Shown here in pieces: positions 1 through 64,000 of a stretch of DNA of 64,000 nt (its first letter is position 1; each line of letters starts with the position of its first letter). The stretch covers positions 2,528,001 through 2,592,000 of the forward strand of contig OY776510.1 of NCBI GenBank assembly GCA_963675665.1, read 5' to 3'. The notes under the pieces were generated by a model. The model was not told where the DNA came from. It did not search any database and saw only the letters and a list, made by a program, of their open reading frames with translations. The position numbers were made by a program, and so were the translations under genes. Source of the DNA: Spirochaetia bacterium. GTDB lineage: Bacteria > Spirochaetota > Spirochaetia > UBA9216.

Positions 1-342
1 CATGTTCTTCAGAATAAATGTCTTGGAAGAATGACCGGTATTTCATCTCTTGAAGTCAAGGCCAAACTTGATGCCGGTGAAAAACCGTTTATCCTTGATG
101 TACGCGGCCCTGATGAATATGAAGAAATGAGGCTCGGCATCGGAGAAAAGCTTATTCCGCTGGGAGCAATCAGAAAACGTCTTGATGAACTTCCCAAAGA
201 TAAAACTGAAGAAATTATAGTTTACTGTAAAATATCGCTCCGTGGGTATGAAGCGGCATGCTGTTTAGCGGGAGTCGGTTATAATAACGTAAAAGTTCTC
301 GAAGGCGGTGTAATTGCCTGGCCATTTTCCAGAGAAAAATAA
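1..342 (+). CDS. C-terminal rhodanese domain, probably of a CoA-disulfide reductase/NADH oxidase-rhodanese fusion (5' truncated by the window)
   Basis: Frame is open from base 1 (HVLQNKCLGRMTGIS...). Rhodanese motifs ILDVR..EY, IVYCKISLRG and VLEGGVIAW. Confidence 0.8.
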   Translation, partial: HVLQNKCLGRMTGISSLEVKAKLDAGEKPFILDVRGPDEYEEMRLGIGEKLIPLGAIRKRLDELPKDKTEEIIVYCKISLRGYEAACCLAGVGYNNVKVLEGGVIAWPFSREK

Positions 343-361
343 AAACTATAATATTCTTTTG

Positions 362-394
362 AAACCGTCCCGAATAGCCGGGGCGGTTTTTTTT
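362..394 (+). terminator. Rho-independent terminator
   Basis: AAACCGTCCCG-aatagc-CGGGGCGGTTT stem followed by a T run, just after the stop codon. Confidence 0.8.
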
Positions 395-467
395 GAAAGT
401 TGTAATTTAAAAATACCTGTTATCTTAAAAAACTGCTTTTTTCGGATATTACCTGCGTAAAATGAAG

Positions 468-535
468 TTGACAATATTAGTTAAAACAAATATGTTTAAC
501 ACTGCCAAGTTAATACTTGTTAACTTGGCAGTGTT
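468..535 (+). promoter_or_regulatory. Sigma70-like promoter with an overlapping perfect 16-bp inverted repeat
   Basis: TTGACA (468-473), 17 nt, TATGTT (491-496). Inverted repeat AACACTGCCAAGTTAA / TTAACTTGGCAGTGTT at 498-535. Confidence 0.55.
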
Positions 536-572
536 CTTTTGTGAAAAAAAATTGAAAAATACAGGAGAAAAT

Positions 573-999
573 ATGAGCTTCTTGCCAATTCCTTTTCACA
601 GTCTGATTGATATTACAATGAAAATACTGGATACGCGTGATCCCTACACTTTTATACATTCCTGGAGAGTTGCGGGCATGAGTGAAAAGATGGGACGGAT
701 GGGGGTATCCCGAAGGATTGTGCGGCAGAGCTATACCTCTGGGGAGCAGAATTATTTCAGTTGCAGATTCTTTTGATGCAATGACAAGTTCAAGGACATA
801 TAGAAAAGCCCGACCATATCGTGATGCGTTTAAGGAAATAAAACGCTGCAGGGGGCAACAGTTCTGTCCTGATGTTGTTGACATGTTTATTAATAATCAG
901 AATGAAATTATTGAGGTGATAGAAGCAGCGAACCTTGAAATCGAACAGCACAGAACAGATTTTGTTATTAAGAATAAGGAGATTTCCTATGCCGAATAA
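573..999 (+). pseudogene. HD-GYP c-di-GMP phosphodiesterase, internally deleted and frameshifted
   Basis: AGGAG RBS and ATG at 573 give ...RDPYTFIHSWRVAGMSEK. A different frame then continues RWDGWGYPEGL..IPLGSRIISVADSFDAMTSSRTYR..GQQFCP. The HD and HHE core between the two halves is missing. Confidence 0.8.
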
Positions 1000-1057
1000 C
1001 AAAGCAGGATGCATTGACCGGTAAAAGTCCGTAATATAAACTATCTTAAGGAAAGAA

Positions 1058-1900
1058 ATGTCTGATAAAAAGAACGCATCGGAAGTTTATATAAAATCCC
1101 TGGAGAATGCAAACAAAATTACGGAGAATGCAATTCGGTCCGCCATAGGGGCGTTAGGGCTGTTTAACGGTTGCAATGTTCTCGATGTCCCGTGCGGTAT
1201 AGGTAATCATGCCCTGTGGATGGCTCAGGATACCCCGAACAGTAATATCATAGGAGTGGATTTTTTAGAGGAACATATCGATTATGCGCGGCGGTTAAAA
1301 ATTCAAATGGTCAATCCGGTTTCAGTAGTTTTTGAAAAGGGGGATATCAACAACCTCAATTTTAAGGATGATCTCCTTGATTTTATCTGGTGCTGTGATG
1401 GTCTGTGGCCCGGGCCGGTTGAATCAGGGTGTGTGGCTGAAACCCCTTTCGATATTCTTGAATCATTAAAACGGATAGTAAAGCCCGGCGGAACAATAGC
1501 TCTTCTGTTCTGGTCCTCACAGAAGCTTCTGCCGGGATACCCTCTGATCGAAGCCGCACTTAATGCCTGTCCGTCTTCACTTCTTCCCATGACTGAAAAT
1601 CAGCCGCCTGAACTGCATTTTATGCGAGCACCATCCTGGCTTGCAAAGGCAGGGTTTGTTAATATACGCAGCAGGACTTTCTGCGCGGACATTTGCGGTC
1701 CGCTTGATAATGAATATAAGGAAGCTCTTCACAAAATCTTTGATATGCTCTGGCGGGCAGCAGAAAGGGAGGCTGCTCCCCGGGTCAGGGCAGTATATAA
1801 ATTGCTTATTGATCCGCAGTCCGATGAATATATCCTGGCGAATCCTGATTATGCCGGTTTTATAACCTACACAATGTTCACCGGTAAGCGGCCCCTGTAG
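1058..1900 (+). CDS. Class I SAM-dependent methyltransferase
   Basis: Motif I VLDVPCGIG, motif II GVDF, GDINNL, and LKRIVKPGG. Confidence 0.85.
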   Translation: MSDKKNASEVYIKSLENANKITENAIRSAIGALGLFNGCNVLDVPCGIGNHALWMAQDTPNSNIIGVDFLEEHIDYARRLKIQMVNPVSVVFEKGDINNLNFKDDLLDFIWCCDGLWPGPVESGCVAETPFDILESLKRIVKPGGTIALLFWSSQKLLPGYPLIEAALNACPSSLLPMTENQPPELHFMRAPSWLAKAGFVNIRSRTFCADICGPLDNEYKEALHKIFDMLWRAAEREAAPRVRAVYKLLIDPQSDEYILANPDYAGFITYTMFTGKRPL

Positions 1901-2027
1901 ACGTACATATCCTTAAACATTTAAACGCATTGAAGTATTGCATTGACTCCTTCGAGGACCGGTTTTGCCGTTATAAAAATAAAAAATTATTGTAAGAATA
2001 AAGATTCCAATGTAACATAGCTTTGAT

Positions 2028-3782
2028 ATGCAGATGCGCCTGGCAATACCGGATTTAAAAATCAGATACCGAATTTATTTCATGACAGTTGTTCTGGCTG
2101 TTCTGGTTTTTTTTACTGTTATAAATTTGACATATTTTTTAAGTCTGTCCAAAGCTGTGATTTGTGCAGTCCTTGCTTTGGTTGTTGTATTTGAGATTCA
2201 ATATATTGTGCGTTTCAATAAGGTTTTTCATAATCATCATTCGGCTATTATGGGTTTTATACTATTATTAATATTGATACCTGTATTAGGCGGAGACAGC
2301 AGCAGGGGCAGAATGTGGATATTTATTCTGCCCCTTGTTATTTTTTATACACAGGATTTCAAAACAAGTCTTATTTTTCTTTCGCTATCTGTTTTTCTTG
2401 CTTTGATAACGCAGATATTATCAATATTCAATCTGATTACCTCCCAGGTTCCATACACACTTGAACAGGTGATTGTTTTTTTTCTTATTGTCCTTATTGC
2501 ATGTATTTATGAAAAGACTATCCGTAATGATGAAAAAATTATTAAAAATAATCTTTATACTGATCAACTGACAAATCTTCCAAACAGGAGAAAACTCATT
2601 TATGAGCTGCAGCATCAGATAAATTCGGAAGGCGTAATTCTGGCATTAATTAATATAGATGATTTTAAAGAGATTAATGATCTGTTTGGTGCTTCTACAG
2701 GAGATAAGGTTATAAAGCATTTAAGCAAGATAATTAAAGAAGGCAAGTTTGCAAACAAGGAGCCAAGGATCTACAGACTTCATTCCGATGAATTTGCTGT
2801 TGTTTTTAAATGTGACGAAAAAAGAAACTGTGAATTATTTATACGTAATCTGATAAATGATTTATCCGAGCCGTTTTTTATGGAAAATGATGAGATTTTA
2901 ATTACAGTTTCGATTGGTGTTTCGGACTGTACTCTTTTCCCGTTAGAGCAGGCTGATATTGCTCTGAAAAAAGCAAAAGAACGAAAAGAGCATATCGTCT
3001 TTTTTGACAAATCATTTAAAACTATTGAGAAATTCGATGAGAACAGGTTGATTCTTTTAAGGTTACGAAAAGCACTGGAAACGGATAATGTGATACCGTT
3101 TTTTCAGCCTGTATTTGATATAAAAAGTAACACAATAACAAGGTATGAATCTCTTGTGAGGCTTGTTGATTCGGGAAAGATCTATTCGCCATTATCATTT
3201 CTTGAAATTTCAAAACGCTCAAAACTCTATCATAATATTACCAGGGCAATGATTAATAAAACATTCGAAGCATTTAATGAGAGTAATTATTCTTTCTCAA
3301 TAAATATTAATTATGATGATATACTTAACAGGGAAACGGAAAGTTTGCTTATTGAAAAAATTAAAAACTTCAGTTCTCCGTCAAGAATAATGCTTGAATT
3401 GCTGGAAACAGAAAAAATTGAAGATTGCCACGAAGTCCGATCATTTATCAACCGGGTAAAAGGTTTCGGCTGTAAAATAGCTGTTGACGACTTCGGTTCA
3501 GGATATTCGAATTTTAATTATATAATTTCTCTTAATGTGGATTTTATAAAAATAGACTCATCTTTGATAAAATATATTGATAGTGATTTCAATTCACAGA
3601 TAATTACAAGAAGTATCGTAAGTTTTGCCAAAGAGATGGGTATAAAAACGATTGCAGAGTATGTGCATAACGAAAGTGTATTAAAAAAAATCCGGGAACT
3701 GGATATAGATTATGCTCAGGGATATTTTATCGGAAAACCGGCCTCAGAGCTGCAAAGGCTGCCGGCGTTTGCTGAAATTTAG
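2028..3782 (+). CDS. Membrane-bound GGDEF-EAL protein, likely a c-di-GMP phosphodiesterase
   Basis: Multi-TM N-terminus. GGDEF domain (DQLTNLPNRR, INIDDFKEIND) with a degenerate active site RLHSDEF. EAL domain with YESLVR, ELLETE, DDFGSGYS, IKID, AEYV and QGY. Confidence 0.9.
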   Translation: MQMRLAIPDLKIRYRIYFMTVVLAVLVFFTVINLTYFLSLSKAVICAVLALVVVFEIQYIVRFNKVFHNHHSAIMGFILLLILIPVLGGDSSRGRMWIFILPLVIFYTQDFKTSLIFLSLSVFLALITQILSIFNLITSQVPYTLEQVIVFFLIVLIACIYEKTIRNDEKIIKNNLYTDQLTNLPNRRKLIYELQHQINSEGVILALINIDDFKEINDLFGASTGDKVIKHLSKIIKEGKFANKEPRIYRLHSDEFAVVFKCDEKRNCELFIRNLINDLSEPFFMENDEILITVSIGVSDCTLFPLEQADIALKKAKERKEHIVFFDKSFKTIEKFDENRLILLRLRKALETDNVIPFFQPVFDIKSNTITRYESLVRLVDSGKIYSPLSFLEISKRSKLYHNITRAMINKTFEAFNESNYSFSININYDDILNRETESLLIEKIKNFSSPSRIMLELLETEKIEDCHEVRSFINRVKGFGCKIAVDDFGSGYSNFNYIISLNVDFIKIDSSLIKYIDSDFNSQIITRSIVSFAKEMGIKTIAEYVHNESVLKKIRELDIDYAQGYFIGKPASELQRLPAFAEI

Positions 3783-3810
3783 GATCAGGATGAATTTGTG
3801 AGGGTTTTTT

Positions 3811-4548
3811 ATGGAAAAAGCAAAAGTTTTTTACAATGAATTAATAAACCGGTTTGAGAAAATAATTAATGAAAATGATCTTCTTGATGAGACAATTATG
3901 ATAACCGGAAAAGTCCTGACGCCGGAAGAGGCTTTGGGTAAACCCGATCGCAGGGACTTTCCCTTACTGTCCGGAAAGGAACGTCTTATGGAAGCGGATT
4001 TCAGAGGCAGCAAAGGACAGGCTTATACGGATATGCCGGGAAACTTTACCGGGGATCTTAAAAGTATTATTGAGTTTTATCCGGAAAATAATTTTCAGCG
4101 TGCTGTACTTGTTTCCAGTATAAATGCGGTATGCAGGTATCTTGGAATTGCCGATAAAACAATTCACTGCAGGGACAATGAGCCGGAATCATGCGCTGAT
4201 GAAATAACCGGGTTTATTAAAAAGGAATTCGGAGAAGTAAAAATAGCGCTTGTGGGTTGTCAGCCCAGCATGCTTGAAAAATTGTCGTCAGTATTTCAGG
4301 TGCGTAACCTTGATCTGGATGATGATAAAATAGGCACTGAAAAGTTCGGTGTAGAGATTGAACATGGAATAGAAAAACTTGATGAAGTTCTCGGCTGGTG
4401 CGACATTATTCTTGCCACCGGAAGTACAATTGTAAACAGTACGATTGTTAGGTATCTGGATCTGAAGCCCGTATTTTTTTACGGCACTACAATCAGCGGA
4501 GCAGCAGCCCTCATGGGTTACAAACGCCTTTGCTTTTGTGCGAGTTAA
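3811..4548 (+). CDS. DUF364-family Rossmann-like (putative heavy-metal chelation) protein
   Basis: Family-typical segments DFPLLSGKE, INAVCRYLG, TIHCRDNEPESC, DIILATGSTIVN and YGTT. Confidence 0.7.
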   Translation: MEKAKVFYNELINRFEKIINENDLLDETIMITGKVLTPEEALGKPDRRDFPLLSGKERLMEADFRGSKGQAYTDMPGNFTGDLKSIIEFYPENNFQRAVLVSSINAVCRYLGIADKTIHCRDNEPESCADEITGFIKKEFGEVKIALVGCQPSMLEKLSSVFQVRNLDLDDDKIGTEKFGVEIEHGIEKLDEVLGWCDIILATGSTIVNSTIVRYLDLKPVFFYGTTISGAAALMGYKRLCFCAS

Positions 4549-4578
4549 TCCGGAGTTAATCCGGGTTATAAAAATTAA

Positions 4579-4608
4579 TTGACATCTGCGAATATGATGT
4601 GATAAATT
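4579..4608 (+). promoter_or_regulatory. Sigma70 promoter of the riboswitch-led operon
   Basis: TTGACA (4579-4584), 18 nt, extended -10 TGaTAAATT (4600-4608), 12 nt before riboswitch P1. Confidence 0.65.
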
Positions 4609-4620
4609 ACAACCAATAGA

Positions 4621-4740
4621 TTCTCCGAACCGTTTTTCCTAAGGAATCTGTCTATGGAAATCCGGTCGCTGTTTCGGTCATAGCCCGAACAAAGGGAATT
4701 ACAGGAAACTGTAGTTCCTCCCGTATTTTGGAAAGGAGAA
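4621..4740 (+). ncRNA. Molybdenum cofactor (Moco/Tuco) riboswitch, P3-containing form
   Basis: P1 TTCTCC/GGAGAA. P2 carries the tetraloop receptor CCTAAG...TATGG. P3 GTTTCGG/CCGAAC. P4 GGAATTACAG-GAAA-CTGTAGTTCC. The 3' signature CCTCCCGTATTTTGGAAAGGAG closely resembles the E. coli moaA leader. Confidence 0.92.
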
Positions 4741-4859
4741 AGCACTCTACTGCTGTTTTTTTAAAACTGCGGTGTCCCTCCATACTTACGGTACTCATTC
4801 GGCTAATGCTGCTGAAACAGCACGGTCTCTCTGTTGAAATCTGAAAAAGAGGAGTAAGT

Positions 4860-6860
4860 GTGAAAAAGAGAAATTTTATCCTGTTTTTAATTATCTGTTC
4901 AGTACTGTTTTTTTCAAACGGAATTTATGCATCAGGAACACGAGAGAGTGCTGAAAATGCAGCTCAGACGGAAACCAGGATGGTTACTGATATGAGGGGG
5001 CGAAGTGTCGAAGTTCCCGTGACAATTAGCCGGGCCGCGAGCGTATTTCCCTATGTAACGTTTTTGACCCTGGCATTAGGCGGCGGTGATGTCCTTGTCG
5101 GTATTGATTCTGCGTCAGCGGGTAATGAGAACCTTATTCGGACGTACCCGGAAATGAAGGACATCCCTGCTATGGGAATGTTCTTCAATGTTAATCCGGA
5201 AAGTATTCTTGAAGCTGATCCTCAGGTGGTTTTTACCGTAAACTGGGACAAGGATCCCGATAAGACACAGGATCTTCTGAATGTTCCTGTGATATGCATC
5301 GATTTAAACCTTTACAGGGAAAGCATTGAATTCCTTTCCGGTATTTTGGGAAGCGGGGCTGAATCAAGAGGAAACGAGCTTGTATCCTGGTATGAAGATA
5401 AAAAAGATTTTATAGCCGAAAGTATAAATAAAGCAGACGTGAAGGAACCTGCAAAGGTTTATATTGTAGGCGGTAAAGGAATCCACTCCACCTTCGGAAA
5501 GGAATCCACCTGGCAATATGAAATAGAAGATGCAGGCGGAGTAAATGTTGCGGCTGATGTTGCCGGCGGCGGTGCGCAGGAAGTATCAGCCGAGCAGATT
5601 ATAATCTGGAAGCCGGATGTAATTATCCTTGATTCCGCGTGTCCTGATTCAGCGGAAGATCTTCTGAATAATGATACATTCCGGGACGTCCCTGCTGTAA
5701 AGACCAAAAGAATATACCGGGCCCCCGTCGGATTTCTTGATACTTTCGGGCGTCCGCATATGGAATCGGCATTAGCCCGTTTATGGCTTGCTGACAAGCT
5801 TTATCCTGATGAGATTAATATTGATATTGTTGATGAAGCAAAAAAGTTTTATTCAAAATTTTATGGCGCCAAACTGTCGGATTCTGAAATAGATGCCATT
5901 TTAAATCCTGTAAAACAGTCTGATGAGCCTTCCAATATTACAGTTACGGATTCTATTGGAAATAAAGTCCTTATTCCTGCCGGAGATAAAAAAGTGGCAT
6001 CGCTCAGATCCGGAATCACCGAAATAATATGTGCATTAGGCGCTGTGGACTCAATAATTGCCGTGGATGAAATGACCAAAGATGGTTATATGTACGGAGA
6101 GTTCATTTCGTTGGCATATCCTCAACTGATGGAGCAGACAGCACCCTATTCGGGGCGAGATGTTAATATTGAAGAACTGTTAAGCATAGAGCCGGATCTG
6201 GTTCTTCACGGCGGTTTCGGACGTATAAGACAGGCTGATTCAATCAAAAATCAGGCGCCTGAGCTTCCGGTTGTGATAGCGCACTTTGAGACCATGGATG
6301 CCTATATGGATGATATCAGAATTGTCGGTAAATGCGTCAATGCTGAAGATCGTGCCGAAGTTTTAATAACCTATCTGCAGCAGAAGCTCGATATGATAAA
6401 GGAATTAACAAAAAAAATTCCTGAAGACAGGAAGAAGAGTGTTTTTTATGGCGGTCATGATGTCTATCATGCTTACGGCGGAAATACATTTGAACATTTT
6501 CAGATTGTAAATGCCGGCGGGGTAAACCCGGCCGAATCCCTCACAGGATGGATGCCTGAAGTATCTCCGGAGCAGCTTCTTAACTGGAATCCCGATGTGA
6601 TTATATTGCTTAACGGGGCTGATGTTGAGGCCGTTATGAACGACGACAGGATAGAAAGTATATCCGCAATCAGAAACGGAAATGTATATGCTCTTCCGCA
6701 GGCCGGATGGGATTTTTCAACGCCGCGCGCGCTTTTTTGCATTGAATGGATATTCTCAAAGCTTTATCCGGAAGAATATTCATCTTTTGATATTAACAAA
6801 CAGGCCGACGACTTTTTTATGCAGGTTTTTAATGTTTCTTATGAAGGACCCGAACTTTAA
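4860..6860 (+). CDS. ABC transporter substrate-binding protein with two tandem FecB/BtuF-type (class III) domains
   Basis: GAGGAG RBS and GTG start. Signal peptide ending IYA-SGTRE. Two repeats beginning VTDMRGRSVEVP and VTDSIGNKVLIP, each with N.E.ll..PD, AGGVN and VS.EQ...W.PDVI. Confidence 0.9.
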   Translation: MKKRNFILFLIICSVLFFSNGIYASGTRESAENAAQTETRMVTDMRGRSVEVPVTISRAASVFPYVTFLTLALGGGDVLVGIDSASAGNENLIRTYPEMKDIPAMGMFFNVNPESILEADPQVVFTVNWDKDPDKTQDLLNVPVICIDLNLYRESIEFLSGILGSGAESRGNELVSWYEDKKDFIAESINKADVKEPAKVYIVGGKGIHSTFGKESTWQYEIEDAGGVNVAADVAGGGAQEVSAEQIIIWKPDVIILDSACPDSAEDLLNNDTFRDVPAVKTKRIYRAPVGFLDTFGRPHMESALARLWLADKLYPDEINIDIVDEAKKFYSKFYGAKLSDSEIDAILNPVKQSDEPSNITVTDSIGNKVLIPAGDKKVASLRSGITEIICALGAVDSIIAVDEMTKDGYMYGEFISLAYPQLMEQTAPYSGRDVNIEELLSIEPDLVLHGGFGRIRQADSIKNQAPELPVVIAHFETMDAYMDDIRIVGKCVNAEDRAEVLITYLQQKLDMIKELTKKIPEDRKKSVFYGGHDVYHAYGGNTFEHFQIVNAGGVNPAESLTGWMPEVSPEQLLNWNPDVIILLNGADVEAVMNDDRIESISAIRNGNVYALPQAGWDFSTPRALFCIEWIFSKLYPEEYSSFDINKQADDFFMQVFNVSYEGPEL

Positions 6861-6865
6861 AACTG

Positions 6866-7894
6866 ATGCATAATGAGCAGAAATCTGATCGGCTGTTCAG
6901 TCTTGCAGCATTCTTTTTTGGTTTGCTGTTTGTAATTCTTTTTATTGTATCTCTGTTTTCAGGCAGATATTCCATTTCGCCCGGGTTGATGTGCCGTGTG
7001 TTGCTTTCTAAGATAATACCTCTCGATATAACATGGTCACGGACTGTGGAGACTGTAGTCTTCAATATCAGGCTTCCGAGAACCGTACTTGCCTGTCTTA
7101 TAGGAGGAAGCCTCGCTGTCTGCGGGGCTTCTTTTCAGGGCATGTTCCAGAACCCGCTGGTTAGCCCTGACATTCTCGGCGTAACATCAGGCGCAGGCTT
7201 CGGCGCAGCTTTGGCAATCCTTCTGTGGAACAAGGTCGCGCTTATACAGGCCTCGGCCTTCACGTTCGGAATACTTGCCGTTGTTGTTGCTTACCTGATC
7301 AGCCGCGTCTTTAAAACAACGCCCACACTGATGCTTGTGCTTTCCGGTATTATTGTAGGCTCTATTTTTTCAGCTCTTTTATCATTGATTAAATATGTTG
7401 CAGATCCCAACCAGAAACTGCCGGCTATAGTTTTCTGGCTGATGGGAAGTCTTGCGGGTGTTTCCAGAAAAGAACTTGTAACCGTTGCGATACCAATCCT
7501 GATTGGAACAGCCGGACTGTTCCTTGTAAGGTGGCGGATAAACATACTGTCGATGGGAGACGAGGAAGCACATTCGATGGGGATCAGAACCGGCACGCTC
7601 AAGCTGTTCATCATTATCTGCGCTACATTAACAACGGCATCCTCCGTAAGCGCCTGCGGCATAATAGGCTGGGTAGGCCTGGTTGTGCCGCATATCTGCC
7701 GGATGATTATCGGTTCGGACCATAAGCGACTTATACCGCTTTCTTTTCTGGGCGGAGGCTGTTTTCTGCTCGGCGTTGATACCATTGCAAGAACCGCCAT
7801 TTCAGCTGAAATCCCGCTGGGAATCCTGACCGCACTTATCGGGGCCCCTTTCTTTGCATTCCTGCTCAGAAAAACAGGAGGCAAACCGGGATGA
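6866..7894 (+). CDS. FecCD/BtuC-family ABC permease
   Basis: IRLPR, FQNPLVSPDILGVTSGA, FWLMGS, GDEEAHSMG, GWVGLVVPH and EIPLGILTALIGAPFF. Confidence 0.95.
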   Translation: MHNEQKSDRLFSLAAFFFGLLFVILFIVSLFSGRYSISPGLMCRVLLSKIIPLDITWSRTVETVVFNIRLPRTVLACLIGGSLAVCGASFQGMFQNPLVSPDILGVTSGAGFGAALAILLWNKVALIQASAFTFGILAVVVAYLISRVFKTTPTLMLVLSGIIVGSIFSALLSLIKYVADPNQKLPAIVFWLMGSLAGVSRKELVTVAIPILIGTAGLFLVRWRINILSMGDEEAHSMGIRTGTLKLFIIICATLTTASSVSACGIIGWVGLVVPHICRMIIGSDHKRLIPLSFLGGGCFLLGVDTIARTAISAEIPLGILTALIGAPFFAFLLRKTGGKPG

Positions 7895-8736
7895 ATGAAA
7901 CAGCCGTTGAATTATTTGAAGCATCATTTTCTTACGGGACCGAACCTGTTTTTTCGAATATCTCCGGAAAGATTAATCGCGGAGAGATCGTGTGTCTTCT
8001 GGGCGCAAACGGCTGTGGAAAGACAACCCTGATGAAATGTATGAACGGGCTTCTGCAGTTCGAAAGCGGAAAGGCTTTTATTCTGGGGAAAGATTTATTT
8101 TCAATGAGCGAGAGAGAACTTGCGATGAAAACAGCTTTTGTTTTCCAGGGTTATTCTCAGGTTTTTTCATATTCCGTTACCGACATTGTTCTTACCGGAA
8201 GGGGGCCCCATCTCGGCTTTTTCTCTTTTCCAGGACAAAAAGACAAACAAAAAGTTTTTTCAATTATGAAGGAAATGCATATAAGCCATCTGGCTTCACG
8301 ATATTTTCCCACCCTGAGCGGAGGAGAGCAGCAGCTTACAATGATCGCCCGGGCCCTGGCGCAGGAACCTTATGTGCTTTTTCTTGATGAGCCGGCTACA
8401 GCTCTGGATTTCGGAAATCAGCAGTACCTGTTAAGGACTGTAAAGAACCTGGCCAGGGTATACGGAATAACGATAGTAATGTCGACCCATTACCCGGACC
8501 ATGCATTGGCCGTTGCAGACAGTATCTGGGCAATAAAGGACGGCCGGATTATCAGTTCGGGACCTCCGCTTGAAGTCCTCACTGAGGAAAATATTTATAA
8601 ACTTTATAATGTGCCGGCCAGAGTGATTGAAGTGAGAGAAGAAGGAATTAATTCTCATACTGTAGTCCCCCTGGATAACAAAGCCGGCGATGAAGTAAAT
8701 TTTATTCTTGCGAACAAAGGTAAAGATAATGAGTGA
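7891..8736 (+). CDS. ABC ATP-binding protein (FepC/BtuD type)
   Basis: Walker A GANGCGKT, signature LSGGEQQ, Walker B FLDEP, STH switch. ATGA overlap with the permease. Confidence 0.95.
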   Translation: MNETAVELFEASFSYGTEPVFSNISGKINRGEIVCLLGANGCGKTTLMKCMNGLLQFESGKAFILGKDLFSMSERELAMKTAFVFQGYSQVFSYSVTDIVLTGRGPHLGFFSFPGQKDKQKVFSIMKEMHISHLASRYFPTLSGGEQQLTMIARALAQEPYVLFLDEPATALDFGNQQYLLRTVKNLARVYGITIVMSTHYPDHALAVADSIWAIKDGRIISSGPPLEVLTEENIYKLYNVPARVIEVREEGINSHTVVPLDNKAGDEVNFILANKGKDNE

Positions 8737-10960
8737 TGTAAGGTGTAATTATTGTGAGAAGAGATGTATTTTAACTGATAAGGATTTCGGATATTGCAGG
8801 ATGTACAAGATGGAAGAAGGAAAGGTCGTCGAACGATTCCCGTTTCGTTTTTCAAGCATAGGAGATTCTTATGTAGATGGCATCCCTTTCTATCACGTAT
8901 TACCCGGAAGCAGGACCCTTGTTGTCGGCAGTTCCGGATGCAATATTGATTGCGCGTATTGCTCCAATTCCTATGTCGCGAGGGCCGATGTTGAAAAGAC
9001 ATTGCGCCTTAAATGTTCTGCTGAAGAAATAATCCGTATGGCTAAAAACGCTGAATGCAAATCAATAACCTTTCCGATTAATGAACCTGTTGTTGCTTTG
9101 CCTACTGTTCTCGGGATTGCCGAAGAAGCTTCGAAGTCAGGGCTCCCGACAGGGATTCTTACAAACGGACTTATGACTGAATCTTCTGCGGAAGCCCTGG
9201 CGCGGTCCGTAGACTTTATCAATGTAAGTATAAAGGCCGTTAACAAGGACAGTATATCGGCCCTGCTCGGCTGGTATGATCTGGAAGTTCTTGCCCGTAA
9301 TATTTCGTTGTTTAACAGGAACGCGCATGTTGAGGTCAGTACCCCGATAGTGCAGGGGATAAATGATTCGGATATACCGGCAATAGCCGGCCTTATCTCA
9401 AGTATTGACCGAAGTATTCCCTGGCATGTATTTCGTCTGCTTCCGGAGTATCGTATGGCCGAAATGGAACGTCCCAACATCCGCAAGGTAGCCAATGCGA
9501 TTGAAAATGAAAAGGAAAATCTTGATTTTATCTATTTCAGCAATTTCCTCGGATCAGTATGGGTCGATACCCTTTGCCCCGAATGCGGGAAAAAGGTTAT
9601 AGAAAGGATTAACTACGGCGGCTGCAATGCCAAATGCGTTAAGATTGAACTGGATTCGGACAGGTGTCCTGTTTGCGGCAGGAAGATCCCTGTATTTAAC
9701 AACATGTCAATTTCGGAAGAATATGATTCAGCTTTCAATATGCAGAAATCTTCCCCGGTAATGTATGACGATACAGATAAAGATATTGCTGTTATTGATG
9801 TTGTCGACTGGCAGGCTGATGTGGAGATGAGGACCGGAAATATTGTCGATATTGAAGATATTGTTAACGGGAACGGCGCGGACAGGGCTAAAAGGATTAT
9901 ATCCGAAGTTAAATCTCATCTTAAAGAAAATCAGTATCCCGGAGATTTAAACGGTTCTGCCTGTGAATGGATAACTGACAACGCACTGGCTATAAATAGA
10001 ATATATAAGCCCGAATTCATGTTTCTTAATTATTGCGATATATTTTTTAATAAAGTTTTTTCTTCAGGCGACAGTTTTACCGAAAAAAAGATTCGTAACA
10101 AAGTTTTTAATGAAGTGAACCGGTTTATTGAAAACACCGACTTTGAACCGGTAATAGCAGGGTTGGGCAATCTTATTGATATTTCCGGAGAAATAAGTAC
10201 GACCGGAACAGACGCCCATATAGAAGCTTTTGGAATGTACTGTCAGTATGCGGGACTGTTTTCTCCGTCAAACGAGGCTCTGAAACGGATAGAACCCATA
10301 CCTGGTATACGGAAAATAGTATCAAGAGAGATGTTGCGGAATTCCGGCGATGTCGCTCCGGATTTTCTTAAAAGAAGTCCTGATTATATCCTGTGTGCAA
10401 AAGAAGGATACTATTTCAGGGGACACGGAACCGCCGCCAGACCTTTTTATAAACTTCCTTCACAGGATGCAAGTATTCCTGTTTCGGGGATTAAAAGCGG
10501 CAGAGTAAAGAATATTACTGATATAGCTTCGTATATTCTTGATTCACTGGGGAAAAAGAAGACAGCGCTGATTTTTATTGAGGGCATCGGCAGGGAAGAG
10601 TTTCCGTACGATTCAATTGATATCGGATCCTCGCAGGATTGGTTCTATTATCCGCATAATAATGAAATGTACCTGTCAATACTCACGGGAGAACCCTTTA
10701 CCGCCAGGCCTTATCCTCCGGCATATCAGGCATATAAATATGACGGTTATGATTCGCCTTTTCCATATTCGGCATACTATGAGTATATTGAACCGGGTTC
10801 AATAGGAAGAAGATTCAAGGGCCGCAGCGTGTCCGTTGGCGGGAGAAGCGTCCTGACGCATGTTTCAGCCGGAACGGACATTACAATAGAATGCTTTGCC
10901 CGGGCGCTTTACAATCATGGAACAATTGCCGTAATGAACACGGAAAAGCTTGGTAATTAA
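8729..10960 (+). CDS. Radical SAM protein (AmmeMemoRadiSam/PflA-like N-terminal part) fused to an uncharacterised domain of about 400 aa
   Basis: CNIDCAYC cluster motif, N-terminal CxxCxxxC...C, PFYHVLPGS, INEP, and a CPECG...CPVCG zinc ribbon closing the SAM part. The start overlaps the ATPase stop. Confidence 0.85.
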   Translation: MSDVRCNYCEKRCILTDKDFGYCRMYKMEEGKVVERFPFRFSSIGDSYVDGIPFYHVLPGSRTLVVGSSGCNIDCAYCSNSYVARADVEKTLRLKCSAEEIIRMAKNAECKSITFPINEPVVALPTVLGIAEEASKSGLPTGILTNGLMTESSAEALARSVDFINVSIKAVNKDSISALLGWYDLEVLARNISLFNRNAHVEVSTPIVQGINDSDIPAIAGLISSIDRSIPWHVFRLLPEYRMAEMERPNIRKVANAIENEKENLDFIYFSNFLGSVWVDTLCPECGKKVIERINYGGCNAKCVKIELDSDRCPVCGRKIPVFNNMSISEEYDSAFNMQKSSPVMYDDTDKDIAVIDVVDWQADVEMRTGNIVDIEDIVNGNGADRAKRIISEVKSHLKENQYPGDLNGSACEWITDNALAINRIYKPEFMFLNYCDIFFNKVFSSGDSFTEKKIRNKVFNEVNRFIENTDFEPVIAGLGNLIDISGEISTTGTDAHIEAFGMYCQYAGLFSPSNEALKRIEPIPGIRKIVSREMLRNSGDVAPDFLKRSPDYILCAKEGYYFRGHGTAARPFYKLPSQDASIPVSGIKSGRVKNITDIASYILDSLGKKKTALIFIEGIGREEFPYDSIDIGSSQDWFYYPHNNEMYLSILTGEPFTARPYPPAYQAYKYDGYDSPFPYSAYYEYIEPGSIGRRFKGRSVSVGGRSVLTHVSAGTDITIECFARALYNHGTIAVMNTEKLGN

Positions 10961-10989
10961 ATCAGGACAGGATATTCAATTTGCCATGT

Positions 10990-12096
10990 TTACCAGAGCG
11001 GGGTAAGCCTGCGGGCAAAGACATTGCGGGCCGGTTTCATATCAAGATCGCTGAAAAACAGGCCCGAATCCTTATGGTATGACGCGTCCGACTCGACCAG
11101 CTTGAAGTAATAGGCTTCTGTAACAGGAAGAGCTTCTATGGCGTCTATATAATATTCCATCCGGTCGGCCTGGTAGTCCGGAGAAGTAAGCTCAAATTCC
11201 GAATTCGGGCCCCCGAATTCCGAAACCAGCACAGATTTTTCATCCGGCAGAACGGAAAGATATTCAGGCCAGTTTTCAGGATCATCATACAAATGGATGT
11301 CTATAATATCATATCCGGCGTTCTGAAAAACATACTCTACATTCTGCTTTATCCCGTTGCTGTCGTAATCTTCTTTAATCTTATCGATTCGACTGTTGAG
11401 ATATTCTACAGTAATGCCGTTATCGAGGGTGATACCGGAAAAATCAGGGTAGGCGCCCTTTGCGGCAAAGTATTCAACAATCGGATAGGTTCTGGTAAGT
11501 CCTCCAAGAACAACTTCAGTATTCGGTGATAATGTCTGAACGGCATTATAAAGTATATTATTATAGGCTACGAATCTTTCTATGGAACTCTGATCCATGT
11601 AAACCGTTCCGTCCTGTGTGCCTGATTCCCACTCGTTTCCAAACTGGATTTTATTGATATTGTTGTACCGGGATAATAATGCTTCGATAAAGGTTTGAAG
11701 CGCCTCTTCGTTCAGAAGACAGGCGCCGTCGCTTCCGGGCGTGAGGGTTGCCCAGTCCGGACCGATGCTTGATATGGTCAGAAAAACCGATATATTGTTT
11801 TCTTCGGCCGCATTCATGCGGACATCCATGGGGTCCCAGTAAAAGTTTCCCTGCTCAGGTTCCCTGTTTCTCCAGTCTACGGCTATTCGTATTCTGTCGA
11901 TTGCCAGTTTCTTTATCTCATCAACGGTAAAGTTAATCTGTTCAAGGCTGGAAAAAGGCGGGAACGACATTCCCGCTATTATACCTGTTGCTCCGTAAAC
12001 GGAATAATTGCCTTCCAGTATTAATTCCGATTCACAGCAGGAATAAAGATGTAAAGTAATTATAAGTAAAAATATTACCCGAAACAGCCTGTTCAT
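10990..12096 (-). CDS. Clan GH-A glycoside hydrolase, probable lipoprotein
   Basis: Lipobox-like LYSC, W...EPEQG.F.W, acid/base QFGNEW, DIHLY, nucleophile VSEFG. Confidence 0.7.
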   Translation of the reverse strand: MNRLFRVIFLLIITLHLYSCCESELILEGNYSVYGATGIIAGMSFPPFSSLEQINFTVDEIKKLAIDRIRIAVDWRNREPEQGNFYWDPMDVRMNAAEENNISVFLTISSIGPDWATLTPGSDGACLLNEEALQTFIEALLSRYNNINKIQFGNEWESGTQDGTVYMDQSSIERFVAYNNILYNAVQTLSPNTEVVLGGLTRTYPIVEYFAAKGAYPDFSGITLDNGITVEYLNSRIDKIKEDYDSNGIKQNVEYVFQNAGYDIIDIHLYDDPENWPEYLSVLPDEKSVLVSEFGGPNSEFELTSPDYQADRMEYYIDAIEALPVTEAYYFKLVESDASYHKDSGLFFSDLDMKPARNVFARRLTPLW

Positions 12097-12290
12097 AATA
12101 TATAAAAGTACTATGTTGCTGATCAGATTTCAATCCTGGTCGGGAAATCTTTGTTTGTTGCTTTTCAGTAAGTATTCAATCTTAATCATCCGGCTGTTGA
12201 CTTTTTCAGTCAATTCAAAATTAATGGTTAAAAGCATAACACAGTACCTAATTGCTTCATTTCGTAAGTTTTAAAGGACTGGGGAGACAG

Positions 12291-13769
12291 ATGGCGAAAA
12301 CATTAATGATTCAGGGCACTTCCTCAAATGTCGGAAAGAGTTTTCTGACCGCGGCGCTCTGCCGGATTTTTTATCGGAAAGGTATAAATGTTGTCCCTTT
12401 TAAAGCGCAGAATATGGCGCTGAACTCGTTTGTTACCCCGGAAGGCGATGAAATAGGCCGCGCCCAGGCAGTACAGGCCCAGGCTGCGGGTCTTGCTCCT
12501 CATGTGGATATGAACCCTGTGCTTCTGAAGCCTGAAGCAGATGCAAAAAGCCAGGTTGTGCTTATGGGAAAGCCGTGGAAAAGCCTTCCTGCCGGAGAAT
12601 ACTATAAAGAGCGGTTTGAATTATGGAAGGCTGTTACACAATCGCTTGAGCGGCTTGATAAAAAGTACGACCTGATAATTATTGAAGGAGCGGGAAGCCC
12701 TGCGGAAATAAATCTTAAAAGATTCGAAATTGTGAATATGCGGGTTGCCCGGCATTTGCAGTCTCCGGTCCTTCTTGCCGGAGATATTGATCGCGGCGGT
12801 ATTTTTGCCCAGCTGTACGGTACCCTGGAGCTTCTTGAACCTGAAGAACGGGAACTTATAAAAGGTTTTATAATTAACAAATTCCGGGGTGATGTTAAAT
12901 TGCTTGAACCGGGAATTGATATGCTGACGGAATTGACAGGCGGTGTCCCGACTTTGGGAGTAGTTCCATATATCCGCGATATTTTTCTCGCCCAGGAAGA
13001 TTCGGTTTCCCTCGATGAACAGACGGAATATGAATCGGAAAACATCGCTGCGAATGAGGCTCTGGACATTGTCGTAGTGCGTTTGCCTCACATCTCAAAT
13101 TATGATGATTTTGATCCGCTGCAGCATGAAGACGGAGTAAATATCAGGTTTGTCGATTCTGTAAAAAAAATCGGCCGGCCCGATGCGATAATTATTCCGG
13201 GCAGTAAAACTACGATTGCAGATCTGAACTGGCTTAAAAACAACGGTCTGGCTGATATCATTACAGGATTTTCTAAAGCGGGAATCCCTGTCTGCGGAAT
13301 ATGCGGCGGCTACCAGATGCTTGGAAAATCCATAAACGATTTAAAAGGCATTGAGGGGAGGCCGGGCAGGTTTGACGGAATAGGGTTGCTGCCTGTTGAA
13401 ACGGTATTTGATCACGGCAAAGAAACAGTTGCGGGTACAGCAGAAGTCTGCTCAGACGGAAGTGAAGTCCGCGGGTATGAAATTCATATGGGCAGGACAA
13501 GCCTTTACCCTGATGCTGTGCCTCTGCTGAATAAAAAGGACGGCAGTTTTGACGGCTGTGTATTGGGAAGTGTGTGGGGAACATATTTTCACGGTATTTT
13601 TGATAATGACGAATTCAGAAGAACTTGGCTTGGAAAGATCGGATGGAATGGGTCAAACAATGTCGCTTCTTTCTTCAGCAGGCGCGAAGAAGAGCTGGAA
13701 TGTCTTGCAGACCAGTTTGAACAGGCCCTCGATATGGAGGCAATAGCCGGAATTATCGACGGGAAATAG
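12291..13769 (+). CDS. cobQ: Cobyric acid synthase
   Basis: MIQGTSSNVGKS, PFKAQNMALNS, IGRAQ, EGAGSPAEINL, DIDRGG, INKFRGD, GICGGYQMLG, GYEIHMG, GTYFHG. GGGGAG RBS. Confidence 0.96.
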   Translation: MAKTLMIQGTSSNVGKSFLTAALCRIFYRKGINVVPFKAQNMALNSFVTPEGDEIGRAQAVQAQAAGLAPHVDMNPVLLKPEADAKSQVVLMGKPWKSLPAGEYYKERFELWKAVTQSLERLDKKYDLIIIEGAGSPAEINLKRFEIVNMRVARHLQSPVLLAGDIDRGGIFAQLYGTLELLEPEERELIKGFIINKFRGDVKLLEPGIDMLTELTGGVPTLGVVPYIRDIFLAQEDSVSLDEQTEYESENIAANEALDIVVVRLPHISNYDDFDPLQHEDGVNIRFVDSVKKIGRPDAIIIPGSKTTIADLNWLKNNGLADIITGFSKAGIPVCGICGGYQMLGKSINDLKGIEGRPGRFDGIGLLPVETVFDHGKETVAGTAEVCSDGSEVRGYEIHMGRTSLYPDAVPLLNKKDGSFDGCVLGSVWGTYFHGIFDNDEFRRTWLGKIGWNGSNNVASFFSRREEELECLADQFEQALDMEAIAGIIDGK

Positions 13770-13772
13770 TCT

Positions 13773-14537
13773 CTACGCGATAATAACCTTTATCCCGGCA
13801 GCTTCAAAATCCGCTTTCTGCCGGTCAGTTATGCCGCCGTCTGTGATCAGGCAATCTATCCTGTCCATCGCACGAAGGGCTGCAAACGCAGGCCGGTTTA
13901 TCTTTGTTGAATCGACAAGCAGAAACACCTCGTCGGCCGAATCAATCATGGCCTGCTTAACCGGCAGGTCGCTGAAGCCGGGATAAGTCAGCCCGGTATC
14001 AAGTGATACCCCCGCCGCCGCGAGAAACAGCTGGTGAACATGCATATTCTGAAAAAAGACGGCCGCTTTATCGCCGGTCAGCGAAAGCGTCGGCGCCTTA
14101 AACTCGCCCCCCGTCATATGTACTTCCATCCCGGGGTTTGCCCCGAGAATCAACGCGATGTTGAGGCTGTTGGTAATAACCCTGAGTTGTTTGACTCCGG
14201 CAAGGCTGCGGGCCAGTTCGGTTACGGTGGTCCCTGAATCGAGTATGATGGAAGTATTCTCCTTTACAAAGCCGGCGGCCCTTTCGCCTATCTGTTTTTT
14301 GAGATCCATGTTTTCGGTATGTTCCAGGGACAGAGATTTAACCCTGTCGGATATGTTTTTAAGAAATGCGCCCCCGTGGTCTCTTGCAATCTCGCCGGCG
14401 GATTCAATTTTTACAAGATCCTGCCGTATCGTGGGTTCGGAAACATTAAAAAGATTGCTCAGATAGGTTACCCTTGCGCTTCCGTTTTCTCTTATAAGCT
14501 CAATAATCTTTTCGCGGCGCTGTTCAGCCAGCATCAA
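13773..14537 (-). CDS. DeoR/GlpR-family transcriptional regulator
   Basis: HTH VSEPTIRQDL, RDHGGA, ILDSGTT, ITNSL and DSTK. Confidence 0.93.
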   Translation of the reverse strand: MMLAEQRREKIIELIRENGSARVTYLSNLFNVSEPTIRQDLVKIESAGEIARDHGGAFLKNISDRVKSLSLEHTENMDLKKQIGERAAGFVKENTSIILDSGTTVTELARSLAGVKQLRVITNSLNIALILGANPGMEVHMTGGEFKAPTLSLTGDKAAVFFQNMHVHQLFLAAAGVSLDTGLTYPGFSDLPVKQAMIDSADEVFLLVDSTKINRPAFAALRAMDRIDCLITDGGITDRQKADFEAAGIKVIIA

Positions 14538-16003
14538 TCAAGTCCTTTAAGAATTTCAACCCATTGCCGGTATTTATCAACCAGGTTCGGACTGAAATTA
14601 TTTTTGGAGATTTCGTCGTCATTATATTTCAGTTTGTTCAGATTTGCAATCGAATCAAATATTTCTGATTTCAGTCCGGCCAGCAGGGCTGCTCCAAGCG
14701 CCGAGGCTTCGCGAAGGCGGCATTTGATTATCCGCGCGTTATTGAGTCCGGAAATGCTGTTCATCACAAAGCTGCTGTCGGATACGCCGCCGTCAACCTG
14801 TAATGATTTCAGAGGTTCATTCATGTCTTTCTCCATGGCGCGGAGTACATCCGTAACCTGAAATACTATTGATTCAAATGCCGCTTTTATAATATGGCTT
14901 TTTCCTGATTCAAAGGTAAGTCCGCGTATTGCAGCCTGTTCGGACATTTTCCACCATGGCGCTCCCAGTCCGCTGAATGCCGGAATCAGAACTACGCTTC
15001 CCGAACTTTCGGTGTTCTCCGCTATTATTGCTGCTTCAGCCGAATCGGCAAAAAGCCCCAGCTGATCGCGCAGCCATGTTATGGTAGAGCCGCAGCTGAC
15101 TATGATGCCTTCAAGCGCGTAAGAAACCTGATTTTCGGTACTCCAGCATATTGTTGAAACCATTGAAGTTTCAGCCGGCTCGACAAGTTCTCCGGTGTTC
15201 AGCAGAATGGATGATCCTGTTCCCATTGTCGCTTTGGCTGAGCCTTTTTCGAAGCATCGCTCGCCGAAAGCCGCGGCATGTGAGTCTCCTATCATTGCAT
15301 TTACCTGCAGGGGGCGGGGCAGCAGGCCGTTGAAATCGGTTGAGCCGAAATTCGCGCCGGACGGCAGCGCTTCGGGCATGTTCAGTTTTTCAAGCCCGAA
15401 CAGCTTCATCAGGTCTTTATCCCAGCAAAGCGATTTCAGGTTGAACAGCATTGTGCGGGATGCATTTGTATAATCGGTTTTATACGAAGCGCCCCCGGTC
15501 AGTCTGTACAGAAGCCAGCTGTCTATGGTTCCGAAAAAAGCCTTGCCGCTGTTTATTTTTTCGCGGATTTCGGGGTTTTCTTCGGCAAGTCTCACAATCT
15601 TTGTTCCCGAGAAGTACGGATCGATAAACAGACCCGTTTTTTCGCGGATGAATGATTCATGTCCTTCATCTATCAGGCGGCGGCATACGGGTATCGAACG
15701 TTTGCACTGCCATACTATCGCCGGGGCAAGAGGGGCGCCGTTTTTATCCCACAGCAGGAAGGTTTCACGCTGATTTGAGATTCCGCAACAGACAAGGTCA
15801 GCTGCGGCAGGAGTTTCCGCAATATTACCGACTGCTGCAAGAACGCTGGAATATATTTCTTCGGGATCCTGCTCAACATAACCTTCGACAGGATAATAAC
15901 TTTTCAGCGGGGCTCTTCCTTCAGCCCGGATTTCGCCTGATTCATTAAACAGAATTGCCTTGGAGCCGCTTGTGCCCTGATCGATTGCAAGAATAGTGAC
16001 CAT
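14534..16003 (-). CDS. FGGY-family carbohydrate kinase (glycerol kinase-like; possibly apulose kinase)
   Basis: AIDQGTS, ISNQRET, DPYFSGTK, TDYTNASRT, GDSHAA, YALEG, PAFSGLGAPWW and VDGG. Confidence 0.88.
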   Translation of the reverse strand: MVTILAIDQGTSGSKAILFNESGEIRAEGRAPLKSYYPVEGYVEQDPEEIYSSVLAAVGNIAETPAAADLVCCGISNQRETFLLWDKNGAPLAPAIVWQCKRSIPVCRRLIDEGHESFIREKTGLFIDPYFSGTKIVRLAEENPEIREKINSGKAFFGTIDSWLLYRLTGGASYKTDYTNASRTMLFNLKSLCWDKDLMKLFGLEKLNMPEALPSGANFGSTDFNGLLPRPLQVNAMIGDSHAAAFGERCFEKGSAKATMGTGSSILLNTGELVEPAETSMVSTICWSTENQVSYALEGIIVSCGSTITWLRDQLGLFADSAEAAIIAENTESSGSVVLIPAFSGLGAPWWKMSEQAAIRGLTFESGKSHIIKAAFESIVFQVTDVLRAMEKDMNEPLKSLQVDGGVSDSSFVMNSISGLNNARIIKCRLREASALGAALLAGLKSEIFDSIANLNKLKYNDDEISKNNFSPNLVDKYRQWVEILKGLD

Positions 16004-16018
16004 TTCAAACCCTTTACA

Positions 16019-16957
16019 TTATTTCATCTTTGATAAAATTTCTTTTACCGAGCTGATTATACCATCAGAGTCAAGACCGTACATCTTTTTCAGAACCTCC
16101 CGTGGGGCTGCTTCGGCAAAATATCCTGCCGGCACGCCCCCGCGTTTAAGGCTGCAGTCAAGACGGTTGTCCAGGATTATTTCGGAAGTTAAAGCGCCGA
16201 TTCCTCCGTGAGTGCTGTGTTCTTCAAGCGTTAATGCTGCTCCTGTTTTTTGAAGCGACTTGATTATCCCCTCAGGGTTTAGCGGCCTGATTGACGGCAG
16301 ACTGATAATTTCTGCGCATACGCCTTCTTCTTCAAGGGCAACAGCCGCCCTTATTGCTTCATGTACGATTGTTCCCAGAGTAATCAGGCTGATGTCCCGG
16401 CCTTCACGTATTACGACAGCTTCTCCCGGTGTAAACCTGTAAGAAGCCTTGTGGATATTATCAGCCTTGAAACTGTCAAGCCTTATATAAACCGGCCCTT
16501 CATATGATGCAGCGTAGCGGGTTATCTGGCGGGTCTCTTCCGGATCGCACGGCGCAAAAATCTGAATGTTTCCAAATGCCAGTGCGGTTGATATATCGTC
16601 TATGCAATGATGGGTCGGCCCGAGTGAGCCGTATGCAAAGCCCGGGTTCAGACCGGCAAGTTTGACATTGGTATTTGAATAGCATACATCGGTTTTTACC
16701 TGCTCGTTTGATCGTCCCAGCAGAAATGGCGCTGCGTTAGCTGTAAACGGAATTGTTCCCCCGAGAGACATTCCGGCGGCAATGCCGATCATGTTCTGCT
16801 CGGCAATGCCCGTGTTTATGACAGAATCCGGATACTTTTCCATAAAGGGTTTAATTCTGCATGTTGATGTTGAATCGCTTACCAGGACATAAAGCCTGTC
16901 GTCATTTTCCTTTATCCTGCTTAACTCTTCTACAAAACAGTCTCTTAATTCTTCCAT
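16019..16957 (-). CDS. Transketolase C-terminal (pyrimidine-binding) subunit
   Basis: GIAEQNM, GPTHH, GPVYIRL and EEHSTHGG. Confidence 0.92.
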   Translation of the reverse strand: MEELRDCFVEELSRIKENDDRLYVLVSDSTSTCRIKPFMEKYPDSVINTGIAEQNMIGIAAGMSLGGTIPFTANAAPFLLGRSNEQVKTDVCYSNTNVKLAGLNPGFAYGSLGPTHHCIDDISTALAFGNIQIFAPCDPEETRQITRYAASYEGPVYIRLDSFKADNIHKASYRFTPGEAVVIREGRDISLITLGTIVHEAIRAAVALEEEGVCAEIISLPSIRPLNPEGIIKSLQKTGAALTLEEHSTHGGIGALTSEIILDNRLDCSLKRGGVPAGYFAEAAPREVLKKMYGLDSDGIISSVKEILSKMK

Positions 16958-16959
16958 TT

Positions 16960-17787
16960 CTACTCAAGCTCCCTGATTGCGCTTGTAATTTCGTCTCCGA
17001 CTGGTATTTTGTGGTGCCAGGCTGCCTGGTCTTCAATAAAAGAAACGCCTTTCCCTTTTATTGTTTTTGCAATGATTACCGAGGGTCTTCCAACGGTTTT
17101 CATGGCTCCGGCAGCCGCTTTCAGAAATAATTCCGGGCTGTTACCGTTCGTTTCGATTACGTGAAAGCCGAAACTTCGGAATTTATCCGGCAGTGGTTCC
17201 AGCGCCATGATCGTTTCAGTCCGGTCGGCGAGCTGAAGGGTATTCCTGTCTATTATAACGGTAAGATTATCCAGCCTGAAATGTGCGGCGCTCATGGCGG
17301 CCTCCCAGTTTGAGCCTTCTTCCAGTTCCCCGTCGCCCAGAAGGACCCATGTCCGGTATGAAGCGTCTGTTTTTTTTGCGGCAAGAGCCATGCCGACTGC
17401 AGCCGGGAAACCGTGTCCCAGAGCGCCGGTGTTGAATTCTATGCCGGGCGTTTTCTGTCTTACCGGGTGGCCGGGCAGTTTTGCGCTACTGCCCAGATAT
17501 TCGCTTAACAATGACTTTTGAATAAAACCGGCTTCCGCAAGGGTGCAATAGTATCCGCCGACACCGTGGCCCTTGCTGAGGATAAACCTGTCCCTGCCGG
17601 GATCCTGCGGATTATTAATGTTGTAACGAAGAAGGTTGAAGTAGAGGCTTGCAAGGATATCGGTCTCGGATAAATCTGCGCCGGTATGCCCGGCGCCTGC
17701 ATTGGAATTCATCTCGATGATATTCCTTCTGATTTTTTTGGCTTTTTCTCCTGTTTCTTCAGCCGAAAGAGCAAAAGGATTTTTCAT
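16960..17787 (-). CDS. Transketolase N-terminal (TPP-binding) subunit
   Basis: RDRFILSKGH, LPGHP, TGALGHG, GDGELEEGSNWEA, TIKGKG and WHH. Start MKNPF follows an AAGGCGGG RBS. Confidence 0.92.
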   Translation of the reverse strand: MKNPFALSAEETGEKAKKIRRNIIEMNSNAGAGHTGADLSETDILASLYFNLLRYNINNPQDPGRDRFILSKGHGVGGYYCTLAEAGFIQKSLLSEYLGSSAKLPGHPVRQKTPGIEFNTGALGHGFPAAVGMALAAKKTDASYRTWVLLGDGELEEGSNWEAAMSAAHFRLDNLTVIIDRNTLQLADRTETIMALEPLPDKFRSFGFHVIETNGNSPELFLKAAAGAMKTVGRPSVIIAKTIKGKGVSFIEDQAAWHHKIPVGDEITSAIRELE

Positions 17788-17817
17788 GTTTACCCGCCTT
17801 TCTGATTGTATGATTTG

Positions 17818-17964
17818 ATAATAACATCCAAACTTGCGTTTGTCAATCCAAAACGAAAATAAAACAAATAAATAGAAAGTTAAAAAAGATAAAAAACGCA
17901 ATAATAGAGCATAAACATAAATAAAAACATTGACAAACGAAATAGTCCGTGATAAAACGTAAGC
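17818..17964. promoter_or_regulatory. Divergent sigma70 promoters with phased AAACR repeats (putative DeoR operator array)
   Basis: Minus strand: TTGACA (17846-17841), 17 nt, TATTAT. Plus strand: TTGACA (17930-17935), 17 nt, TAAAAC. AAACGAAA-like units recur at roughly 10-11 bp multiples. Confidence 0.65.
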
Positions 17965-19380
17965 ATGAAAGACGGAAAAATCACATTCGGAGTAATTGTT
18001 GGGACCAGGGGGTTTTTCAACCCGGAACTTGCTGCGGAAGGACGGACACAGATTACAGCCCTGCTCGAGGAAAAGGGTTATAACCACGTTATTCTCGGCA
18101 GTTCGGAAACCCCTACCGGTGTTATTGAAGGTTATGACGACGCAAAAAAATGCGCCGCGCTGTTTCGACGCGAACGCGACGTCATAGATGGGATTCTGGT
18201 AATTTTGCCGAATTTCGGTGATGAAATAGGTGTTGTTAATACTTTAAAGGCAGCCGACCTTAATGTTCCGGTAATGGTGCAGGCGTCGAACGATGAAAAC
18301 GATAAAGTGGATGTGCTCCACCGCCGCGATGCGTTCTGCGGCAAGATCTCTGTATGCAACAACCTCTATCAGTACGACATCCCTTTTACAAATACAAGTC
18401 TGCATACATGCAATATTAACTCGGAAGAATTCGCTGCTGATCTCGACCGTTTTGCGGCGGTCTGCCGGATTGTTTCGGGCGTGAAAAAGGCCCGAATAGG
18501 GGCAATAGGAACACGACCGGCTGCTTTTCAAACGGTTCGTTTCAGTGAGAAGTTGCTGCAGGCCTCGGGGGTAACGGTTGTTCCTGTTGATATGTCGGAA
18601 ATTATTGCTGCGGCAGAAAAGCTGGCAGCCACAGATTCTGCGGTTCAGCAGAAACTTGAAGCTATTCACGGTTACGGCCGAATAGCCGTGGGAATTAACA
18701 ATGAGCAGATTGTTCGACAGGCGAAGCTTTCTGTAGTAATTGATAATTTTGTCGCAGAGAATGAGCTTGATGCTACCGCGGTACAATGCTGGGACAGCAT
18801 TCAATATAACTACGGCTGTGCCGCCTGCCTGTCCATGAGCATGATGGGTGAATCGGGACGTCCTTCAGCCTGCGAGATGGATGTTGCGGGAGCTTTATCC
18901 ATGCTGGTTCTGCGGCTGGCCTCCGGTAATTCTCCCGGGTTTCTTGACTGGAACAATAACTTCGACTATAAGGCCGAGAAATGCGTCTGTACGCATTGCA
19001 GTAATTATCCTGCAAGTTTTATGGGTTCGGATATTGAAATTGGACAGCTTGATATTCTCGGCAACACAATAGGAGCCGAGAAGTGTTTCGGGGCAATAAA
19101 GGGCAAGGTAGCTTCGGGCGATATGACCTATTTCAGGCTGTCCACCGACGATACATGGGGAACCATAAAGGCATACGGGGGAGAAGGTGAATTCACCGAT
19201 GATGCTTACGGTATGGACGGCGGAATTGCCGTCTGCCGTGTTCCCGGGCTTAACGATGTTATGAATCATATTTGTATGGAAGGATTTGAACATCATGTAG
19301 CAATGGTCAGGGGACATTGGGTCGGGATAATCGAGGAAGCCCTGGGGAAATACCTTAAGTGGGAATTCGCTCTTCTGTAA
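17965..19380 (+). CDS. L-fucose/L-arabinose isomerase-family sugar isomerase
   Basis: NFGDE, RRDAFCGK, AVQCW, SACEMD, HCS and GFEHHVA. Confidence 0.88.
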   Translation: MKDGKITFGVIVGTRGFFNPELAAEGRTQITALLEEKGYNHVILGSSETPTGVIEGYDDAKKCAALFRRERDVIDGILVILPNFGDEIGVVNTLKAADLNVPVMVQASNDENDKVDVLHRRDAFCGKISVCNNLYQYDIPFTNTSLHTCNINSEEFAADLDRFAAVCRIVSGVKKARIGAIGTRPAAFQTVRFSEKLLQASGVTVVPVDMSEIIAAAEKLAATDSAVQQKLEAIHGYGRIAVGINNEQIVRQAKLSVVIDNFVAENELDATAVQCWDSIQYNYGCAACLSMSMMGESGRPSACEMDVAGALSMLVLRLASGNSPGFLDWNNNFDYKAEKCVCTHCSNYPASFMGSDIEIGQLDILGNTIGAEKCFGAIKGKVASGDMTYFRLSTDDTWGTIKAYGGEGEFTDDAYGMDGGIAVCRVPGLNDVMNHICMEGFEHHVAMVRGHWVGIIEEALGKYLKWEFALL

Positions 19381-19560
19381 AACCGGATTGTTTTTATCGG
19401 AATCGGCCGCAGTTTCTGCGGCCGTAATTAACCACGCTTGTTCATATCGATAAGCTCTTTTGGTGCAGAATATAAAATGATCCCCATATTCAGTAACTTA
19501 TGATAAAATAGCCATCTGACATGTCATTTTGAGAATAAAGTTTATTATACAGGGGGCGGA

Positions 19561-21105
19561 ATGGAATCCCTTTTTGATGTTGTGGTCATCGGTTCGGGGC
19601 TCGGGGGGCTGAGCGCGGCTTTTGAATGCAGCAGGAAAGGTCTGAAAACTCTATTGCTTGAACAGCATAATTTACCCGGCGGGTATGCCTCAAGTTTTGT
19701 TCGCGGACGGTTTGAGTTTGAACCCTCGCTTCATGAGCTTCCCGATATGCGTTCCATCAAAGCCGCTACCGGGGTTATCCGTTACCTGTGTGATGATGCG
19801 GGACTGGACGTTTCCTTTTCTTCGATCCCCGACGCCTACAGGGTTATTCTTACCGATAAGGGAACGGACGTCAGAATGCCTTTCGGTGTTGAAAACCTTA
19901 TTGCAACAATTGCAGCTGAAGTACCCGGAAGTGAGGAGCCCGTCAGAAATTACATGACCCTGTGCCGGGAGGTCCAGGACGCTTTCAAATATCTGAATGA
20001 ACATGCAGATCATCTCAATTTTCGCGAAGTACTCAAAGAGCATGGAAACTTTATCCGTACCGGGGCTGCCACAGCGGCACAGGTTGCTGATTCACTGAAT
20101 GTCCCGGAGGCTGCAAGGGATCTGCTGCTTCCTTACTGGTGCTATCTTGGAGTTCCGGAGAACAGGGTTTCTTTTTCAATCTGGGCGGCCCTGCTTGATG
20201 CATATATATCTTCCGGTGCGGTAATTCCGAAGTTCCGTTCCCATGAGCTTTCGCAGGCGTTTATTGATAAATTCATTAGATCGGGCGGGGAATTCCGGCC
20301 CAACAGCAGGGTGGACCGGGTTATAGCAGAGAGCGGCCGGATAAAGGGTGTTGAGCTGGAAAACGGAGAGGTCATAAATACTCCCGTCGTAATAAGCAAT
20401 ACCTCGCCCACGAATGTTTTTTCAAAACTGGTATATCCGGAAAGTGAAGTCCCGCCGACGGCGTATAAAAATATTAGATCACGTAAAATGGGGTTCAGTC
20501 TGTTTGTCGTATATCTCGGGCTTGATGCGTCTCCGGAAGAACTCGGGCTTACGGATTACAGCTATTTTATTGCGCCCCATATGGATACTGAAAAACTGTA
20601 CCCAGAGGGGAAATCCCTTGATTCAACGGAGATTATGCAGGCTTCGGTTTGTCTTAATATCGGGAATCCGGGCTGTTCGCCTCCGGGGACAACCATCCTG
20701 GCCCTTACGGCGGGACAAAGGGCCGAAGCCTGGGCTGATGTTACCGCCGATTCATATCAGCAGACAAAAGAGATGGTTGCCGAAATAATGATAGACCAGT
20801 TTGAAAAGGCGGTCGGCGCAGATCTCCGTTCACATATTGAAGAAATAGAGATTGCATCGCCGCAGACCTTTGCCAGGTATACCGCGTCCCACGACGGCAT
20901 TGTATACGGGTATGAACCGGAAGTATGGGACGGAATTATCCCCAGGATTTTAAACCGGAAAGAAGAGAACTATATTGACGGGCTTCATTTCTGCGGAGGC
21001 TTTTCGTTCAGATGCCACGGATACGGTAGTTCCATCATGAGCGGAAAGGCTGCGGCAGAGGCTGTGTTTGCTGAATACGGAACGGGGAATATGAATGAAG
21101 GTTGA
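19561..21105 (+). CDS. Phytoene desaturase/retinol saturase-like FAD-dependent oxidoreductase
   Basis: VVVIGSGLGGL dinucleotide fold, EQHNLPGGYASSF.RGRFEFE, FVVYLG, IEIASPQTFARYT..DG.VYG and GLHFCG. Confidence 0.85.
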   Translation: MESLFDVVVIGSGLGGLSAAFECSRKGLKTLLLEQHNLPGGYASSFVRGRFEFEPSLHELPDMRSIKAATGVIRYLCDDAGLDVSFSSIPDAYRVILTDKGTDVRMPFGVENLIATIAAEVPGSEEPVRNYMTLCREVQDAFKYLNEHADHLNFREVLKEHGNFIRTGAATAAQVADSLNVPEAARDLLLPYWCYLGVPENRVSFSIWAALLDAYISSGAVIPKFRSHELSQAFIDKFIRSGGEFRPNSRVDRVIAESGRIKGVELENGEVINTPVVISNTSPTNVFSKLVYPESEVPPTAYKNIRSRKMGFSLFVVYLGLDASPEELGLTDYSYFIAPHMDTEKLYPEGKSLDSTEIMQASVCLNIGNPGCSPPGTTILALTAGQRAEAWADVTADSYQQTKEMVAEIMIDQFEKAVGADLRSHIEEIEIASPQTFARYTASHDGIVYGYEPEVWDGIIPRILNRKEENYIDGLHFCGGFSFRCHGYGSSIMSGKAAAEAVFAEYGTGNMNEG

Positions 21106-22339
21106 GATTAACGGATCTTTCAGGGATATTGTTTCATTTATTGTTCATATAAAAAAGCGAAAGCGGATTTTTAAAAGGGCGAAAGCGTCGCCGGTGGCAC
21201 CGGGGCGGATGAATATGCTCGCCGAAGAGCTGCACCCCCTGTCGCAGAGGCTTATTGTAGATTCGGTTATAACTGAAACTGCCGATGCCAATACCTACAG
21301 GCTTAAAGGGGCGGGGCGGCGCCCGGCATTTTTTATTCCCGGGCAGTATATAAGTATAAGCCTGCAGATAGGCGGGTCAACTCTTGCAAGACCGTTTTCG
21401 ATTTCCTCCATGCCGCAGCAGACCATAGATGCCGGTTATTATGACATAACTGTAAAAAACAGCGACGACGAAGGATTTACCGGCCGGTGGATTATGGAAA
21501 ACTGGAAAACCGGAACCGAGGTAATGTCTTCAGGACCTGCAGGCTCCTTTACCTGGCAAAAACTGCGCGACTGCAGCTCTCTTGTGTGCATAGCCGGCGG
21601 TTCGGGAATTACTCCGTTTAAACCTATTATAAGTTCGCTGCTTTCATCCAACCGGTTTTCCCGGGTGATACTCTTTTATGGTGCCCGCAATTCAAATGAT
21701 CTTATTTTTAAAGATTTCTGGGAAGATACTGTAAAAAAACACGCCGGCAGGTTTTTCCATATTCCTGTTCTGTCTGAACCGGACAACGGCTGGCAGGGAG
21801 AGAAAGGATTTATCACAGCGGAGCTTATAACCCGGACGATAAAATCGGTACCGGGCGGGTTTACAGCCGACGAATGCAGTTACTTTATCTGCGGCCCCGA
21901 AGGGCTTCACAGTTTTATTGATAAGGAACTTTCCGGTCTTGATATCTCCGGCAAACGAATTCGCCGCGAGGAATATGCCGTTAATACCAGAAGCAGCGGC
22001 GTCGGTTCCCCGAGCGGAAAGAGAATTGTTTCCTTAACCGTCAGGCAGGGAGACAGTAATCTTGAAATAAAGGCTGATCCGGATGAAACTGTTCTTGTAG
22101 CCCTGGAAAGGGCGGGGCTGGACCCCCCGTCGCTCTGCCGGACCGGAGAATGCGGCTGGTGCCGGAGCAGGCTTGTTTCGGGAAAGATATCCGGGAACAA
22201 AAAGCCGGGACGAAGGTCTGGATTGCGAATGGCGGATGAGAAGTTCGGGTATTTTCATCCCTGCTCGGCATTTCCCGAAAGCGATCTGGTAATTGAGATC
22301 CCGCCGAATCCCGTAAAAAACTTAAGGAGTAGTTTATGA
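21095..22339 (+). CDS. FAD/NAD-binding oxidoreductase with C-terminal 2Fe-2S ferredoxin (Hcr/PaaE/Rv3230c architecture)
   Basis: FIPGQY, RPFSISS, GPAGSF, IAGGSGITPF, YFICGP and CRTGECGWC...HPC. Confidence 0.9.
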   Translation: MKVEINGSFRDIVSFIVHIKKRKRIFKRAKASPVAPGRMNMLAEELHPLSQRLIVDSVITETADANTYRLKGAGRRPAFFIPGQYISISLQIGGSTLARPFSISSMPQQTIDAGYYDITVKNSDDEGFTGRWIMENWKTGTEVMSSGPAGSFTWQKLRDCSSLVCIAGGSGITPFKPIISSLLSSNRFSRVILFYGARNSNDLIFKDFWEDTVKKHAGRFFHIPVLSEPDNGWQGEKGFITAELITRTIKSVPGGFTADECSYFICGPEGLHSFIDKELSGLDISGKRIRREEYAVNTRSSGVGSPSGKRIVSLTVRQGDSNLEIKADPDETVLVALERAGLDPPSLCRTGECGWCRSRLVSGKISGNKKPGRRSGLRMADEKFGYFHPCSAFPESDLVIEIPPNPVKNLRSSL

Positions 22340-23196
22340 AGATTGTTGCTGATTCAGCGCTGCAGCTGGAGCAGGAAACCGTTAAAAGTCTCGGACTGAA
22401 GGTTGTCGAATATCCTATGTATCTGAACGGCGAAGATTATCCTGTTTCGATGTCGATGAGCCGCTCGGAGAAAGATGAACTCAGAATGCTTCTGAAGGAT
22501 AAAAACAACAAGATTACTACTTCCGGTCTGAGGGAACGCGATCTGAAGGAGATATATCTTTCCTGCAGGAAAGATAAGATAATCTCAATTCACCAGTCCG
22601 GCAGGGCCTCTACAGCTTCTTCGGCCATGATAAACCGGGTACTGACTGACAACCCTGAGCTGGATGTGACCTTTATCGATGCCCATCACCTTACCGCTGC
22701 CTACTCGGTTATCGTTCAGCAGGTTGCAGAGGCTGTTGCAGCCGGGATGGAGTTTGATGAACTGATGAGATATATCGAAACAATTCGTGATAATACCAGG
22801 CACCTGGGCGTCGTGTACGACCTCTTTTACCTGCACCGGACCGGGCGAATAGGTCTGGCCAAAGCCGTTATGGGGTCCGCAATGAAAATTATTGCCCTGC
22901 TTGGTTCTTCCGATGAACCCGGGGTCCTTGTATCCATAGGCAAGGTAAAAAATCATATCCAGGCGAATACTAAATTTGCGGCCCTGGTAAAAGAGGATAT
23001 GGAGAAGAAAAACGGCAAACGGGTCAGGTGTGTTATTTCAGTCATCGGACCTCATGAAAAGGAAGCGGAAGACCTTAAGAACAGGCTTGAAGAGCTGGAT
23101 TTTCCTGTTCATGCCGAGGTACACTACTCAAACCATTCAAATATGCCCCACGCGGGGCCTGATTTCTATGATCTGGGGTATACGATCCATGCCTAG
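22336..23196 (+). CDS. DegV/FakB fatty-acid-binding protein (divergent)
   Basis: MKIVADS, ITTSG, ISIHQS, L.YLHRTGRIG and H.GP. Confidence 0.85.
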   Translation: MKIVADSALQLEQETVKSLGLKVVEYPMYLNGEDYPVSMSMSRSEKDELRMLLKDKNNKITTSGLRERDLKEIYLSCRKDKIISIHQSGRASTASSAMINRVLTDNPELDVTFIDAHHLTAAYSVIVQQVAEAVAAGMEFDELMRYIETIRDNTRHLGVVYDLFYLHRTGRIGLAKAVMGSAMKIIALLGSSDEPGVLVSIGKVKNHIQANTKFAALVKEDMEKKNGKRVRCVISVIGPHEKEAEDLKNRLEELDFPVHAEVHYSNHSNMPHAGPDFYDLGYTIHA

Positions 23197-24787
23197 TCAT
23201 GTTCTTGAATGCGGAGATTTCACAAGGGCGTTTTTCACCAGCGCCGAACATCTCAATGTCAATCTGAAAGTCCTTGACAACCTTAACGTATTCCCTGTTC
23301 CCGACGGAGATACGGGCGCCAATATGTGCGCTACCTTTATTCCGGCGGTGAAAAATCTTAAGGGCGGAAGGATCCTGTCCTGCAGGGACATCGGCGACAT
23401 CATTGTTCCGAAAATGGACAATCACAGCCGCGGTAATTCGGGATTTATAATCTCCAGGTTTTTCAAGGGATTTTTCTCATGTATGAACCAGGACTCCGCC
23501 CTGACAATGGACAGAATTCGGGACGGATTTTCCAGGGGATATTTTGAAGCGCATACCGCCCTTTTTAATCCTGTGGAAGGAACTATGATCTCGGTGATTT
23601 CTTCAATGAATGAAGCGATTACAGGCTGGAGCGGCAATTCCATAAGGGAATGTCTTGAACATGCCGTGGCTGAAGCAAGAAAAACTCTTTTCAGAACGCC
23701 TGAGATGCTTCCGGTGCTTGCCCGCGCCGGGGTCGTCGACAGCGGCGCGCTGGGATTTATATGCATTATAGAAGGTCTGCTTCTGGGGTTGAGCAGCAGG
23801 AGTCCTTTCAGGGAAATAGAATCGGAGTACAGGTTCAGCCCGGACCCCGACGCCGGTTCGGATGATGTCAGTCTGAAACCGGGGCAGTTCTGCACAGAAT
23901 TAACGATGAAGCTTGAGCATAACTTCCCTGAAAAGGAAATTCGCGAGTATCTGGTAGAGATGGGAAACTCGATAGCCCTTGTAAGGGAGAATGATTTTGT
24001 AAAACTGCATATTCATACTGATTTTCCTGATCAGCTGATTAATAAATTTGAACAGTTCGGGACCATAACGGACAGAAAAATTGATGATATATATGCCCAG
24101 ATTAAGGGGGGCAAGGGCAGCGGAGAGGCCTTCAGAGGCTGTGAAGTCCTGCCCTGTGTTCCCGGCCCGGGGTTTAAAAAAATATTCAACGATCTCGGCA
24201 TTGAGAACGTTCTTGTTTACGGTCCGTCGCTGCCGTCCGCCAGGGAGATCCTCGAAGCTGTCGATAAAGCCGGGGTTGAAGATCTGATTCTTCTTCCGAA
24301 CGACAGTAACATTCTTCCTGCATGCATGACGGCCAAAGAGAAAAGCGGCAAGCATATCTCAATCATCCCTTCGGGAGATATTGTTCAGGGGCTGACCGCC
24401 TGCTACGGGTTCAGCGAGAACGAGGAACTTGAAGTAAATACAGTTTCCATGACAGACTGCCTCGGTATGGCCGATTCGTTTTTCATGTACAAAAGCGCTG
24501 CCGATCGGAGTTTCGGCGGGATTGATATCAGAAAGGACCATTATTTTCTGGTTAAGGGAAAGGACATCCTGTCTGTGGATATCGATTACTGCCGCGCAGT
24601 CATGAACGGGCTTGAAAAAGCTGATACAGACCAGAAAGGCAACATCACCCTTTTCTACAGGGAAGCGGAAGGCGGGGCTGAGCTGGAAGAACTCAGGACG
24701 CTTATTACCGAAAAATTTCCTCACCTGGAACTGGAACTGATTTTCGGAGGGCAGAGCCGGGGAGAGTTGATTATTGCTCTTGAATAA
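23189..24787 (+). CDS. DAK2-domain fatty acid kinase catalytic subunit (FakA/YloV-like)
   Basis: LNVFPVPDGDTGANM, RGNSG, PVEGTM, AGVVDSGALG, FCTE, KLHIHT, ILLPNDSN and GGQ. Confidence 0.9.
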   Translation: MPSHVLECGDFTRAFFTSAEHLNVNLKVLDNLNVFPVPDGDTGANMCATFIPAVKNLKGGRILSCRDIGDIIVPKMDNHSRGNSGFIISRFFKGFFSCMNQDSALTMDRIRDGFSRGYFEAHTALFNPVEGTMISVISSMNEAITGWSGNSIRECLEHAVAEARKTLFRTPEMLPVLARAGVVDSGALGFICIIEGLLLGLSSRSPFREIESEYRFSPDPDAGSDDVSLKPGQFCTELTMKLEHNFPEKEIREYLVEMGNSIALVRENDFVKLHIHTDFPDQLINKFEQFGTITDRKIDDIYAQIKGGKGSGEAFRGCEVLPCVPGPGFKKIFNDLGIENVLVYGPSLPSAREILEAVDKAGVEDLILLPNDSNILPACMTAKEKSGKHISIIPSGDIVQGLTACYGFSENEELEVNTVSMTDCLGMADSFFMYKSAADRSFGGIDIRKDHYFLVKGKDILSVDIDYCRAVMNGLEKADTDQKGNITLFYREAEGGAELEELRTLITEKFPHLELELIFGGQSRGELIIALE

Positions 24788-24820
24788 CGGAAGCTGTTTT
24801 TAAAGAAGGAATGATAATAA

Positions 24821-25486
24821 ATGAATGTTCAATATGTTGTTGTATCAGTTATTTCGATAATTGCCGGATATCTGTCAGGATCGGTTAATTACGCCATTCC
24901 TGTTACAAGGATGGTTATCGGCAAGGATATCAGGACCATAGGCAACCACAACCCGGGGACATCCAATGTTGTCCGTGAGGTCGGTGCAGCCTGGGGCGTT
25001 TTAGTCGGGTTTCTTGACGGCATGAAGGGGCTTGTTCCCGTATTAATACTGAGGATTGTGTTTTTCAGCGGGGACAGCGGGATCGATTTTTTTATCCTTT
25101 ATCTTACGGGTTTTGCCGCGGTTATCGGACACTGCAAATCCGTGTTCCTGAAATTTAAAGGCGGCGGCGGTATCGGCACAATGCTTGGGGTATCACTGTT
25201 CTTTGTTCCGGTTGAATTCCTCTTTTCGATGTTCCTGGGAGGGCTGATCGTGCTGATCTTTTTCAGGAATGCAAAGTACCGGTTCGGCCAGAAAACGCCG
25301 ATCTTTTTTGTAACCCTTACGCCGTTTGTGACCCTGGCGTCTTCCCTGATTATGGATATACGCCTGTTCGCGCATATTTCGATAGGGGGACATAACTGGG
25401 GCACCATAGCAGGCGCCTTTGTTATGTCCCTCGGCATTCTGTCGTTTAATCTGAAATTTCTTACTTCAAAATCCGGAAAGAGGTAG
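24821..25486 (+). CDS. plsY: Acyl-phosphate:glycerol-3-phosphate acyltransferase
   Basis: GYLSGS, DIRTIGNHNPGTSNV.R, LDGMKG and GH...FLKFKGGGG. Confidence 0.88.
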   Translation: MNVQYVVVSVISIIAGYLSGSVNYAIPVTRMVIGKDIRTIGNHNPGTSNVVREVGAAWGVLVGFLDGMKGLVPVLILRIVFFSGDSGIDFFILYLTGFAAVIGHCKSVFLKFKGGGGIGTMLGVSLFFVPVEFLFSMFLGGLIVLIFFRNAKYRFGQKTPIFFVTLTPFVTLASSLIMDIRLFAHISIGGHNWGTIAGAFVMSLGILSFNLKFLTSKSGKR

Positions 25487-25519
25487 ATGCGGCTGCATAA
25501 ACAGCAGCCGTTCTTCGAA

Positions 25520-25822
25520 CTAGTCTCTCCGTTTATGGCTGGCGCCTTTTGATCCTCCGCCATAGAAAATGGAGATCCCGATAATGAATCCGAAATTATA
25601 CCAGCCGCCGTTATTATAAACCTCGTATACGTTTACCTTGTCGCTGAAGATAGAGATAATAAACGTAAAAAGCGATATCAATCCGTGCCAAAGCCCGAGC
25701 AGAAATCCGGCGGGTTTATCTTCCTTAACAGACTGTTCCAGCACATTCGGTCCGGCTGCGCAGCCTATGAGCACTATTGCCGCAGTAATTAAAATGAATA
25801 ACAGAAGTTTCTTTTTGTTCAT
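25520..25822 (-). CDS. Small conserved membrane lipoprotein, function unknown
   Basis: Lipobox LIGC, PAGFLLGLWHG, VYEVYNNGGWYNFGF. AGGGGA RBS. Confidence 0.7.
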   Translation of the reverse strand: MNKKKLLLFILITAAIVLIGCAAGPNVLEQSVKEDKPAGFLLGLWHGLISLFTFIISIFSDKVNVYEVYNNGGWYNFGFIIGISIFYGGGSKGASHKRRD

Positions 25823-25906
25823 ACAATTCCCCTTGAATCAGAATTTAATAAGTAATCAAGTCTCTATTAAACACCTCATACTATTAAAAGTGTTACCTTA
25901 ATATTT

Positions 25907-27343
25907 TTAAAGTTCTGTTTCTTCGGGATACCAGATACTGGTTTTATGTTTGAATGACCTTTTGCCTGCATATTTAAGGAAAAATAATCCGGTAAAAAGC
26001 AGGTAAGCAACATTTATCAGAACCGCTATCCAGAACCATTTGAAATCACCGGTGGTGTAGGTATGAAGAGGTAAATTCATGGTAAGAACATACGGCATGG
26101 CAAAAACAAACGTAATGGCTGATGCATAGGTATAGTCGGTGGCAACGGGAGTTTCAAAATCCGGGTCAACAACACGAAGAAGAGCAAGACCTGTAGATAA
26201 TGTTCCGGTTGAAACCCCGAACACCAGCAGGGTCCTTAAAAACCTGTGATCTGAAAAAATTCTTGATGAGTACCAGAGAGTTGTAAATGCAACGACAACT
26301 GCTCCGATAACCGCAGTTATAATAATCGGCGCCCAGTAATTCATTATAACGACTATTGAAATTGCCGCAATTGCACTGGCCACCATTACGTCTACAAAAA
26401 TACCGGTAAGTCTGTTCATGGTCATATTGTCAACAATATATTGCTTGTCTGTGGCTTTCAGTATTTGACGCAGCAGCAGTCCCGCAAGCGCGGCGAATAT
26501 AAAACTGAGGCCCCAGAATGTATCCGCCAGCCTTTCGCCGGTCGGTCCGAGAAACGAGAGAAGATAGTCCAGTCCTTTCAGCGTAAGGAATGCGGCAAAA
26601 TAACCCAGCAGAACAAGGGCCAGGTTCAGGGTCAGGGTGTCGATCGCTTCAGTTTCAGTAGTAAGAAATGAACCCGGTTTGAGTTTGGCTCCTTTCGGAT
26701 GTATTCCCGGGCGCAGGTCCTTATCCTTTAAAAAACTTACCTGCTCTTCGGGTATCCAGTTCTTTTTAAGGCCGATATTGATCATTAGAATACCGCCGAA
26801 ACTGCACAATATGAATCCCAGTGCGGCAAATGTCAGTCCTATGCTCCCGGCGCCTTCTACACCGAATGCTTTCCAGCTTTCTCCTATCGAATATGCCTGG
26901 CCCGGGCCCTGGGCGAACCCCAAAGGAAGCAGGTAGCCGAAGCTGTGAAATAAATCGGGCTTGATGGTTTTTATAAATACAAAGGTCAGGATAAGTCCAA
27001 TAAAACCCTGCACGCCGAACTGGAACAGTACGGAGAGCGAGGTGCCGAATATTCTGCCTTTTCCCGGTTTTTTTCGCGGCAGGGCTTTCAACGACAATGC
27101 GACGAACGAAAGGCTCAGCAGGTGATACGCCATTTCGCCCAGATCTACCGTCGACAGCCCGATATGCGGAAATACAAAATTATATAACGGCAGCAGCATA
27201 AAGCCTGCAAGCAGCGAATTCGGTATCAGGTATCTTTGAAAAAAGTTAACTTTTGTTCTGATAATAGTGGCAAGAAGAAGAGCCGCGGATATAATTCCGA
27301 GATTTATAAACACTGACCATTGATAACTCATGTAAAACCTCAT
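25907..27343 (-). CDS. GltS-like sodium:glutamate symporter-family transporter
   Basis: About 12 TMs. FQRYLIPNSLLAG, GFAQGPG and GVSTGT.STG.ALLRVVDP. Confidence 0.8.
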   Translation of the reverse strand: MRFYMSYQWSVFINLGIISAALLLATIIRTKVNFFQRYLIPNSLLAGFMLLPLYNFVFPHIGLSTVDLGEMAYHLLSLSFVALSLKALPRKKPGKGRIFGTSLSVLFQFGVQGFIGLILTFVFIKTIKPDLFHSFGYLLPLGFAQGPGQAYSIGESWKAFGVEGAGSIGLTFAALGFILCSFGGILMINIGLKKNWIPEEQVSFLKDKDLRPGIHPKGAKLKPGSFLTTETEAIDTLTLNLALVLLGYFAAFLTLKGLDYLLSFLGPTGERLADTFWGLSFIFAALAGLLLRQILKATDKQYIVDNMTMNRLTGIFVDVMVASAIAAISIVVIMNYWAPIIITAVIGAVVVAFTTLWYSSRIFSDHRFLRTLLVFGVSTGTLSTGLALLRVVDPDFETPVATDYTYASAITFVFAMPYVLTMNLPLHTYTTGDFKWFWIAVLINVAYLLFTGLFFLKYAGKRSFKHKTSIWYPEETEL

Positions 27344-27433
27344 TTATAGTTTGCGCTGTATATGAAAAATCTATTATAATTATTGATGGGATTTAAGAAT
27401 ATTGCAACAAGGAATTCACTACAGGAGTATCGT

Positions 27434-28657
27434 ATGGCGAAAAAAAAACGCATCGGCAAAATAAATCCTATTTTTGAGGCAATACTCAGAAAGATATTAA
27501 AGCAGCTTTTTAAAAACCTGTTCAGGGTAAGACTGGATCTTCCAAACGAAGTAAATACGCTTAAACCGCCATTTATTCTTTTACCGAATCATCAGGGTTT
27601 CTGGGATCCTTTTCTGGTTGGAGTATACCTCAGGGATCCTGTTTACTATATAACTTCGGATGCCGTGTTCAGATCGAGGTTTCTGGACTTTCTGCTGAAG
27701 TTCCTCGGGGCAATACCGAAAACGAAATCACAGTCGGATCTTGATGCTCTCAAGCATATATTTGATATGAAAGACCAGGGCCGTAATATAGGAATTTTTG
27801 CTGAGGGGCAGCGTAACTGGTCGGGTTCAACACTTCCTCTTATTAAATCAACTTCGAAACTCATCCGGATGCTCAGACTTCCGGTAGTAACAGCAGTGAT
27901 AAAGGGAGGCTTTTTCAGTCATCCCAGGTGGGGCACTTCCATACGGACCGGCGGTCTGCTGATAGAGTACAGGCTGTTGTTCGGCGGACATGAAGTCGGC
28001 AGTATGAAGGTTTCTGAAATCCATGATAAACTGACCGGGGCCCTTTCTTTTGATGAGGTTGAATATCAGAAAAAGCAGAAGATTGAATATAAAGGAAACA
28101 GGTTTGCTGAGAATATCGAGCAGTTTTTATTTACATGTCCGGAATGCGGCTCGATGGACGGTCTTTATTCACATTCAAACAGTTTTAAATGTCTGAACTG
28201 CGGCAAGGAGTGGAAGATTGACAGTTATCAGACTATATCTGCTTCAGACGGAAACACAATGTTTGATAATATTCGTGACTGGGATGAATGGCAGCGAAAA
28301 AAACTTCATGAAAGAATAGATCATTTATTCGGCACCGGGGAAGTTATTTTCGATGACGGCGGACTCCGGATTAATACCGGTTATAAAAGCCGAAGGCTGA
28401 AAAGATTTATAAGCGGCTCCATGAAACTTACTTCGCTGGATCTGTCTATTTGCGACAAACACGGGAAGGAAGTGTTGAAAATTCCAGTCAGGGAAATAAA
28501 CGGAATAAATGTTCAGAACAGGGAAATTCTCGATTTATATTATAACAGCGTGCTGTATGCAGTTCGTGATCCGCGAAGGCGTTTCAGCTCATATAAATGG
28601 TGGAGAGCTGTTGATTATCTTCAGCGCGAAAAACTGGGACTGAATCTGCCGGACTGA
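27434..28657 (+). CDS. PlsC-like lysophospholipid acyltransferase with a C-terminal zinc-ribbon extension
   Basis: NHQGFWD (HX4D), GAIP, IFAEGQR, then CPECG...CLNCG. AGGAG RBS. Confidence 0.85.
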   Translation: MAKKKRIGKINPIFEAILRKILKQLFKNLFRVRLDLPNEVNTLKPPFILLPNHQGFWDPFLVGVYLRDPVYYITSDAVFRSRFLDFLLKFLGAIPKTKSQSDLDALKHIFDMKDQGRNIGIFAEGQRNWSGSTLPLIKSTSKLIRMLRLPVVTAVIKGGFFSHPRWGTSIRTGGLLIEYRLLFGGHEVGSMKVSEIHDKLTGALSFDEVEYQKKQKIEYKGNRFAENIEQFLFTCPECGSMDGLYSHSNSFKCLNCGKEWKIDSYQTISASDGNTMFDNIRDWDEWQRKKLHERIDHLFGTGEVIFDDGGLRINTGYKSRRLKRFISGSMKLTSLDLSICDKHGKEVLKIPVREINGINVQNREILDLYYNSVLYAVRDPRRRFSSYKWWRAVDYLQREKLGLNLPD

Positions 28658-28665
28658 TCGGTTTT

Positions 28666-29628
28666 TTACAGCGGCTGTAATGTTTCGGGATCTATTCCAC
28701 GGCCGGCAAGGTAATATTTCCATGTTCTCGCAAGCTCCCGGTCAAAAAGGGAATAGGAAAAACCAAGCAGCCGGGCAACCGCCGAACCGTTATAAAGCAG
28801 ACTCCGATCAGGCGGAAACGGCAGCGGGATTTGCCTTCTGAAAAGCTCCTCAACTGAGATTTTTTTAACGTCAGGAGTCCGTCCAGTTGCAGTAGCAAGC
28901 GATTCAATGAACCATTCATAATTTATCTGTTCGGGAGCTGCAAGATTAAAACATTTGCCCGCGGTTTCAGCCTGTTCCAGACATTTCAGAATCAGGGTTG
29001 CAGCATCCCACACAGAAACAAAGCTGTAACGGTGCTCCTTGCAGTTGCTTATGCTGTAATCCGGAATGGTGATTTCTTCTCCGGCGATGATTTTATCAAA
29101 GAAATAACTTTCCCGTGGTGCATAATTAAATTTACCGAATATAATTGCCGGCCTGAGTATTGTCCAGTCTGTGGATGTTTCAGCACACCTGCTTACAAGT
29201 TCGCTTTCGGTTTGTCTTTTATTCCATACATAATTGCCGTAATCCATGCCGGGCGGTAATGGCGAGGCAAGAAGCGGCTCTTCTTCGCTGAGGGGCGAAT
29301 CCGGCTCCTGTTCGTTGTAAACGGATGCGGTGCTTATAAAAATATATCTGCCGATCGCAGAATGATTCAGGACTTTCAGCATCAGTCTTATATCGGAAGC
29401 CTGATATGCGCAAAAATCAACGACAGCGTCCCATTCTGCAGGCTTGAGCACGGTTAAAAGGGAAGTCTCATCCTGCCTGTCGCATACTATTTCTTTGACT
29501 GAAGGGTTCCTGAACGGGATTTTTCCGCGGTTTAGAATTGATATCTCCCATTCTGCATTTTTCAGCAGGGTTTCTACAAAAACCCTGCCGAAGAAATAGC
29601 TTCCGCCTATTATAAGTATTTTCTTCAT
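28666..29628 (-). CDS. NAD-dependent epimerase/dehydratase (extended/atypical SDR)
   Basis: ILIIGGSYFFG, NRG, FISTASVY, YVWNK and ILRP. Confidence 0.85.
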   Translation of the reverse strand: MKKILIIGGSYFFGRVFVETLLKNAEWEISILNRGKIPFRNPSVKEIVCDRQDETSLLTVLKPAEWDAVVDFCAYQASDIRLMLKVLNHSAIGRYIFISTASVYNEQEPDSPLSEEEPLLASPLPPGMDYGNYVWNKRQTESELVSRCAETSTDWTILRPAIIFGKFNYAPRESYFFDKIIAGEEITIPDYSISNCKEHRYSFVSVWDAATLILKCLEQAETAGKCFNLAAPEQINYEWFIESLATATGRTPDVKKISVEELFRRQIPLPFPPDRSLLYNGSAVARLLGFSYSLFDRELARTWKYYLAGRGIDPETLQPL

Positions 29629-29740
29629 TTCTCTACTTTACGTTCCAAATGTACGAATAATCAAGGATTTTTTTAAATAGATATCCTGAGTTTATTCATT
29701 TGATGATGAAAACATTTCCTGATTTTTATATGATACAGTT

Positions 29741-30244
29741 ATGAAAAAGCTTGATTTTCTTGATAATGGAATAGCGCAGATTGCGTTTGTTGTTAAAGAT
29801 CTCGACGAGACGGTCAGAAATTACCATGAATATTTCGGAATCGGGCCGTGGCATTTCTATACATATGAAAAACCCCTTGTAAAGGAAATGACAAGGAACG
29901 GCAAACCGACAGACTATCGAATGCGCGTTGCTCTTTCTTATTTCGGTCCGACCAGGATCGAACTGATACAACAGCTTGAAGGCGATACAGTTTATGAGGA
30001 TTTTATCAGAAAGCACGGATTCGGAGTACAGCACCTCGGGGTTCTGGTAGATGACATGGAGGCTGCAATCAGGAAAGCGGAAGATGCCGGCTTTCCGATG
30101 ATTATGGATGGATCAGGTTTTGGTCCTGACGGAGACGGGCACTACGCTTATCTTGATACCGAAGAGCTTTTGGGAACAACTCTGGAACTTATACAAAGGC
30201 CCAAAGGGCGAAAGATTCCCGAGAAAATATATCCTCCGGAATAG
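29741..30244 (+). CDS. VOC/glyoxalase-family protein (methylmalonyl-CoA epimerase-like)
   Basis: QIAFVVKD, GIGPW, IELIQ, GVQHLG, YAYLDT and LELI. Confidence 0.85.
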   Translation: MKKLDFLDNGIAQIAFVVKDLDETVRNYHEYFGIGPWHFYTYEKPLVKEMTRNGKPTDYRMRVALSYFGPTRIELIQQLEGDTVYEDFIRKHGFGVQHLGVLVDDMEAAIRKAEDAGFPMIMDGSGFGPDGDGHYAYLDTEELLGTTLELIQRPKGRKIPEKIYPPE

Positions 30245-30340
30245 AATTTGAGCTTGGGGAAATGATATGCACCTGGTATCGTTCAACCCGGTATCGTTTT
30301 AAAATTGTCAGTACCGGTGATTTTGTGATAGAATTGAGTC

Positions 30341-30550
30341 ATGAAACTTGTTGAATTGAAAGAGTTTAAAACTCGTGCTGAAGCCGAACTTGTTTTTGAT
30401 CTGCTTAAATCAAACGGGTTTAATGCTGTTTTGCAGTCCGATGATCTTGCCGGATTGAATCCAAGTCTGGGCCTTGTCAATGGATACCAGCTAATGGTTA
30501 AAGAAGACCAGGTGTCAGAGATCAAGGCCTTTTTATCAGCTTCCAAATGA
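30341..30550 (+). CDS. DUF2007-like small putative signalling protein
   Basis: EAELVFDLLKSNG and GYQLMVKEDQ pattern. Confidence 0.65.
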   Translation: MKLVELKEFKTRAEAELVFDLLKSNGFNAVLQSDDLAGLNPSLGLVNGYQLMVKEDQVSEIKAFLSASK

Positions 30551-30636
30551 AAAAAATAAATAAAACTGAATAAAAACCACTATACAATTTGCTTTTTAAT
30601 ATTCACATAATTAAACTTCAATATAGGGGGCAGATT

Positions 30637-32625
30637 ATGAAGAATATTAACCTTAAATTGAAGCTTGTTCTCGTTGGTGTAATTGTTCTGCTGATTCCTC
30701 TTGGAGCTCTCGGTATTATCTCTATAGTACAGTCAAGACAGGCTTTAAATGAATTAATGCAGGAGCAGCTTACAAAGAGAACAGAAGAAATCTCGGATTC
30801 AATTTATAATGTGTTAAGCAAAGAAAAAAGTTTTGTTAAAAATCTGACCATTACCCATGAAGCCGAAACGGCTTTCTCGGAAGAGGCTGTTTCCGGTAAC
30901 CTTCAGGATTCCGTACGTTTTGCTGATCTGACAAGAATGTTAACAAAAATCAGCAACACTGAAGGGCTTGGAGAAGTCTACCAGGTATTATTGGTTGCCG
31001 ATGCCGACGGAATAGTAAAAGCGGCATCCTCTCCGGATTTCATTGATGTTGATTTATCAGCCAGGGAGTATCTTCAGAAAGCTTTGCAGGGTAAAACAAA
31101 TATCGGCCAGGCAGCCCTGAACACAGTTACCAATGAACCGTTTATTCCTGTTGCCGCACCGATTTACAATGAATACGGCACAGTCGTTGGTGCTGCAGCA
31201 ACAATTATGCAGCTTGATTTTCTATGGGAGCTTATCAAGGATTCTACCATCGGTGATACCGGTTATGCGTATGTAACCGATGCCAACGGTCTTTTTATAG
31301 CTCACCCCGATTCAACAACCCTGTTTGAAACTGAGCTGAAAAATCTGGTCGGGATGGAGGAAATTTCCCGAAGATTTATGGCCAGGGAATCAGGTTATGA
31401 GGGATATGTCTACAAGGGAGAGGCAAAGACGGCAGGTTTTGCAATTGTTGATGAAGCAAACTGGGGAGTATTTCTTACTCTTCCCGACAGTGAATATCTG
31501 CAGGCGGCCAATGCAATCAGGAATATTCTGATTATTGTGGCTGTTGTATCGTTTGTAATTGCTTTTATTGTATTCTTCTTTTTCGCCACATCTATTACCA
31601 ATCCGATTAAGAAAATTGTAGTTTTCGCGAATGACATATCCGAAGGCCGACTCTATACCAGGGTTGATATCGACCAGAGGGATGAAATAGGACAGCTTGC
31701 CATATCTCTTAAGCAGATGCAGGTGAAGCTTACTGAAGTTGTAGGCGGCGTCATGGTTGCTTCGGAACAGGTGTCCAGCGGCAGCGACCAGCTTGCACAG
31801 AGTTCACAACAGCTTTCGGAAGGCGCAACTGAGCAGGCCGCCAATGCTGAAGAAGTTTCTTCATCGGTTGAACAGATGGGGGCAAATATTGAGCAGAATA
31901 CCGACAATGCTGCAAAAACTGAAGAAATGGCCTCGCAGGCTGCTGTTGATATTGAAAACGGCGGTGCTGCCGTAATGGATGCGGTAGCGGCAATGAACGA
32001 GATAGCCCGGAAAATCGGCGTAATTGAAGAAATAGCGCGAAATACTAATCTTCTATCCCTTAATGCCGCGATTGAAGCCGCCCGCGCCGGCGAGCACGGA
32101 AAAGGCTTTGCCGTTGTAGCTGCAGAGGTTGGTAAACTGGCGGCTACAAGCCAGAAGGCCGCTCTCGAAATTCAGGAGTTGGCAAAGACAAGTGTTAATA
32201 AAGCCAATGCAGCAGGCGAACAGATTCAGAAGGTTGTTCCTGATATCAGAAAAACCGCTGAACTGGTTTCGGAAATAAGCGCTTCAAGTCTTGAACAGAA
32301 CAGCGGAGCGGCGCAGATTAGTGAAGCAATGATGCAGCTGGATCAGGTTATTCAGCAGAATGCAGCTTCTTCCGAGGAAGTTTCATCCATGTCTGAAGAA
32401 CTGACATCACAGGCCCAGCAGCTGCTTGATATGGTCAGGTTCTTTAAAATTAATGCTGACGGCAGCGATTATGTCGCGCCGAAAGCAACCGGACAGAAAA
32501 AAATTGCGTATAAACAATCTGCACAGCCGAAAAAAGTTTCCGTTAAATCCTCAACTGAGAAAGCAGGGGAAAAGAAGCCGAAAGAAGCTTCAGAAGAGAT
32601 CGATTCGGATTTTATTGAATTTTAA
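30637..32625 (+). CDS. Methyl-accepting chemotaxis protein with dCache sensor
   Basis: TM1, Cache motifs ([17 protein letters not shown]), TM2, HAMP (DEIGQLA), and [26 protein letters not shown]. Confidence 0.95.
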
Positions 32626-32645
32626 TTGAAGTATTTGATGAGTTT

Positions 32646-32679
32646 AAAGCCGGATGAAATAAATAATCCGGCTTTTTTT
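32646..32679 (+). terminator. Rho-independent terminator
   Basis: AAAGCCGGAT...ATCCGGCTTT followed by a T run. Confidence 0.85.
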
Positions 32680-32789
32680 ATAAAAAAGGTCAGATTTATT
32701 TGCATCGCAATCTCAAATTCCTATAATTAATATATTAAGAGTAATTATTGAATCGTAAATTTGAAAACTAATTAAAAACGGAGTTATTT

Positions 32790-34856
32790 ATGAAGAATTG
32801 GAAAATGGCTTTAAAAATGCTGTTCGGATTCGGCATTGTTATTATCCTGCTTGTTTTGACGGCATTTGTTTCAATCCTGGGAATCGAAGGGATTATCGGA
32901 AATGCAAAAACTGTAATTGCCGGGAACAAGCTTGACGGTTTGCTTGCTCAGCGGGAAGTTGAGCATCTTAACTGGGCGGGTGAAGTAAATGCGCTTCTTA
33001 CCGATGATACTGTTACCGAATTGAATGTTCAGCTTGATGATCATCAGTGTGCATTCGGTAAATGGCTGTATGGAGACGGGAGAACCGAAGCTGAAACATT
33101 AGTGCCCAGTCTTGCGCCGCTGCTGAAGGCTATAGAAGGACCACATCTGCGTTTGCATGAATCGGCTACCCAGATTAAGGACGAATTCGTACAGGCTGAT
33201 CTGAATATTACATCAGTATTACAGCAGCGTGAGATTGAACATCTCAGATGGGCAGCATCAATCAGGGATGCCCTGCTTAGAGGAGACAGAACTTTGCAGG
33301 TTGAAACTGATCCTGAAAAATGCGGGTTGGGAATATGGCTGGAAAGCGATGCCGCCGGGGAAATGTACAGCAAGGGAACAGCCGAATTCAGGGCAATCTG
33401 GGATGATATGCTTGTTCAGCATGAAAAGCTTCATACCTCTGCTATTGATCTCGGGCAATTGATGGCTTCAGATCATGATGAAGCATTAAAATATTTTAAT
33501 AATACAATTTTGGTTTACCTTGAGACAACACTTTCGGAACTCAGGAAGCTGCAGGCGTATGCAGAGGAAGATGTCCAAAGATTGTGCACGGCAAACGAGA
33601 TATATGCCCGGGAAACGCGGCCGGCGCTGCAGGAAGTTCAGTCGGCATTAAACGAGATCCGTACCGAGATGAAACGCAACATTATGACTGATGACGAAAT
33701 GGTCAACGCTGCTGTTTCTACCAGAACACTTGTAACAATCATCAGTTTAATTGCAGTTTTGGCTGGAATTATTTTCGCGCTGATAATTTCACGGGGAATA
33801 ACCGTACCGTTAAAAAAGGGCATGCAGTTTGCCGAAACTCTTTCAACCGGAGATCTGACTGCCGAGATTGATTTACATCAGAAGGACGAATTCGGGCAGC
33901 TTGCAGATTCATTGCGTGAAATGAAAGATAGTCTTTATAATATTGTCACAGATGTTCTTTCCGGGGCAAACAATGTTTCCGCCGGTAGTCTGCAGCTCAG
34001 TTCAGCCTCACAACAGCTTTCACAGGGCGCAACCGAGCAGGCGGCTTCTACCGAAGAGGTTTCCTCTTCAATGGAAGAGATGGATTCAAGCATTAGCCAG
34101 AATGCTGATAATGCTGTACAGACCGAGGTGATAGCCCGTGACGCGGCAACTGTTGTTCAGGAAGGCAGTGAATCGGTAAACCGGACGGTGACGGCAATGA
34201 GAGAAATAGCCGAGAAAATTTCTGTGGTTGAAGAGATTTCACGGCAGACAAATCTTTTAAGTCTTAACGCTGCTATTGAAGCGGCAAGGGCCGGAGAGCA
34301 CGGTAAGGGATTTGCTGTTGTTGCGGCAGAAGTCGGCAAGCTTGCGTCACAAAGTAAAACAGCCGCCGCCGAGATATCCAGGCTTGCAGTTTCAAGCGTG
34401 GAACTTGCCGACAGGACCGGTGAGCTGATGGATTCGATTGTACCCAAAATTCGGAAGACCGCTGAGCTTGTCGCCGAAATAAGCGCTTCAAGTACCGAGC
34501 AGAAATCAGGCGCTTTTCAGATTACCCAGGCAATAACTCAACTGGATACCGTTGTTCAGCAGAATGCTTCAGCCTCTGAGGAGTCTGCATCAATGGCTGA
34601 AGAATTATCCGCCCAGGCGGAAAGACTTCAGCAGTTAATGAAATTTTTTAAAATCAAAAAACAATCGGATGAGGGAATTAAAAGCGTCAAATTAAAGAAC
34701 CCCGACGGCAGCAGAAAACAAACGCACTTTCCCGTGAATTCCCGGTTGATCCGCGGAACCGGTAAAAACCCGGATGAAGGGCAGGCGGTATCAGATTTTA
34801 AACTTGCTTCAGGAAGTGATATTGATCCGGTTGACTCGGGTTTTACAGAATTTTAG
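32790..34856 (+). CDS. Methyl-accepting chemotaxis protein with two CZB zinc-binding domains between the TM helices
   Basis: HLNW...CAFGKWL...HLRLH and HLRW...CGLGIWL...HEKLH, then TM2, HAMP and the MCP signalling hairpin. Confidence 0.92.
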
Positions 34857-34980
34857 CAGCTTCTGCAGGGGCTGTTACTGGCTGTGGAAATATTTTAAAA
34901 CAAACTTTGATATTATAGTATTTGATGTATGCAAACCTGATGTCTGCAGGTGGATAACAATTTTATTTTTACGCTGTATT

Positions 34981-35015
34981 TTGACATTCAATATCCAATA
35001 ACATAGAATTATAGT
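34981..35015 (+). promoter_or_regulatory. Sigma70 promoter, probably giving a leaderless mRNA
   Basis: TTGACA, 17 nt, TAGAAT, 6 nt, ATG. No Shine-Dalgarno. Confidence 0.75.
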
Positions 35016-35399
35016 ATGAAAATAATGATTGTTGATGATTCCCGGGCCGCCCGGATGCTGATTAAATCCATACTGACGGAATACAATCAAAATATTGAAC
35101 TGGTTGAAGGTGCCGATGGACAGGAAGCGATCGATCAATATATAAAGCATAGGCCGGACATAACATTTCTTGATTTGACCATGCCGGTGATGGATGGGTA
35201 CGAGGCTCTCAAAATGATAATTGCCGAGGATCCGGAGGCTGTCGTTATTGTTCTTACTGCTGATATACAGGAAAAGTCTGTTCAGAAATGTATGGATATC
35301 GGAGCAACCATGGTAATGAAAAAATTACCCCGGAAAGAAATTGTATTTGAGGTTCTGGATAAGCTTGTGTCAAAGCTTGAGGGGTCTCTTGATGGATAA
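35016..35399 (+). CDS. Single-domain CheY-like response regulator
   Basis: IMIVDDS, FLDLTMPVMDG, VLTA and KK.P. Confidence 0.92.
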   Translation: MKIMIVDDSRAARMLIKSILTEYNQNIELVEGADGQEAIDQYIKHRPDITFLDLTMPVMDGYEALKMIIAEDPEAVVIVLTADIQEKSVQKCMDIGATMVMKKLPRKEIVFEVLDKLVSKLEGSLDG

Positions 35400-36027
35400 A
35401 AACCAACTTTCTTTTTCTGAAATGGAACTGGATGCGCTGGGAGAGCTGCTGAATATATCTTTTGGTTCAGCAGTTGCTGATCTCGCCGGAATTTTTGATA
35501 TATTTATAAATTTAAATGTGCCTTTTGTTAAAATTATCAGAAGATACGAAATATTCGACTATATATCAAACGAGATTCCCAATTGTATCGACTGCAGCAT
35601 AGTAGAGCAGAAATATCATGGCAACTGGGGAGGTACTGCACTGCTTGTCTTTCCCTATGGAATCGAGAAGAAACTCATTTCATATTTTGAACAGCCTTCC
35701 GAGAGTAGTTATAGTTCGGATGGTGTTGCTGAACTTGAAAAAGAAGTTTTAATGGAAATAGGAAATATTCTTATAGGGGCCTGCCTAAGCAAGATTTTTG
35801 AGCTTCTTGATACGAGGGTAATTTATTTCCCTCCCACAGCATCCGTCGGAGGATGGTCAAAAGAGATGCTGCTCGGAAGCGATTCTGCAGATGATTTCTG
35901 TATTACGTTAGAGACAAAATTCAGCTTTGAAGATCGGAATGTTGAAGGACATCTCTTTCTGATTATCGACAAGGAGTCTGTTCCCAGGCTGAAAAAAGCC
36001 CTCAGGCCTTTTACCGGAGCAGAATGA
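35392..36027 (+). CDS. CheC-family phosphatase
   Basis: Two ExxN motifs: DALGELLNI and EVLMEIGNI. Confidence 0.85.
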   Translation: MDKNQLSFSEMELDALGELLNISFGSAVADLAGIFDIFINLNVPFVKIIRRYEIFDYISNEIPNCIDCSIVEQKYHGNWGGTALLVFPYGIEKKLISYFEQPSESSYSSDGVAELEKEVLMEIGNILIGACLSKIFELLDTRVIYFPPTASVGGWSKEMLLGSDSADDFCITLETKFSFEDRNVEGHLFLIIDKESVPRLKKALRPFTGAE

Positions 36028-36941
36028 TGTACCGCCAAATCCTGGATGCTATCAATCAGGGAATAGTAATTCTCGGCAGTGAATACACGGTTATTTACTG
36101 GAACCGGTGGATGGACGTTCACAGCGGAATTCATAAAGAGCAGATAATCGGAACATGCATTTTCGAGCAATATCCGGATTTGAACAATCCCAATTTTATC
36201 AGAAACTGCAAATCTGTTCTTAATTTCGGGAATTATATTTTTTATTCGCAAAAGCTGCATAATTATATGTTTCCATTTAAAACAATTGGAACTTATGCGT
36301 CAAAGCACGAAATGATGCAGCAAAGCTGTGTTATGGCGCCGCTTCGGGCAGAGGACAGTTCCATAAAAGAGATAGTAATAACAGTCCAGGATGTCACGGA
36401 AAGTGTTTATCTGGAAAATGAACTGAAAACGATGATCCAGTACGACAGTCTTACCGGCATACATAACCGCAGATATTTTGATGAGAGGCTGGTTGAGGAA
36501 TTCAACCGGACTATTCGAAACAAACTGGACCTGGCGCTTATTATTTTTGATATTGATAATTTCAAGAAACTGAATGACAATTATAGTCACCAGTATGGTG
36601 ATGCCGTGCTGCAAAAGATTGCCCAGGTCTGCAAAAAAGTTATCCGCGGCTGCGATATCTTTGCACGTTACGGCGGTGAGGAGTTCTGTGTTATTCTTCC
36701 GGATTCGAATATCAAAGGAGCAGGTGTTTTTGCGGAGAGGCTGCGACTGGCTGTTGAGAATATGGAGATTGATTATCAAAACAGGGAAGAAAAGGTATAT
36801 GAAACTGTGACCATCAGTCTCGGAGTTTCTGCAATCGATTTAAATATATCAACTGAAGCGCAACTTTTAAAATGCGCTGACGAAGCTTTGTACAATTCAA
36901 AACATACAGGCAGGAATTGTGTTTCATTTTATGAGAATTAA
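36024..36941 (+). CDS. PAS-GGDEF diguanylate cyclase
   Basis: N-terminal PAS, DSLTGIHNRR, DIDNFKKLND, I-site RGCD and active site RYGGEEF. Confidence 0.93.
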   Translation: MMYRQILDAINQGIVILGSEYTVIYWNRWMDVHSGIHKEQIIGTCIFEQYPDLNNPNFIRNCKSVLNFGNYIFYSQKLHNYMFPFKTIGTYASKHEMMQQSCVMAPLRAEDSSIKEIVITVQDVTESVYLENELKTMIQYDSLTGIHNRRYFDERLVEEFNRTIRNKLDLALIIFDIDNFKKLNDNYSHQYGDAVLQKIAQVCKKVIRGCDIFARYGGEEFCVILPDSNIKGAGVFAERLRLAVENMEIDYQNREEKVYETVTISLGVSAIDLNISTEAQLLKCADEALYNSKHTGRNCVSFYEN

Positions 36942-37016
36942 ACAGATCTCTACGTAAATATTATCAATTTATACCGTTGCTTTAACCTGATAACCATAAT
37001 ATCATATAAAATAGAT

Positions 37017-39023
37017 ATGCAATATATAACGCAGTTTATCAGCATCATATCCGTGATTGTCTTTTCGGCGCTGGTGATTACAATACTCAGGTCCAATATT
37101 GACAATATCCGCAAGGGCAGTTTTGTTCATTTCTTTTTAATTTTACTGATATGGCAGCTTTCCAATCTGGGCGTTTTTTTCAGCAGTAAACCGGTGACGG
37201 CTATAATATTTTACAGAATTGCTCTTGCTGCATCGGCAGGGTTTCTTTTTTCATATCTTCCTCTATGTTTGGGCGTGATGAATCACAGAAAAACATTTCA
37301 TACCATAGTTATCACGTTTATCCTGTTCGGAATCTACGTCATAATATCTATTTTAAAGGATTTTATTGTAAATCTATACATCGGAAAGGGCGGTTTTCTT
37401 GTTCAGAATTTAAGACCGGATATGAAAATATATTTTTCCCCGGCGCTCCTTGTCTTCCTTTCAGGCGTTGCTGTCTGCGTAATAAATATATTCAGACAGA
37501 AATCGGTGATCATTCGCCAAAGGCTTCTCTATTTTTTAATAGTCAGCATATTAATTCTGCTCGGCATCATTTCCAACCTTACAAGCCTGAAGGAAATGCC
37601 GTTTGATGTATTTTTGATCCTGCTCAGCGGTATACTGCTTGCATATTTATTTCTCAACAAAAGGCTTCTTGATATACGAAAAGCTTTCCCCCGCGGCATT
37701 TTAAACGCAGCTTTAGTAGCCGGTTCCGGAATTCTCTTTACATTGGGGATCTTTATCACATCAGCTATTCTTGAGAAAACAGTACCTTATGAAACAGTAT
37801 TGCCGGCATTGGTTATTTTTCTTCTTATATTTATCTTGTTCAATCAAAGGCTGAATCAGGCCGGTAAATCATTTTTATATAATTCGGTATTTTTTATAAA
37901 TTCGGCATTTGAACATGACCTTGAATCATACAGCATGAGTGTACGGAAAGCTTACGAGTTCAGCGAGATCTTTGACGCATTTCATTCAGCAATTATTGAT
38001 GAATTTCCGGTCTGCTGGATGACAGTTTATATGCTTGATACTGTAACGGGCAATTTCAGACTGAATTATTATGATGAAAATCTGAATAAATCCGAAGCAA
38101 GTGAAACAATTACAGAGGTAGAAGCCTTGCAGTCGTGCCTTAAAAAAACTGAAATTTGTATGGTTGATGAACTTTCAGAGGCTGAATATAAGGAACTTGC
38201 CGGTTTTTTTAATTATTTTCCCGGAGAAAATCCTCCTGATGTTATTTTGCCGCTTAAAATTAATCATGAAGTTGTAGGAATGATTGTTTTCAGATTCCGG
38301 AAAGAGAAAAACTTTTTTCTGGACAATGAGGGCTGGAATTATCTTCTGAAGCTGGGTAAATATACCGAGGATGCGATTGTACGTGCATACGCATTTGAAC
38401 AGCTTGCACGCGATGTTTACAGCAAGGATAATCTGATAAAAGATATAAACCATCGTGTAAAAAATAATCTTCAGATGATTACCGCGCTTTTGGCAATGCA
38501 GGAACTATCCACAAGAAATAAAGAAGCGGGGGATATTCTTAATGTTGCCAGAAGACGTGTAGAGATAATAGCAAATATTCATGAGATGCTGTATATAGGC
38601 GGAGTAGTAAAGACAATAAACCTTCGCGATTATGTATTGAAGGTTATTTCCGGGTTTGACGGTCGTTCTATAGAAGGTACTGAAATAGATTTTCAGGTGG
38701 AAGTGCCTGATTTCAAGCTGGAAACCGAAAAGGCTCTGACGTTCTGTCTGATTATAAACGAACTCGTCGGAAATGCAGTCAAATATGCTTTTCCCGGACG
38801 GGAATACGGAAGGATAAGTTTGAATATCGAAAGGGAAAGAAATGTCCTTCGGTGTATAATTCATGATAACGGCGCGGGGTATACCGAATCGGCTGATTCT
38901 TTATCCGAACGGGGAGGAATCGGCCATAAACTCGTCAGCTCTTTTGTTACAACCCAGTTGAAGGGAAGCTGGGAAATGATAAATGACAACGGAACCAGGC
39001 ATATTATTTTAATACCGCTTTAA
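37017..39023 (+). CDS. Membrane sensor histidine kinase (multi-TM, GAF-like, HisKA_2/HWE type)
   Basis: INHRVKNNLQ, NELVGNAVKYAF, DNGAG and GGIG. Confidence 0.9.
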   Translation: MQYITQFISIISVIVFSALVITILRSNIDNIRKGSFVHFFLILLIWQLSNLGVFFSSKPVTAIIFYRIALAASAGFLFSYLPLCLGVMNHRKTFHTIVITFILFGIYVIISILKDFIVNLYIGKGGFLVQNLRPDMKIYFSPALLVFLSGVAVCVINIFRQKSVIIRQRLLYFLIVSILILLGIISNLTSLKEMPFDVFLILLSGILLAYLFLNKRLLDIRKAFPRGILNAALVAGSGILFTLGIFITSAILEKTVPYETVLPALVIFLLIFILFNQRLNQAGKSFLYNSVFFINSAFEHDLESYSMSVRKAYEFSEIFDAFHSAIIDEFPVCWMTVYMLDTVTGNFRLNYYDENLNKSEASETITEVEALQSCLKKTEICMVDELSEAEYKELAGFFNYFPGENPPDVILPLKINHEVVGMIVFRFRKEKNFFLDNEGWNYLLKLGKYTEDAIVRAYAFEQLARDVYSKDNLIKDINHRVKNNLQMITALLAMQELSTRNKEAGDILNVARRRVEIIANIHEMLYIGGVVKTINLRDYVLKVISGFDGRSIEGTEIDFQVEVPDFKLETEKALTFCLIINELVGNAVKYAFPGREYGRISLNIERERNVLRCIIHDNGAGYTESADSLSERGGIGHKLVSSFVTTQLKGSWEMINDNGTRHIILIPL

Positions 39024-39082
39024 CGAAATTGCTGGAAAAAAAATGATTTGTGTCATATGCTGAATATTATAGGAGCCTGCTT

Positions 39083-40393
39083 ATGTCTGATAAACAAATC
39101 AAGTCTTTCGTAATCGATACCAACGTATTTATCCATCGGCCTGATGCCATTTCATCATTCAGGGATAATGAAGTTATTATTCCATTGGCCGTTCTTGAAG
39201 AACTGGACAGTCTCAAACGTTTCAGCGATGAAAAAGGCCGGAATGCGCGCCACGCAATCAGGTTTCTTGATTCGCAGGCTGCAAAAGGCGGTTCGCTGCA
39301 TAACGGAGTGAAAATGGAAAACGGGTCCGTCTTGCGGGTCGTACGTGCCGGCGGCACAAAACTGCCTCCTGATTTGACTGTAGACAAAGCGGACAACCGA
39401 ATAATTCAGACTGCGCTGGATCTGCAGAACTCCGGCAGACAGGTATTTTTTGTTTCCAAAGATATCAATGCCAGGGTCAAAGCCGAAGCGCTCGGGCTCA
39501 GGGCCGTAGATTATGAAAAGCAGAAGGTCGATTCATCATCAATGTACCAGGGCTGGAGAGAGGTCCAGGTAAGCCCTGAAACATATGAAAAATTCCGTAC
39601 TGACAAAAGGCTTGAATGGCGTGATTCGCTTAAATGCAACGAGTTTATCATAATAAAAGCGGCTGATGTAACCGGAACCCTTCTCGGCAGGTATAATGAG
39701 GCGTCCGGCGAATTGCGACTGCTTCCCGTAAAGAGAACATCGGTGTCGGGAATTAAACCGTTGAATATTCAACAGAAAATGGCTTTTGACCTGCTGCTTG
39801 ACGACTCTGTTCCGCTGGTTTCACTTGTGGGACAGGCCGGAACCGGGAAAACACTTCTTGCTCTTGCAGCCGGAATGGCAAAGGTAATTGACGAAGCCCG
39901 CTATAATCGCCTGCTTGTTTCCCGTCCGGTTATCCCTATGGGTAAAGACATCGGTTATCTTCCGGGTGATAAAGACGAGAAACTATCTCACTGGATGCAG
40001 CCTATATTTGACAACCTTGAATATATACTTGGAATAAACAAACGAAAAGACGAAGAAAAAGGGGTGGACTGGTTTATCAAGAATAATCTTATTGAGATTG
40101 AGGCCCTGACATATATCCGCGGCAGGTCCCTGCCGGACCAGTTTTTGATAGTAGACGAAGCCCAGAACCTGTCTCCGCATGAAATAAAAACAATTGTAAG
40201 CCGCGCCGGCAGAAATACCAAGGTTGTTCTCACCGGAGATCCGTTCCAGATTGACAGTCCATATCTCGACACCAATTCAAACGGACTTTCATTCCTCGTT
40301 GAGGCGTTCAAGGGACAGCCGCTGTTCGGCCATGTCACACTGGCACAGACAGAGCGAAGTGAGCTGGCTGAGCTGGCTGCCGTTCTGTTATAA
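39083..40393 (+). CDS. PhoH2: PIN domain fused to PhoH ATPase/helicase
   Basis: VIDTNV, LEELD, DNRI, SKDINAR, then GQAGTGKT, GYLPG, YIRGRS, DEAQN and GDPFQID. Confidence 0.93.
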   Translation: MSDKQIKSFVIDTNVFIHRPDAISSFRDNEVIIPLAVLEELDSLKRFSDEKGRNARHAIRFLDSQAAKGGSLHNGVKMENGSVLRVVRAGGTKLPPDLTVDKADNRIIQTALDLQNSGRQVFFVSKDINARVKAEALGLRAVDYEKQKVDSSSMYQGWREVQVSPETYEKFRTDKRLEWRDSLKCNEFIIIKAADVTGTLLGRYNEASGELRLLPVKRTSVSGIKPLNIQQKMAFDLLLDDSVPLVSLVGQAGTGKTLLALAAGMAKVIDEARYNRLLVSRPVIPMGKDIGYLPGDKDEKLSHWMQPIFDNLEYILGINKRKDEEKGVDWFIKNNLIEIEALTYIRGRSLPDQFLIVDEAQNLSPHEIKTIVSRAGRNTKVVLTGDPFQIDSPYLDTNSNGLSFLVEAFKGQPLFGHVTLAQTERSELAELAAVLL

Positions 40394-40479
40394 GGAAACT
40401 GAAAAATATTGAGGAATTTTGTCTATTTGATTTGAATTATTATAGCGCGTCTCTTATATTTAAAGTAGAGGATGTATTT

Positions 40480-40716
40480 ATGGAGTGTGCTAATTGCGGA
40501 AAGGACTTACAGCCGGACTTCAATTTCTGTCCCGGCTGTGGAAATCCGGTCGATCGTAATGAACAGTTTAAACAGGTCGTCGACGAATCTTTCTCCAGGC
40601 TTGAGGAGGTTGTATACGGCGATACAATGCTGAGGCTCGAAAATCTCTCGTCGAGGCTGGACAGTATTGAAGCAGAGCTTGAAAATTTTCTGTTAACCGC
40701 CCTGCCGGCAAAGTAA
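40480..40716 (+). CDS. Small zinc-ribbon/coiled-coil protein
   Basis: CANCG...FCPGCG. GAGGA RBS. Confidence 0.75.
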   Translation: MECANCGKDLQPDFNFCPGCGNPVDRNEQFKQVVDESFSRLEEVVYGDTMLRLENLSSRLDSIEAELENFLLTALPAK

Positions 40717-40779
40717 AGAGGCCGGAAGGGAAAATTTAACTGTATCAAAAGCCCTGCCATGCCGAAAATTTCCATAGAT

Positions 40780-43071
40780 ATGAAAAAGCTCTCCATTTTT
40801 CTTATAATATTATTGGTTGTCGTTTCCGGTTCCTACGCGGAAATAGAGTTTAAATCGCCGCTTTTCGGGCAGAACGATAATCTGCTCTTCACAGCTGAAA
40901 TTGAGGTGCCGGGTTACGGCAGTTATTCAACCCTGTTTAATGTCACTCTTGAAAATAAAGCACTTAATCAGCAGAAAAAGCTGCAGCAGCTTACGGTTTT
41001 TCCTGAAGAGGCGGTAATGCTTGACGGCGGCCGCACACTGCAGATACGAAACCGTTACGGGCTGTTCCGCACAGGCGACGGGTTTAACAGCCTGGATACG
41101 ATTGATTCCTATCCTGGATTTGTTGACGGTGCCCAGATAAAAACCGGGAAAATGCTTTCGTCTCATCCTTCTCCGGACGGGCAATACTTTGCCTATCTGA
41201 AGCCTGTGAGCTTCGGATACGGCAATCTTGTGCTTTATAACGTGCAAAGCGGAAAAGAAACAATGATCTCCGAGGGCCTTGATCTGAGCTACAGCGATGA
41301 AGTGGTTTTATGGTCTCCCGAATCTGATTTTCTCGTTTACAGCAAGGGCGGTAATGTATACTACTATTCTCTAGAGCAGTATTACCAGGGAAAGACCCTT
41401 GCTGAAGAATTCAGGAAGATTGGAAAAGGCCTGATAAATAATATCCGGTGGTCTGCCGGTAAAGAGCTGTTTTACCTTTCTGATTCCGTAATCTACAGGA
41501 TTATAAGTGCGCAGCTGTTTACCACTTCGCTTTACAGTGAATTGATGGAAACCGGTGAAATAGCCGGAAAAATTCCTTTTGATTTCGATCCTGCCAGCGA
41601 CAGTTTTCATGTTTCCCCTGACGGAGAGAAGATAATATTCAATAAAGCCGGAACCAATATATTTCTTTATTTTCTTAAAAATTCTGATTACTTGTCTACC
41701 GGAAACGTTGTATCGCTTCCGTACCTTTATCTGCCCAGAAATACCAGGCTGAAAAAGGTTATATGGCCGGAAAATGATATTGTTACAATTCTGACGACAA
41801 GTATAAAAGGCGGGGAACAGGAAACCTCGGTTTTCCGTTTTGATTTGCGTTATACGGATAAGCCTCTTGAATTCAAGGAAATACCTGAAGAAGATGTTGT
41901 AGATATCGAGTTGTCGCTTGATAATAATACAGTTGCGGTTCTTTATCCTGATCGCATTACTTTGAAAGATTACAGAACCTGGAGTTCATCGGAATCCTTT
42001 AAATACGACAATCCGTTAAAGGCCTTCTGGCTGGATGATGAGTATATGCTGATAGCCGGCCGCTATTCGACCGAAAAATATAATATCGTATCAAAGAATT
42101 CGCAGGTTCTGTCGGTTTCACAGGCGGACAGTTCAGGCTATACAAAGGACGGAAGTATATTTGCGTCGACAAACGGGAATATTTTTATCCGATCCGGGGA
42201 GAAAGGCTGGTCCCGCGTTTTCAGCATAGATGAAGCCGCCCCTGTTTCGGTTTCGGAAAGATACCGTGTCTATACGCAGCCCCTGTCTTCAGGTCCGTAT
42301 GCGAATATGATTATGCTTAGAATGCTGGACAGTTTCGGAACTGAGTCTCTTTTCCCGTACCCGGAAACAAAATATGAACCCTTTCCCGCCCGTGAAGAGG
42401 AAATTGATTTTAACAATTTCAGCCACGGCTCAAGAATAAGAAGGCGTGAAATCTCGCTTGTGTTTAATGCTGTTGATTCAGCCGAAGGTTTAACAGATGT
42501 GCTGAATATCCTTGATGATTATGATATAAATGCTACGTTCTTCGTTAACGGAAATTTTATGCGGCATAATCCGGAAGCAGTGCAGGAACTGGCAAAATCG
42601 AGCCATGAAGTAGGGTCGTTATTCTATGCCTACTTCAATATGACTGATTCAAAATACCGTCTGGATAAAGAATTCATCAAAAGAGGTCTTGCGCGCAACG
42701 AAGATGATTATTATGCTTTAACAGGAGAAGAACTTGCCTTGCTCTGGCATGCACCGTATTATGTAGTAAATACGGATATTATTGATGCTTCAATCGAGAT
42801 GAACTACACTTATGTAAACAGGGATATTGACCCTCTTGAATGGGCATGGAGCATGAAAGATTACGCCGGCGCCGGTTTAAGTGTTCCGCAGATGGTGGAA
42901 AAGATAATGAAACAGAAAAAGCCGGGGTCAATCATTCCCATCAGACTCGGAGAGGGTAAGGATGGAAACGGCGCACTTTACGGAAACCTGGATTTGCTCT
43001 TGAATAATCTGCTTGAAATGGGGTATTCAATAGTACCTGTTTCGGTATTAATGGATAGGGCCAGACGCTGA
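40780..43071 (+). CDS. Exported protein with beta-propeller-like repeats and a C-terminal NodB polysaccharide deacetylase-like domain
   Basis: Signal peptide, SPDG/WSP repeats, ISLVFNA, ATFFVNG, HEVG, WHAPYY and KPGSII. Catalytic motifs look degenerate. Confidence 0.75.
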   Translation: MKKLSIFLIILLVVVSGSYAEIEFKSPLFGQNDNLLFTAEIEVPGYGSYSTLFNVTLENKALNQQKKLQQLTVFPEEAVMLDGGRTLQIRNRYGLFRTGDGFNSLDTIDSYPGFVDGAQIKTGKMLSSHPSPDGQYFAYLKPVSFGYGNLVLYNVQSGKETMISEGLDLSYSDEVVLWSPESDFLVYSKGGNVYYYSLEQYYQGKTLAEEFRKIGKGLINNIRWSAGKELFYLSDSVIYRIISAQLFTTSLYSELMETGEIAGKIPFDFDPASDSFHVSPDGEKIIFNKAGTNIFLYFLKNSDYLSTGNVVSLPYLYLPRNTRLKKVIWPENDIVTILTTSIKGGEQETSVFRFDLRYTDKPLEFKEIPEEDVVDIELSLDNNTVAVLYPDRITLKDYRTWSSSESFKYDNPLKAFWLDDEYMLIAGRYSTEKYNIVSKNSQVLSVSQADSSGYTKDGSIFASTNGNIFIRSGEKGWSRVFSIDEAAPVSVSERYRVYTQPLSSGPYANMIMLRMLDSFGTESLFPYPETKYEPFPAREEEIDFNNFSHGSRIRRREISLVFNAVDSAEGLTDVLNILDDYDINATFFVNGNFMRHNPEAVQELAKSSHEVGSLFYAYFNMTDSKYRLDKEFIKRGLARNEDDYYALTGEELALLWHAPYYVVNTDIIDASIEMNYTYVNRDIDPLEWAWSMKDYAGAGLSVPQMVEKIMKQKKPGSIIPIRLGEGKDGNGALYGNLDLLLNNLLEMGYSIVPVSVLMDRARR

Positions 43072-43108
43072 TGCTGCCTGAATTTTACGCAGCATTTGAA
43101 AAAACAGC

Positions 43109-43135
43109 TAAAGCAGCTTTAATTCGGGACGATAA
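43109..43135 (+). promoter_or_regulatory. Sigma28 (FliA) promoter
   Basis: TAAA-N15-GACGATAA upstream of fliS (consensus TAAA-N15-GCCGATAA). Confidence 0.8.
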
Positions 43136-43186
43136 TTAAAGAGGTGCCATAACCGGCACGATGATATAAGCGGGGGAGATGATATC

Positions 43187-43612
43187 TTGAGCAATCTTAA
43201 TCCTTTAAATGCATACCGGGAAACAAATATTAAAACAGCGAGTCAGGGCAAACTGGTTATCATGCTTTATGAAGAAGCCATAAGGCAGATGGAAGTTGCG
43301 GTAAAAGGACTTGGCAGCGGTAATACAAAGCTTGATTCGATAAGTAACTCTATTATAAAGGCTCAGGACGTCATAACCGAATTAATGGTTTCGCTTGATT
43401 TTGAAAAAGGCGGCGATATCGCCAATAACCTGTACAGCCTTTATATATTTTTCAACCGGCAGCTGATGCAGGCCAATGTGCAGAAAGATGCGGAAATGAT
43501 TGTTCCGATACTTGATATGATGAAAGATCTGAAAGAAGCCTGGGGACAGGTGTTCAAGAAAGCAGGAACAGGATCTTCAGGAGTTCCCGGAGGGGTAAAT
43601 ATTGCAGGCTGA
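43187..43612 (+). CDS. fliS: Flagellin export chaperone FliS
   Basis: AYRETNIKTASQGKLVIMLYE, ELMVSLDFEKGGDIA.NL.SLY and LKEAW. TTG start after GGGGAG. Confidence 0.95.
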   Translation: MSNLNPLNAYRETNIKTASQGKLVIMLYEEAIRQMEVAVKGLGSGNTKLDSISNSIIKAQDVITELMVSLDFEKGGDIANNLYSLYIFFNRQLMQANVQKDAEMIVPILDMMKDLKEAWGQVFKKAGTGSSGVPGGVNIAG

Positions 43613-44022
43613 TGAAAGCTTCCGGGGCCCTCGGTTTATACATACGGGAACTGCATAAAAATTATCTTAAACTTAATGAAATTCTCAAACTGGAATCGGA
43701 CGACATCGCTTCGCTTGATGAACTGAAACTCGGACTCCATATCAGGATGGAATCAGAAACAGTAGACGCAATCAAATCGCTTACCGAAACAATAAGAACC
43801 TATCTCGAACAAACAGCAGTCGGAGATAGTGATGCCGGGCTTCTTAAAGAAGCTGAAGAGCTGAAAAAAAGCGCTGCAGCCCGGTCAAAGGAAAATTTAT
43901 CCGCCCTCAATGAAGGCATGCGGGGATTAAAAACAAAAATAGCCTCAATCAAACTTCCACAATCAGCCCGTAGGGTATATTATTCAGGTAATAACCCGAC
44001 TTTAATGGATATTGAAATATGA
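43612..44022 (+). CDS. Helical protein, possible FliT/FlgN-like flagellar chaperone
   Basis: All-helical 136 aa, overlapping both fliS and polA. C-terminal PTLMDIEI. Confidence 0.55.
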   Translation: MKASGALGLYIRELHKNYLKLNEILKLESDDIASLDELKLGLHIRMESETVDAIKSLTETIRTYLEQTAVGDSDAGLLKEAEELKKSAAARSKENLSALNEGMRGLKTKIASIKLPQSARRVYYSGNNPTLMDIEI

Positions 44023-46853
44023 AAAAAGAAAAACCGGCCTTGTATCTTCTCGACGGTTACAGTCTTATTTACAGATCTTATTTTGCATTTATCAACAGAC
44101 CTCTTCTGAATTCCAGAGGGTTTAATACCTCTGCAGTCTTCGGTTTTTTCAGATCCGTTGCAGCCCTTCTTGAAAGCCGCCAGCCGGAACTGTTCGGTGT
44201 GGTTCTTGATTCAACAACTCCTACATTCAGGCATGAAATGTATCCGGAATACAAAGCGAACCGTGAAAAGGCCCCGGAAGACCTCCATGCGCAGGTGCCC
44301 GTAATCCAGGAGATCCTAAAAGCCATGAAGATTAAATCCGTCAGAATGGACGGGTTTGAGGCTGATGATATTATTGCCTACTTTGCATCAAAATGCGTGG
44401 AAGAAGGACGAGAATGCTATATCATTACCGGTGATAAAGACCTGTTGCAGCTTGTCGGAAATGGCGTCAAAATCATGAAACCTGACAAGGGCGATTATCA
44501 GCTTCTTGATGAATCGGACGTTTCAGAGGTGTGGGGAGTAAAACCCGAACAGATAATCGACTACCTTGCACTTACCGGAGATTCGGCGGACAATGTTCCG
44601 GGCGTAAAAGGCATAGGCCCCAAAACTGCCGTAAAACTTCTTGCGGAGCACGGAAACCTTGAAGGAATATATGAGAATATTGAACAGCAGTCCGCAGGCA
44701 TAGGTAAGAAACTGTCTGAAAACAGGGAGAATGCATTTCTAAGCCGCAAACTCGTTACTCTTGCGCATGATTTCGGACTTACGGCAATTCCTGATGATCT
44801 TTCATGTGTTGAGATCGATCGTTCTGCAGGCGCTGCGGTTCTGCGGCGAGAAGAAGTCAACAGCATTGCCGACAGGCTTGACGGTAAAAGTACAGAAAGC
44901 AAAGAAAATGAAAAGGCCGGCAATAAAAAAAGCCCGGCAGCAGCCCCGGGCAACGGAGAGTCTCCCGTTGCCGAAATTATCTATAAAGGAATTTCAAGCC
45001 TGGGCGCTGAATACGGAGTTCCGTCGGGAAAGGGCAGTTATGAAGCTGTTACCACATCCGACCGGCTCAATGCCTGGATTGAAAAAGTCAGCGCTGCCGG
45101 AACATTTGCGTTCGACTCGGAAACAACCGATCTTGATTCAATGAAGGCGCTTCCGGTCGGTTTTTCATTATCGACAGCTGCAGGCGAAGGCTGCTATATT
45201 CCTTTGCGTGCGGCCGCCGGAGCTGAAGCCGGGGAGGATGAAGAGGGAACGGCCGTTAAAACCTGGCTGGAAGAAGATATCGTCAGGGCGGCGCTGAAAA
45301 GAATCCTTGAGGACCCGTCCCTGAAACTGGTCGGTCAGAACATAAAATACGATTACAAGGTGATGAAACGGTGGGGAATCGAAATAAAAAATATTGCGTT
45401 TGATACAATGACCGCCGCATGGATTCTGGACAGCAGCCTCGGTTCGTACAATATGGACTTTCTTGCCGAGCGCGCGCTTGGTTACAAAACAGTTCATTAT
45501 TCAGACATTGTTGCAAAAGGCGAAACCTTTGATACTGTTCCGCTTGAAACAGCTGTAGAATACGCAGCCGAAGATGCGGATATTACCTTTCGCCTTTATC
45601 AGGCTTTTACGCCCGAACTCGAGGCGCGCGGGAAAACAGAGCTTTACAACACTTTGGAGCTGCCGCTTGTAAGAATCCTTGCCGAAATGGAGATGGCCGG
45701 AATAAGGCTTGCTCCCGGGCTGCTGAAGGATTTCGGCAAGGATGTGGGAGAGCAGCTGGAAGTTATCGAGGCTGAAATATACGAACTCTGCGGTGAAGAG
45801 TTCAATATCAATTCCACCAAACAACTTCAGGAAATCCTGTTTGAAAAACGCGGTTTGAAACCCGTGAAGAAGACAAAGACCGGTTATTCCACCAATGTTC
45901 AGGTGCTTGAAATCCTTGCCGACCAGGACCCTGTTCCTGAAAAGATACTTGAACACCGCAGCCTTTCAAAACTCAAATCGACATATATCGATACCCTGCC
46001 GGCGCTGATAAACCCGGAAACCGGGCGTATCCATACGCAGTTTATTCAGACCGGAACAGCTACCGGCAGGCTTTCGTCGAAAGACCCGAACCTTCAGAAT
46101 ATCCCGATAAAAACTGATAACGGAAGAAGAATCCGCGAAGCTTTCATCCCGGCGGACGGGTGTGTTTTCATAAGCGCCGACTACTCACAGATTGAGCTGG
46201 TAGTACTGGCCCATCTTTCCGGTGATGAGGGGCTCCAAAAGGCATTTTCCGGGGGCGAGGATGTTCACAGGCAGACGGCGTCGTTGATATTCGGCGTATT
46301 CCCCGAAATGGTTACGCCGGAACAGCGCCGTGTGGCAAAGACGATAAATTTCGGCGTAATGTACGGCATGTCGGCTTTCAGGCTTTCGCGTGAGCTGAAG
46401 ATACCCCGGCGCCAGGCTGATGAGTTTATAGGCGCTTATTTCAGCCGGTACAGCAGGCTGCAGGAATTTATCGACAGAACAGGCGAAGAAGCACGAAAAA
46501 CGGGCACTGTTAAAACTCTTCGCGGACATGAACGGTTCATCCACGGTATAAACAGCAGAAACGCTACCGAACGTGCCGGCGCCGAACGAATCGCGCTCAA
46601 TACCCCGATCCAGGGGTCCGCCGCCGACATAGTTAAGATGTCGATGCTCAAAATTACTGAGAAACTGGGTGAGCGCGGGATGAAATCCAGGTTGCTGCTG
46701 CAGGTACACGACGAGCTGATCTTTGAAGTTCCGGAAAACGAGGTGGAGCAGATGGAAATTCTTGTCAGGGAAACAATGGAATCGGTTATAACCCTTGATA
46801 TCCCGCTTCGGGTATCGGTTGATATCGGAAAATGCTGGGGCGAGATGCATTAA
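44019..46853 (+). CDS. polA: DNA polymerase I
   Basis: LLDGYSLIYR, EADD, GDKD, GDSADNVPGVKGIG, FDSET, TGRLSS..PNLQNIP, SADYSQIEL, AKTINFG..YG and QVHDEL. Confidence 0.98.
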   Translation: MKKEKPALYLLDGYSLIYRSYFAFINRPLLNSRGFNTSAVFGFFRSVAALLESRQPELFGVVLDSTTPTFRHEMYPEYKANREKAPEDLHAQVPVIQEILKAMKIKSVRMDGFEADDIIAYFASKCVEEGRECYIITGDKDLLQLVGNGVKIMKPDKGDYQLLDESDVSEVWGVKPEQIIDYLALTGDSADNVPGVKGIGPKTAVKLLAEHGNLEGIYENIEQQSAGIGKKLSENRENAFLSRKLVTLAHDFGLTAIPDDLSCVEIDRSAGAAVLRREEVNSIADRLDGKSTESKENEKAGNKKSPAAAPGNGESPVAEIIYKGISSLGAEYGVPSGKGSYEAVTTSDRLNAWIEKVSAAGTFAFDSETTDLDSMKALPVGFSLSTAAGEGCYIPLRAAAGAEAGEDEEGTAVKTWLEEDIVRAALKRILEDPSLKLVGQNIKYDYKVMKRWGIEIKNIAFDTMTAAWILDSSLGSYNMDFLAERALGYKTVHYSDIVAKGETFDTVPLETAVEYAAEDADITFRLYQAFTPELEARGKTELYNTLELPLVRILAEMEMAGIRLAPGLLKDFGKDVGEQLEVIEAEIYELCGEEFNINSTKQLQEILFEKRGLKPVKKTKTGYSTNVQVLEILADQDPVPEKILEHRSLSKLKSTYIDTLPALINPETGRIHTQFIQTGTATGRLSSKDPNLQNIPIKTDNGRRIREAFIPADGCVFISADYSQIELVVLAHLSGDEGLQKAFSGGEDVHRQTASLIFGVFPEMVTPEQRRVAKTINFGVMYGMSAFRLSRELKIPRRQADEFIGAYFSRYSRLQEFIDRTGEEARKTGTVKTLRGHERFIHGINSRNATERAGAERIALNTPIQGSAADIVKMSMLKITEKLGERGMKSRLLLQVHDELIFEVPENEVEQMEILVRETMESVITLDIPLRVSVDIGKCWGEMH

Positions 46854-47473
46854 TGATTATCGGTCTTACCGGAAAGTATTGTGCCGGCAAGAATGCCGCA
46901 GCGGCTGTGTTTGAAGAGAAAGGAATCCCTTCAATCGACGTGGACAAGCTTGGCCATCGCGCGCTTGACGCCCGGATAGAAGAAATTGCCGAAGCCTTTG
47001 GCCCTGAAGTTGTTGTAACGGATAAAAACGGTAAACGTACAGTAGACCGCAAAGCTCTCGGCAGTATTGTTTTTTCTGATCCGCAGAAGTTGTTCCGGCT
47101 TGAAAAAATCTCGCATCCGTGGATGAAAGCCGAAACCGCAAGGCTTACAGCCGGATATAAGGCGGAAGGCCGCAGACATGTAGTCGTTAATGCCGCAATT
47201 CTTTACAGGATGGAACTTGATAAACTGTGCGACTGCGTTATATGGATTGAGGCGCCGCTGGTTACACGCTTCAGAAGAGCATTAAAGAGGGATTCTGCCG
47301 GTATTGCAGCTGTAATAAAAAGAATTTACACACAAAGACAACTCAAGCCTAAACCATCTGAAAATTCTGTCGATATTTATAGAGTAGAGAACAGAACGGG
47401 AATTTCTCCGCTCAGGCTGAAAATTGAGCATGTTCTCAATGAAATTGAGCAGAAGGGAAGCGATGGAAGATAA
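46853..47473 (+). CDS. coaE: Dephospho-CoA kinase
   Basis: MIIGLTG..AGK, IDVDKLGH, DRKALGSIVF and LEKISHP. TAATG overlap with polA. Confidence 0.9.
   Translation: MIIGLTGKYCAGKNAAAAVFEEKGIPSIDVDKLGHRALDARIEEIAEAFGPEVVVTDKNGKRTVDRKALGSIVFSDPQKLFRLEKISHPWMKAETARLTAGYKAEGRRHVVVNAAILYRMELDKLCDCVIWIEAPLVTRFRRALKRDSAGIAAVIKRIYTQRQLKPKPSENSVDIYRVENRTGISPLRLKIEHVLNEIEQKGSDGR
47350..47376 (+). promoter_or_regulatory. Possible internal sigma28 promoter for the SPOR gene
   Basis: TAAA-N15-GTCGATAT inside the 3' end of coaE, about 85 nt before the SPOR ATG. Confidence 0.5.
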
Positions 47474-48161
47474 GAAAACGCTATGGATTATTCTTGGAGT
47501 AGGTGTTTGCGTACTGATAGTAACCGCTGTAGGTTTCTTCTGGTTTCTGCCGTCAGATCAGAGCCTTGCAGCAACAGGCGGGTCAGAAGGTGTAGTTAAT
47601 GCCGGAAGAGCCGGCTTTGATGCAGTAGAATGGGTGCGTCAGGATGAATCCTTCCCGGGAATCAAGGAAGAGACGGAACAGCCTGATGACTTTGTGGTTG
47701 TTTCGGAAGAACTTGTATACGGACTGCCTGAGGACGGCGGAAATTCAGCAAATGCCCGGAACGATGTCAAACAGGAAGGGGAAACCATTACGCTGAATAT
47801 TCCGGAAGCTGAGCCTGTTAAAAAAGCTCCCGCAGCAGAGCTTGCGGCAGCTCCCGTCAGAACAGCTGCCCCGCAGCAGCAGGCTAAACCAGTCGAGAAA
47901 AAATCCGTCAGGGTTACTGAATACTGGATACAGGCGGGAAGTTTTTCGAGCTTGGCCAAGGCAACGGAAGTCAGGGAAAAACTGAGTGACAACGGCGCAT
48001 TAAGTACCGTTTCGACTACAAACGTAAACGGAACAAATTTTTACAGGGTACGGCTTGGACCTTACAGCGATCAGATGGAAGCAGACAAGTTTCTTACATG
48101 GATCAAGGCTGTAGAAGGTTTCGAGAACAGTTACATATCAGAGGTATATGTAACGAGATAG
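47463..48161 (+). CDS. SPOR-domain membrane protein (FtsN/DedD-like)
   Basis: N-terminal TM, Ala/Pro linker, YWIQAGSFS and YRVRLGPY. Confidence 0.88.
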   Translation: MEDKKTLWIILGVGVCVLIVTAVGFFWFLPSDQSLAATGGSEGVVNAGRAGFDAVEWVRQDESFPGIKEETEQPDDFVVVSEELVYGLPEDGGNSANARNDVKQEGETITLNIPEAEPVKKAPAAELAAAPVRTAAPQQQAKPVEKKSVRVTEYWIQAGSFSSLAKATEVREKLSDNGALSTVSTTNVNGTNFYRVRLGPYSDQMEADKFLTWIKAVEGFENSYISEVYVTR

Positions 48162-48166
48162 AATTT

Positions 48167-48366
48167 TCCGGCGGGAAAAAAAGTCTCGCCGGACTGTAAT
48201 AACTCATGACACAATTGGTGTTATGAGTTATTACCCGGAGTTTATTTATTTCCTTACTGTAAATAAACTCCATTACATCAGTTGTAAACTTCTAAAAGCT
48301 GAAGTTTTAGAAGTTTCATTTAATTAAGGGTTTTGATCGGTTCCGCGCAAGCGGGCCGATTTTTTT
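48167..48366. repeat. Intergenic array of five consecutive inverted repeats
   Basis: Hairpins at 48167-48193, 48196-48234 (17-bp arms), 48237-48271 (12 bp), 48286-48316 (12 bp) and 48336-48360 (GCAA loop plus T run, terminator-like). Confidence 0.85.
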
Positions 48367-48482
48367 GCCTGTCAATAACCCCCGTCGTAAAAAAAGCCCT
48401 GATCAGATAAAGCAAATTATGTAACAGTTGCTATCTGTTTCCCGGTAACTTATAATTAAGTTAAGAGGTAGCTTGATTTTCA

Positions 48483-50444
48483 ATGAAGCTTTCCGGAATA
48501 TTGGAAATTATATGTATTACGATTGTTAACCTGGTTTTTGCAGCCGTGACAATTAACGCTCAGGATAAACAAATCGCTCTCTCTGCTGAAGAACGGTTAT
48601 GGCTTGACAACCACCCGGAAATTCGTGTCGTTCAGGACCCCGGCTGGCCTCCGGTCGAATTCAAGGATTCAGACGGCAGGAATTCAGGCATGACTTATGA
48701 TTATTTGAAACTGATTGAAAAACGTTTGGGTATTACATTTACGATATGTCAGGTCGACAGCTGGCAGGAGGCATATGCCGGTTTGCAAAGCCGGGAATTT
48801 GATATGACTACTTCAGTTTCAAGTTCACCGGAACGTCTTGAATTCCTTGATTTTACAGAACCGTATATGACTATTCCCATAGCCATTATGACAAATACAG
48901 ATTTAACCTATATCTCATCCCTCGATGAACTGAACAACAGAAATATTGCCATAGTTAAAGACTATGTTGTTTCCGATTTGATTCCGCATGATTTTCCTGA
49001 AATCAAATTGGTGGAGGTTAAAAGTACACGCGAGGGGCTTGAGATGCTTCAGAAAAAAGAAGTATTCGGGTTTATTGAGAATATGCTGGTTGCCGGATAC
49101 TACATGACCCAATTGAAATTAACAGATATAAAGGTCGCAGGAGAAACCCCTTATAAAAATGAACAGGCAATGGCCGTGAGGAATGACTGGCCCATTCTTG
49201 CCGATATCCTTCAGAAAGCGCTTGATTCCATTACAGAAGCCGAACGCGATGAAATATATTTTAAATGGATTCAAATCAGATACGAACACGGAACCGATTA
49301 CACTTTATTATGGAGAGTTTTGGCAGTCTCCGCCTTTTTCTTCCTGCTGCTTGCGTTCTGGATATTTAAATTGCGCAAGGAAATTAATCGGAGAACCAGA
49401 GTCGAACTTGCATTGACTGAGTCAGAATTTCAGCTGCGCTCTCACCTTAGAAACACACCGATGGGCGTAATCAAATGGGACCGGGAATTTATTGTTCGGG
49501 AATGGAATCCGGCTGCCGGGAGGATTTTCGGGTATACCGCTGAAGAAATTACAGAACTGGACGGACTTTGTATGTTTCCGGAATCGGATTATCAGCAGGT
49601 TAAGAACAGTTTAATACAGTTGATCAGCAGAAATACAGAGAATGAACAGTACAGGCATAATATTACTGATTGTGTCACCAAATCGGGGGAAACAATTATT
49701 TGTGAATGGTTTAATACCCCAATCATTTCTTCGACAGGTATTATTACCGGTGCAGCAGCTTTGGTCCGGGATATCACTTCTCATGTTTTGGCTGAAAAAC
49801 AAGTTAAAATATCGCTGAAAGAAAAAGAGATCCTTCTACATGAACTTAACCACCGTACAAAAAATAATATGCAATTGATTTCATCATTTCTGAATCTTGA
49901 AGCCCGGCTTGTACAAAGCAAAAAAGTTGACAAGCTGGTTGAAAAAGTGGATTTACGGATACTTGCAATTTCGCAGGTGTATGAAAAACTTTGCCAGTCA
50001 AAAAGTCTGTCAAAGCTCAATATTCGTGACTACATTGAAGATGTTGTTTATCTTGTCGGTAATATTTATTCTTCAGGTTCCAAAAAAATTACCAATATCC
50101 AGGATATTGATGAAATTGAATTGCCAATCGACATAGTAGTCCCGCTCGGCCTCGTTATAACTGAAATTGTAACCAATACTTATAAATATGCTTTCCCTGA
50201 TAAAAGAAGCGGAACGCTGACGATTCAACTTCATCAGGATGAAGATGGTGCAGTTATTCTTGATATTTATGATGACGGTGTCGGTTTCCCTGCGAAAGTG
50301 ATTCAGGACCCTTCATCCTTCGGAATAAATACTGTTTACAATATTATCAAAATGCAGCTGCACGGTGATGTGGAAATTACAACCGGCAACGGTACAGCTT
50401 ATCATATTCTTATGAATAATATTGCTGTGCGGGAACGGCTGTAA
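48483..50444 (+). CDS. Sensor histidine kinase (periplasmic family-3 SBP, TM, PAS, HisKA_2)
   Basis: LSAEERLWL..HP.IRV, WPPVEF, FTEPY, PAS, LHELNHRTKNNMQ, EIVTNTYKYAF and DDGVG. Confidence 0.92.
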   Translation: MKLSGILEIICITIVNLVFAAVTINAQDKQIALSAEERLWLDNHPEIRVVQDPGWPPVEFKDSDGRNSGMTYDYLKLIEKRLGITFTICQVDSWQEAYAGLQSREFDMTTSVSSSPERLEFLDFTEPYMTIPIAIMTNTDLTYISSLDELNNRNIAIVKDYVVSDLIPHDFPEIKLVEVKSTREGLEMLQKKEVFGFIENMLVAGYYMTQLKLTDIKVAGETPYKNEQAMAVRNDWPILADILQKALDSITEAERDEIYFKWIQIRYEHGTDYTLLWRVLAVSAFFFLLLAFWIFKLRKEINRRTRVELALTESEFQLRSHLRNTPMGVIKWDREFIVREWNPAAGRIFGYTAEEITELDGLCMFPESDYQQVKNSLIQLISRNTENEQYRHNITDCVTKSGETIICEWFNTPIISSTGIITGAAALVRDITSHVLAEKQVKISLKEKEILLHELNHRTKNNMQLISSFLNLEARLVQSKKVDKLVEKVDLRILAISQVYEKLCQSKSLSKLNIRDYIEDVVYLVGNIYSSGSKKITNIQDIDEIELPIDIVVPLGLVITEIVTNTYKYAFPDKRSGTLTIQLHQDEDGAVILDIYDDGVGFPAKVIQDPSSFGINTVYNIIKMQLHGDVEITTGNGTAYHILMNNIAVRERL

Positions 50445-50542
50445 AGGTTTATCTGAAACATTCCGGGCTAACAGCAATAAAGATCTGGAAATATTTGAAA
50501 CACCGGTTTAAAATTAGAAGTCAAAAAAGTCTGGAGGATTGT

Positions 50543-51493
50543 ATGAAAACCTTTTTAAAATCTGAAATTTACGGAAAAGGATTTTTTAAACGCTATTTGA
50601 TTTTTCTTATTCCGATACTGATCCTGTCGGCAATCTCACAACGGTCTAATAACACAATGCCGATGCTCTCGAGCCTTGCATCCATAGCGGAGTCGTACCT
50701 TGCAATGCTTCTGGGTGTTGCATTCTTCGGGTATATGATTCAGTTTGTTTTATTCAAAGACAAAAGTTTCGGATTTAAAGGTTCGGTAGGCGAAGCAGCG
50801 CCGAAATTCCTGAAATGGTATCTTCTGACTGTAATTACCCTTGGGATATACAGTCCCTGGTATATAAAAAATCTCGCGGATTATTATTTGAGCAGAATTG
50901 AATACCAGGAAAAATCCGGAGAGCTGCTGAGCCGGCCCGGAGTATTGCTTAAGTATATGCTTTTAACTTTATATATTCCGATGATTGTACTTTCTGTTCT
51001 TCTGGTAATATTTATGTACAGAAATTCCTGGCTGGACGGATCTGCGGTCTTTTCAGCAGTTGCGGGACCGGTATTTTTGTTTGTACTGATTATTTTTCTG
51101 GCTCTGATTCCGTTTATGTATTTTTATTTTGTATGGCTGCTGCATGCCCGGTTTGGAGATTTCAGCACTGATTTTACGAAGACTCTGCGCGAGACTGCCG
51201 CACTTCTGATTCCGCAGCTGCTCCTGAGTGTGATCACTTTATTTATTTATTATCCTGCAGCATGCATAAAGATTTTTCGTTATCTGCTGGGAGGAACTGA
51301 ATACAGCGCCGAATCGGGTGTAAAAGGCGGCTTCGGTTTTGACGGCACGGCAGGCAGGGGCTTTCTTTTAATTTGGGGGCAGGGGCTTTTAACGCTCATC
51401 ACTGTCGGGATTTACGGCCCCTGGGCCATGGCAAAGCTGACGAACTGGTTTCTGAATAACACGTTTATTATTGAAGGTGAGACCGCTAACTAA
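50543..51493 (+). CDS. DUF898/YjgN-family membrane protein
   Basis: Repeated LLTVITLGIYSPW-type motifs. GGAGG RBS. Confidence 0.8.
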   Translation: MKTFLKSEIYGKGFFKRYLIFLIPILILSAISQRSNNTMPMLSSLASIAESYLAMLLGVAFFGYMIQFVLFKDKSFGFKGSVGEAAPKFLKWYLLTVITLGIYSPWYIKNLADYYLSRIEYQEKSGELLSRPGVLLKYMLLTLYIPMIVLSVLLVIFMYRNSWLDGSAVFSAVAGPVFLFVLIIFLALIPFMYFYFVWLLHARFGDFSTDFTKTLRETAALLIPQLLLSVITLFIYYPAACIKIFRYLLGGTEYSAESGVKGGFGFDGTAGRGFLLIWGQGLLTLITVGIYGPWAMAKLTNWFLNNTFIIEGETAN

Positions 51494-51506
51494 ACGCTAA
51501 GGCTTT

Positions 51507-52241
51507 TTAAATTCCTTCCCGGCTTAAATGCTTCTCCACACTGGCAAGATGTTTCTGCATGGCAATTGATGCTGCTTCAGAATCTCCGGCCTTTACAGCA
51601 GCCAGTATTTCTCTGTGTTCATCCAGGGATTGTTTTGTATGTTCCTGTTTGATCAGGGAGACCCGTTTACTTTCATTACCGAGGTCATTAAGCATCATAC
51701 CAATCTGGACCAGAATAATATTTTTGCATGCTCCGACAAGCAGTTCATGAAACCTGGCCGCCTGGTTTATCACCTTCTTGCGGCTGTATACTGCTGCTTC
51801 CATACTGGACAGGTCTTCTTCCATTTCAGCTATTTCCCTTTCTTCTGCATTCTTTGCAGCAAGGGAAGCAATATAAGGTTCGAAACACTTTCTGGCTTCA
51901 ATTAAATCCTTCAGAGGATGCTGTTTCAGCACGGATATCCATTGTGCACTGTCATAAATCTGGTTCTTTAACGGTCTGGAAGAAACGTATACCCCTGATC
52001 CCGGTCTTATCTCGAGAAGATTTATAAATTCCAGGAGTTTCAGTGCAAGGCGGACGGAATTTCTGCTGGCTCCGAATTTTTCCGATAAAGACCTTTCTCC
52101 GGGCAGTTTTTGCCCGGGTTTAAGCTCTCCCGACAGGATAAGACTTTTTAATTGATCTATAATTATTTCATAGGTGTTCTGTTTCCTGATTACAGTCAGT
52201 TTATCTGTTAAATCCGGTGCAGACCGGTCGTTGTCAGACAT
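51507..52241 (-). CDS. GntR/FadR-family regulator (FCD)
   Basis: LKPGQKLPGERSL, SRNSVR.AL, GSGVYV, EARKCFE, FH, EHREI and MQKHL. Confidence 0.93.
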   Translation of the reverse strand: MSDNDRSAPDLTDKLTVIRKQNTYEIIIDQLKSLILSGELKPGQKLPGERSLSEKFGASRNSVRLALKLLEFINLLEIRPGSGVYVSSRPLKNQIYDSAQWISVLKQHPLKDLIEARKCFEPYIASLAAKNAEEREIAEMEEDLSSMEAAVYSRKKVINQAARFHELLVGACKNIILVQIGMMLNDLGNESKRVSLIKQEHTKQSLDEHREILAAVKAGDSEAASIAMQKHLASVEKHLSREGI

Positions 52242-52345
52242 GTACATCTCCTTCCGTGAAACACACATCCCATGTTATACAATTTTTACTTATAATACAA
52301 TAAAAATTACCTTTGTCACTCTTTCAAAAATAAGACGGTTACGGC

Positions 52346-53233
52346 TTATATTTCTTCCAGCTCCCTTACAACCTTTTCAACATGCAACCGTGCTTCCTGA
52401 TCCAGCGGAAGAAGAGGGGGTACAGGATCGCCGACACTGAAACCCTGAATCGCAAGCCCGGCTTTAATACACGCCGCCATATTATATTTCTGAAATATGC
52501 GGTTTACTATCCATAATCTCTTTTGCAGCTCCAGCGCTTCTTTCCATTCCTTTTTAACACAGAGATCATAAAGACGTACGCTCTGCCTTGGTGTTATGCA
52601 TGCCGGGCCGGCCATCCAGCCTACACCTCCGAGCATCATGACAAAAAGAGGAATACTGGCAGAGGCGCTGAAAAGAGAAAGTTTATCCCCGACATCATGC
52701 TGAATTGTTAACAGCTTTCCGGTATTCCCGGAAGCATCCTTCAGGTATTTAATATTGGGGATTTCAGCCAGATCCCTGATAATATCTGTTGTCAGGTCGG
52801 TTTTTAAAAAACGGGGATTATTATAGATTACTATAGGGCAGGATGTAGCCTCTGCGATGCCTGAGAAATACGAGATAATCTGCTGCCCGCTCAATGGAAA
52901 ATATGAATCCATTACGGCAAGGATTCCCTGGACACCCATATGTTCAAATTCTGCAGCCTGCCTGGCCGCTTCCATATTGGAAGCATGGAAAACACCGGCT
53001 ACAACCGGGACCCTCCCGCCTGCCGCTTTTATTACAGCCTTTACAAATGCTTTACGCTGGCCCCAGTTAAGATAAGCAAATTCTCCGGTGCTTCCAAGCG
53101 GTGTCAGTCCGTGAACACCGCAGGCAATCAGATGATCTACCAGTTTATCAACAGCCTCAGTATTAATTGAACCGTCTTTATTAATCGGCGTTACCAGGTA
53201 AGGAAATACTCCTTTGAATTCAGTCTGTTCCAT
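52346..53233 (-). CDS. Dihydrodipicolinate synthase-family aldolase/dehydratase
   Basis: LVTP, LGSTGE, IYNNP and Schiff-base lysine in LKDAS. Confidence 0.9.
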   Translation of the reverse strand: MEQTEFKGVFPYLVTPINKDGSINTEAVDKLVDHLIACGVHGLTPLGSTGEFAYLNWGQRKAFVKAVIKAAGGRVPVVAGVFHASNMEAARQAAEFEHMGVQGILAVMDSYFPLSGQQIISYFSGIAEATSCPIVIYNNPRFLKTDLTTDIIRDLAEIPNIKYLKDASGNTGKLLTIQHDVGDKLSLFSASASIPLFVMMLGGVGWMAGPACITPRQSVRLYDLCVKKEWKEALELQKRLWIVNRIFQKYNMAACIKAGLAIQGFSVGDPVPPLLPLDQEARLHVEKVVRELEEI

Positions 53234-53311
53234 AAAAAATCCTTTCTCTCACATGCTGTTACAATGCAGGGGAACCGGCTTGTATAATACCGGATTCCCC
53301 GCTGTTTTCTT

Positions 53312-54604
53312 TTAGAACTTCCAGATTAATCCTGTTAATACAAGAATTACAATAAAGCTGACAATCTGCAGTATCCAGCCCGATTTAACGAAATCTATGA
53401 ATTTCAGTCTGCCCGGTCCGACTATTGCAATATTCGGTCCCGTAGCAATGGGAGACATGAAACATGCACTTGCACTCATCGCAACAGCCATCAGAAAAGG
53501 ATAGGGGCTTACATCCGCCGCGGCAGCAGCTGCGACAGCTATAGGCGCTATAATCCCCGTGGCCGCAGTATTAAAGGTAAACTGCGTCAGCAGCATGGTC
53601 ATAAAGATGATAATAGCCATAAGAACAAACGGGGTACTTGTTATCCCGGTCATTCCTTCCGCAACCAGTTTGACTGCACCCGATTTGCTCAAGGCGGTGC
53701 TGAGAGAGAGAAGAGTTGCGAAGGAAATAACAGTTGTCCATGATACAGATGTATAGGCTTCTTTCCATGTGATAGTCCCGGTAGCAATAACGATTACAGC
53801 ACCCAGGGCGGCAGTAGTAAGAAGATTTAGATGCAATGTTTTCTTAATAAAGGGAACGTAGCTGCCAACAGCCATTATCAGAACAATAAGCACAAAAACA
53901 GTAACGGCAATCCACATCTTCTTTTTTCGGAACTGGAAACCGCTCTGATCCGCCGGCCCTTCATAATCTTCGGACGTAGTGTCGACGTCGTCAGTGGGCA
54001 TGAACTTCAGACTGATAAAGTAGATTACCAGAATGCCTATTGCCGCCAGAGGTATACCTACCAGGGCATAGTCAAAAAACTTGAACGGTTCAATCTGCAG
54101 ATTCATCGTATCCATTACACTGTTTACAACACCGTTCGGCGGTGTTCCGATGAGGGTAATTGTTCCTCCAAGGGATGATGCGAATGCCATGGCCAACAGA
54201 GCTTTCTTTGGAGAATAGCCGCCTTTTGTAACTCCGGCCATAACAATGGGGAGCAGACAGGCAATTACGCCCAGGTTTGACAGAAAGGCTGAAAGAATAA
54301 GTGAAATCACCATGATCCACAGCAGGAATAAATCCTCCCTGTCTTTCGACATCTTTATGGCAAATCGGCCTGCGATGTCTGCAAACCCGGTTCTGAACAG
54401 AGACTCTCCCACCATAAACATAAACATGAATATGAGAGGCCATTGATTTGCAAAGTTGGCAAAAGCTTCTCCGGCTGTAAGCACCCCTGTCATTACCAGC
54501 GCGACAGGTACGCCGATTGCTATGGCGGCAATAGGTATCTTTCCGATAATCAGTAGAATAACTGCAGCCAATACAATAATAATAGTTATAATTGCAGGAC
54601 TCAT
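53312..54604 (-). CDS. SLC13/DASS-family carboxylate transporter
   Basis: SAFLSN, LGGTITLIGTPPN, SACFMSPIA and PG..KF.DF.K.G. Confidence 0.88.
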   Translation of the reverse strand: MSPAIITIIIVLAAVILLIIGKIPIAAIAIGVPVALVMTGVLTAGEAFANFANQWPLIFMFMFMVGESLFRTGFADIAGRFAIKMSKDREDLFLLWIMVISLILSAFLSNLGVIACLLPIVMAGVTKGGYSPKKALLAMAFASSLGGTITLIGTPPNGVVNSVMDTMNLQIEPFKFFDYALVGIPLAAIGILVIYFISLKFMPTDDVDTTSEDYEGPADQSGFQFRKKKMWIAVTVFVLIVLIMAVGSYVPFIKKTLHLNLLTTAALGAVIVIATGTITWKEAYTSVSWTTVISFATLLSLSTALSKSGAVKLVAEGMTGITSTPFVLMAIIIFMTMLLTQFTFNTAATGIIAPIAVAAAAAADVSPYPFLMAVAMSASACFMSPIATGPNIAIVGPGRLKFIDFVKSGWILQIVSFIVILVLTGLIWKF

Positions 54605-54636
54605 TTTTTTGCTCCTCCTTCTTGAATAAACATGTA

Positions 54637-54685
54637 TACCGGTTCACCGGTACCACCAGTATACCGCATATGTTTAATATGTCAA
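54637..54685 (-). promoter_or_regulatory. Promoter with overlapping FadR-type operator boxes
   Basis: TTGACA (54685-54680), 16 nt, TATACT. Palindromes TACCGGT-tc-ACCGGTA and ACCGGT-acc-ACCAGT lie over the -10/TSS region. Confidence 0.65.
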
Positions 54686-54853
54686 ACAAAAAAAACAATT
54701 TAGTATCAGGAGAACAAGCCGTTAAGGTGTTTTGCGGGATTTAAATGGTATTTATTTTGATCTGATGGGTTTCAGACAGGCATAAAGAGTATAATTCAGT
54801 TTCTTTAAGAGGATGCAGAGGATAGAAAGATTTCTGCAAGCCTCTGAATTCTG

Positions 54854-56197
54854 TCAGGTTGTTTCCGGAACCTCTTCCGCTTCTCCTTTCGTAACCATTC
54901 CCATTATTACAAAGGCTATAAGCATGAAGACTGCCCCGTTAATGAATATGGCCCTGTCGCCGAAAAGATCGCGCAATACGCCTGTCAGAATCGGGGCTAT
55001 GATTCCGGCCGCCTGTGAGAAGAAATAGTACAGTCCTGTATAAATACCCATATCGCTGTAGGTCGCCATTTGCCAGAGCATCGGAAAAGAGTTTGTTACA
55101 ATGGATACCCAGAACATTCCAAAAACAAACAGCAGCGCCCAGAAACTCAGGTAACGCGCTGCCCCGCTTATACCAAGGGCGGCGGTTACGGGGTAATGCA
55201 GAAAGCAGAGAACAAGAACTGCGGCGACAACGGTCAACGAAATCCTTATTGCTTTTTTTCTTCCGATTTTATGGGCAATTATGCCTGAAGGAATCGCAAA
55301 AATCGCATAGGCTATTCCGACCATCCCGGCCGACAGCGCGGCCGTGCCCGGTGAAAGTCCGAGGAATTCCTTTGAGTAGATTCCGACCCAGGGCAGTACG
55401 CCCTGGTACGCAATAAACCAGCACAGAAGGGAAATCAGTATGAACAGCGCGCTTTTATCCTTTGATGTAAAAATCAGTTTCAGAGATTTTATAATTGGAG
55501 GGTTTTTTTCTTCATTTTCCTGCGGATCCTTTCTTTCCTTTACGAAAAAGAACAGAAGCAGCACTGCGATAATTACCAGAAGCGCGGAAATTACAAAGGG
55601 GAGTTTGCCGATATATGTGGTTTCTCCGCCGGCGGATGTGCCTTCGAAAGGAACAATACTGTCGCCGAAAAGCGGAATACGGACCTTGACGTCGTAAAGT
55701 TTTGCGAGTCCTACAGTTCCTACTATTGCCGCTATCCCGCCCATGGTATTGATTACACCATTGGCTTCGGAACGGTAATTGCCGGGTATTATATCAGGCA
55801 TAAGCGCAACTACAGGCCCCCGGACTGCCTGTTTGAAGAGATTCAGAAAGAAAATACAGATTATCAGAAACATCAGGGATTTAAGAGCGGCGTTCGGCAT
55901 TAACGAGAAAAAGACGGCAGATGCCGGAAGCATTGTTATGATATACGGCATTCTGCGTCCGATTGGTGTTCGGGTGCGATCCGATAAAGCTGAGACAATC
56001 GGTATAAGAAGAATAGCAAAAAAATTATCAATACCCATTATGCTGCCGACAAGACTGTCTGAAGACAGAAAGTTGCTGAGGAACATCGGAACATAGGTGT
56101 CGTAAAGCGGATCCATCAGTCCCATGGTGAAAAAACCGAGACCGATCAGAAAAGTAATCCCGTAATAGGCTTTCATGCCTTTCTTCTCTTTTTCCAT
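54854..56197 (-). CDS. MFS transporter (GPH/SLC45 maltose-sucrose-like)
   Basis: SDRTRTPIGRRMPY, VALMPD...RSEANG and GRKK. About 12 TMs. Confidence 0.88.
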   Translation of the reverse strand: MEKEKKGMKAYYGITFLIGLGFFTMGLMDPLYDTYVPMFLSNFLSSDSLVGSIMGIDNFFAILLIPIVSALSDRTRTPIGRRMPYIITMLPASAVFFSLMPNAALKSLMFLIICIFFLNLFKQAVRGPVVALMPDIIPGNYRSEANGVINTMGGIAAIVGTVGLAKLYDVKVRIPLFGDSIVPFEGTSAGGETTYIGKLPFVISALLVIIAVLLLFFFVKERKDPQENEEKNPPIIKSLKLIFTSKDKSALFILISLLCWFIAYQGVLPWVGIYSKEFLGLSPGTAALSAGMVGIAYAIFAIPSGIIAHKIGRKKAIRISLTVVAAVLVLCFLHYPVTAALGISGAARYLSFWALLFVFGMFWVSIVTNSFPMLWQMATYSDMGIYTGLYYFFSQAAGIIAPILTGVLRDLFGDRAIFINGAVFMLIAFVIMGMVTKGEAEEVPETT

Positions 56198-56278
56198 ATT
56201 TACCCCTTTTTGTAAGCATTCATTAAATAAAAGAACCTCGAATGTTTAACCATAAAAGCAGGAAATCGAAAAGTCAAG

Positions 56279-56469
56279 AGCTTCTTGCAAAACTCGGTTA
56301 GTTTAGCAAGAAGCTTTGAAGAAAAAATTACAATTTTAAGTAATTATATACAGCATAGGAAGTTGTAATTTTTTCTTCAGTTATATTATGGAAGCTCTTT
56401 ACAAAACTCCCTGAGTTTTGAAAGAGCCTCTCAAGTAAGGTTTTTTTTTAAAAACCGGCGGTTTTTAAA
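56279..56469. repeat. Intergenic palindrome cluster: two related REP/MITE-like hairpins flanking a 17-bp inverted repeat
   Basis: AGCTTCTTGCAAAACT/AGTTTAGCAAGAAGCT (56279-56315); TGAAGAAAAAATTACAA/TTGTAATTTTTTCTTCA (56317-56379); GCTCTTTACAAAACTC/GAGTTTTGAAAGAGC (56394-56427); TTTAAAAACC/GGTTTTTAAA (56447-56469). Confidence 0.85.
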
Positions 56470-56504
56470 GAACATCAGTAGACACTGTTTCAGATGCGTT
56501 TAAT

Positions 56505-57596
56505 ATGCTAATATTCGGCATAAATATGAACAGAATCGACAGCCTTGAAAAACTTGAAATCAAACTGGCGGGAAATAATATCAGACTGACAGCACAGCAG
56601 CTTGAATGGTTCAGGGTGACATCGGAAGAGGACAGGCCGTATTTGCCGTTTCTGACCACCGGTGAATATCTTGATGCGGCGCTGTCCGCCGATGATGAAG
56701 GCCGGAAAGCCGTTCTTAAGCAGATAATTCCGGATGTCAGGGAGTTTGATGCAAAGGATTATGAACTTGAAGATCCGCTCGGTGAACAGAAATACTCTCC
56801 GCTTGCGAGGTTTGTTCACCGTTACCCCGATCGGGCAATAATCCTGGTTACCGACAGCTGTGCAATGTTCTGCCGGCACTGTTTCAGGCGTTCTTTTTCC
56901 GGAGGCAAAACCGGATCAATAACCGACGAGCAGCTGAAACAGATAACAGGCTACCTTTCCGGGCATGAAGAGATTAAAGAACTGCTTTTGACCGGAGGAG
57001 ACCCTCTTACACTGACTGCAGGCAGGCTTAAAACTATTATCAAAGAGGTAAAAACGGTTCGTCCGGAGCTTGTGGTCAGAATATGTTCACGAATTCCGGT
57101 TGTTGCGCCTGGCCGTATAACCGTTGAGCTTGCGGCAATGCTGTCGTCTTTCAGCGGAATCTGGTTTATTACACATTTTAATCATTCCGCCGAGCTTACT
57201 AATCGTTCAAAAGCCGCCCTGCAGCGACTTGTTAAAGCCGGAATTCCCGTTTTAAACCAGACTGTCCTTCTGCGGGGTGTAAACGACAGCCTTGAAACCC
57301 TTGCCGCCCTTTTTCAGAACCTGCTTATTAATGGTGTTAAACCATATTACCTGTTCCAGGGTGATCTGGCTGCAGGAACATCCCATTTGAGGGTGCCTCT
57401 TGAAGAAGCATTATTGCTGACGGCTGAATTGAAGTATAAAATATCGGGTATGGCAATGCCGAGGTTTGCGGTTGATTTACCGGGCGGCGGAGGAAAGATA
57501 ACCCTGCCGTCACAGTCTCATCCGATTGTAAAGTCGGATGATTACTACATAATAAAAGGACTGGACAATGAAGAGTACAGATATCCCGCGAATTAG
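56505..57596 (+). CDS. KamA/EpmB-family radical SAM aminomutase-like protein (alternative start at 56526)
   Basis: DPLGE, HRYPDR, CAMFCRHCFRR, TGGDPL, HFNH, NQTVLLRGVND, PYYLFQ and DLPGGGGK. Confidence 0.9.
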   Translation: MLIFGINMNRIDSLEKLEIKLAGNNIRLTAQQLEWFRVTSEEDRPYLPFLTTGEYLDAALSADDEGRKAVLKQIIPDVREFDAKDYELEDPLGEQKYSPLARFVHRYPDRAIILVTDSCAMFCRHCFRRSFSGGKTGSITDEQLKQITGYLSGHEEIKELLLTGGDPLTLTAGRLKTIIKEVKTVRPELVVRICSRIPVVAPGRITVELAAMLSSFSGIWFITHFNHSAELTNRSKAALQRLVKAGIPVLNQTVLLRGVNDSLETLAALFQNLLINGVKPYYLFQGDLAAGTSHLRVPLEEALLLTAELKYKISGMAMPRFAVDLPGGGGKITLPSQSHPIVKSDDYYIIKGLDNEEYRYPAN

Positions 57597-58911
57597 AGAA
57601 TGGTTCGACAGTTATTCCAACTCCTTTTTAAAGGACGACAAAGTATTCAACGCAAATATCAGTTTAAAGATTGAACATTCATACAGAGTCCTTGAAAGAA
57701 TGTCCGAAATAGCGGATGCTCTTGGTTTAAAGGGGAAGAGACGGCATATCGCCCTGGCCTGTGCGCTGCTGCATGATGTCGGAAGATTTGAACAGTTCAA
57801 ACAGTACAGAACATTTGCCGACATACATTCAGAGGATCACGGGAAGCTGGGAAAAAAAGCAATTGAGCAGCACAACGTTCTTGAGCTGCTGTCTCCGCGG
57901 GCCGGAGAGCTAATCACCTTTGCTGTTGAGCACCACAACTCGAAATTCCTCCCTGACAATATTAGTGCCGAGCAGCGATTTTTTGCAGAACTGACCAGAG
58001 ACGCCGATAAAATCGATATCTTCAAGGTTATTACAGATTACTACCTCGACAGCAGCCCGGAGAAAGATCCTACTCTCGTGCATAACCTGCCTGATGTTCC
58101 CGTTATCAGCGATGAAGTATTTGATGAGTTTATGAAAGACGGTCATGTAAGTTTTGCCAATATGAAAACAGTAGCCGATTTCAAAGTCTTTCAGGTGGGC
58201 TGGGTGTGGGACATAAATAACCGTGCGGCGCTAAAAATTCTGGATAAACTCGGTTATGTCGACAGACTTATTGCTCTTTTGCCCGATACTGAACGCGGAC
58301 ACGTTGTTGCCGGGCGTTACCGTTCATTCATCAGAACGCTTGAAGATGAAAAAAGGCTCGGGTGGACGGAAATATCGCGCGACAAGCTTTTCGACTGCAG
58401 AATATTCAGCCTGTACCGTTCGAAGCGTAAATCGGTTGAAGAAAAGGTCTCAACTGCCTATATGCTTGAGGCTCCGGACTGGGTAACGGTAGTGCCCAAA
58501 CTGGAAAAAGACGGTAAAGAATATTTCGTCATGGTGCGTCAGTACAGGCACGGTTCGATGAAGATTACTACCGAGTTTCCGGCGGGGACTCTTGAACCGG
58601 GAGAAGAACCTGAAGATGCAGCGCTCAGGGAGCTTGAAGAAGAAACCGGTTATCGTGCCGGAAAGATTGTTTTTCTCGGCAGTGTTAACCCCAATCCCGC
58701 TTTTATGACAAACACTTTTACAGCATATCTTGCCGAAGATCTTGTTCAGACAGGTTCGCAAAACCTCGATGAACACGAATTTGTTGACTTTGAGCTGATT
58801 CCGGTACAGGATGTTATAAAACGTATGGGCAGCGGCGATTACAGTAACGGTACAATGCTGATGGCTTTGATGTACTATCTCAGGGAGACAGGGAAGATAA
58901 ATGGAATCTGA
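57568..58911 (+). CDS. HD-domain phosphohydrolase fused to a NUDIX hydrolase
   Basis: KIEHS.RV, LLHDVGRFEQ, DHG, HHN and RDADK, then a Nudix box GTLEPGEEPEDAALRELEEETG with VRQYR. Confidence 0.88.
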   Translation: MKSTDIPRIREWFDSYSNSFLKDDKVFNANISLKIEHSYRVLERMSEIADALGLKGKRRHIALACALLHDVGRFEQFKQYRTFADIHSEDHGKLGKKAIEQHNVLELLSPRAGELITFAVEHHNSKFLPDNISAEQRFFAELTRDADKIDIFKVITDYYLDSSPEKDPTLVHNLPDVPVISDEVFDEFMKDGHVSFANMKTVADFKVFQVGWVWDINNRAALKILDKLGYVDRLIALLPDTERGHVVAGRYRSFIRTLEDEKRLGWTEISRDKLFDCRIFSLYRSKRKSVEEKVSTAYMLEAPDWVTVVPKLEKDGKEYFVMVRQYRHGSMKITTEFPAGTLEPGEEPEDAALRELEEETGYRAGKIVFLGSVNPNPAFMTNTFTAYLAEDLVQTGSQNLDEHEFVDFELIPVQDVIKRMGSGDYSNGTMLMALMYYLRETGKINGI

Positions 58912-60379
58912 AGAAACAACAAAAACAGGAAAAGGAGCATTAAAGCTTCTGGCAACTAAAAAAGGATCCCGGTTTGATTACCAGGCTGAAGCTAACTGGA
59001 TTCTGCTTCATAAGGATGATAAACCTCAAGCCGAAATGTTTTATGTAAGGTACACTGTTGTTACGGAGGAAGAGAAGACAAGACCGGTAACCTTTATTTT
59101 TAACGGCGGGCCCGGAGCGTCGTCCGTTTATCTCCATCTTGGGGCGGCAGGGCCTAGAAGGGTAGAGCTTACGGCGCAGGGACAGCCCTGGGCGTCGCCG
59201 TACAAGCTTACCGATAATGAAGAAACCTGGCTTGAGTTTTCCGATCTTGTTTTTATTGATCCCGTAGGAACCGGCTTCAGCAGAATGCTGGATGAAAAAC
59301 AGGTGAAGGATAAAAAAGAGGAAGACGAAAAAACTGTTAATTGTGACAAGAGAGAGAAGGATGAATACTGGAAGCTCAACCGTGATCTTGAATCGGTCAG
59401 CGAATTTATAAGGAAATTCCTGTCAAAATATTCTAGATGGGAATGTCCTGTTTATATTGCCGGGGAAAGTTACGGCGGATTCAGGGTAGGGAAACTTGTA
59501 AAGATGCTGCAGCAGGATTACGGTATAGGTCTTGCCGGGGCCGTGCTTATATCTCCTGCGCTTGAATTCAAGCAGTTGAACAGTTCCGACTATGATGTTC
59601 TTCCCTGGATAGATTCTTTTCCGGCAATGGCTGCCGCTGCGGCGCATCACGGTAAATCATGCAGGATAAAAGAAGGCGAAAGCCTTGAGCAGTTTCAGTT
59701 GCGGGCCGCGGAGTTTGCGCTTAATGAGCTGCTGCCGGTTCTTGCCGGCGGAGATCTTTTTCCGGAATCAAAACGGGCCCGTGTTTACAACAAAGCGGCT
59801 GATTTTATCGGCTTGCCGGGAAAAACTGTAGCTGCGGCTAACGGACGAATCAGCCTGGAGTATTTTGTTAAAAACCTTCTTCGAAGCGACAGATTGATCC
59901 TGGGATTATACGATGCCAGCGCCGTTGTGTCGGATCCGTATCCGGATCGTGATAAGCTTGATGCGCCCGACCCGACGCTTCACCAGCTTGAACGTGTTTT
60001 TGCCGCCGGTATAAACACCCGGCTTCGCGCAGAAATCGGTCTTGATACGGACCGCGACTATACGCTGTTAAGTATGAAGGTCAATGAAAGCTGGAAGCTT
60101 GACGCAAAGGAAAATTTTCTTGATGTCCAAATCGGAGCGGTAGATGATCTGCGTTACGGAATGAGCCTTAATCCCGAAATGAAAGTTTTCATCTCTCACG
60201 GTATTTTTGATCTTGTAACGCCGGCTTTTTCAACCGACAGGCTCACGGCTCTGATGAAACTTGGCCCGGAGCAGAAAAAAATGCTGACTGTAAAACATTA
60301 TCCCGGAGGACATATGTATTATACCTGGGCTGAAAGCAGGCGCGCCTTTTTTCGCGACTTAAAGGCTTTTTACGAATGA
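58901..60379 (+). CDS. Peptidase S10-family serine carboxypeptidase
   Basis: FNGGPG.SS, DLVFIDPVGTGFSR, GESYGG, G..DL.TP and YPGGHM. Confidence 0.9.
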   Translation: MESEETTKTGKGALKLLATKKGSRFDYQAEANWILLHKDDKPQAEMFYVRYTVVTEEEKTRPVTFIFNGGPGASSVYLHLGAAGPRRVELTAQGQPWASPYKLTDNEETWLEFSDLVFIDPVGTGFSRMLDEKQVKDKKEEDEKTVNCDKREKDEYWKLNRDLESVSEFIRKFLSKYSRWECPVYIAGESYGGFRVGKLVKMLQQDYGIGLAGAVLISPALEFKQLNSSDYDVLPWIDSFPAMAAAAAHHGKSCRIKEGESLEQFQLRAAEFALNELLPVLAGGDLFPESKRARVYNKAADFIGLPGKTVAAANGRISLEYFVKNLLRSDRLILGLYDASAVVSDPYPDRDKLDAPDPTLHQLERVFAAGINTRLRAEIGLDTDRDYTLLSMKVNESWKLDAKENFLDVQIGAVDDLRYGMSLNPEMKVFISHGIFDLVTPAFSTDRLTALMKLGPEQKKMLTVKHYPGGHMYYTWAESRRAFFRDLKAFYE

Positions 60380-60539
60380 TATATTACGCAGTTGATTCTG
60401 TTCTGTGCTATCGATCTGGAGATGAAAAAGCTGGACTATATTACTGGACATAACAGCTGATTTTTGTTATTCTCACTCTACATTTTATAAATTGGAGCCG
60501 TGCGTTACGCGCGGCTCTGTGTGACAAGTTAGCAAATTT

Positions 60540-60611
60540 GGCGCCGTACCCAAGTGGTAAGGGAGAGGTCTGCAAAACCTTGATGCAGCGGTTCGAATCC
60601 GCTCGGCGCCT
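60540..60611 (+). tRNA. tRNA-Cys(GCA), CCA not encoded
   Basis: Acceptor GGCGCCG/CGGCGCC with U discriminator, D loop AAGTGGTAA, anticodon arm GAGGT-CTGCAAA-ACCTT and T loop GTTCGAATC. Confidence 0.97.
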
Positions 60612-60612
60612 T

Positions 60613-60652
60613 AAAAAAAACGGGAAACGCATCAGTGTTTCCCGTTTTTTTT
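60613..60652. terminator. Bidirectional Rho-independent terminator
   Basis: A-run, CGGGAAAC...GTTTCCCG stem, T-run, between the tRNA and the convergent response regulator. Confidence 0.88.
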
Positions 60653-62249
60653 ATATTTTGCCTGCAGAAGCTTCCTGACGGAACTCGCTCGGCGAAACCC
60701 CGGTATTCTTCTTGAAAATAAAACTGAAATAATGAGGATCGCTATATCCGACTTCATATGTTATATCCGAGCATTTCATACTGCTGTTTAAAAGAAGTTC
60801 CTTTGCTCTGCTTATTCTTACACCGGTCAGATGCTCGATGAAGGTTTCGCCAACCTCCTGTGAAAAGATCGTACTGAAATGGTTGGGGCTGACATTCACG
60901 AACGAAGCCACCGAATTAAGCGAAATGTCCTGGCTCATGAAATTCTCGCTGATATAGTTTTTTGCTTTAAGAATTTTTGAGCTGTGTTTTTTGTGAACAT
61001 TGGTATCCCTGAAGAAGATCCAGTTCGAAATAATCTGACTGAGCATGCTGTGAAGATCCTGCCCTGATTTTACTGCTTCATTGATTTTCGCATCATCAAG
61101 GATGTCGGAAATTATATCCGCCGGGCTTCCGTTCAGGGCTTTTATCAGTTCGTAAAGAGAATGGCCTATGTCCCGGATTATCAGCCTGTAAAAGTCTGGC
61201 TTGTTTGAATCGGCAGCGCCTGTACCGCTGACTCTGAACAACTGGTTAAGCAGGTCATCTATTTCTTCTGTTTCAACAAACCTGAGCTGTGCAGTTACGG
61301 GATCATTATCAGTCTGAAGCTGTTCCAGCGTTTTGCTCCACCTCATATCGTCCGAACCGATAATAATCTTTTTGCCGGTCATGCGCATATATTTAACAGC
61401 CCGGTCAGCTTCTTTGTAGGACCTGACAATTTCGCTTATATAACCGACTACCGGACCTATTGCTACAGCTGTGCTGCAGTCGGTATTGCGTTCAATTTCA
61501 AATTTTATTCCCTGGGCCAGGGAATAAAGCATGTCAGGGTCTGCCTCAGGACTCAGGTTTTTGATCAGAAGGATCTGTTTGTCAATTCCCATGGAGAAGG
61601 AAACAACCTCTTCCCTGGCGGCGGTAATTGAAGAAAGTATCTTTTTTGCAATTGTAATCCGGGAATAATCTTCATGTTCGGAGGTGAGCTCCACCGCCAT
61701 TACAGCGTAGCCGCCCGGAAGCAGGTCCACGTTCATTGTTGCCGCTGTTTCTATAGCATTCAATGATTTAAGCTGGCCGGTTATAAGCTTGCCAAGCCAT
61801 TTCTCACGTATAATATCCTCTGAAGATTCTACCTTTTTTTTAAGATTTTCAATGCTGGTAATTCTGTTCTTTTCAGCTTCAATTTGCTTTACAACCTTAT
61901 CCAGGGTGCCGAGCATGTCCGCTGATGATACCGGTTTTAACAGATATTCCTCAACTCCGATTGAAATGGCTTCCCTGGCATATTTGAACTCATCGTGGCC
62001 CGAAAGAATTATAATCTTGATCCACGGCTGGTCTTTCCTGATTATCCGCGCCAGATCAAGCCCGTTCATAAAAGGCATTTTGATGTCGGTTATCAGTATG
62101 TCAGGCTTGATTTCCCGAAGGGCATGAAGAGCAAGTTCGCCGTCGGGAGCTTCGCCCGCAAAAGTGTAGGGGGTGTTTTCCCATGCTATGCAGTTGCGGA
62201 TTCCTTCACGTGTTACAATCTCGTCTTCAACCAAAAATACGCTATACAT
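60651..62249 (-). CDS. YesN-like response regulator (REC plus AraC HTH)
   Basis: LVEDE, ITDIKMPFMNG, YLLKP and C-terminal VGYSDPHYFS.IFKK.TG.SP. Confidence 0.95.
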   Translation of the reverse strand: MYSVFLVEDEIVTREGIRNCIAWENTPYTFAGEAPDGELALHALREIKPDILITDIKMPFMNGLDLARIIRKDQPWIKIIILSGHDEFKYAREAISIGVEEYLLKPVSSADMLGTLDKVVKQIEAEKNRITSIENLKKKVESSEDIIREKWLGKLITGQLKSLNAIETAATMNVDLLPGGYAVMAVELTSEHEDYSRITIAKKILSSITAAREEVVSFSMGIDKQILLIKNLSPEADPDMLYSLAQGIKFEIERNTDCSTAVAIGPVVGYISEIVRSYKEADRAVKYMRMTGKKIIIGSDDMRWSKTLEQLQTDNDPVTAQLRFVETEEIDDLLNQLFRVSGTGAADSNKPDFYRLIIRDIGHSLYELIKALNGSPADIISDILDDAKINEAVKSGQDLHSMLSQIISNWIFFRDTNVHKKHSSKILKAKNYISENFMSQDISLNSVASFVNVSPNHFSTIFSQEVGETFIEHLTGVRISRAKELLLNSSMKCSDITYEVGYSDPHYFSFIFKKNTGVSPSEFRQEASAGKI

Positions 62250-63717
62250 CTATGTTTATCTCCGGAACTTTAAAAGAAACCGTGGTTCCTTCCATATAAA
62301 CGCTATTAATATCAAGTCTGATGTCGCTATTATAATAAAGAGACAGTCTCTTGTTAACATTATATAACCCGTAGACATCATGCTTTTCAGAGGTGTCGAA
62401 GCTGCCGTTAATCTGTTCGCGTATATTTTCCAGTCTTTCAGGCTTTATTCCTATACCGTTGTCATTAACCTGAAAGCATAGATTCCCGTTTTCATGCCAG
62501 CCCCGAACAGAAAGCTTTCCTTTTCCGCGTTTGTTTTTGATGCCGTGATACAGGGCGTTCTCGACAATCGGCTGAAGCAGTATTTTCAGGATTGTTTTTT
62601 CCATAATCGCAGGCTCGAAGTCAATTGTGTAGTCGAGGATGTCCCTGTACCTGACTTTCTGTATGTTAAGGTAATTCTCGATGTGTTTGAACTCATTGCT
62701 TACCAGGGTCCAGTCGTTGCCGCGGTTAAGAGTGGTCCTGAAGAAACTTGAAAAGCTGCGGGCCACCGAGATGACCTGTTCGTTCTGCTTTCCCTCTGCC
62801 AGCCACACTATGGTATCAAGGGTATTATACAGGAAATGGGGAGTTATCTGCGCCTGCAGCGCCTTCATTTCCGATTTCTGGAGGTTCTTTTGCTCTTCGA
62901 TATTGGTATCGATCAGTTCCTTAATCTTGACGGCCATAATATTGAGGTTTTCGGTCAGATCATCAAGCTCTTCAACGTGGGGCAGCGACGCCCTGGCCGC
63001 CAGGTTTCCCGCGGCTATCTCGCTTGACAGTTTTACCAGTTCGTTTATCGGTTTATTGATGCTCAACGAGACCGAACGCTGGGTGAATATGGAGAACAGG
63101 GTAACTATAAGCACAACCAGGATCTGCATCAGCGAAAGAGTAACGGCAATCCGTTTTATACTTTCGTTTGTATTTGCAGCGGATTCTATTTCAAGCACGA
63201 TAAAATCCTGGAGGATGTCTGAAATGAGTTCCGATACGCCCCTTATTTCGTCAAGAATCTGTTCGTTTTCTGTAACCGGAAAATTATTCTGGATCTGCAG
63301 TCCCAGCCTGTCGACATACTGCGTAAGGGTATCCAGGGCCCTTCCCGAGACTTCAAGCATCTGCCTGTTCTCGGTAACTTCGGTATTGCGCAGGATCTCT
63401 TCAAGTCTGAACCTTATATCAATTATAATTTCGTACTGTTCGCCTTTGGAGAAATCAATGTTTCCGGCTACAATATCCCAGATTTCATTGCTTATATCCG
63501 TTTTAACTATCTGATTGAGCCTGTTTGTTCTGCTGACGTTGGTGATAATCCGGTCGTACTGGATTGTCTGAAACCAGGCGAAGGTTAAACTGAGAATCGG
63601 CGCCGTGATCATAAGGCAGATTATAATAACATATGAACTCTGGAGGGTTTGTCTGATGCTGGTTGTTTTTTTGTGAAAATTCATAAATAAACTGAAGACC
63701 CGAAACCGTTTTTTCAT
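62242..63717 (-). CDS. YesM-like sensor histidine kinase (HAMP plus His_kinase)
   Basis: ALQAQITPHFLYNTL, LQPIVENALYHG, DNGIG and GLYNV. Confidence 0.95.
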   Translation of the reverse strand: MKKRFRVFSLFMNFHKKTTSIRQTLQSSYVIIICLMITAPILSLTFAWFQTIQYDRIITNVSRTNRLNQIVKTDISNEIWDIVAGNIDFSKGEQYEIIIDIRFRLEEILRNTEVTENRQMLEVSGRALDTLTQYVDRLGLQIQNNFPVTENEQILDEIRGVSELISDILQDFIVLEIESAANTNESIKRIAVTLSLMQILVVLIVTLFSIFTQRSVSLSINKPINELVKLSSEIAAGNLAARASLPHVEELDDLTENLNIMAVKIKELIDTNIEEQKNLQKSEMKALQAQITPHFLYNTLDTIVWLAEGKQNEQVISVARSFSSFFRTTLNRGNDWTLVSNEFKHIENYLNIQKVRYRDILDYTIDFEPAIMEKTILKILLQPIVENALYHGIKNKRGKGKLSVRGWHENGNLCFQVNDNGIGIKPERLENIREQINGSFDTSEKHDVYGLYNVNKRLSLYYNSDIRLDINSVYMEGTTVSFKVPEINIDV

Positions 63718-63718
63718 T

Positions 63719-64000
63719 CTAATAACCCCGCGGGTCAATTAATGATAAATCATCGTTTTCGCTGAATACCTCTTCTTTCACATGTTGAAACCTGGGGATG
63801 GATTCTCCCCTGGCAAGTTTTTCCGCCAGTGAAATTATTGCCGGCCCCATTTTTGGGTTACATTCAATTACGCAATTTACTTCCCCCCGTTTAAGAGCGT
63901 CTATTGCCGCCTGCTCGGCGTCGATTGTTACGATTACAATGTCTTTTCCCGGGTATATGCCCGCTTCGTGCATTGCGTCCATGGCTCCGAGGGTCATACC
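63719..64000 (-). CDS. Sugar ABC substrate-binding protein (RbsB/YtfQ-like), C-terminal part; 5' end lies beyond the window
   Basis: M.LGA.DA..EAG..PGKDI.IV.ID, VIECNP..GP and C-terminal RGY. Confidence 0.8.
   Translation of the reverse strand, partial: GMTLGAMDAMHEAGIYPGKDIVIVTIDAEQAAIDALKRGEVNCVIECNPKMGPAIISLAEKLARGESIPRFQHVKEEVFSENDDLSLIDPRGY

Follow-up and report, generated by a model that had tools for sequence, protein, structure and literature searches.

A Moco riboswitch-led operon encoding a MolBC-A-like importer and a radical-SAM fusion enzyme in a Spirochaetia bacterium: a candidate system for molybdenum or tungsten acquisition

Organization of the Locus

The window analyzed here is a stretch of 64,000 nucleotides from the genome of a Spirochaetia bacterium (GCA_963675665.1, OY776510.1:2528001-2592000). 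Within it, a Moco riboswitch stands on the same strand as, and 105 nt 5' of, a set of four genes encoding a binding protein, a permease, an ATPase and a radical-SAM fusion protein (Table 1). The first two of these genes are 5 nt apart and the next two junctions are overlaps of 4 and 8 nt, in keeping with the tight coupling described in the original prediction, and because the next gene is convergent the operon consists of four genes. Of the sigma70 promoter claimed at the same time, the site itself is present and is kept in the related locus L035, the nearest relative, but the motif alone does not rise above chance, a scan having returned 14 sites against 13.5 expected from shuffled sequence. 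The DUF364 gene lies just 5' of this promoter, outside riboswitch control. Its C-terminal end is kept at the same place in L035, and DUF364 is a recurrent neighbor of the system, with DUF364/DUF4213 and FmdE at the head of the cluster in L034.

Table 1. Features of the riboswitch-led operon and its flanks (window coordinates).
Feature	Position	Strand	Basis or remark
DUF364 (PF04016) gene	3811..4548	+	Pfam, E 3.5e-8
Sigma-70-like promoter (putative): TTGACA, 18-nt spacer, TG-extended TAAATT	4579..4608	+	10/12 matches; kept in L035
Moco riboswitch aptamer, P3-containing type	4611..4754	+	RF01055, 76.5 bits
Leader / expression platform (predicted)	4755..4859	+	Folds, motif coordinates
Binding protein, 666 aa, two Peripla_BP_2 domains	4860..6860	+	Pfam
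Binding-protein module A, residues 1-347, signal-peptide-like N-terminus	4860..5900	+	Peripla_BP_2, E 1.4e-21
Binding-protein module B, residues 348-666	5901..6860	+	Peripla_BP_2, E 1.7e-31
FecCD-family permease, MolB-like	6866..7894	+	PF01032, E 5.6e-90
ABC ATPase	7891..8736	+	PF00005, E 3.7e-29
Radical-SAM fusion, 743 aa	8729 (ATG; alternative TTG 8708)..10960	+	Pfam
Radical-SAM half of fusion	8729..9727	+	PF04055, E 6.6e-14; PF13353
C-terminal domain, unnamed family, divergent alkaline-phosphatase/NPP-like fold (predicted)	9782..10960	+	Structure model
Convergent next gene	10990..12096	-	Ends operon

The Riboswitch and Its Leader

The original prediction named a Moco riboswitch and proposed a covariance-model search as the check on it. 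This search of the window matched the Moco RNA motif RF01055 over the whole model (1-135), with an E-value of 9.7e-17 and a score to be compared with a gathering threshold of 36 bits. The quoted motifs lie where they had been placed, with CCTAAGG at 4638, CTATGG at 4652, a GGAAAC loop at 4704 and CCTCCCGTATTTTGGAAAGGAG at 4717-4738. The P3 stem, GCUGUUUCGG...CCGAACA, which had also been recognized, is visible in the alignments between P2 and P4. No other Rfam element, the cobalamin riboswitch RF00174 included, was found in the window by the Rfam search. The host genome holds 11 Moco riboswitches in 5.15 Mb, so that chance placement before a given operon is improbable, and beside this low expectation the riboswitch-before-operon arrangement was found again in other phyla.

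Downstream of the aptamer, nucleotides 4781-4789 are complementary to 4854-4862, which contain the spacer and the GTG start, and nucleotides 4812-4821 are complementary to the 5' strand of P3 (4668-4677). A Shine-Dalgarno sequence, AGAGGAG, is located at 4848-4854, the fold of the whole leader has a z of -3.9, and each of the two helices shows one compensatory change in L035. Read from these two sequences, host and L035, the leader would act as the expression platform: when Moco is plentiful it would bind the P3-type aptamer and the leader would mask the start region, and when Moco is scarce all four genes would be made.

An Importer Near MolBC-A

The two binding modules differ, as had been proposed, being 27% identical to one another and having orthologues of their own at 46-74% identity. 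Module A shares 74% identity with the lone binding protein of L035 and 51 and 46% with the second module of the L040 and L038 proteins, respectively. For module B, the identity to the first Peripla_BP_2 module is 63% in the L039 binding protein, 61% in that of L040 and 59% in that of L038. The modules of L038 and L040 are fused in the reverse order, B-A, and this points to independent fusions. It argues that two-module binding proteins may have arisen separately in two phyla and, given the opposite orders, that both modules are needed.

The best solved relative of the permease is 2nq2, the HI1471 protein (MolB) of H. influenzae, at 248.6 bits, followed by HmuU (173.1 bits), FhuB (151.9 bits) and BtuC (134.5 bits). 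For the binding modules the top solved relatives are 4ovk and 4hn9, and MolA (3psa) ranks third for module A (E 5.8e-25) and fourth for module B (E 2.3e-20); the entries ranking above it, 4ovk, 4hn9 and 2etv, name no ligand. With MolB first for the permease and MolA among the top four for both modules, the analogy to MolABC drawn in the original prediction stands, and by sequence likeness the importer belongs near MolBC-A. The NCBIfam models that permease and ATPase match best are the BtuC, FhuB, heme and corrinoid ones, all far under cut-off (BtuC 234.9 against 461). BtuF reached 44.4 against 234, and FhuB, FecC and FecD likewise stayed under their cut-offs, so that the BtuFCD, siderophore and heme equivalog levels were not reached.

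Like MolBC-A (HI1470/HI1471/HI1472) of H. influenzae, the system combines a class III binding protein with a FecCD permease and an ATPase. MolBC-A binds and imports molybdate and also binds tungstate according to parts of PMC4031551 and PMC4245157, in which the regulator of the mol operon is described as unknown. Unlike that system, the binding protein here joins two different modules, the operon is under a Moco riboswitch, the radical-SAM fusion enzyme is co-translated, the hosts belong to strict-anaerobe lineages and the substrate is putative. In the Chloroflexota relatives, the binding proteins have N-terminal modules that match PF00174 (Oxidored_molyb). These matches cover only profile positions 63-161 of 169 and fall in repeats of about 100 aa, in which no conserved cysteine was seen when the alignment was read by eye.

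The Fusion Enzyme

The radical-SAM half has an N-terminal cysteine cluster (C6, C9, C13 and C23) and a CX3CX2C motif at 8939-8962 (CNIDCAYC, residues 71-78), and it includes a linker rich in Cys, in which CPEC is found at 9575 and CPVC at 9665. Pfam gives only Radical_SAM and Fer4_12 for the fusion, with no SPASM domain. The best NCBIfam row is TIGR04337 (AmmeMemoRadiSam) with 136.4 bits; the cut-off is 220, and the split-form radical-SAM protein of L037, with 164 bits, is also under it. The half is PflA/AmmeMemoRadiSam-like as judged by these profiles, and the search by sequence found no solved relative. It differs from the AmmeMemoRadiSam enzyme in the score below cut-off and in its partner, here a domain of predicted alkaline-phosphatase (AP) fold.

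The GTP 3',8-cyclase MoaA was tried as an identity and rejected (TIGR02666 31.5 bits against 284), and the protein is a non-MoaA radical-SAM enzyme, as had been said of it; the true MoaA of the genome, at 370 bits, is encoded elsewhere.

The C-terminal part, of about 400 residues, matches no Pfam family at E up to 5. PF01663 matched none of 31 members of the family, a whole-genome PF01663 search (E up to 1) missed the domain, and a profile search against PDB sequences returned nothing. The family has 97 representatives in 1.84 billion proteins, which are usually stand-alone and about 380 aa long, a few being fusions. The AlphaFold2 model has a pLDDT of 92, and its best fold match is PhnA (Z 9.3, 223 of 410 residues aligned, rmsd 4.0), followed by ENPP6 (8.2), ENPP7 (7.9), ENPP4 (7.8), Xac NPP (7.5) and PafA (7.1); the rows after PafA are helicases with Z of 6 or below. 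The alignment takes in roughly the first two thirds of the model and no more, the best Foldseek match has an E-value of 1.3e-3 with a TM of 0.30, and the nearest named Atlas clusters are PF01663 with a score of 0.92. As far as the model allows, the match to the AP fold is a moderate one.

Across the family alignment P71, W81, Y308, G321, R373, E388 and G398 are invariant and D73, D219, E285, H378, D384 and C389 are at least 90% conserved; these have no obvious fit to what we take to be the NPP catalytic set. A radical-SAM protein with extra Cys clusters tied to an AP-fold protein is reminiscent of the anaerobic sulfatase-maturing enzyme (anSME), a radical-SAM enzyme that acts on a sulfatase of the AP superfamily. 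Unlike that pair, the fusion lacks SPASM and has a PflA/AmmeMemoRadiSam-like radical-SAM part, and no C/S-x-P-x-R motif was seen when the alignment was read by eye, the consensus near the conserved arginine being SAAVGSRS.

Related Loci in Three Phyla

In every related locus with upstream sequence, an orthologous radical-SAM gene lies directly 5' of the gene for the C-terminal domain. Of the 20 loci scanned, 11 have a same-strand RF01055 match 5' of the genes (L035, L036, L037, L040, L044, L045, L048, L049, L051, L052 and L053), and these come from Spirochaetales (Spirochaetota), Chloroflexota and Bacillota. The nine loci without a riboswitch comprise five under 3.3 kb, L038, which is cut at a contig end, L039 and L042, whose genomes have no RF01055 match anywhere, and L054. 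Neither L033 nor L034 has one at the locus or elsewhere in its genome. The co-occurrence of riboswitch and gene set that the original prediction put forward for checking is thus seen in three phyla, and by this linkage the enzyme family, radical SAM plus AP-like fold, belongs to the Moco riboswitch regulon there.

In L037, L048 and L049 the riboswitch is directly before the radical-SAM gene, so that the enzyme is itself a direct riboswitch target. The pair of radical-SAM and AP-fold genes sits with a ModA-like binding protein in L048 and L049 and is followed in both by a MatE efflux gene; in L048 it adjoins a gene for a MOT1-type (MFS_MOT1) molybdate transporter. Methyltransferase genes are present in L034 and L042. 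In most longer loci the pair adjoins genes of an importer, and none of the loci examined showed it next to moa, moe or mob. For the chelated or pterin-bound cargo suggested at first, nothing points that way, and the pair also keeps ModA-like and MOT1-type company.

The arrangement had also been treated as unlisted, which it is not. The main text of Regulski et al. (2008), in the part considered here, names moa, mod, tup and Mo/W enzyme genes, and the supplement has entries for Moco RNAs ahead of FecCD/FepC/TroA_e, COG2014, BioB and radical-SAM genes in D. hafniense, M. thermoacetica and S. wolfei, given as gene lists only and uninterpreted.

The Host Regulon and a Proposed Division Between Mo and W

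Peripla_BP_2/FecCD/ATPase operons follow five of the 11 Moco riboswitches of the host genome. One of these operons begins with a WtpA-like gene (106 bits, under cut-off). L015, an operon of this kind other than the one described here, contains a second radical-SAM gene, which is BioB/HmdB-like. The remaining six riboswitches stand ahead of one ModA-like and one TupA-like ABC set, AOR, a SUOX-like gene, an aldehyde dehydrogenase gene and purine genes. A paralogue of the enzyme, 32% identical, is encoded at 3.88 Mb of the genome with its own importer and a P3-less riboswitch upstream. The genome also encodes MoaA, MoaC, MoaE and two MoeA genes, and cofactor auxotrophy is therefore not the reason for the system; neither a riboswitch nor a copy of the pair is found at the moaA/moaC and moeA loci.

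Among the elements aligned, P3 is present only in this one, in L035 and in those of the host ModA-like ABC (modABC) and L010 operons. It is absent from the host TupA-like, AOR and WtpA-like operons and from the enzyme paralogue, as well as from all 11 aligned elements of Chloroflexota and Bacillota loci. Like the Moco RNA regulons of Regulski et al. (2008), in which P3-containing and P3-lacking forms are reported to sort with Mo and W genes, respectively, the genome has a full-length match with P3 and both forms side by side. The distribution fits their Moco/Tuco rule, in which Moco stands for the subtype with P3 and Tuco for that lacking it, and within this genome it is consistent with the earlier reading of P3 as a sign of Mo.

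A Candidate Route for Mo or W Supply

The link to Mo/W has good support and the operon probably serves Mo/W acquisition, and the fuller reading preferred here, a molybdenum-acquisition operon under Moco repression with processing after import, is given a probability of about 45%. The first three genes would form a MolBC-A-type (type II) ABC importer with an exported binding protein of two distinct MolA-like modules, each kept on its own in other phyla, and the fourth would provide a cytoplasmic two-part enzyme that acts on the imported Mo species before cofactor synthesis; the paralogue at 3.88 Mb probably does likewise for tungsten. For this enzyme role, the closest parallel may be the cargo-processing enzyme of anaerobic heme or siderophore uptake operons. 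In the heme uptake operons of anaerobes, a type II importer is accompanied by ChuW/HutW, a radical-SAM enzyme that frees iron from imported heme, as described in part of PMC10035031. The radical-SAM families are unrelated and the regulator here senses Moco, not iron, so that the analogy is one of operon logic only. We infer that the radical-SAM protein may process the imported cargo. MolBC-A of H. influenzae works without such an enzyme, and processing may therefore be unnecessary; the oxyanion-type parts of L048 and L049 fit a role that follows uptake of the plain oxyanion as well as they fit processing.

A plain molybdate importer, or tungstate importer for the paralogue, whose enzyme works in cofactor assembly or metal handling and not on the cargo, is possible but somewhat unlikely. 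The enzyme could, for example, hold a tetrahedral oxyanion, add a sulfur ligand or mature a Mo/W enzyme. Tungstate, molybdate and vanadate mimic phosphate and bind in the active sites of AP-fold enzymes, and MolB and MolA, the closest characterized relatives, the ModA-like and MFS_MOT1 neighbors, the pair's own riboswitch in L037, L048 and L049 and the second radical-SAM gene of L015 would all suit this explanation. It sits less well with the position of the pair, next to importer genes in most longer loci and, in those examined, never with moa, moe or mob, and with host moaA/moaC and moeA loci that have neither riboswitch nor pair.

Salvage from neighbors of Moco, MPT, a dinucleotide form or a precursor, with the NPP-like domain trimming a nucleotide or phosphate, would be modeled on the B12 riboswitches that control BtuFCD and is quite improbable. 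Importers are commonly under riboswitches for the very cofactor that they carry (part of PMC3766115), large cargo such as B12 and heme is carried by type II importers (parts of PMC4031551 / PMC4245157), and the nearest fold relatives are nucleotide pyrophosphatases/phosphodiesterases. The PF00174 matches in Chloroflexota would also agree, but they are partial and show no conserved cysteine. Against salvage stand the Moa and MoeA genes of the host, a permease nearest to the small-substrate MolB, the occurrence of the pair with ModA-like and MOT1-like parts and the absence of an evident role for the radical-SAM step.

A metallophore system, in which the pair makes an exported Mo/W-binding small molecule and the importer takes up the metal complex, is highly improbable. 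Metallophore synthesis and uptake are usually co-regulated by the sensor of the metal, metal chelates are the typical cargo of a type II importer that has a class III binding protein, and the MatE and methyltransferase genes noted above would find a place. However, an exporter gene occurs in only 2 of 15 longer annotated loci and, so far as annotated, is missing from all five operons of the host genome, a biosynthetic pathway would be expected to have more than two enzymes, and the literature search found no description of such a molecule in anaerobes. Finally, an ordinary operon for uptake of an iron chelate, heme or B12 with an irrelevant riboswitch-like element, as a pipeline would annotate it from the best NCBIfam rows and from cobQ at 12252 (1.3 kb downstream of the operon), is scarcely credible and already disfavored by the sub-cut-off scores, by the Rfam search, by the convergent gene between cobQ and the operon and by the Moco riboswitch linkage recurring in 11 other loci.

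Sulfide removes the free oxyanions of Mo and W, and how anaerobes obtain the two metals in such places is a standing question. According to part of a 2024 paper, molybdate is so far the sole known bioavailable Mo source, and a methanogen grows on tetrathiomolybdate by an unknown route (PMC11484787). The locus offers candidates in an importer family resembling MolBC-A that Moco/Tuco riboswitches control directly, a binding protein of two modules and an unnamed family of radical SAM plus AP-like-fold enzymes, and the system hints at an unstudied step in the Mo or W supply of anaerobes. In a joint reading that we regard as unlikely, importer and pair would let strict anaerobes use the thiomolybdates and thiotungstates of sulfidic habitats. 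The thio-anion would bind to the enlarged MolA-like modules, and the AP-fold domain, as a thiometalate hydrolase, would act on a tetrahedral center; the fused radical-SAM domain might mature or assist the active site of that hydrolase, by analogy with the maturation of sulfatases by anSME. Through riboswitches with and without P3, one cell would possess distinct versions of this machinery for Mo and for W. Routine annotation of such operons as iron or B12 uptake would be corrected, and the two paralogues are natural material for studying how the two riboswitch forms part Mo from W.

Organization of the Operon and Its Leader

A riboswitch-controlled candidate Mo/W importer with an unstudied accessory enzyme is a real finding, and more than an ordinary one. 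The Rfam scan of the window returned an RF01055 match that spans the full model (76.5 bits against a gathering threshold of 36, E 9.7e-17), and only one further match, a tRNA. The riboswitch motifs quoted in the original prediction lie where it had placed them and the P3 stem is present; its central observation, a riboswitch leading a four-gene operon, is confirmed by this match and by the tight coupling of the genes: the first two lie 5 nt apart, the second and third overlap by 4 nt, and the third and fourth by 8 nt. The gene after the operon is convergent. A DUF364 gene, whose family we take to be the same as COG2014, lies directly ahead of the promoter both here and in the nearest relative locus (L035, Spirochaetales).

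The promoter-like site TTGACA-18-TG-TAAATT has its 3′ end 3 nt ahead of the RF01055 match and is conserved in L035; the promoter scan yielded 14 sites where 13.5 were expected, so that overall it is not above chance. An intrinsic terminator behind the aptamer was rejected, because the U-run, which is not conserved in L035, has no more than a 4-bp stem ahead of it. Two helices can be formed in the leader, one of them involving the start codon, and each has one compensatory change in L035. From just these two sequences, we infer that Moco binding may lead to translational masking.

Coordinates of the operon, its flanking genes and related features in the host and other genomes
Feature	Location	Strand	Remarks
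GGDEF-EAL protein	window 2028-3782		upstream; not in operon
DUF364 gene	window 3811-4548
Moco riboswitch (RF01055)	window 4611-4754	+
U-run	window 4755-4762
Possible leader pairing 1	window 4781-4789 with 4854-4862		latter includes GTG start
Possible leader pairing 2	window 4812-4821 with 5′ strand of P3
Gene 1, binding protein			666 aa; two Peripla_BP_2 domains
Gene 2, FecCD permease	window 6866-7894
Gene 3, ABC ATPase
Gene 4, radical-SAM protein	window 8729-10960		743 aa from ATG at 8729
Cobyric acid synthase CobQ	window 12252-13769		635 bits; downstream past convergent GH5-like gene; not in operon
moaA/moaC and moeA loci, host	G000:C1:100142-101573, 4948796-4950489		no Moco riboswitch despite 11 in genome
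Purine genes, host (L013)	G000:C1:3452594-3462593		genes at 289-1761, 1761-3200, 4370-6004
Aldehyde dehydrogenase, host (L017)	G000:C1:2451672-2461671, 8468-9877	-	NAD type, PF00171
BioB/HmdB/PylB-like gene, host (L015)	G000:C1:551939-561938, 7614-8537	-	86 bits; 307 aa
WtpA-like gene, host (L012)	G000:C1:2928862-2938861, 316-1626		436 aa; TIGR03730, 106 bits, under cut-off
PF00174-matching protein, host	L018:6915-8345	-	476 aa; between ABC genes under riboswitch
PF00174-type region, Chloroflexota	L040:7012-7953		noted in addition to the N-terminal regions
DUF364/DUF4213, FmdE and methyltransferase	L034:2668-4067 (genome G319)		head a riboswitch-free cluster
Second riboswitch-led copy, Syntrophomonadaceae MAG	L053:12191-12308		5 kb downstream of first copy; FecCD 13712-14677, radical SAM from 15591

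Relationship of the Importer to MolBC-A

Compared with all solved structures, the permease is closest to HI1471 (MolB) of H. influenzae (248.6 bits), far ahead of HmuU (173), FhuB (152) and BtuC (134). HI_1472 (MolA) ranks in the top four of solved relatives for both halves of the binding protein, module A (N-terminal; E 5.8e-25) and module B (C-terminal; E 2.3e-20), and the remaining top relatives are structural-genomics proteins with no named ligand. MolBC-A is described as a type II importer whose binding protein has molybdate and tungstate as ligands, and its loss as reducing molybdate uptake at high external molybdate (PMC4031551, PMC4245157).

The two modules share 27% identity with each other and have separate orthologues. 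Module A shares 74% identity with the sole binding protein of L035; in the Chloroflexota proteins of L040 and L038 its counterpart is the second module (51% and 46%). Module B corresponds to the first Peripla_BP_2 module in L038, L039 and L040, at 59-63% identity. The order is thus A-B in the window versus B-A in Chloroflexota, which argues for independent fusions and for a joint need for both modules. The permease is 64-67% identical to those of L039, L040 and L042; together with the identities of module B, across a spirochaete-like genome and Chloroflexota, this suggests that the operon moved from one phylum to another fairly recently.

The Chloroflexota binding proteins (L036, L038, L039, L040, L042, L044, L045) are lipoproteins with an LAGC-type lipobox, and their N-terminal parts carry one to three repeats of ~100 aa matching PF00174 (Oxidored_molyb) over profile positions 63-161 only. 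Such matches are a weak sign of pterin binding: they cover part of the profile and recur as repeats, and on reading the alignment no cysteine was seen to be conserved. The same partial match occurs in a host protein (L018).

The Radical-SAM Fusion Protein

Residues 1-330 of the fourth gene product form a radical-SAM domain with the motif CNIDCAYC, four clustered cysteines at the N-terminus and a linker containing six. Among NCBIfam models TIGR04337 is closest, yet under its cut-off, and the domain is clearly not MoaA. Residues 350-743 have no Pfam or NCBIfam match, a credible Pfam match was found in none of 31 aligned members of the family, and its profile reached at best E 0.15 against PDB sequences. 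When 1.84 billion representatives were searched in full with HMMER, only 97 relatives of this C-terminal domain emerged, mostly stand-alone proteins of ~380 aa and a few fused as in the window; a word-based search found only the protein itself and one 77% relative, and was too insensitive to pick up a 32% paralogue.

AlphaFold2 with the family alignment modeled the C-terminal domain with pLDDT 92 and pTM 0.92. The best structural match of the model is phosphonoacetate hydrolase (Z 9.3; 223 residues, rmsd 4.0), followed by ENPP6, ENPP7, ENPP4, a bacterial NPP and PafA (Z 8.2-7.1), with unrelated helicases at Z ≤6. Foldseek agrees weakly (E 1.3e-3, TM 0.30), and in the Atlas a homologue (P0005) has PF01663 as its nearest named clusters. 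The predicted domain is read as a divergent alkaline-phosphatase-superfamily (AP) fold.

Distribution in Other Genomes

When one genome per species was searched, an alignment of four C-terminal domain sequences picked out 23 loci. One is from a Spirochaetales MAG (77% identity), many are from Chloroflexota/Anaerolineae, and Bacillota are represented by Alkaliphilus, Syntrophomonas wolfei subsp. methylbutyratica, other Syntrophomonadaceae, Syntrophaceticus and a Bacilli MAG. The Rfam scan took in 20 of them, L055-L057 being fragments of the match only. A Moco riboswitch lies upstream on the same strand in 11 of the 20, in two of these in tandem or twice. Among the nine scanned loci with no riboswitch, five span less than 3.3 kb, in L038 the contig ends inside the first gene, and the genomes of L039 and L042 have no RF01055 match anywhere; the absence in L054, the ninth, is left without such an explanation. 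Within the phylum of the host, the domain occurs in 3 of 401 genomes searched, and the two of these besides the host have the same gene set with no riboswitch at the locus or elsewhere.

The riboswitch is usually followed, in turn, by binding protein, FecCD, ATPase, radical-SAM protein (~335 aa) and AP-fold protein (~380 aa). In L037, L048 and L049, the riboswitch stands directly ahead of the radical-SAM gene, so that the pair itself is a target. In L037, in-frame read-through joining the two genes was rejected: a plain TAA stop is followed by a Shine-Dalgarno sequence and ATG. The 11 elements aligned from loci of Chloroflexota and Bacillota all lack P3, and the system therefore looks tungsten-linked there.

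The Moco Regulon of the Host

The host genome has 11 RF01055 matches. Five lead Peripla_BP_2/FecCD/ATPase operons: that of the window, one beginning with a full-length paralogue of the radical-SAM fusion (32% identity, E 8e-126), one containing a BioB/HmdB-like radical-SAM gene (L015), one with a WtpA-like gene first (L012) and one with a Big_5 gene first. The others each precede a ModA-like ABC set (SBP_bac_11, permease, TOBE ATPase) followed by Fur and ZnuA genes, a TupA-like ABC set, a ferredoxin-AOR pair, a SUOX-like gene within an ABC set, an aldehyde dehydrogenase, and purB-like, guaB and guaA genes. P3 is present only in the window element and in those ahead of the ModA-like and Big_5 operons, and it is absent ahead of the TupA-like, AOR and WtpA-like operons and the paralogue; this sorting into Mo and W is as described by Regulski et al. 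(2008).

MoaA (370 bits), MoaC (184 bits), two MoeA genes and a weak MoaE (31.7 bits) are encoded in the host, which rules out cofactor auxotrophy as the reason for the importer, and all these genes are without a riboswitch. This argues that the cell makes its own cofactor, and that in this organism the Moco riboswitch would mainly govern acquisition and use rather than synthesis.

The P3-less riboswitch of L013, followed by genes for an adenylosuccinate-lyase-like protein, IMP dehydrogenase and GMP synthase, may tie the supply of GTP to the demand for cofactor. The aldehyde dehydrogenase of L017 needs neither Mo nor W and may take the place of the tungsten enzyme AOR when cofactor runs short. 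In L012, the WtpA-like gene heads a P3-less riboswitch operon, giving two binding-protein classes in one operon. The radical-SAM gene of L015 lies between binding-protein and permease genes of a riboswitch-led MolBC-like operon; it was rejected as a relative of the fusion, with which it has no similarity.

Probable Function

Acquisition of Mo or W is the best reading of the operon, with a probability of roughly three in four, because the Moco/Tuco riboswitch linkage is found in three phyla and the importer resembles MolB and MolA. After import, the enzyme would process a Mo/W species not ready for insertion. Such processing is favored since the enzyme is closely associated with importers and, in the loci examined, no moa or moe gene was seen next to the radical-SAM/AP-fold pair; acquisition and processing taken together are proposed tentatively, at somewhat short of even chances. 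The main rival is uptake of a plain oxyanion, in which case the enzyme would serve in the handling of cofactor or metal. It is supported by the loci L048 and L049, where MatE and a ModA-like binding protein come after the pair, and by a divergent MFS_MOT1 molybdate-transporter gene upstream of the pair in L048; against the association with importers, it is judged unlikely. Pterin salvage is a good deal weaker, and the chelated or pterin-bound cargo originally proposed found no evidence. A metallophore pathway is slightly less probable still. Uptake of iron or B12 is hardly credible, and all scores with the NCBIfam BtuC, FhuB, heme and corrinoid models are far under their cut-offs.

Earlier Records of the Gene Set

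Among open-access papers and preprints, none interpreting the riboswitch/importer/radical-SAM gene set was found; the RegPrecise survey, in the passages covered, has no Moco importer category (PMC3766115), and the SAO organometallic system (Haft preprint, in part) was dropped, as its gene set differs. The supplement of Regulski et al. (2008) includes rows in which Moco RNA precedes FepD-FepC-COG2014-TroA_e and MoeA-NifH-nitrogenase-like-MoeA-FecCD-FepC-TroA_e-BioB in D. hafniense, the BioB gene closing the latter operon, which is similar to that of L015, COG2014-FecCD-FepC in M. thermoacetica, and TroA_e ... Radical SAM-COG1051 in S. wolfei. The bare association has thus been on record since 2008, without comment. 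What is new is the placing of the importer with MolBC-A, the two conserved and independently fused types of binding module, the recognition of the radical-SAM/AP-fold pair as a Moco-regulon family, and a pair of paralogues within one genome, one behind a P3-containing and one behind a P3-less riboswitch.

Follow-up and report, generated by a model that had tools for sequence, protein, structure and literature searches.

A radical SAM enzyme fused to a predicted permuted alkaline-phosphatase fold in a riboswitch-headed importer operon of a Spirochaetia bacterium

The riboswitch-headed operon

We analyzed a 64,000-nucleotide stretch of the genome of a Spirochaetia bacterium (the window), in which a riboswitch and genes for a substrate-binding protein, a FecCD permease, an ATPase and a fusion enzyme form an operon in this order on the plus strand. 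The binding protein (4860..6860) has two Peripla_BP_2 units, seen as two PF01497 stretches, and is followed by the FecCD/BtuC-type permease (6866..7894; PF01032, 302 bits) and the ABC ATPase (7891..8736), the 3′ end of which overlaps the start of the fusion gene by 8 nt. The last gene of the operon (8729..10960) encodes a 743-residue protein with a radical SAM domain and, C-terminal to it, a domain of ~390 residues that we call X; a convergent gene at 10990-12096 bounds the operon's 3′ end. Among characterized relatives of the binding protein, HI_1472 (MolA) was the best match with a named ligand-binding role (E 6.4e-24, third overall), and by overall similarity it outranked every named iron, heme and B12 binder. 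A corrinoid role, for which cobQ (12252-13769) and BtuC-like matches were considered, was set aside; no cobalamin riboswitch was found in positions 1-14000 of the window, nor in a search of 21 loci with the whole of Rfam.

The riboswitch at the head of the operon (4611..4754, plus strand) is a Moco/Wco aptamer of family RF01055, scoring 76.5 bits against a gathering score of 36 (E 2.1e-17). Its P3 stem is present, which makes it Moco-type by the Regulski rule. The leader (4611-4875) gave a folding z of −3.9, and P3 could alternatively pair with a stretch 40-60 nt 5′ of the start codon. A sigma-70-like promoter match (TTGACA, 18 nt, TG-TAAATT; 4579..4608, plus strand) ends 3 nt 5′ of the riboswitch; note that promoter-type matches were about as frequent as expected (18 versus 16.5), so that this one is notable by its position only. 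The riboswitch had been overlooked in the initial annotation.

A genome-wide scan gave a background of 11 RF01055 aptamers per 5.15 Mb. Such a riboswitch heads each of the two radical SAM-X copies in this genome and five of its seven FecCD operons. Furthermore, transporters that read from sequence as Tup-like and ModA/WtpA-like oxyanion carriers bear riboswitches of their own, suggesting that the FecCD systems probably carry something other than the oxyanion.

The two domains of the fusion

The radical SAM domain (residues 1-325; 8729..9703, plus strand) scored 52.9 bits against PF04055 (cut-off 29.5) and has the CxxxCxxC motif C71/C75/C78 (8939..8962, plus strand), which was invariant in all 73 aligned sequences and, with the PF04055 score, places the domain in the radical SAM superfamily. 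It also has an N-terminal (C6/C9/C13/C23) and a C-terminal (C283/C286/C313/C316) cysteine set. The best NCBIfam family for residues 3-322 was TIGR04337, the AmmeMemoRadiSam enzyme AmrS (E 1.3e-39), with which the domain shares its length, both four-Cys sets, CxxxCxxC, and the H..PG and EP motifs. However, the score of 136 bits is below the cut-off of 220, DPxEKKP, which 31 AmrS rows retain in full, is missing from the X-linked enzymes, and these lie across a branch with 99% support (SH-aLRT 99) in a quick tree of 65 rows in which the X-linked group alone had 66% support. Membership in the AmmeMemoRadiSam family was therefore rejected, and on these sequence comparisons the domain is a separate sister group of AmrS. 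The AmmeMemoRadiSam layout described in the initial annotation thus holds for the three cysteine sets but does not extend to the family. Sub-cut-off TIGR04337 matches of 115-181 bits were found in 30 host genomes, and an over-cut-off AmrS was also present in all 30 tested.

The partner differs as well, being X in place of AMMECR1/Memo. The absence of AMMECR1 and MEMO1 genes nearby, reported earlier, was borne out: each occurs once in the genome, at 2.90 Mb and 3.12 Mb, which is 0.3-0.6 Mb from the window (2.53-2.59 Mb), and a separate AmrS-like gene lies at 3.37 Mb. No AMMECR1/Memo cluster was seen among the recurring neighbours scanned at radical SAM-X loci. The nearest solved structures were MoaA and PFL activase (14 PDB matches), while the tungsten-cofactor maturase family TIGR04317 gave 34.1 bits against a cut-off of 380. 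In addition, a sister radical SAM enzyme is fused to a Peripla_BP_2-like lobe in place of X, which suggests that the added domain captures an imported ligand.

For domain X, sequence searches gave no Pfam, NCBIfam or PDB match (profile searches of the PDB returned nothing, then a best E of 0.65). It did not match the PF01663 HMM, and when both of its parts were compared with eight PF01663 proteins by hhalign, probabilities were below 1%, like those of the radical SAM controls. In contrast, structure searches with the predicted model agreed on the alkaline-phosphatase superfamily that had been proposed for the extension. Specifically, the first part (residues 350-608; 9776..10552, plus strand; pLDDT 95) superposes on residues 135-407 of phosphonoacetate hydrolase with Z 9.2 and rmsd 3.9 over 225 aligned residues. 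Phosphonoacetate hydrolase and NPP structures made up the top eight rows of a wide structure search (Z 6.8-9.2), and the top Foldseek rows fell in the same superfamily (E 4.6e-4); as in PhnA and the NPPs (PF01663), the predicted core fold includes a cap domain.

For the last part of X (residues 606-738; 10544..10942, plus strand), weak superpositions were obtained with the N-terminal third of structures from the alkaline-phosphatase/sulfatase superfamily, for example with residues 13-158 of 1ei6 (Z 2.7, rmsd 3.7, 97 aligned). When it was searched against 48,161 chains, 23 of the 28 rows with Z of at least 2 belonged to the superfamily and matched through their N-terminal part, each superposition being weak (Z 2.0-3.2) with a fragment model of pLDDT 70; Foldseek with this C-terminal fragment returned nothing at E ≤ 0.001. 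The last two thirds of PhnA thus match the front of X and its first third matches the tail, weakly. This supports, at the level of predicted models, a circularly permuted alkaline-phosphatase fold, as the initial annotation had suggested from the motifs WITDNAL..YKPEFMFLNY (residues 414-435), RSPDYILCAKEGYYF (549-563) and KKTALIFIEGIG (610-621), all present in that order.

The canonical catalytic residues of the fold are lost from X. The first metal-ligand Asp position is Glu in 98% of sequences, the nucleophile position is Gly (70%) or Ser (15%), GxG stands for SDHG, D..H is absent and the late His position is not kept, as counted in columns that were placed against PF01663 proteins by motif rather than by residue-level superposition. 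Only the Glu at the first metal-ligand position is retained, and a new C-terminal H/D/E/C/R set appears. D357, W361, Q362, YPGD (403-406) and W414 are conserved in the first part; the last part holds E618 and the conserved H711, D717, E721, C722, R725 and G731. The column counts thus support the suspected degeneracy of the site. Since the catalytic residues are gone, X, as modelled, is less likely to cleave phosphoesters than to bind a ligand or to serve as a structural partner.

Spread and Mo/W control of the pair

The module recurs in many anaerobic bacteria, including cultured Sporomusa ovata, Sporomusa rhizae and Desulfuromonas sp. In 78 of 80 loci, X is directly preceded by the same radical SAM gene, which is separate in 77 and fused to X in one. 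The fusion described earlier is thus real, its reading frame (8729-10960) being free of internal stops, but exceptional. A frameshift or assembly artefact was considered and rejected: at least four other full-length fused proteins exist (724-745 residues, 30-77% identity), fusions occur in several lineages, and the same genome has another fused copy at a different place. In the literature searched on AmmeMemoRadiSam, Moco riboswitches and Mo/W uptake (titles and abstract openings), we found no description of the pair.

Across the 80 loci, the neighbours include a FecCD permease (60), a Peripla_BP_2 protein (54) and a TonB-dependent receptor (16). Methyltransferases of four groups occur in 15, 12, 3 and 3 loci, FmdE in 20, TrmO-FmdE in 13 (fused to X in L057), a deaminase in 6, a ModD-like gene in 5 and a MATE exporter in 2. 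In a divergent gut clade (two loci), genes read from sequence as FecCD importers and XdhC-like accompany the pair, with moaE/moaA-like genes in one.

The module is under Mo/W control by two unrelated mechanisms. RF01055-type riboswitches were found at 18 of the 80 loci. In 16 of them the riboswitch is no more than 400 nt from the gene that opens the run, and in three of these 16 that gene is the radical SAM gene itself, which immediately follows the riboswitch. A ModE-like box (CGNTAT-N12-ATANCG, at most one mismatch), which agrees with the E. coli consensus given in PMC545781, was found at 13 of 57 operon heads versus 0.7 in shuffles and 1.5 in random windows; note that the matches come mostly from related Geobacteraceae and that the pattern was first spotted in the same loci. 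Three other ModE-type patterns gave 0-1 of 57. In total, 41 of the 80 loci are marked by a riboswitch, a ModE-like box or a Mo/W gene. The expected Mo/W association was thus recovered in regulation and transport (riboswitch, ModE-like boxes, MOT1, ModABC, MoeA) but seldom in the form of Mo/W enzymes encoded nearby (AOR at three of the 80 loci). The lack of an alkaline-phosphatase-like core or of any Mo/W association, either of which the initial annotation had named as fatal to its proposal, was not what we observed.

Candidate roles in Mo/W supply

We propose, at slightly short of even chances, that the cytoplasmic fusion enzyme breaks or remodels an imported Mo or W complex so that its metal or cofactor is reused. 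The riboswitch class suggests that the operon would be switched on when Mo/W cofactor is low. The BtuCD-type importer, which in some hosts is joined by a TonB-dependent receptor, would then take up not the free oxyanion but Mo/W bound by an organic or sulfur ligand, of which a pterin cofactor or a product of its breakdown is the most likely; a pterin dinucleotide is a plausible candidate substrate. Domain X, predicted to lack the phosphatase metal site, may hold the ligand or its phosphate end beside the radical SAM site, where a 5′-deoxyadenosyl radical could cleave or rearrange it without oxygen, as ChuW does with heme.

The tight pairing and the importer context count for this proposal, as do the dual Mo/W control, the divergent gut clade and the sister enzyme with its binding-protein lobe. 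The hosts also stand out by their pterin genes, with moaC in 50 of 50 genomes tested versus 62 of 151 genomes of the window's class. A precedent for its logic is provided by ChuW/HutW, radical SAM enzymes in Fur-controlled heme uptake loci (accessible part of PMC10114669). As in the ChuW/HutW/HmuW systems, the radical SAM enzyme is encoded with a metal-repressed uptake system, and oxygen-free metal release from the imported chelate is proposed for them (accessible parts of PMC10114669 and PMC10404700). However, the ChuW-type enzymes are class C methyltransferases of the HemN-like kind, which act on heme and are controlled by Fur, whereas the radical SAM-X pair is under Mo/W control with an obligate partner domain, and no HemN-family row occurred among the best 25 of 31 NCBIfam matches or the 14 PDB matches of our domain; the comparison is one of analogy, not membership. 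MolABC of Haemophilus influenzae and 'fetABC' of Eubacterium limosum are likewise BtuCD-like importers, tied to molybdate/tungstate and to RF01055 (the Tuco riboswitch), respectively, but the pair is not described with them in the accessible part of the sources (for 'fetABC', PMC11725836).

Several observations count against an imported Mo/W complex. Of the 80 loci, 39 carry neither a riboswitch nor a perfect ModE-like box nor a Mo/W gene, and among these are long ones from relatives of Sporomusa and from Syntrophorhabdaceae. MOT1 or ModABC, carriers of the free oxyanion, is the nearest transporter in seven loci (L012, L014, L015, L020, L021, L023 and L050), and 19 of the 80 have neither FecCD nor binding protein in the stretch examined, as would be expected if the pair's role did not depend on importing a chelate. 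Moreover, MolA binds plain molybdate (accessible part of PMC4245157), and the riboswitch-headed FecCD systems of E. limosum are taken as iron transporters in the available text of PMC11725836. The importer might indeed carry a chelate of iron, or of another non-Mo/W metal, for Fe-S-rich Mo/W enzymes, with the pair releasing the metal; most importers of the FecCD/Peripla_BP_2 families carry iron or corrinoids, and ModE-controlled 'Fe ABC transporters' are listed in PMC12327845, as far as its accessible part goes. We consider this improbable: the transporter labels in both papers, in the parts available, rest on annotation, one Tuco-riboswitch FecCD operon rises under W limitation (PMC11725836, same part), MolA ranks above the named iron, heme and B12 binders, and the pair also follows MOT1 and ModABC.

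The pair could instead tailor or repair the cell's own pterin cofactor, for example by taking off or swapping its nucleotide tail or by a modification of tungstopterin, and be merely co-regulated with importers, which is close to the initial annotation's idea. The predicted NPP/phosphonoacetate-hydrolase fold, the MoeA, MoeA-PBP, XdhC-like, moaE/moaA-like and AOR neighbours of some loci, and the stand-alone riboswitch-radical SAM-X units of L021, L023 and L024 would suit such a role, and the invariant H711, D717, E721, C722 and R725 could form a new site. It nevertheless seems quite unlikely, as X has not retained the metal ligands and the nucleophile that phosphoester cleavage requires, the maturase score is low (34 versus 380), and the module is rare among pterin makers (in the window's class, X in 2 and moaC in 62 of 151 genomes), because of which radical SAM-X cannot be a general maturation step. 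Synthesis and uptake genes of metallophore systems cluster and are repressed by metal. By that pattern, the pair would make a small Mo/W chelator, perhaps from a nucleotide, that is exported and re-imported by the receptor and importer; the methyltransferases, FmdE, TrmO-like protein and deaminase would decorate it. These neighbours, the MATE exporter and the X-TrmO-FmdE fusion favour this, as do the MoaA and PFL activase relatives and the nucleotide-pyrophosphatase-type fold of X; but the tailoring genes have a patchy distribution and do not occur in the window's operon, only two loci have an exporter, and the sister enzyme's binding-protein lobe points to an incoming ligand, so that we regard chelator synthesis as unlikely.

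Returning to the processing of an imported Mo/W complex, salvage forced by auxotrophy was rejected: moaC was present in all 50 host genomes tested (AOR-family enzymes in 45), and because all of these hosts make their own pterin, cofactor salvage is not forced in this way. We more tentatively suggest, as a possible but rather doubtful extension, that strict anaerobes import intact or damaged Mo/W pterin cofactor, or another Mo/W complex, from neighbours and recover it by radical chemistry, with the permuted fold as ligand-binding subunit; the window's genome would then hold a Mo-tuned copy, with the P3-containing riboswitch, and a W-tuned copy with a P3-less one.

These findings add a protein family that has no name so far and for which a circularly permuted alkaline-phosphatase fold is predicted, together with a second, better-contextualized branch of AmmeMemoRadiSam-type radical SAM enzymes. 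The enzyme pair and its importer, which are under two independent Mo/W regulators and occur in cultured species as well, are open to experiment and bear on the supply of Mo/W to anaerobes in digesters, sediments and guts, where free oxyanions are scarce or sulfur-bound.

The fused protein and its radical SAM domain

The ORF at 8729-10960 on the plus strand encodes 743 aa without an internal stop. Residues 1-325 form a radical SAM domain (PF04055, 52.9 bits), and the remainder is a C-terminal domain of about 400 residues, hereafter X. Fused homologues of 724-745 aa (77, 41, 38 and 30% identity; the closest has the source label Spirochaetales) show, together with another fused copy elsewhere in the window's genome (contig C1:3877802-3880045), that the fusion is natural. 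The three motifs quoted in the initial annotation were all found, in the order claimed.

That annotation had also described an AmmeMemoRadiSam (AmrS)-like layout, which held only in part. TIGR04337 was indeed the top NCBIfam family, and three Cys sets are common to AmrS and the X-linked radical SAM proteins, but the match scored 136 bits, short of the 220-bit cut-off. A quick maximum-likelihood tree was made from 65 rows (31 AmrS, 32 X-linked and 2 with a fused binding-protein lobe). In it, the AmrS rows were parted from both other groups by a branch of 99% SH-aLRT support, while the X-linked group by itself received 66%. Given the score below the cut-off, the position across this branch and the missing AmrS motif DPxEKKP, identity of the domain as AmrS was ruled out. 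A TIGR04337 gene above the cut-off was present in all 30 host genomes tested (those of 30 of the 80 loci described below), with additional matches at 115-181 bits. The AMMECR1 and Memo partners are, as noted initially, not nearby; both are encoded in the genome at a distance (2.90 and 3.12 Mb). The genome's AmrS-like gene (C1:3370054-3371010) has glycine cleavage genes (T, H and P, read from sequence) a few genes away.

Fold and site residues of domain X

Searches of Pfam, NCBIfam and PDB sequences with X returned zero matching families or entries. An AlphaFold2 model built from 110 sequences was confident (pLDDT 95.4, pTM 0.94), and Foldseek ranked phosphonoacetate hydrolase (E 4.6e-4, TM 0.30, ~213 columns) and NPP enzymes at the top, with only one match at E <= 0.001. 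In a wide structural search, the first eight hits were members of the alkaline phosphatase superfamily (Z 9.2-6.8), followed by unrelated helicases (5.7). The superfamily fold proposed initially was thus borne out by structure rather than by sequence. Language-model features also pointed to PF01663 (0.92; 149 of 256 shared, below the 170 typical of members), and profile-profile comparison with eight PF01663 proteins found nothing.

The initial annotation further suggested a circular permutation. Residues 6-264 of the X model aligned with residues 135-407 of 1ei6 (rmsd 3.9, 225 aligned). Under a permutation, the N-terminal third of the superfamily fold, which this part lacks, should be matched by the last third of X. 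A separate model of residues 262-399 (pLDDT 70) gave no Foldseek match. In a wide search of 48,161 chains, however, 28 rows reached Z >= 2, and 23 of them were superfamily members (phosphatases, sulfatases or phosphoglycerate mutase) whose alignment began in the N-terminal part; residues 13-158 of 1ei6 were matched at Z 2.7 (rmsd 3.7, 97 aligned), the best Z of the search being 3.2. The single scores are weak, and it is the consistency of family and aligned range in these models that suggests a permuted last third.

We next compared X with the PF01663 motifs LGIDG, T/S..YMTG, D..H, SDHG and a late H, with positions assigned by motif and not by superposition. On this placement, the first Asp is replaced by Glu (E618, 98% of 110), the nucleophile position holds Gly or Ser (70% and 15%; Asn in the window), GxG stands where SDHG is expected, and the D..H pair is absent, in line with the degenerate site suspected initially. 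Other residues are conserved at ~80-99% (D357, W361, Q362, YPGD 403-406, W414, H711, D717, E721, C722, R725 and G731), and a divergent set of nine also keeps P-Y-P-G-D, W, E, D, E-C and R. X is therefore likely not a classical phosphoesterase.

The two-gene module and its Mo/W context

A search of shorter proteins revealed X as a protein of its own four times (375-379 aa). When an X profile was run against 1.84 billion representatives, 135 clusters came up at E <= 0.001 and 71 at 1e-30; the names met with in other searches were 'hypothetical protein'. In GTDB genomes, 108 stretches encode a relative, of which the best 80 loci were retained for counts (Geobacteraceae, Syntrophomonadaceae, Syntrophorhabdaceae, Sporomusa, Desulfotignum, Anaerolineae and others). 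Homologues occur both split and fused, and the split form prevails: in 77 of the 80, a separate radical SAM gene lies directly 5' of X, as detected with a profile derived from these same neighbours. Of the other three, one is fused, one has a radical SAM gene nearby on the opposite strand, and one contig begins 215 nt before X. The module is scarce and patchy (2/151 genomes of the window's class; 9/301 of the phylum of another host genome, G001).

Several variants were seen. In a third form of ~590 aa (C1:555309-557081; L053:5200-6975), the same radical SAM type is fused to a Peripla_BP_2-like lobe, and next to these genes are a methyltransferase and a FecCD operon that is headed by a riboswitch and contains another short radical-SAM-like gene; open frames of 590-660 aa in its score range recur in several of the 30 genomes. 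At L057:9995-12085, the C-terminus of X is fused to a TrmO-like beta-barrel and an FmdE-like domain (696 aa), a protein that is a separate neighbour gene in 13/80 loci. In L034 and L196, a single operon contains two X genes; a tandem pair of riboswitches is also present in L034. Among the very divergent relatives P0075, P0081 and P0131, two are ~450 aa with insertions and EPWxR instead of ECFxR, and one is fused to a radical-SAM-like domain without the CxxxCxxC motif.

In the window, the fusion is the last gene of an overlapping or abutting run, after a double Peripla_BP_2 protein (4860-6860), a FecCD permease and an ATPase. The operon is headed by a Moco/Wco riboswitch (RF01055, 4611-4754, 76.5 bits) preceded by a promoter-like match, and the second fused copy has its own directly upstream (3877638-3877757). 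Of the 11 RNAs of this class in the genome, 5 head FecCD operons (7 FecCD genes in total). Two others (C1:3452594-3452715 and 2461539-2461671) precede targets unusual for the class, namely purine-operon-like genes (purB, guaB, purA, guaA) and an aldehyde dehydrogenase, as labelled from sequence. A DUF364 gene (3811-4548) adjoins the window's riboswitch on its 5' side, DUF364 neighbours occurring in 13/80 loci, and an HD-GYP-like gene (462-999) is seemingly split across two frames.

A covariance model built from 27 other riboswitch hits found the riboswitch in 18/80 loci; for the 14 loci also put through Rfam, the two results agreed. Of these RNAs, 16 are at most 400 nt from the gene that opens the run, and 3 of the 16 immediately precede the radical SAM gene. 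The consulted part of PMC2408646 associates P3-containing RNAs with Mo and P3-less ones with W. Read by eye, the window and its close relative L001 have a P3, which the other 15 and the genome's second copy lack. Many deltaproteobacterial loci have a box, CGNTAT-N12-ATANCG, instead of the riboswitch, which agrees with the consensus for E. coli ModE given in the portion seen of PMC545781. The pattern was first spotted in these same loci and many hits are kin. The box occurred at <= 1 mismatch in 13/57 operon heads versus 0.7 and 1.5 in two controls, and perfectly in 16/80 loci versus 1.05 in shuffles. In Geobacteraceae-type heads (L006, L008, L011, L031, L054, L063 and L076), it overlaps a second conserved palindrome, CTTGACAT-N11-13-ATGTCAAG. 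Sporomusa-type heads (L058, L059, L065, L067, L068 and L072) have neither riboswitch nor box. Upstream of the binding-protein gene (~7500-7850), they share AAACA(T/A) repeat runs with a TTTATGTT-like half site further downstream.

MOT1, ModABC, WtpA-like, ModD, MoeA or AOR genes were found in 17/80 loci. Overall, the Mo/W association expected of homologues was seen as a mark of any kind in 41/80 loci, the 39 without one including both short and long loci. In the host genomes of 50 of the 80 loci, those on longer contigs, moaC was present in all 50 and the AOR family in 45, compared with moaC in 62/151 genomes of the window's class, a control covering one class only. Among seven further loci, two have the riboswitch, and two from a divergent gut clade have FecCD importers and an XdhC-like gene, one divergent gut-clade locus also having moaE/moaA-like genes (labels from sequence).

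A proposed role in Mo/W acquisition

We infer that the module is switched by Mo/W status. Importers of the bulky-chelate type lie beside it in 60/80 loci, and neither protein has a signal peptide, both beginning at their conserved cores. Because of this switching, the chelate-type importers, the lack of a signal peptide and the absence of the module from most pterin makers, its role is accessory acquisition and not core cofactor synthesis. In the simplest reading, X would hold an imported Mo/W complex that the radical SAM site would break or remodel; the sister enzyme has a binding-protein lobe in the place of X. By analogy, ChuW/HutW, which open heme beside Fur-controlled uptake genes (PMC10114669, as far as consulted), would be similar in placing a radical SAM enzyme next to metal uptake genes and in the proposed ligand opening.

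Our leading guess for the substrate is a pterin cofactor or a product of its breakdown. The NPP-type fold prompts this guess, as do neighbours such as phosphatases (5 and 4 of 80 loci), proteins that weakly match molybdopterin-binding domains (6 and 2 of 80) and XdhC-like genes. Against it, oxyanion transporters are paired with the module in seven loci, and MolA binds plain molybdate (PMC4245157, section consulted). The hosts also synthesise their own pterin, and tailoring of the cell's own cofactor by the pair is unlikely for a module absent from most pterin makers. Comparable operons have been interpreted as iron importers in the consulted parts of PMC11725836 and PMC12327845, which likewise counts against a pterin; iron release by the pair seems very unlikely. 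Synthesis of a metallophore is rather unlikely. Breakage or remodelling of an imported Mo/W complex is our preferred reading.

The consulted part of the PMC2408646 supplement lists riboswitch-headed FecCD/TroA_e operons, with one Syntrophomonas wolfei entry in which a sulfite-oxidase-family gene (family as listed there) is followed by a terminal radical SAM gene. The sections consulted of PMC3766115, PMC7266159, PMC2700814 and PMC11484787 do not mention the radical SAM-X pair, and no paper on it was found in the open-access literature searched; subscription journals or supplements might contain one. The initial observation was real, and richer than first read. The window carries, in fused form, a two-component radical SAM system that has no name yet and is under Mo/W control. 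Its context and fold are well supported, its chemistry being a proposal; it would be of a known type, in which a radical SAM enzyme serves an operon for metal uptake.

Follow-up and report, generated by a model that had tools for sequence, protein, structure and literature searches.

A run of five genes on the plus strand of a spirochaete genome, at positions 19561-25486 of the 64,000-nucleotide stretch analysed here (the window), raises the question of what a CrtI-fold flavoenzyme and a reductase are doing upstream of a fatty acid kinase system and an acyltransferase. The best explanation of these genes is a single operon predicted to turn free fatty acids into lysophosphatidic acid, redox editing being the first step. 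The unit recurs in unchanged form in many anaerobic relatives and, judged from the sequences and their contexts, probably alters scavenged fatty acids ahead of their incorporation into membrane lipid. As to the alteration itself, the best reading, which we hold tentatively, would be that free fatty acids have C=C bonds saturated at the expense of NAD(P)H before they enter the Fak/PlsY route. The initial annotation knew of no described operon of this composition, and a literature search found none.

Organisation of the five-gene unit

Upstream of the unit, a hairpin with a 9-bp stem, CGGCCGCAG-TTT-CTGCGGCCG (19404..19424, plus strand), was read from the sequence 3' of a fucose-isomerase-like gene and would close the transcription unit ahead of the operon; having no T run after it, it was not listed by the terminator scan. 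A promoter-like site matching the consensus, ATGTCA-16-TATTAT (19521..19548, plus strand), lies 13 nt 5' of the first start codon; the scan gave 11 such sites where shuffled sequence would yield 8.5, and this one taken alone is weak. The genes, all on the plus strand, encode a CrtI/CRTISO-fold FAD flavoenzyme of 514 aa (19561..21105), an NAD(P)H:FAD/[2Fe-2S] reductase of 414 aa (21095..22339), a DegV/FakB-type fatty-acid-binding protein of 286 aa (22336..23196), a FakA-type fatty acid kinase catalytic subunit of 532 aa (23189..24787) and a divergent PlsY-type acyl-phosphate:glycerol-3-phosphate acyltransferase of 221 aa (24821..25486). The longest FakA frame (23030-24787) begins with a GTG inside the DegV gene, but the true start is the in-frame ATG at 23189, which yields a protein of 532 aa matching the 530-position length of the YloV model; the junction with the DegV gene is therefore an 8-nt overlap. 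Thus successive overlaps of 11, 4 and 8 nt join the first four genes, and 33 nt separate the fourth from plsY, confirming the tight arrangement originally described. Three nucleotides past the plsY stop, a hairpin read from the sequence, GCGGCTGC-ATAAACA-GCAGCCGT followed by TCTTCG (25489..25511, plus strand), is the probable end of the operon transcript; it too is absent from the terminator-scan listing.

A CrtI-fold flavoenzyme and its reductase partner

The flavoenzyme matches Pfam DAO/Amino_oxidase across residues 14-502. Among NCBIfam models it matches best the one for carotenoid isomerase, TIGR02730 (116.3 bits, cut-off 586.9), followed by TIGR02734 (115.6 bits, also under its cut-off), and against all curated CrtI-family models it falls far short, scoring a fifth to half of the cut-offs; function transfer by family is therefore weak. 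HpnE and CrtO-type ketolases are among the weak family-model matches. The AF2 model (pLDDT 90.2) has as its top structural match 4rep (Z 36.9, 472 residues aligned), the closest solved structure and a desaturase rather than a saturase, and it also matches plant phytoene desaturase (5mog, Z 29.0). The protein thus shares with CrtI, CrtD, CRTISO and retinol saturase the common fold, the FAD Rossmann motif and a full-length match to TIGR02730/TIGR02734, but differs from them in its low scores, in its obligate partner, an NAD(P)H/[2Fe-2S] reductase such as is not known to accompany characterised CrtI-family members, and in its genomic setting. The whole 5.15 Mb genome has no match to SQS_PSY (phytoene/squalene synthase), so that a carotenoid role is unavailable to the flavoenzyme, and the lack of crtB and crtE first noted at the locus holds genome-wide. 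We propose that the flavoenzyme is the catalytic component, acting on C=C bonds of lipids.

The reductase combines an FNR-like module with a C-terminal plant-type ferredoxin (Pfam FAD_binding_6, NAD_binding_1 and Fer2), and among NCBIfam families it lies closest to PaaE, BenC and reductases like them, with MmoC also among the matches. Residues C348, C353, C356, C390 and R99 and the GGxGxTP motif at 168-174 are invariant in 36 homologues. With FAD, NAD(P)H and Cys4 motifs intact and this PaaE/BenC-like affinity, it is by prediction a reductase of the donor type, and the flavoenzyme is its proposed electron acceptor. The two genes are adjacent in all 36 genome loci with room for both (17/17 and 19/19) and in 62 of 62 such metagenome loci. 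Moreover, 20 of the 22 long homologues (20 protein clusters) are reductase-flavoenzyme fusions, which carry Syntrophales names wherever the source names them; in P0121, the sole fusion examined, each part spans its full length. The two proteins are therefore partners in a wider two-gene system.

This partnership bears on whether the flavoenzyme could be an isomerase. CRTISO requires reduced FAD, and an enzyme of that kind would carry out a cis-to-trans or positional shift without net redox, the reductase merely keeping the FAD reduced, and pass its product to Fak and PlsY. The first rank of TIGR02730 points this way, although it is level with the CrtI family model and far under its own cut-off. 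Within the FAD superfamily, the linoleate isomerase of Propionibacterium acnes (polyunsaturated fatty acid isomerase, PAI) is described in PMC2885616 as acting on free linoleic acid at its double bonds. Its structure (2b9w) aligns with the flavoenzyme over 400 residues (Z 25.5), but it is a distant relative only: at structural rank 24 it scores no better than amine oxidases, and it does not appear in the sequence-search matches. No reductase partner is known for the P. acnes enzyme, whose reaction involves no net reduction. A strictly conserved, stoichiometric reductase, fused to the flavoenzyme in 20 clusters, fits an electron demand at the level of the substrate better than occasional priming of the flavin, and isomerisation is thus ranked below saturation as the less likely chemistry and appears to us quite unlikely.

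Reductases of this architecture usually serve oxygenases, and the flavoenzyme might accordingly use reduced flavin and O2 to hydroxylate, epoxidise, ketolate or desaturate a fatty acid, the reductase working as in multicomponent oxygenases; the presence of CrtO-type ketolases in the family would agree with this. So would the analogy drawn in the initial annotation with mycobacterial Rv3230c, which has the same three domains as the window reductase and serves a lipid-modifying enzyme. That analogy is one of architecture only. The partner of Rv3230c, DesA3, is an O2-dependent di-iron desaturase, whereas here the partner is a flavoenzyme and the genome has no FA_desaturase match. Against O2-dependent chemistry stand glycyl-radical enzymes and their activases adjoining the pair at other loci (L067, L147, L149), with radical SAM and pyruvate:ferredoxin oxidoreductase genes also near pair loci, the Syntrophales names of the fusions, Syntrophales being strict anaerobes, and a glycine-reductase-like DUF5940/FA_synthesis protein in the genome itself. 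We give such chemistry very little credence.

Elsewhere the neighbours of the pair are mostly unrelated to lipids, which counts against the favoured reading. FadR_C-type GntR regulators nevertheless adjoin it in nine loci (L051, L067, L155, L163, L164, L169, L186, L202 and L208) and TetR regulators in ten, and it stands beside genes for enoyl-CoA hydratase (L145, L146), acyl-CoA dehydrogenase (L144), acyl-CoA ligases (L053, L165) and a FadH-like old-yellow-enzyme reductase (L055). These regulators and acyl-CoA-type genes suggest a fatty-acid link for the wider pair. Cation-efflux genes lie 3' of the pair in five loci. Relatives of the pair also occur in a genus with genomes of about 4 Mb from another class of the phylum.

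Co-inheritance and accessory nature of the Fak/Pls genes

The DegV subtype of the window was surveyed in 401 sampled genomes of the class Spirochaetia. It is present in 22 of them, in no case below 45% identity, and a threshold as lenient as E 1e-30 brought up no weaker matches. All 22, which represent 8 coded families, have it immediately after the reductase gene, and the order flavoenzyme, reductase, DegV, FakA, PlsY is the same throughout. Fourteen loci, including the window, hold the complete unit on a single contig with gaps of -11 to 99 nt, the remaining instances being interrupted by contig ends only; metagenome contigs supply five more. Among the loci compared with the window, gene order persists at flavoenzyme identities as low as 47%, and pairwise distances of the five proteins correlate (r 0.80-0.94). 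A tree of the flavoenzyme gathers the five-gene context into a single clade (support 100/99), in which 17 rows have the five genes, 2 are cut by contig ends and 1 is an exception. The five-gene context has one origin, its genes evolve as one unit, and the arrangement exceeds chance. Conservation of the redox pair beside fak/pls genes had been set beforehand as the test that could refute the operon-based interpretation, and the interpretation withstood it in 22 of 22 genomes.

It might still be argued that a generic redox pair landed 5' of fakB-fakA-plsY in an ancestor and was carried along uncoupled biochemically. The pair stands alone in most lineages and also in the case of a 51%-identical metagenome homologue (L140), and one member of the five-gene clade (G408, locus L059) retains the pair without fak/plsY, its flavoenzyme frame being broken. 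However, order is maintained across 8 families with junctions of the translational-coupling type, the DegV subtype is never found apart from the pair, and the five genes move jointly into flanks that vary by locus. Mere adjacency is accordingly a highly improbable account.

The fak and pls genes themselves belong to the same families as FakA, FakB and PlsY of Firmicutes, with the FakB fold and motifs and the three FakA domains (Dak2, FakA-like_M and FakA-like_C), but are divergent. DegV (Pfam E 1.9e-37) exceeds the cut-off of TIGR00762 (137.5 against 99.7) and falls below the FakB1 equivalog (51.5 against 350); its model (pLDDT 86) matches 29 FakB/DegV structure entries (Z 23-27). FakA scores 384.1 against 396.1 for TIGR03599, and PlsY exceeds the PF02660 cut-off (108.4 against 24.1, E 5.2e-31) and falls below that of TIGR00023 (93.1 against 137.2). 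Also unlike in Firmicutes, the genes lie in one operon with a redox pair, and a search of the genome found no canonical PlsX. The FakA gene is the sole FakA-like_C match and plsY the sole PF02660 match, and fakA, fakB and plsY of the unit are the only copies in the genome. The check for second, housekeeping copies of fakA and plsY suggested at the outset thus found none; all three genes are missing in 5 of 5 congeners, and at this position congeners lack the segment of approximately 11.7 kb that contains the unit. With sole copies, congeners devoid of the genes and no PlsX found, the unit represents a self-contained accessory route and not an addition to housekeeping functions.

The early impression of a divergent FakB was borne out, DegV being a discrete subtype confined to this gene context. 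This could mean that the pair acts on a lipid carboxylic acid that is no ordinary unsaturated fatty acid, or by another reductive reaction, and that a specialised FakB carries an unusual acid into lipid. Such an acid might be isoprenoid, branched, conjugated or oxygenated, and the other reaction might be a dehydroxylation of the HpnE kind. PlsY of the five-gene type is divergent too, at 109-118 bits, whereas the second PlsY of two genomes (G646 and G598), a canonical one, reaches 151-171 bits; the CrtI family includes reductive reactions other than saturation, with HpnE among the weak matches; and YhhN, PAP2 and PcrB genes adjoin some pairs. On the other hand, DegV residues T62, S88/S92, R171 and H272 align to the canonical carboxylate-binding motifs of FakB, its standard fold matches FakB1, FakB2 and FakB3 without preference, the regulators and enzymes near related pairs are of fatty-acid/acyl-CoA type, and no isoprenoid-acid pathway genes are conserved nearby. 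An unusual acid or another reductive reaction is thus unlikely.

Predicted reaction and related systems

The sequences show which genes the unit contains, that these are tightly coupled and inherited together, that the cofactor motifs are intact, that flavoenzyme and reductase are partners and that the unit is accessory; what the redox pair acts on, which way its electrons flow and what reaction it performs are inferred. Reduction or isomerisation of C=C bonds is put forward because of family and fold, the donor-type reductase, the fatty-acid-type regulators and enzymes beside related pairs, and thermodynamics: saturation of an isolated C=C bond by NAD(P)H is strongly exergonic, and desaturation to NAD(P)+ is not feasible. 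Activity on free fatty acids has a precedent in the superfamily, the P. acnes linoleate isomerase. In the favoured saturation scheme, the reductase would draw electrons from NAD(P)H and hand them singly to the FAD of the flavoenzyme, which, at the membrane or close to it, would then saturate at least one C=C bond of a free fatty acid, probably a polyunsaturated one. Going by their families, the specialised FakB would take up this acid, FakA would phosphorylate it, and PlsY would move the acyl group from acyl-phosphate to glycerol-3-phosphate. The initial annotation had offered much the same interpretation; its genomic predictions stand, whereas its fatty-acid C=C chemistry keeps the rank of a proposal, and its suggestion of an enzyme acting on FakB-bound acid drew no support from any analysis made.

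The flavoenzyme could also act later, once the acyl chains are part of lysophosphatidic acid or phospholipid, with the operon reflecting shared regulation of membrane remodelling and not an edit made ahead of activation. In making furan fatty acids, Rhodobacter UfaD acts on acyl chains in this way. Enzymes of the CrtI type are as a rule monotopic membrane proteins with membrane-embedded substrates, and gene order does not constrain reaction order. Yet the pair is widespread without fak/pls, next to acyl-CoA-type genes and FadR-like regulators, and is fused in Syntrophales-named proteins; for these reasons free acids or thioesters are favoured over phospholipid, and post-incorporation activity seems very unlikely.

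Anaerobic saturation of free unsaturated fatty acids has been described for CLA-HY/CLA-DH/CLA-DC/CLA-ER of Lactobacillus and for the linoleate isomerase/reductase of Butyrivibrio (PMC13365329, PMC4478896). The Butyrivibrio reductase is stated in the latter source to be missing from KEGG, COG and Pfam (PMC4478896). The hydratase, dehydrogenase, isomerase and enone reductase of the Lactobacillus route all belong to other families than the proteins considered here. Archaeal geranylgeranyl reductase is a flavoenzyme that saturates lipid C=C bonds via a dedicated iron-sulfur protein encoded adjacent to it, and resembles the proposed system in principle. It acts on isoprenoid lipids with no link to a fatty acid kinase, and belongs to a different flavoenzyme family, matching the window flavoenzyme in the N-terminal Rossmann region only.

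Organization and conservation of the five-gene unit

The five genes lie on the forward strand at 19561-25486 of the window. The flavoenzyme ORF (19561-21105), with an Amino_oxidase/DAO match, is followed on the same strand by those of the reductase (21095-22339; FAD_binding_6, NAD_binding_1 and Fer2), the DegV protein or FakB (22336-23196; above the TIGR00762 cut-off), FakA (three FakA domains) and PlsY (24821-25486; PF02660). The longest FakA frame (23030-24787) starts at a GTG within the DegV gene; we place the start at the in-frame ATG at 23189, since the resulting 532 aa fit the 530-position YloV/FakA model. With this start the first three junctions are overlaps (11, 4 and 8 nt) and the fourth is a gap of 33 nt, so that the successive overlaps and the 33-nt gap before plsY described in the initial annotation are borne out by the ORF coordinates. 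A hairpin with a 9-bp stem is found 3′ of the upstream gene (19404-19424), a weak promoter-like site at 19521-19548 (11 such sites were found vs. 8.5 expected), and a further hairpin (25489-25511) begins 3 nt past the plsY stop codon. The families originally assigned to the five proteins hold with both Pfam and NCBIfam models, and all five are divergent members.

Among the 401 genomes of the class sample, the flavoenzyme search reaches E 1e-110 or lower in 25, and DegV is matched in 22, the DegV matches all being at 45-100% identity. No DegV match falls between E 1e-79 and the limit of 1e-30, which marks this protein as a discrete DegV subtype. The contigs of the carriers were mapped with the five proteins by tblastn. 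The proposal of a fatty-acid biohydrogenation and incorporation operon presupposed that the redox pair is conserved beside fak/pls genes, and DegV does directly follow the reductase in all 22 genomes with the DegV subtype. The complete five-gene unit is present on one contig in 14 loci, including the window. At locus L091 plsY alone is clipped; contig ends interrupt the unit in L100, L101 and L129-L133, where no foreign gene separates the parts, and the three genomes with a DegV match and no flavoenzyme match in the class search (G608, G622 and G722) are of this truncated kind. Carriers of the unit span 8 coded families, and a further five instances (L134, L135, L137, L139 and L141) come from a metagenome scan with query alignment A1. 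Across the 14 complete loci the intergenic gaps range from -11 to 99 nt, and the five proteins have correlated pairwise distances (r of 0.80-0.94); the flanks of the unit vary between loci. No sixth conserved gene was found among 50 proteins from the flanks of 17 five-gene loci, where lipid-type genes are scattered: YhhN in L090, DUF1295 and a second PlsY in L094, and MMPL in L100.

A maximum-likelihood phylogeny of 38 flavoenzymes places the five-gene context in one clade (support 100/99) nested in pair-only lineages. The sole pair-only member of this clade is the congener G408, whose flavoenzyme is split over two frames; a 51%-identical metagenome homologue with the pair only (L140) lies outside this tree. 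It is highly unlikely, in our view, that the pair, which stands by itself in the surrounding lineages, has no biochemical coupling with the fak/plsY genes that follow it so regularly in the five-gene clade.

A two-component enzyme of the CrtI fold

The flavoenzyme has the FAD Rossmann motif VIGSGLGG at residues 9-16 and the three-domain CrtI fold. Its best NCBIfam models are those of the carotenoid isomerase CRTISO (TIGR02730; 116.3 bits, equivalog cut-off 586.9) and of the CrtI/phytoene desaturase family (TIGR02734; 115.6 bits, cut-off 238.1), and it reaches neither cut-off. The top structural match of its model (pLDDT 90.2) is the CrtD-type gamma-carotenoid desaturase 4rep (Z 36.9, rmsd 3.0, 472 of 489 residues aligned), far ahead of 3ka7 (Z 30.5), plant phytoene desaturase (Z 29.0) and a subsequent plateau at Z 24-27 of protoporphyrinogen and amine oxidases, among them 2b9w (Z 25.5), a fatty acid isomerase of P. 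acnes. A 2007 paper (PMC2885616) groups this isomerase with phytoene dehydrogenases in the flavin amine oxidase family. Isomerisation dependent on reduced flavin would be an unlikely activity for the flavoenzyme. Matches in the Protein Atlas are to uncharacterised CrtI-like clusters only, and the single trace of RetSat is a cluster at rank 18 auto-named 'All-trans-retinol 13,14-reductase'. Two 49%-identical homologues (P0115 and P0120) carry source labels of Asgard archaea (Hermodarchaeota, Promethearchaeota), and one 60%-identical homologue is labelled Bacteroidetes.

The absence of crtB and crtE noted in the initial annotation holds well beyond the window, with no match to PF00494 (SQS_PSY) in the whole genome, a single contig of 5.15 Mb that is 96% complete. 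A carotenoid role for the flavoenzyme was rejected for this lack of any phytoene/squalene synthase match. A di-iron desaturase as partner of the reductase, by analogy with DesA3, was also rejected, the genome being without a match to FA_desaturase (membrane di-iron).

The reductase has FAD_binding_6, NAD_binding_1 and Fer2 domains in this order, i.e. an FNR-like architecture with C-terminal plant-type [2Fe-2S] domain (PaaE/Rv3230c-type), together with RxFS, GGxGxxP and Cx4Cx2C...C motifs. Residues R99, G168, G169, G171, T173, P174, C348, C353, C356 and C390 are conserved at 95% or more in 36 sequences; the FAD-site arginine R99, both nucleotide motifs (GGxGxTP and CGP) and the four cluster cysteines are retained. 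No equivalog cut-off is reached (PaaE, 134.9 vs. 420.8).

A flavoenzyme homologue (E 1e-60 or better) is present in 62 of the 401 genomes of the phylum sample. By our reading of the mapping tables, the reductase gene adjoins the flavoenzyme gene at every locus with room on the contig, namely 17/17 genome loci in the phylum sample, 19/19 in the class sample (L097 is cut) and 62/62 metagenome loci (15 further loci are cut), with the gene order reversed in L144. On five metagenome contigs (L148, L158, L170, L173 and L195) two or three paralogous flavoenzyme genes accompany one reductase gene, in orders including flavo-flavo-red-flavo and flavo-red-flavo, and a single reductase may there serve several flavoenzymes of differing specificity. 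Reductase domains are also present in 20 of 22 matches among longer proteins, 19 of these 20 being 44-48% identical to the flavoenzyme. The fusions (P0121-P0140) represent 20 clusters of 904-951 aa with the reductase N-terminal and the flavoenzyme C-terminal; in P0121, reductase residues 25-421, including a conserved 45-residue N-terminal extension, precede flavoenzyme residues 437-936. Source names, where given, are Syntrophales, Smithellaceae, Syntrophaceae and Deltaproteobacteria, and one fusion is mislabelled by its source as 3-ketosteroid-9-alpha-hydroxylase reductase subunit. Flavoenzyme and reductase thus form an independent two-component enzyme, of which the natural fusion form should be easy to express. 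The genome encodes a second pair outside the window (46% and 39% identity), adjoining a divergent GntR/FadR_C regulator.

No conserved neighbour of the pair emerges from the genome and metagenome loci compared. In the metagenome loci, Pfam assignments cover the nearest one or two ORFs per side (138 of 214 proteins), L167, L168 and L174 being left out as apparent near-copies of L163, L166 and L169. Regulators are the commonest immediate neighbours: GntR/FCD proteins, which match FadR_C in 9 loci (L051, L067, L155, L163, L164, L169, L186, L202 and L208) but not in L204, and TetR proteins in 10 (L068, L107, L109, L187, L198, L199, L205, L206, L209 and L210). Enzymes beside the pair include enoyl-CoA hydratase/isomerase (L145, L146), an acyl-CoA dehydrogenase with an NMO/FabK-like protein (L144), acyl-CoA-type ligases (L053, L165) and an old-yellow-enzyme/Pyr_redox_2 protein of the 2,4-dienoyl-CoA reductase type (L055). 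Lipid-linked neighbours are a lipid kinase (L146), PAP2 (L056) and YhhN, of a family that includes lysoplasmalogenases; YhhN stands directly beside the flavoenzyme both in a five-gene locus (L090:10723-11409) and in a pair-only locus (L058:9610-10275). Many other neighbours have no lipid link, e.g. cation-efflux genes in five loci. The neighbour signal for a fatty-acid substrate is therefore suggestive, not decisive. Some other lipid acid as substrate, or another reductive reaction, is fairly unlikely.

A FakB-FakA-PlsY line and the candidate reaction

The DegV protein scores 137.5 bits with TIGR00762 (cut-off 99.7), and its structure model (pLDDT 86.0) matches 29 FakB/DegV structures at Z 23-27 over residues 1-286, without structural preference between FakB1, FakB2 and FakB3, which are tied. 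With 51.5 bits against a cut-off of 350 it is not a member of the FakB1 equivalog NF038249, and it is, as initially described, a divergent FakB. All 21 aligned sequences of the subtype have T62, R171 and H272, and S88 and S92 are conserved among them; these residues align with the TSQPS, SSGxSG and GGR motifs and the C-terminal His of pneumococcal FakB1 (6dke). We take the Thr, Ser and His residues to bind the carboxylate, and these residues and the Arg of GGR to have the roles known from work on S. aureus FakB2. Judging from these conserved motifs, the DegV protein should bind a lipid carboxylate and deliver it to FakA. The initial annotation considered that the acid might be modified while bound to FakB; we see no reason for modification of an acid buried in this protein. 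A flavoenzyme-FakB complex prediction with alignments A1 and A2 gave a score of 0.00, which weighs neither for nor against binding, and no DegV fusion was scored among 5633 long candidates, which is weak evidence. In FakA all three Pfam domains (Dak2, middle and C-terminal) are above their cut-offs, with TIGR03599 just under (384.1 vs. 396.1) and NF038248 at 232 vs. 975. PlsY scores 108.4 bits with PF02660 (cut-off 24.1), covering only positions 2-141 of the 164 of the profile, and 93.1 with TIGR00023, below the cut-off of 137.2.

The genome has one PlsY, one FakA-like_C and one DegV match, all within the operon, and the check for second housekeeping fakA or plsY copies called for by the initial annotation accordingly found none in the genome. 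The operon PlsY is also the only PlsY in three of five other carriers. In genome G646 (L094:3054-4495), the five-gene unit is adjoined by another PlsY, canonical and matching the full profile (151.6 bits), which is preceded by a DUF1295/steroid-reductase-like membrane protein, with a second FakA-like fragment (35% identity) a few kb further on. G404 carries a further partial copy of the fakA-plsY end on a 3.8 kb contig (L060; G404:C100:1-3799), sharing 56% and 72% identity with the window; contamination of this genome is 6%, and the copy represents either a contaminant or another cassette.

No canonical PlsX was found in the genome or in the five other operon carriers. Only one FA_synthesis (PlsX family) match occurs in the genome, a weak stretch of 68 bits in a 783-aa DUF5940 protein outside the window (G000:C1:1926916-1929267, equivalent to L004:190-2541), which we read as not PlsX; one of the five other carriers has a similarly weak match in an 851-aa frame. 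The operon-bearing spirochaetes thus seem to run PlsY without PlsX. The operon PlsY would then be fed by the kinase alone, making the unit a closed line for free acids. Matches to a FabZ-type dehydratase and a FabF-type synthase indicate that type II fatty acid synthesis is present in the genome, which also has six PF01553 acyltransferases and three genes of the acyl-CoA dehydrogenase family.

We propose that double bonds of scavenged unsaturated acids would be saturated before activation; FakB would then bind the free acid, FakA convert it to acyl-phosphate and PlsY acylate glycerol-3-phosphate. The last three steps are those expected of the respective protein families. Saturation by the pair ahead of activation, to which we give a little less than an even chance, is suggested by the CrtI fold, which acts on C=C bonds of lipids, by the lack of a carotenoid pathway, by the obligate NAD(P)H-to-acceptor reductase, by anaerobic settings and by thermodynamics. 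By a general-chemistry calculation the potential of an isolated alkene/alkane couple is around 0 to +30 mV, which makes NAD(P)H-driven saturation strongly downhill and NAD(P)+-linked desaturation infeasible. The anaerobic gene settings of the pair include glycyl-radical enzymes, PFOR and the fusions named Syntrophales, and an O2-dependent reaction would be very improbable in such company. Action of the flavoenzyme after incorporation is improbable.

To our knowledge, the enzymes of O2-free fatty-acid saturation are poorly settled beyond the Lactobacillus hydratase route. That route comprises hydratase, dehydrogenase, isomerase and enone reductase, according to a review (PMC13365329). The fatty acid oxidoreductase of Butyrivibrio, although its sequence was reported (Fukuda 2007), was in no family database, and a 2015 genomic study was for this reason unable to search for it, as stated in that paper (PMC4478896). 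Links of the flavoenzyme to the Butyrivibrio reductase, RetSat and UfaD are leads only. In the literature outside subscription journals we found no paper linking FakB, fatty acid kinase or biohydrogenation to a phytoene-desaturase-like enzyme, nor a description of an operon of this composition, in line with the initial annotation, which knew of none. Each protein family is known; as far as the literature searched shows, what is new is the two-component CrtI-fold enzyme and its joining to a private fatty acid kinase/PlsY line. The genomic case is unusually clean and provides, for a long-standing problem, a candidate open to direct testing; the reaction itself is putative.

The pair is a sharply defined and very widespread candidate for O2-free saturation of fatty acids, its two-gene form being known from across the Spirochaetota and from metagenomes of sediment, digester, gut and camel origin. 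Tentatively, it may represent the missing O2-independent double-bond reductase for free fatty acids ('biohydrogenase') of anaerobes, hard-wired in one Spirochaetia clade to a private FakB-FakA-PlsY line by which toxic polyunsaturated acids would be saturated and then put into membrane lipid. This clade would offer a built-in read-out, as the product should appear in phospholipid via the private line. In anaerobic digesters long-chain acids are saturated ahead of beta-oxidation, and a rumen spirochaete was reportedly found by Yokoyama and Davis in 1971 to hydrogenate unsaturated fatty acids; a biohydrogenase would, if confirmed, give a molecular basis to both. The finding also bears on the handling of dietary or algal polyunsaturated fatty acids by anaerobes of sediments, digesters, rumen and gut.

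The accessory segment and its neighbourhood

The flavoenzyme was found in 2 of 10 other genomes of the order, and FakA, PlsY and DegV in none of the five congeners (G406-G410), which are 81-100% complete, so that copies may have been missed. In genome G404, of another genus in the same family, the five genes are all present (62-85% identity) between unrelated flanks (L005). The right flank of the window site, comprising a 100-aa ORF, a 478-aa membrane protein and a 424-aa acyltransferase, is kept in three congeners. In G406 a cobQ-like gene lies about 1 kb from this flank; the window cobQ ends at 13769, so that about 11.7 kb (13.77-25.5 kb) are missing in G406. This segment, with G+C of 0.465-0.494 against roughly 0.43-0.46 in flanking 2-kb bins, holds the five genes and a sugar cluster (13773-19380) that is absent at the site in congeners. 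The cluster encodes DeoR, a GlpK-like FGGY kinase (492.9 bits, below the cut-off of 590), N and C halves of a split transketolase, and a fucose-isomerase-like protein that weakly matches sulfoquinovose isomerase SftI (100 bits against a cut-off of 700). An arrangement of housekeeping fak/plsY genes with an unrelated pair upstream was rejected, as fakA, fakB and plsY were found in none of the five congeners, and the DegV subtype is never found apart from the pair. The unit would thus represent a Fak/PlsY pathway without PlsX that travels as an accessory cassette.

Right of the segment, the 478-aa multi-pass membrane protein (25907-27343, reverse strand) belongs to no Pfam family; it is 79-90% identical in all five congeners and has a 52% paralogue in the genome. 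Back to back with it lies the 424-aa PlsC-family acyltransferase (27383-28657, forward strand), with a long C-terminal extension containing CxxC...CxxC; a 32% homologue is located about 2.5 kb from the operon plsY in L132. Further to the left in the window, a 750-aa radical SAM protein (8708-10960) is encoded between a periplasmic-binding-protein/FecCD/ABC transporter set and a CobQ-type amidotransferase.
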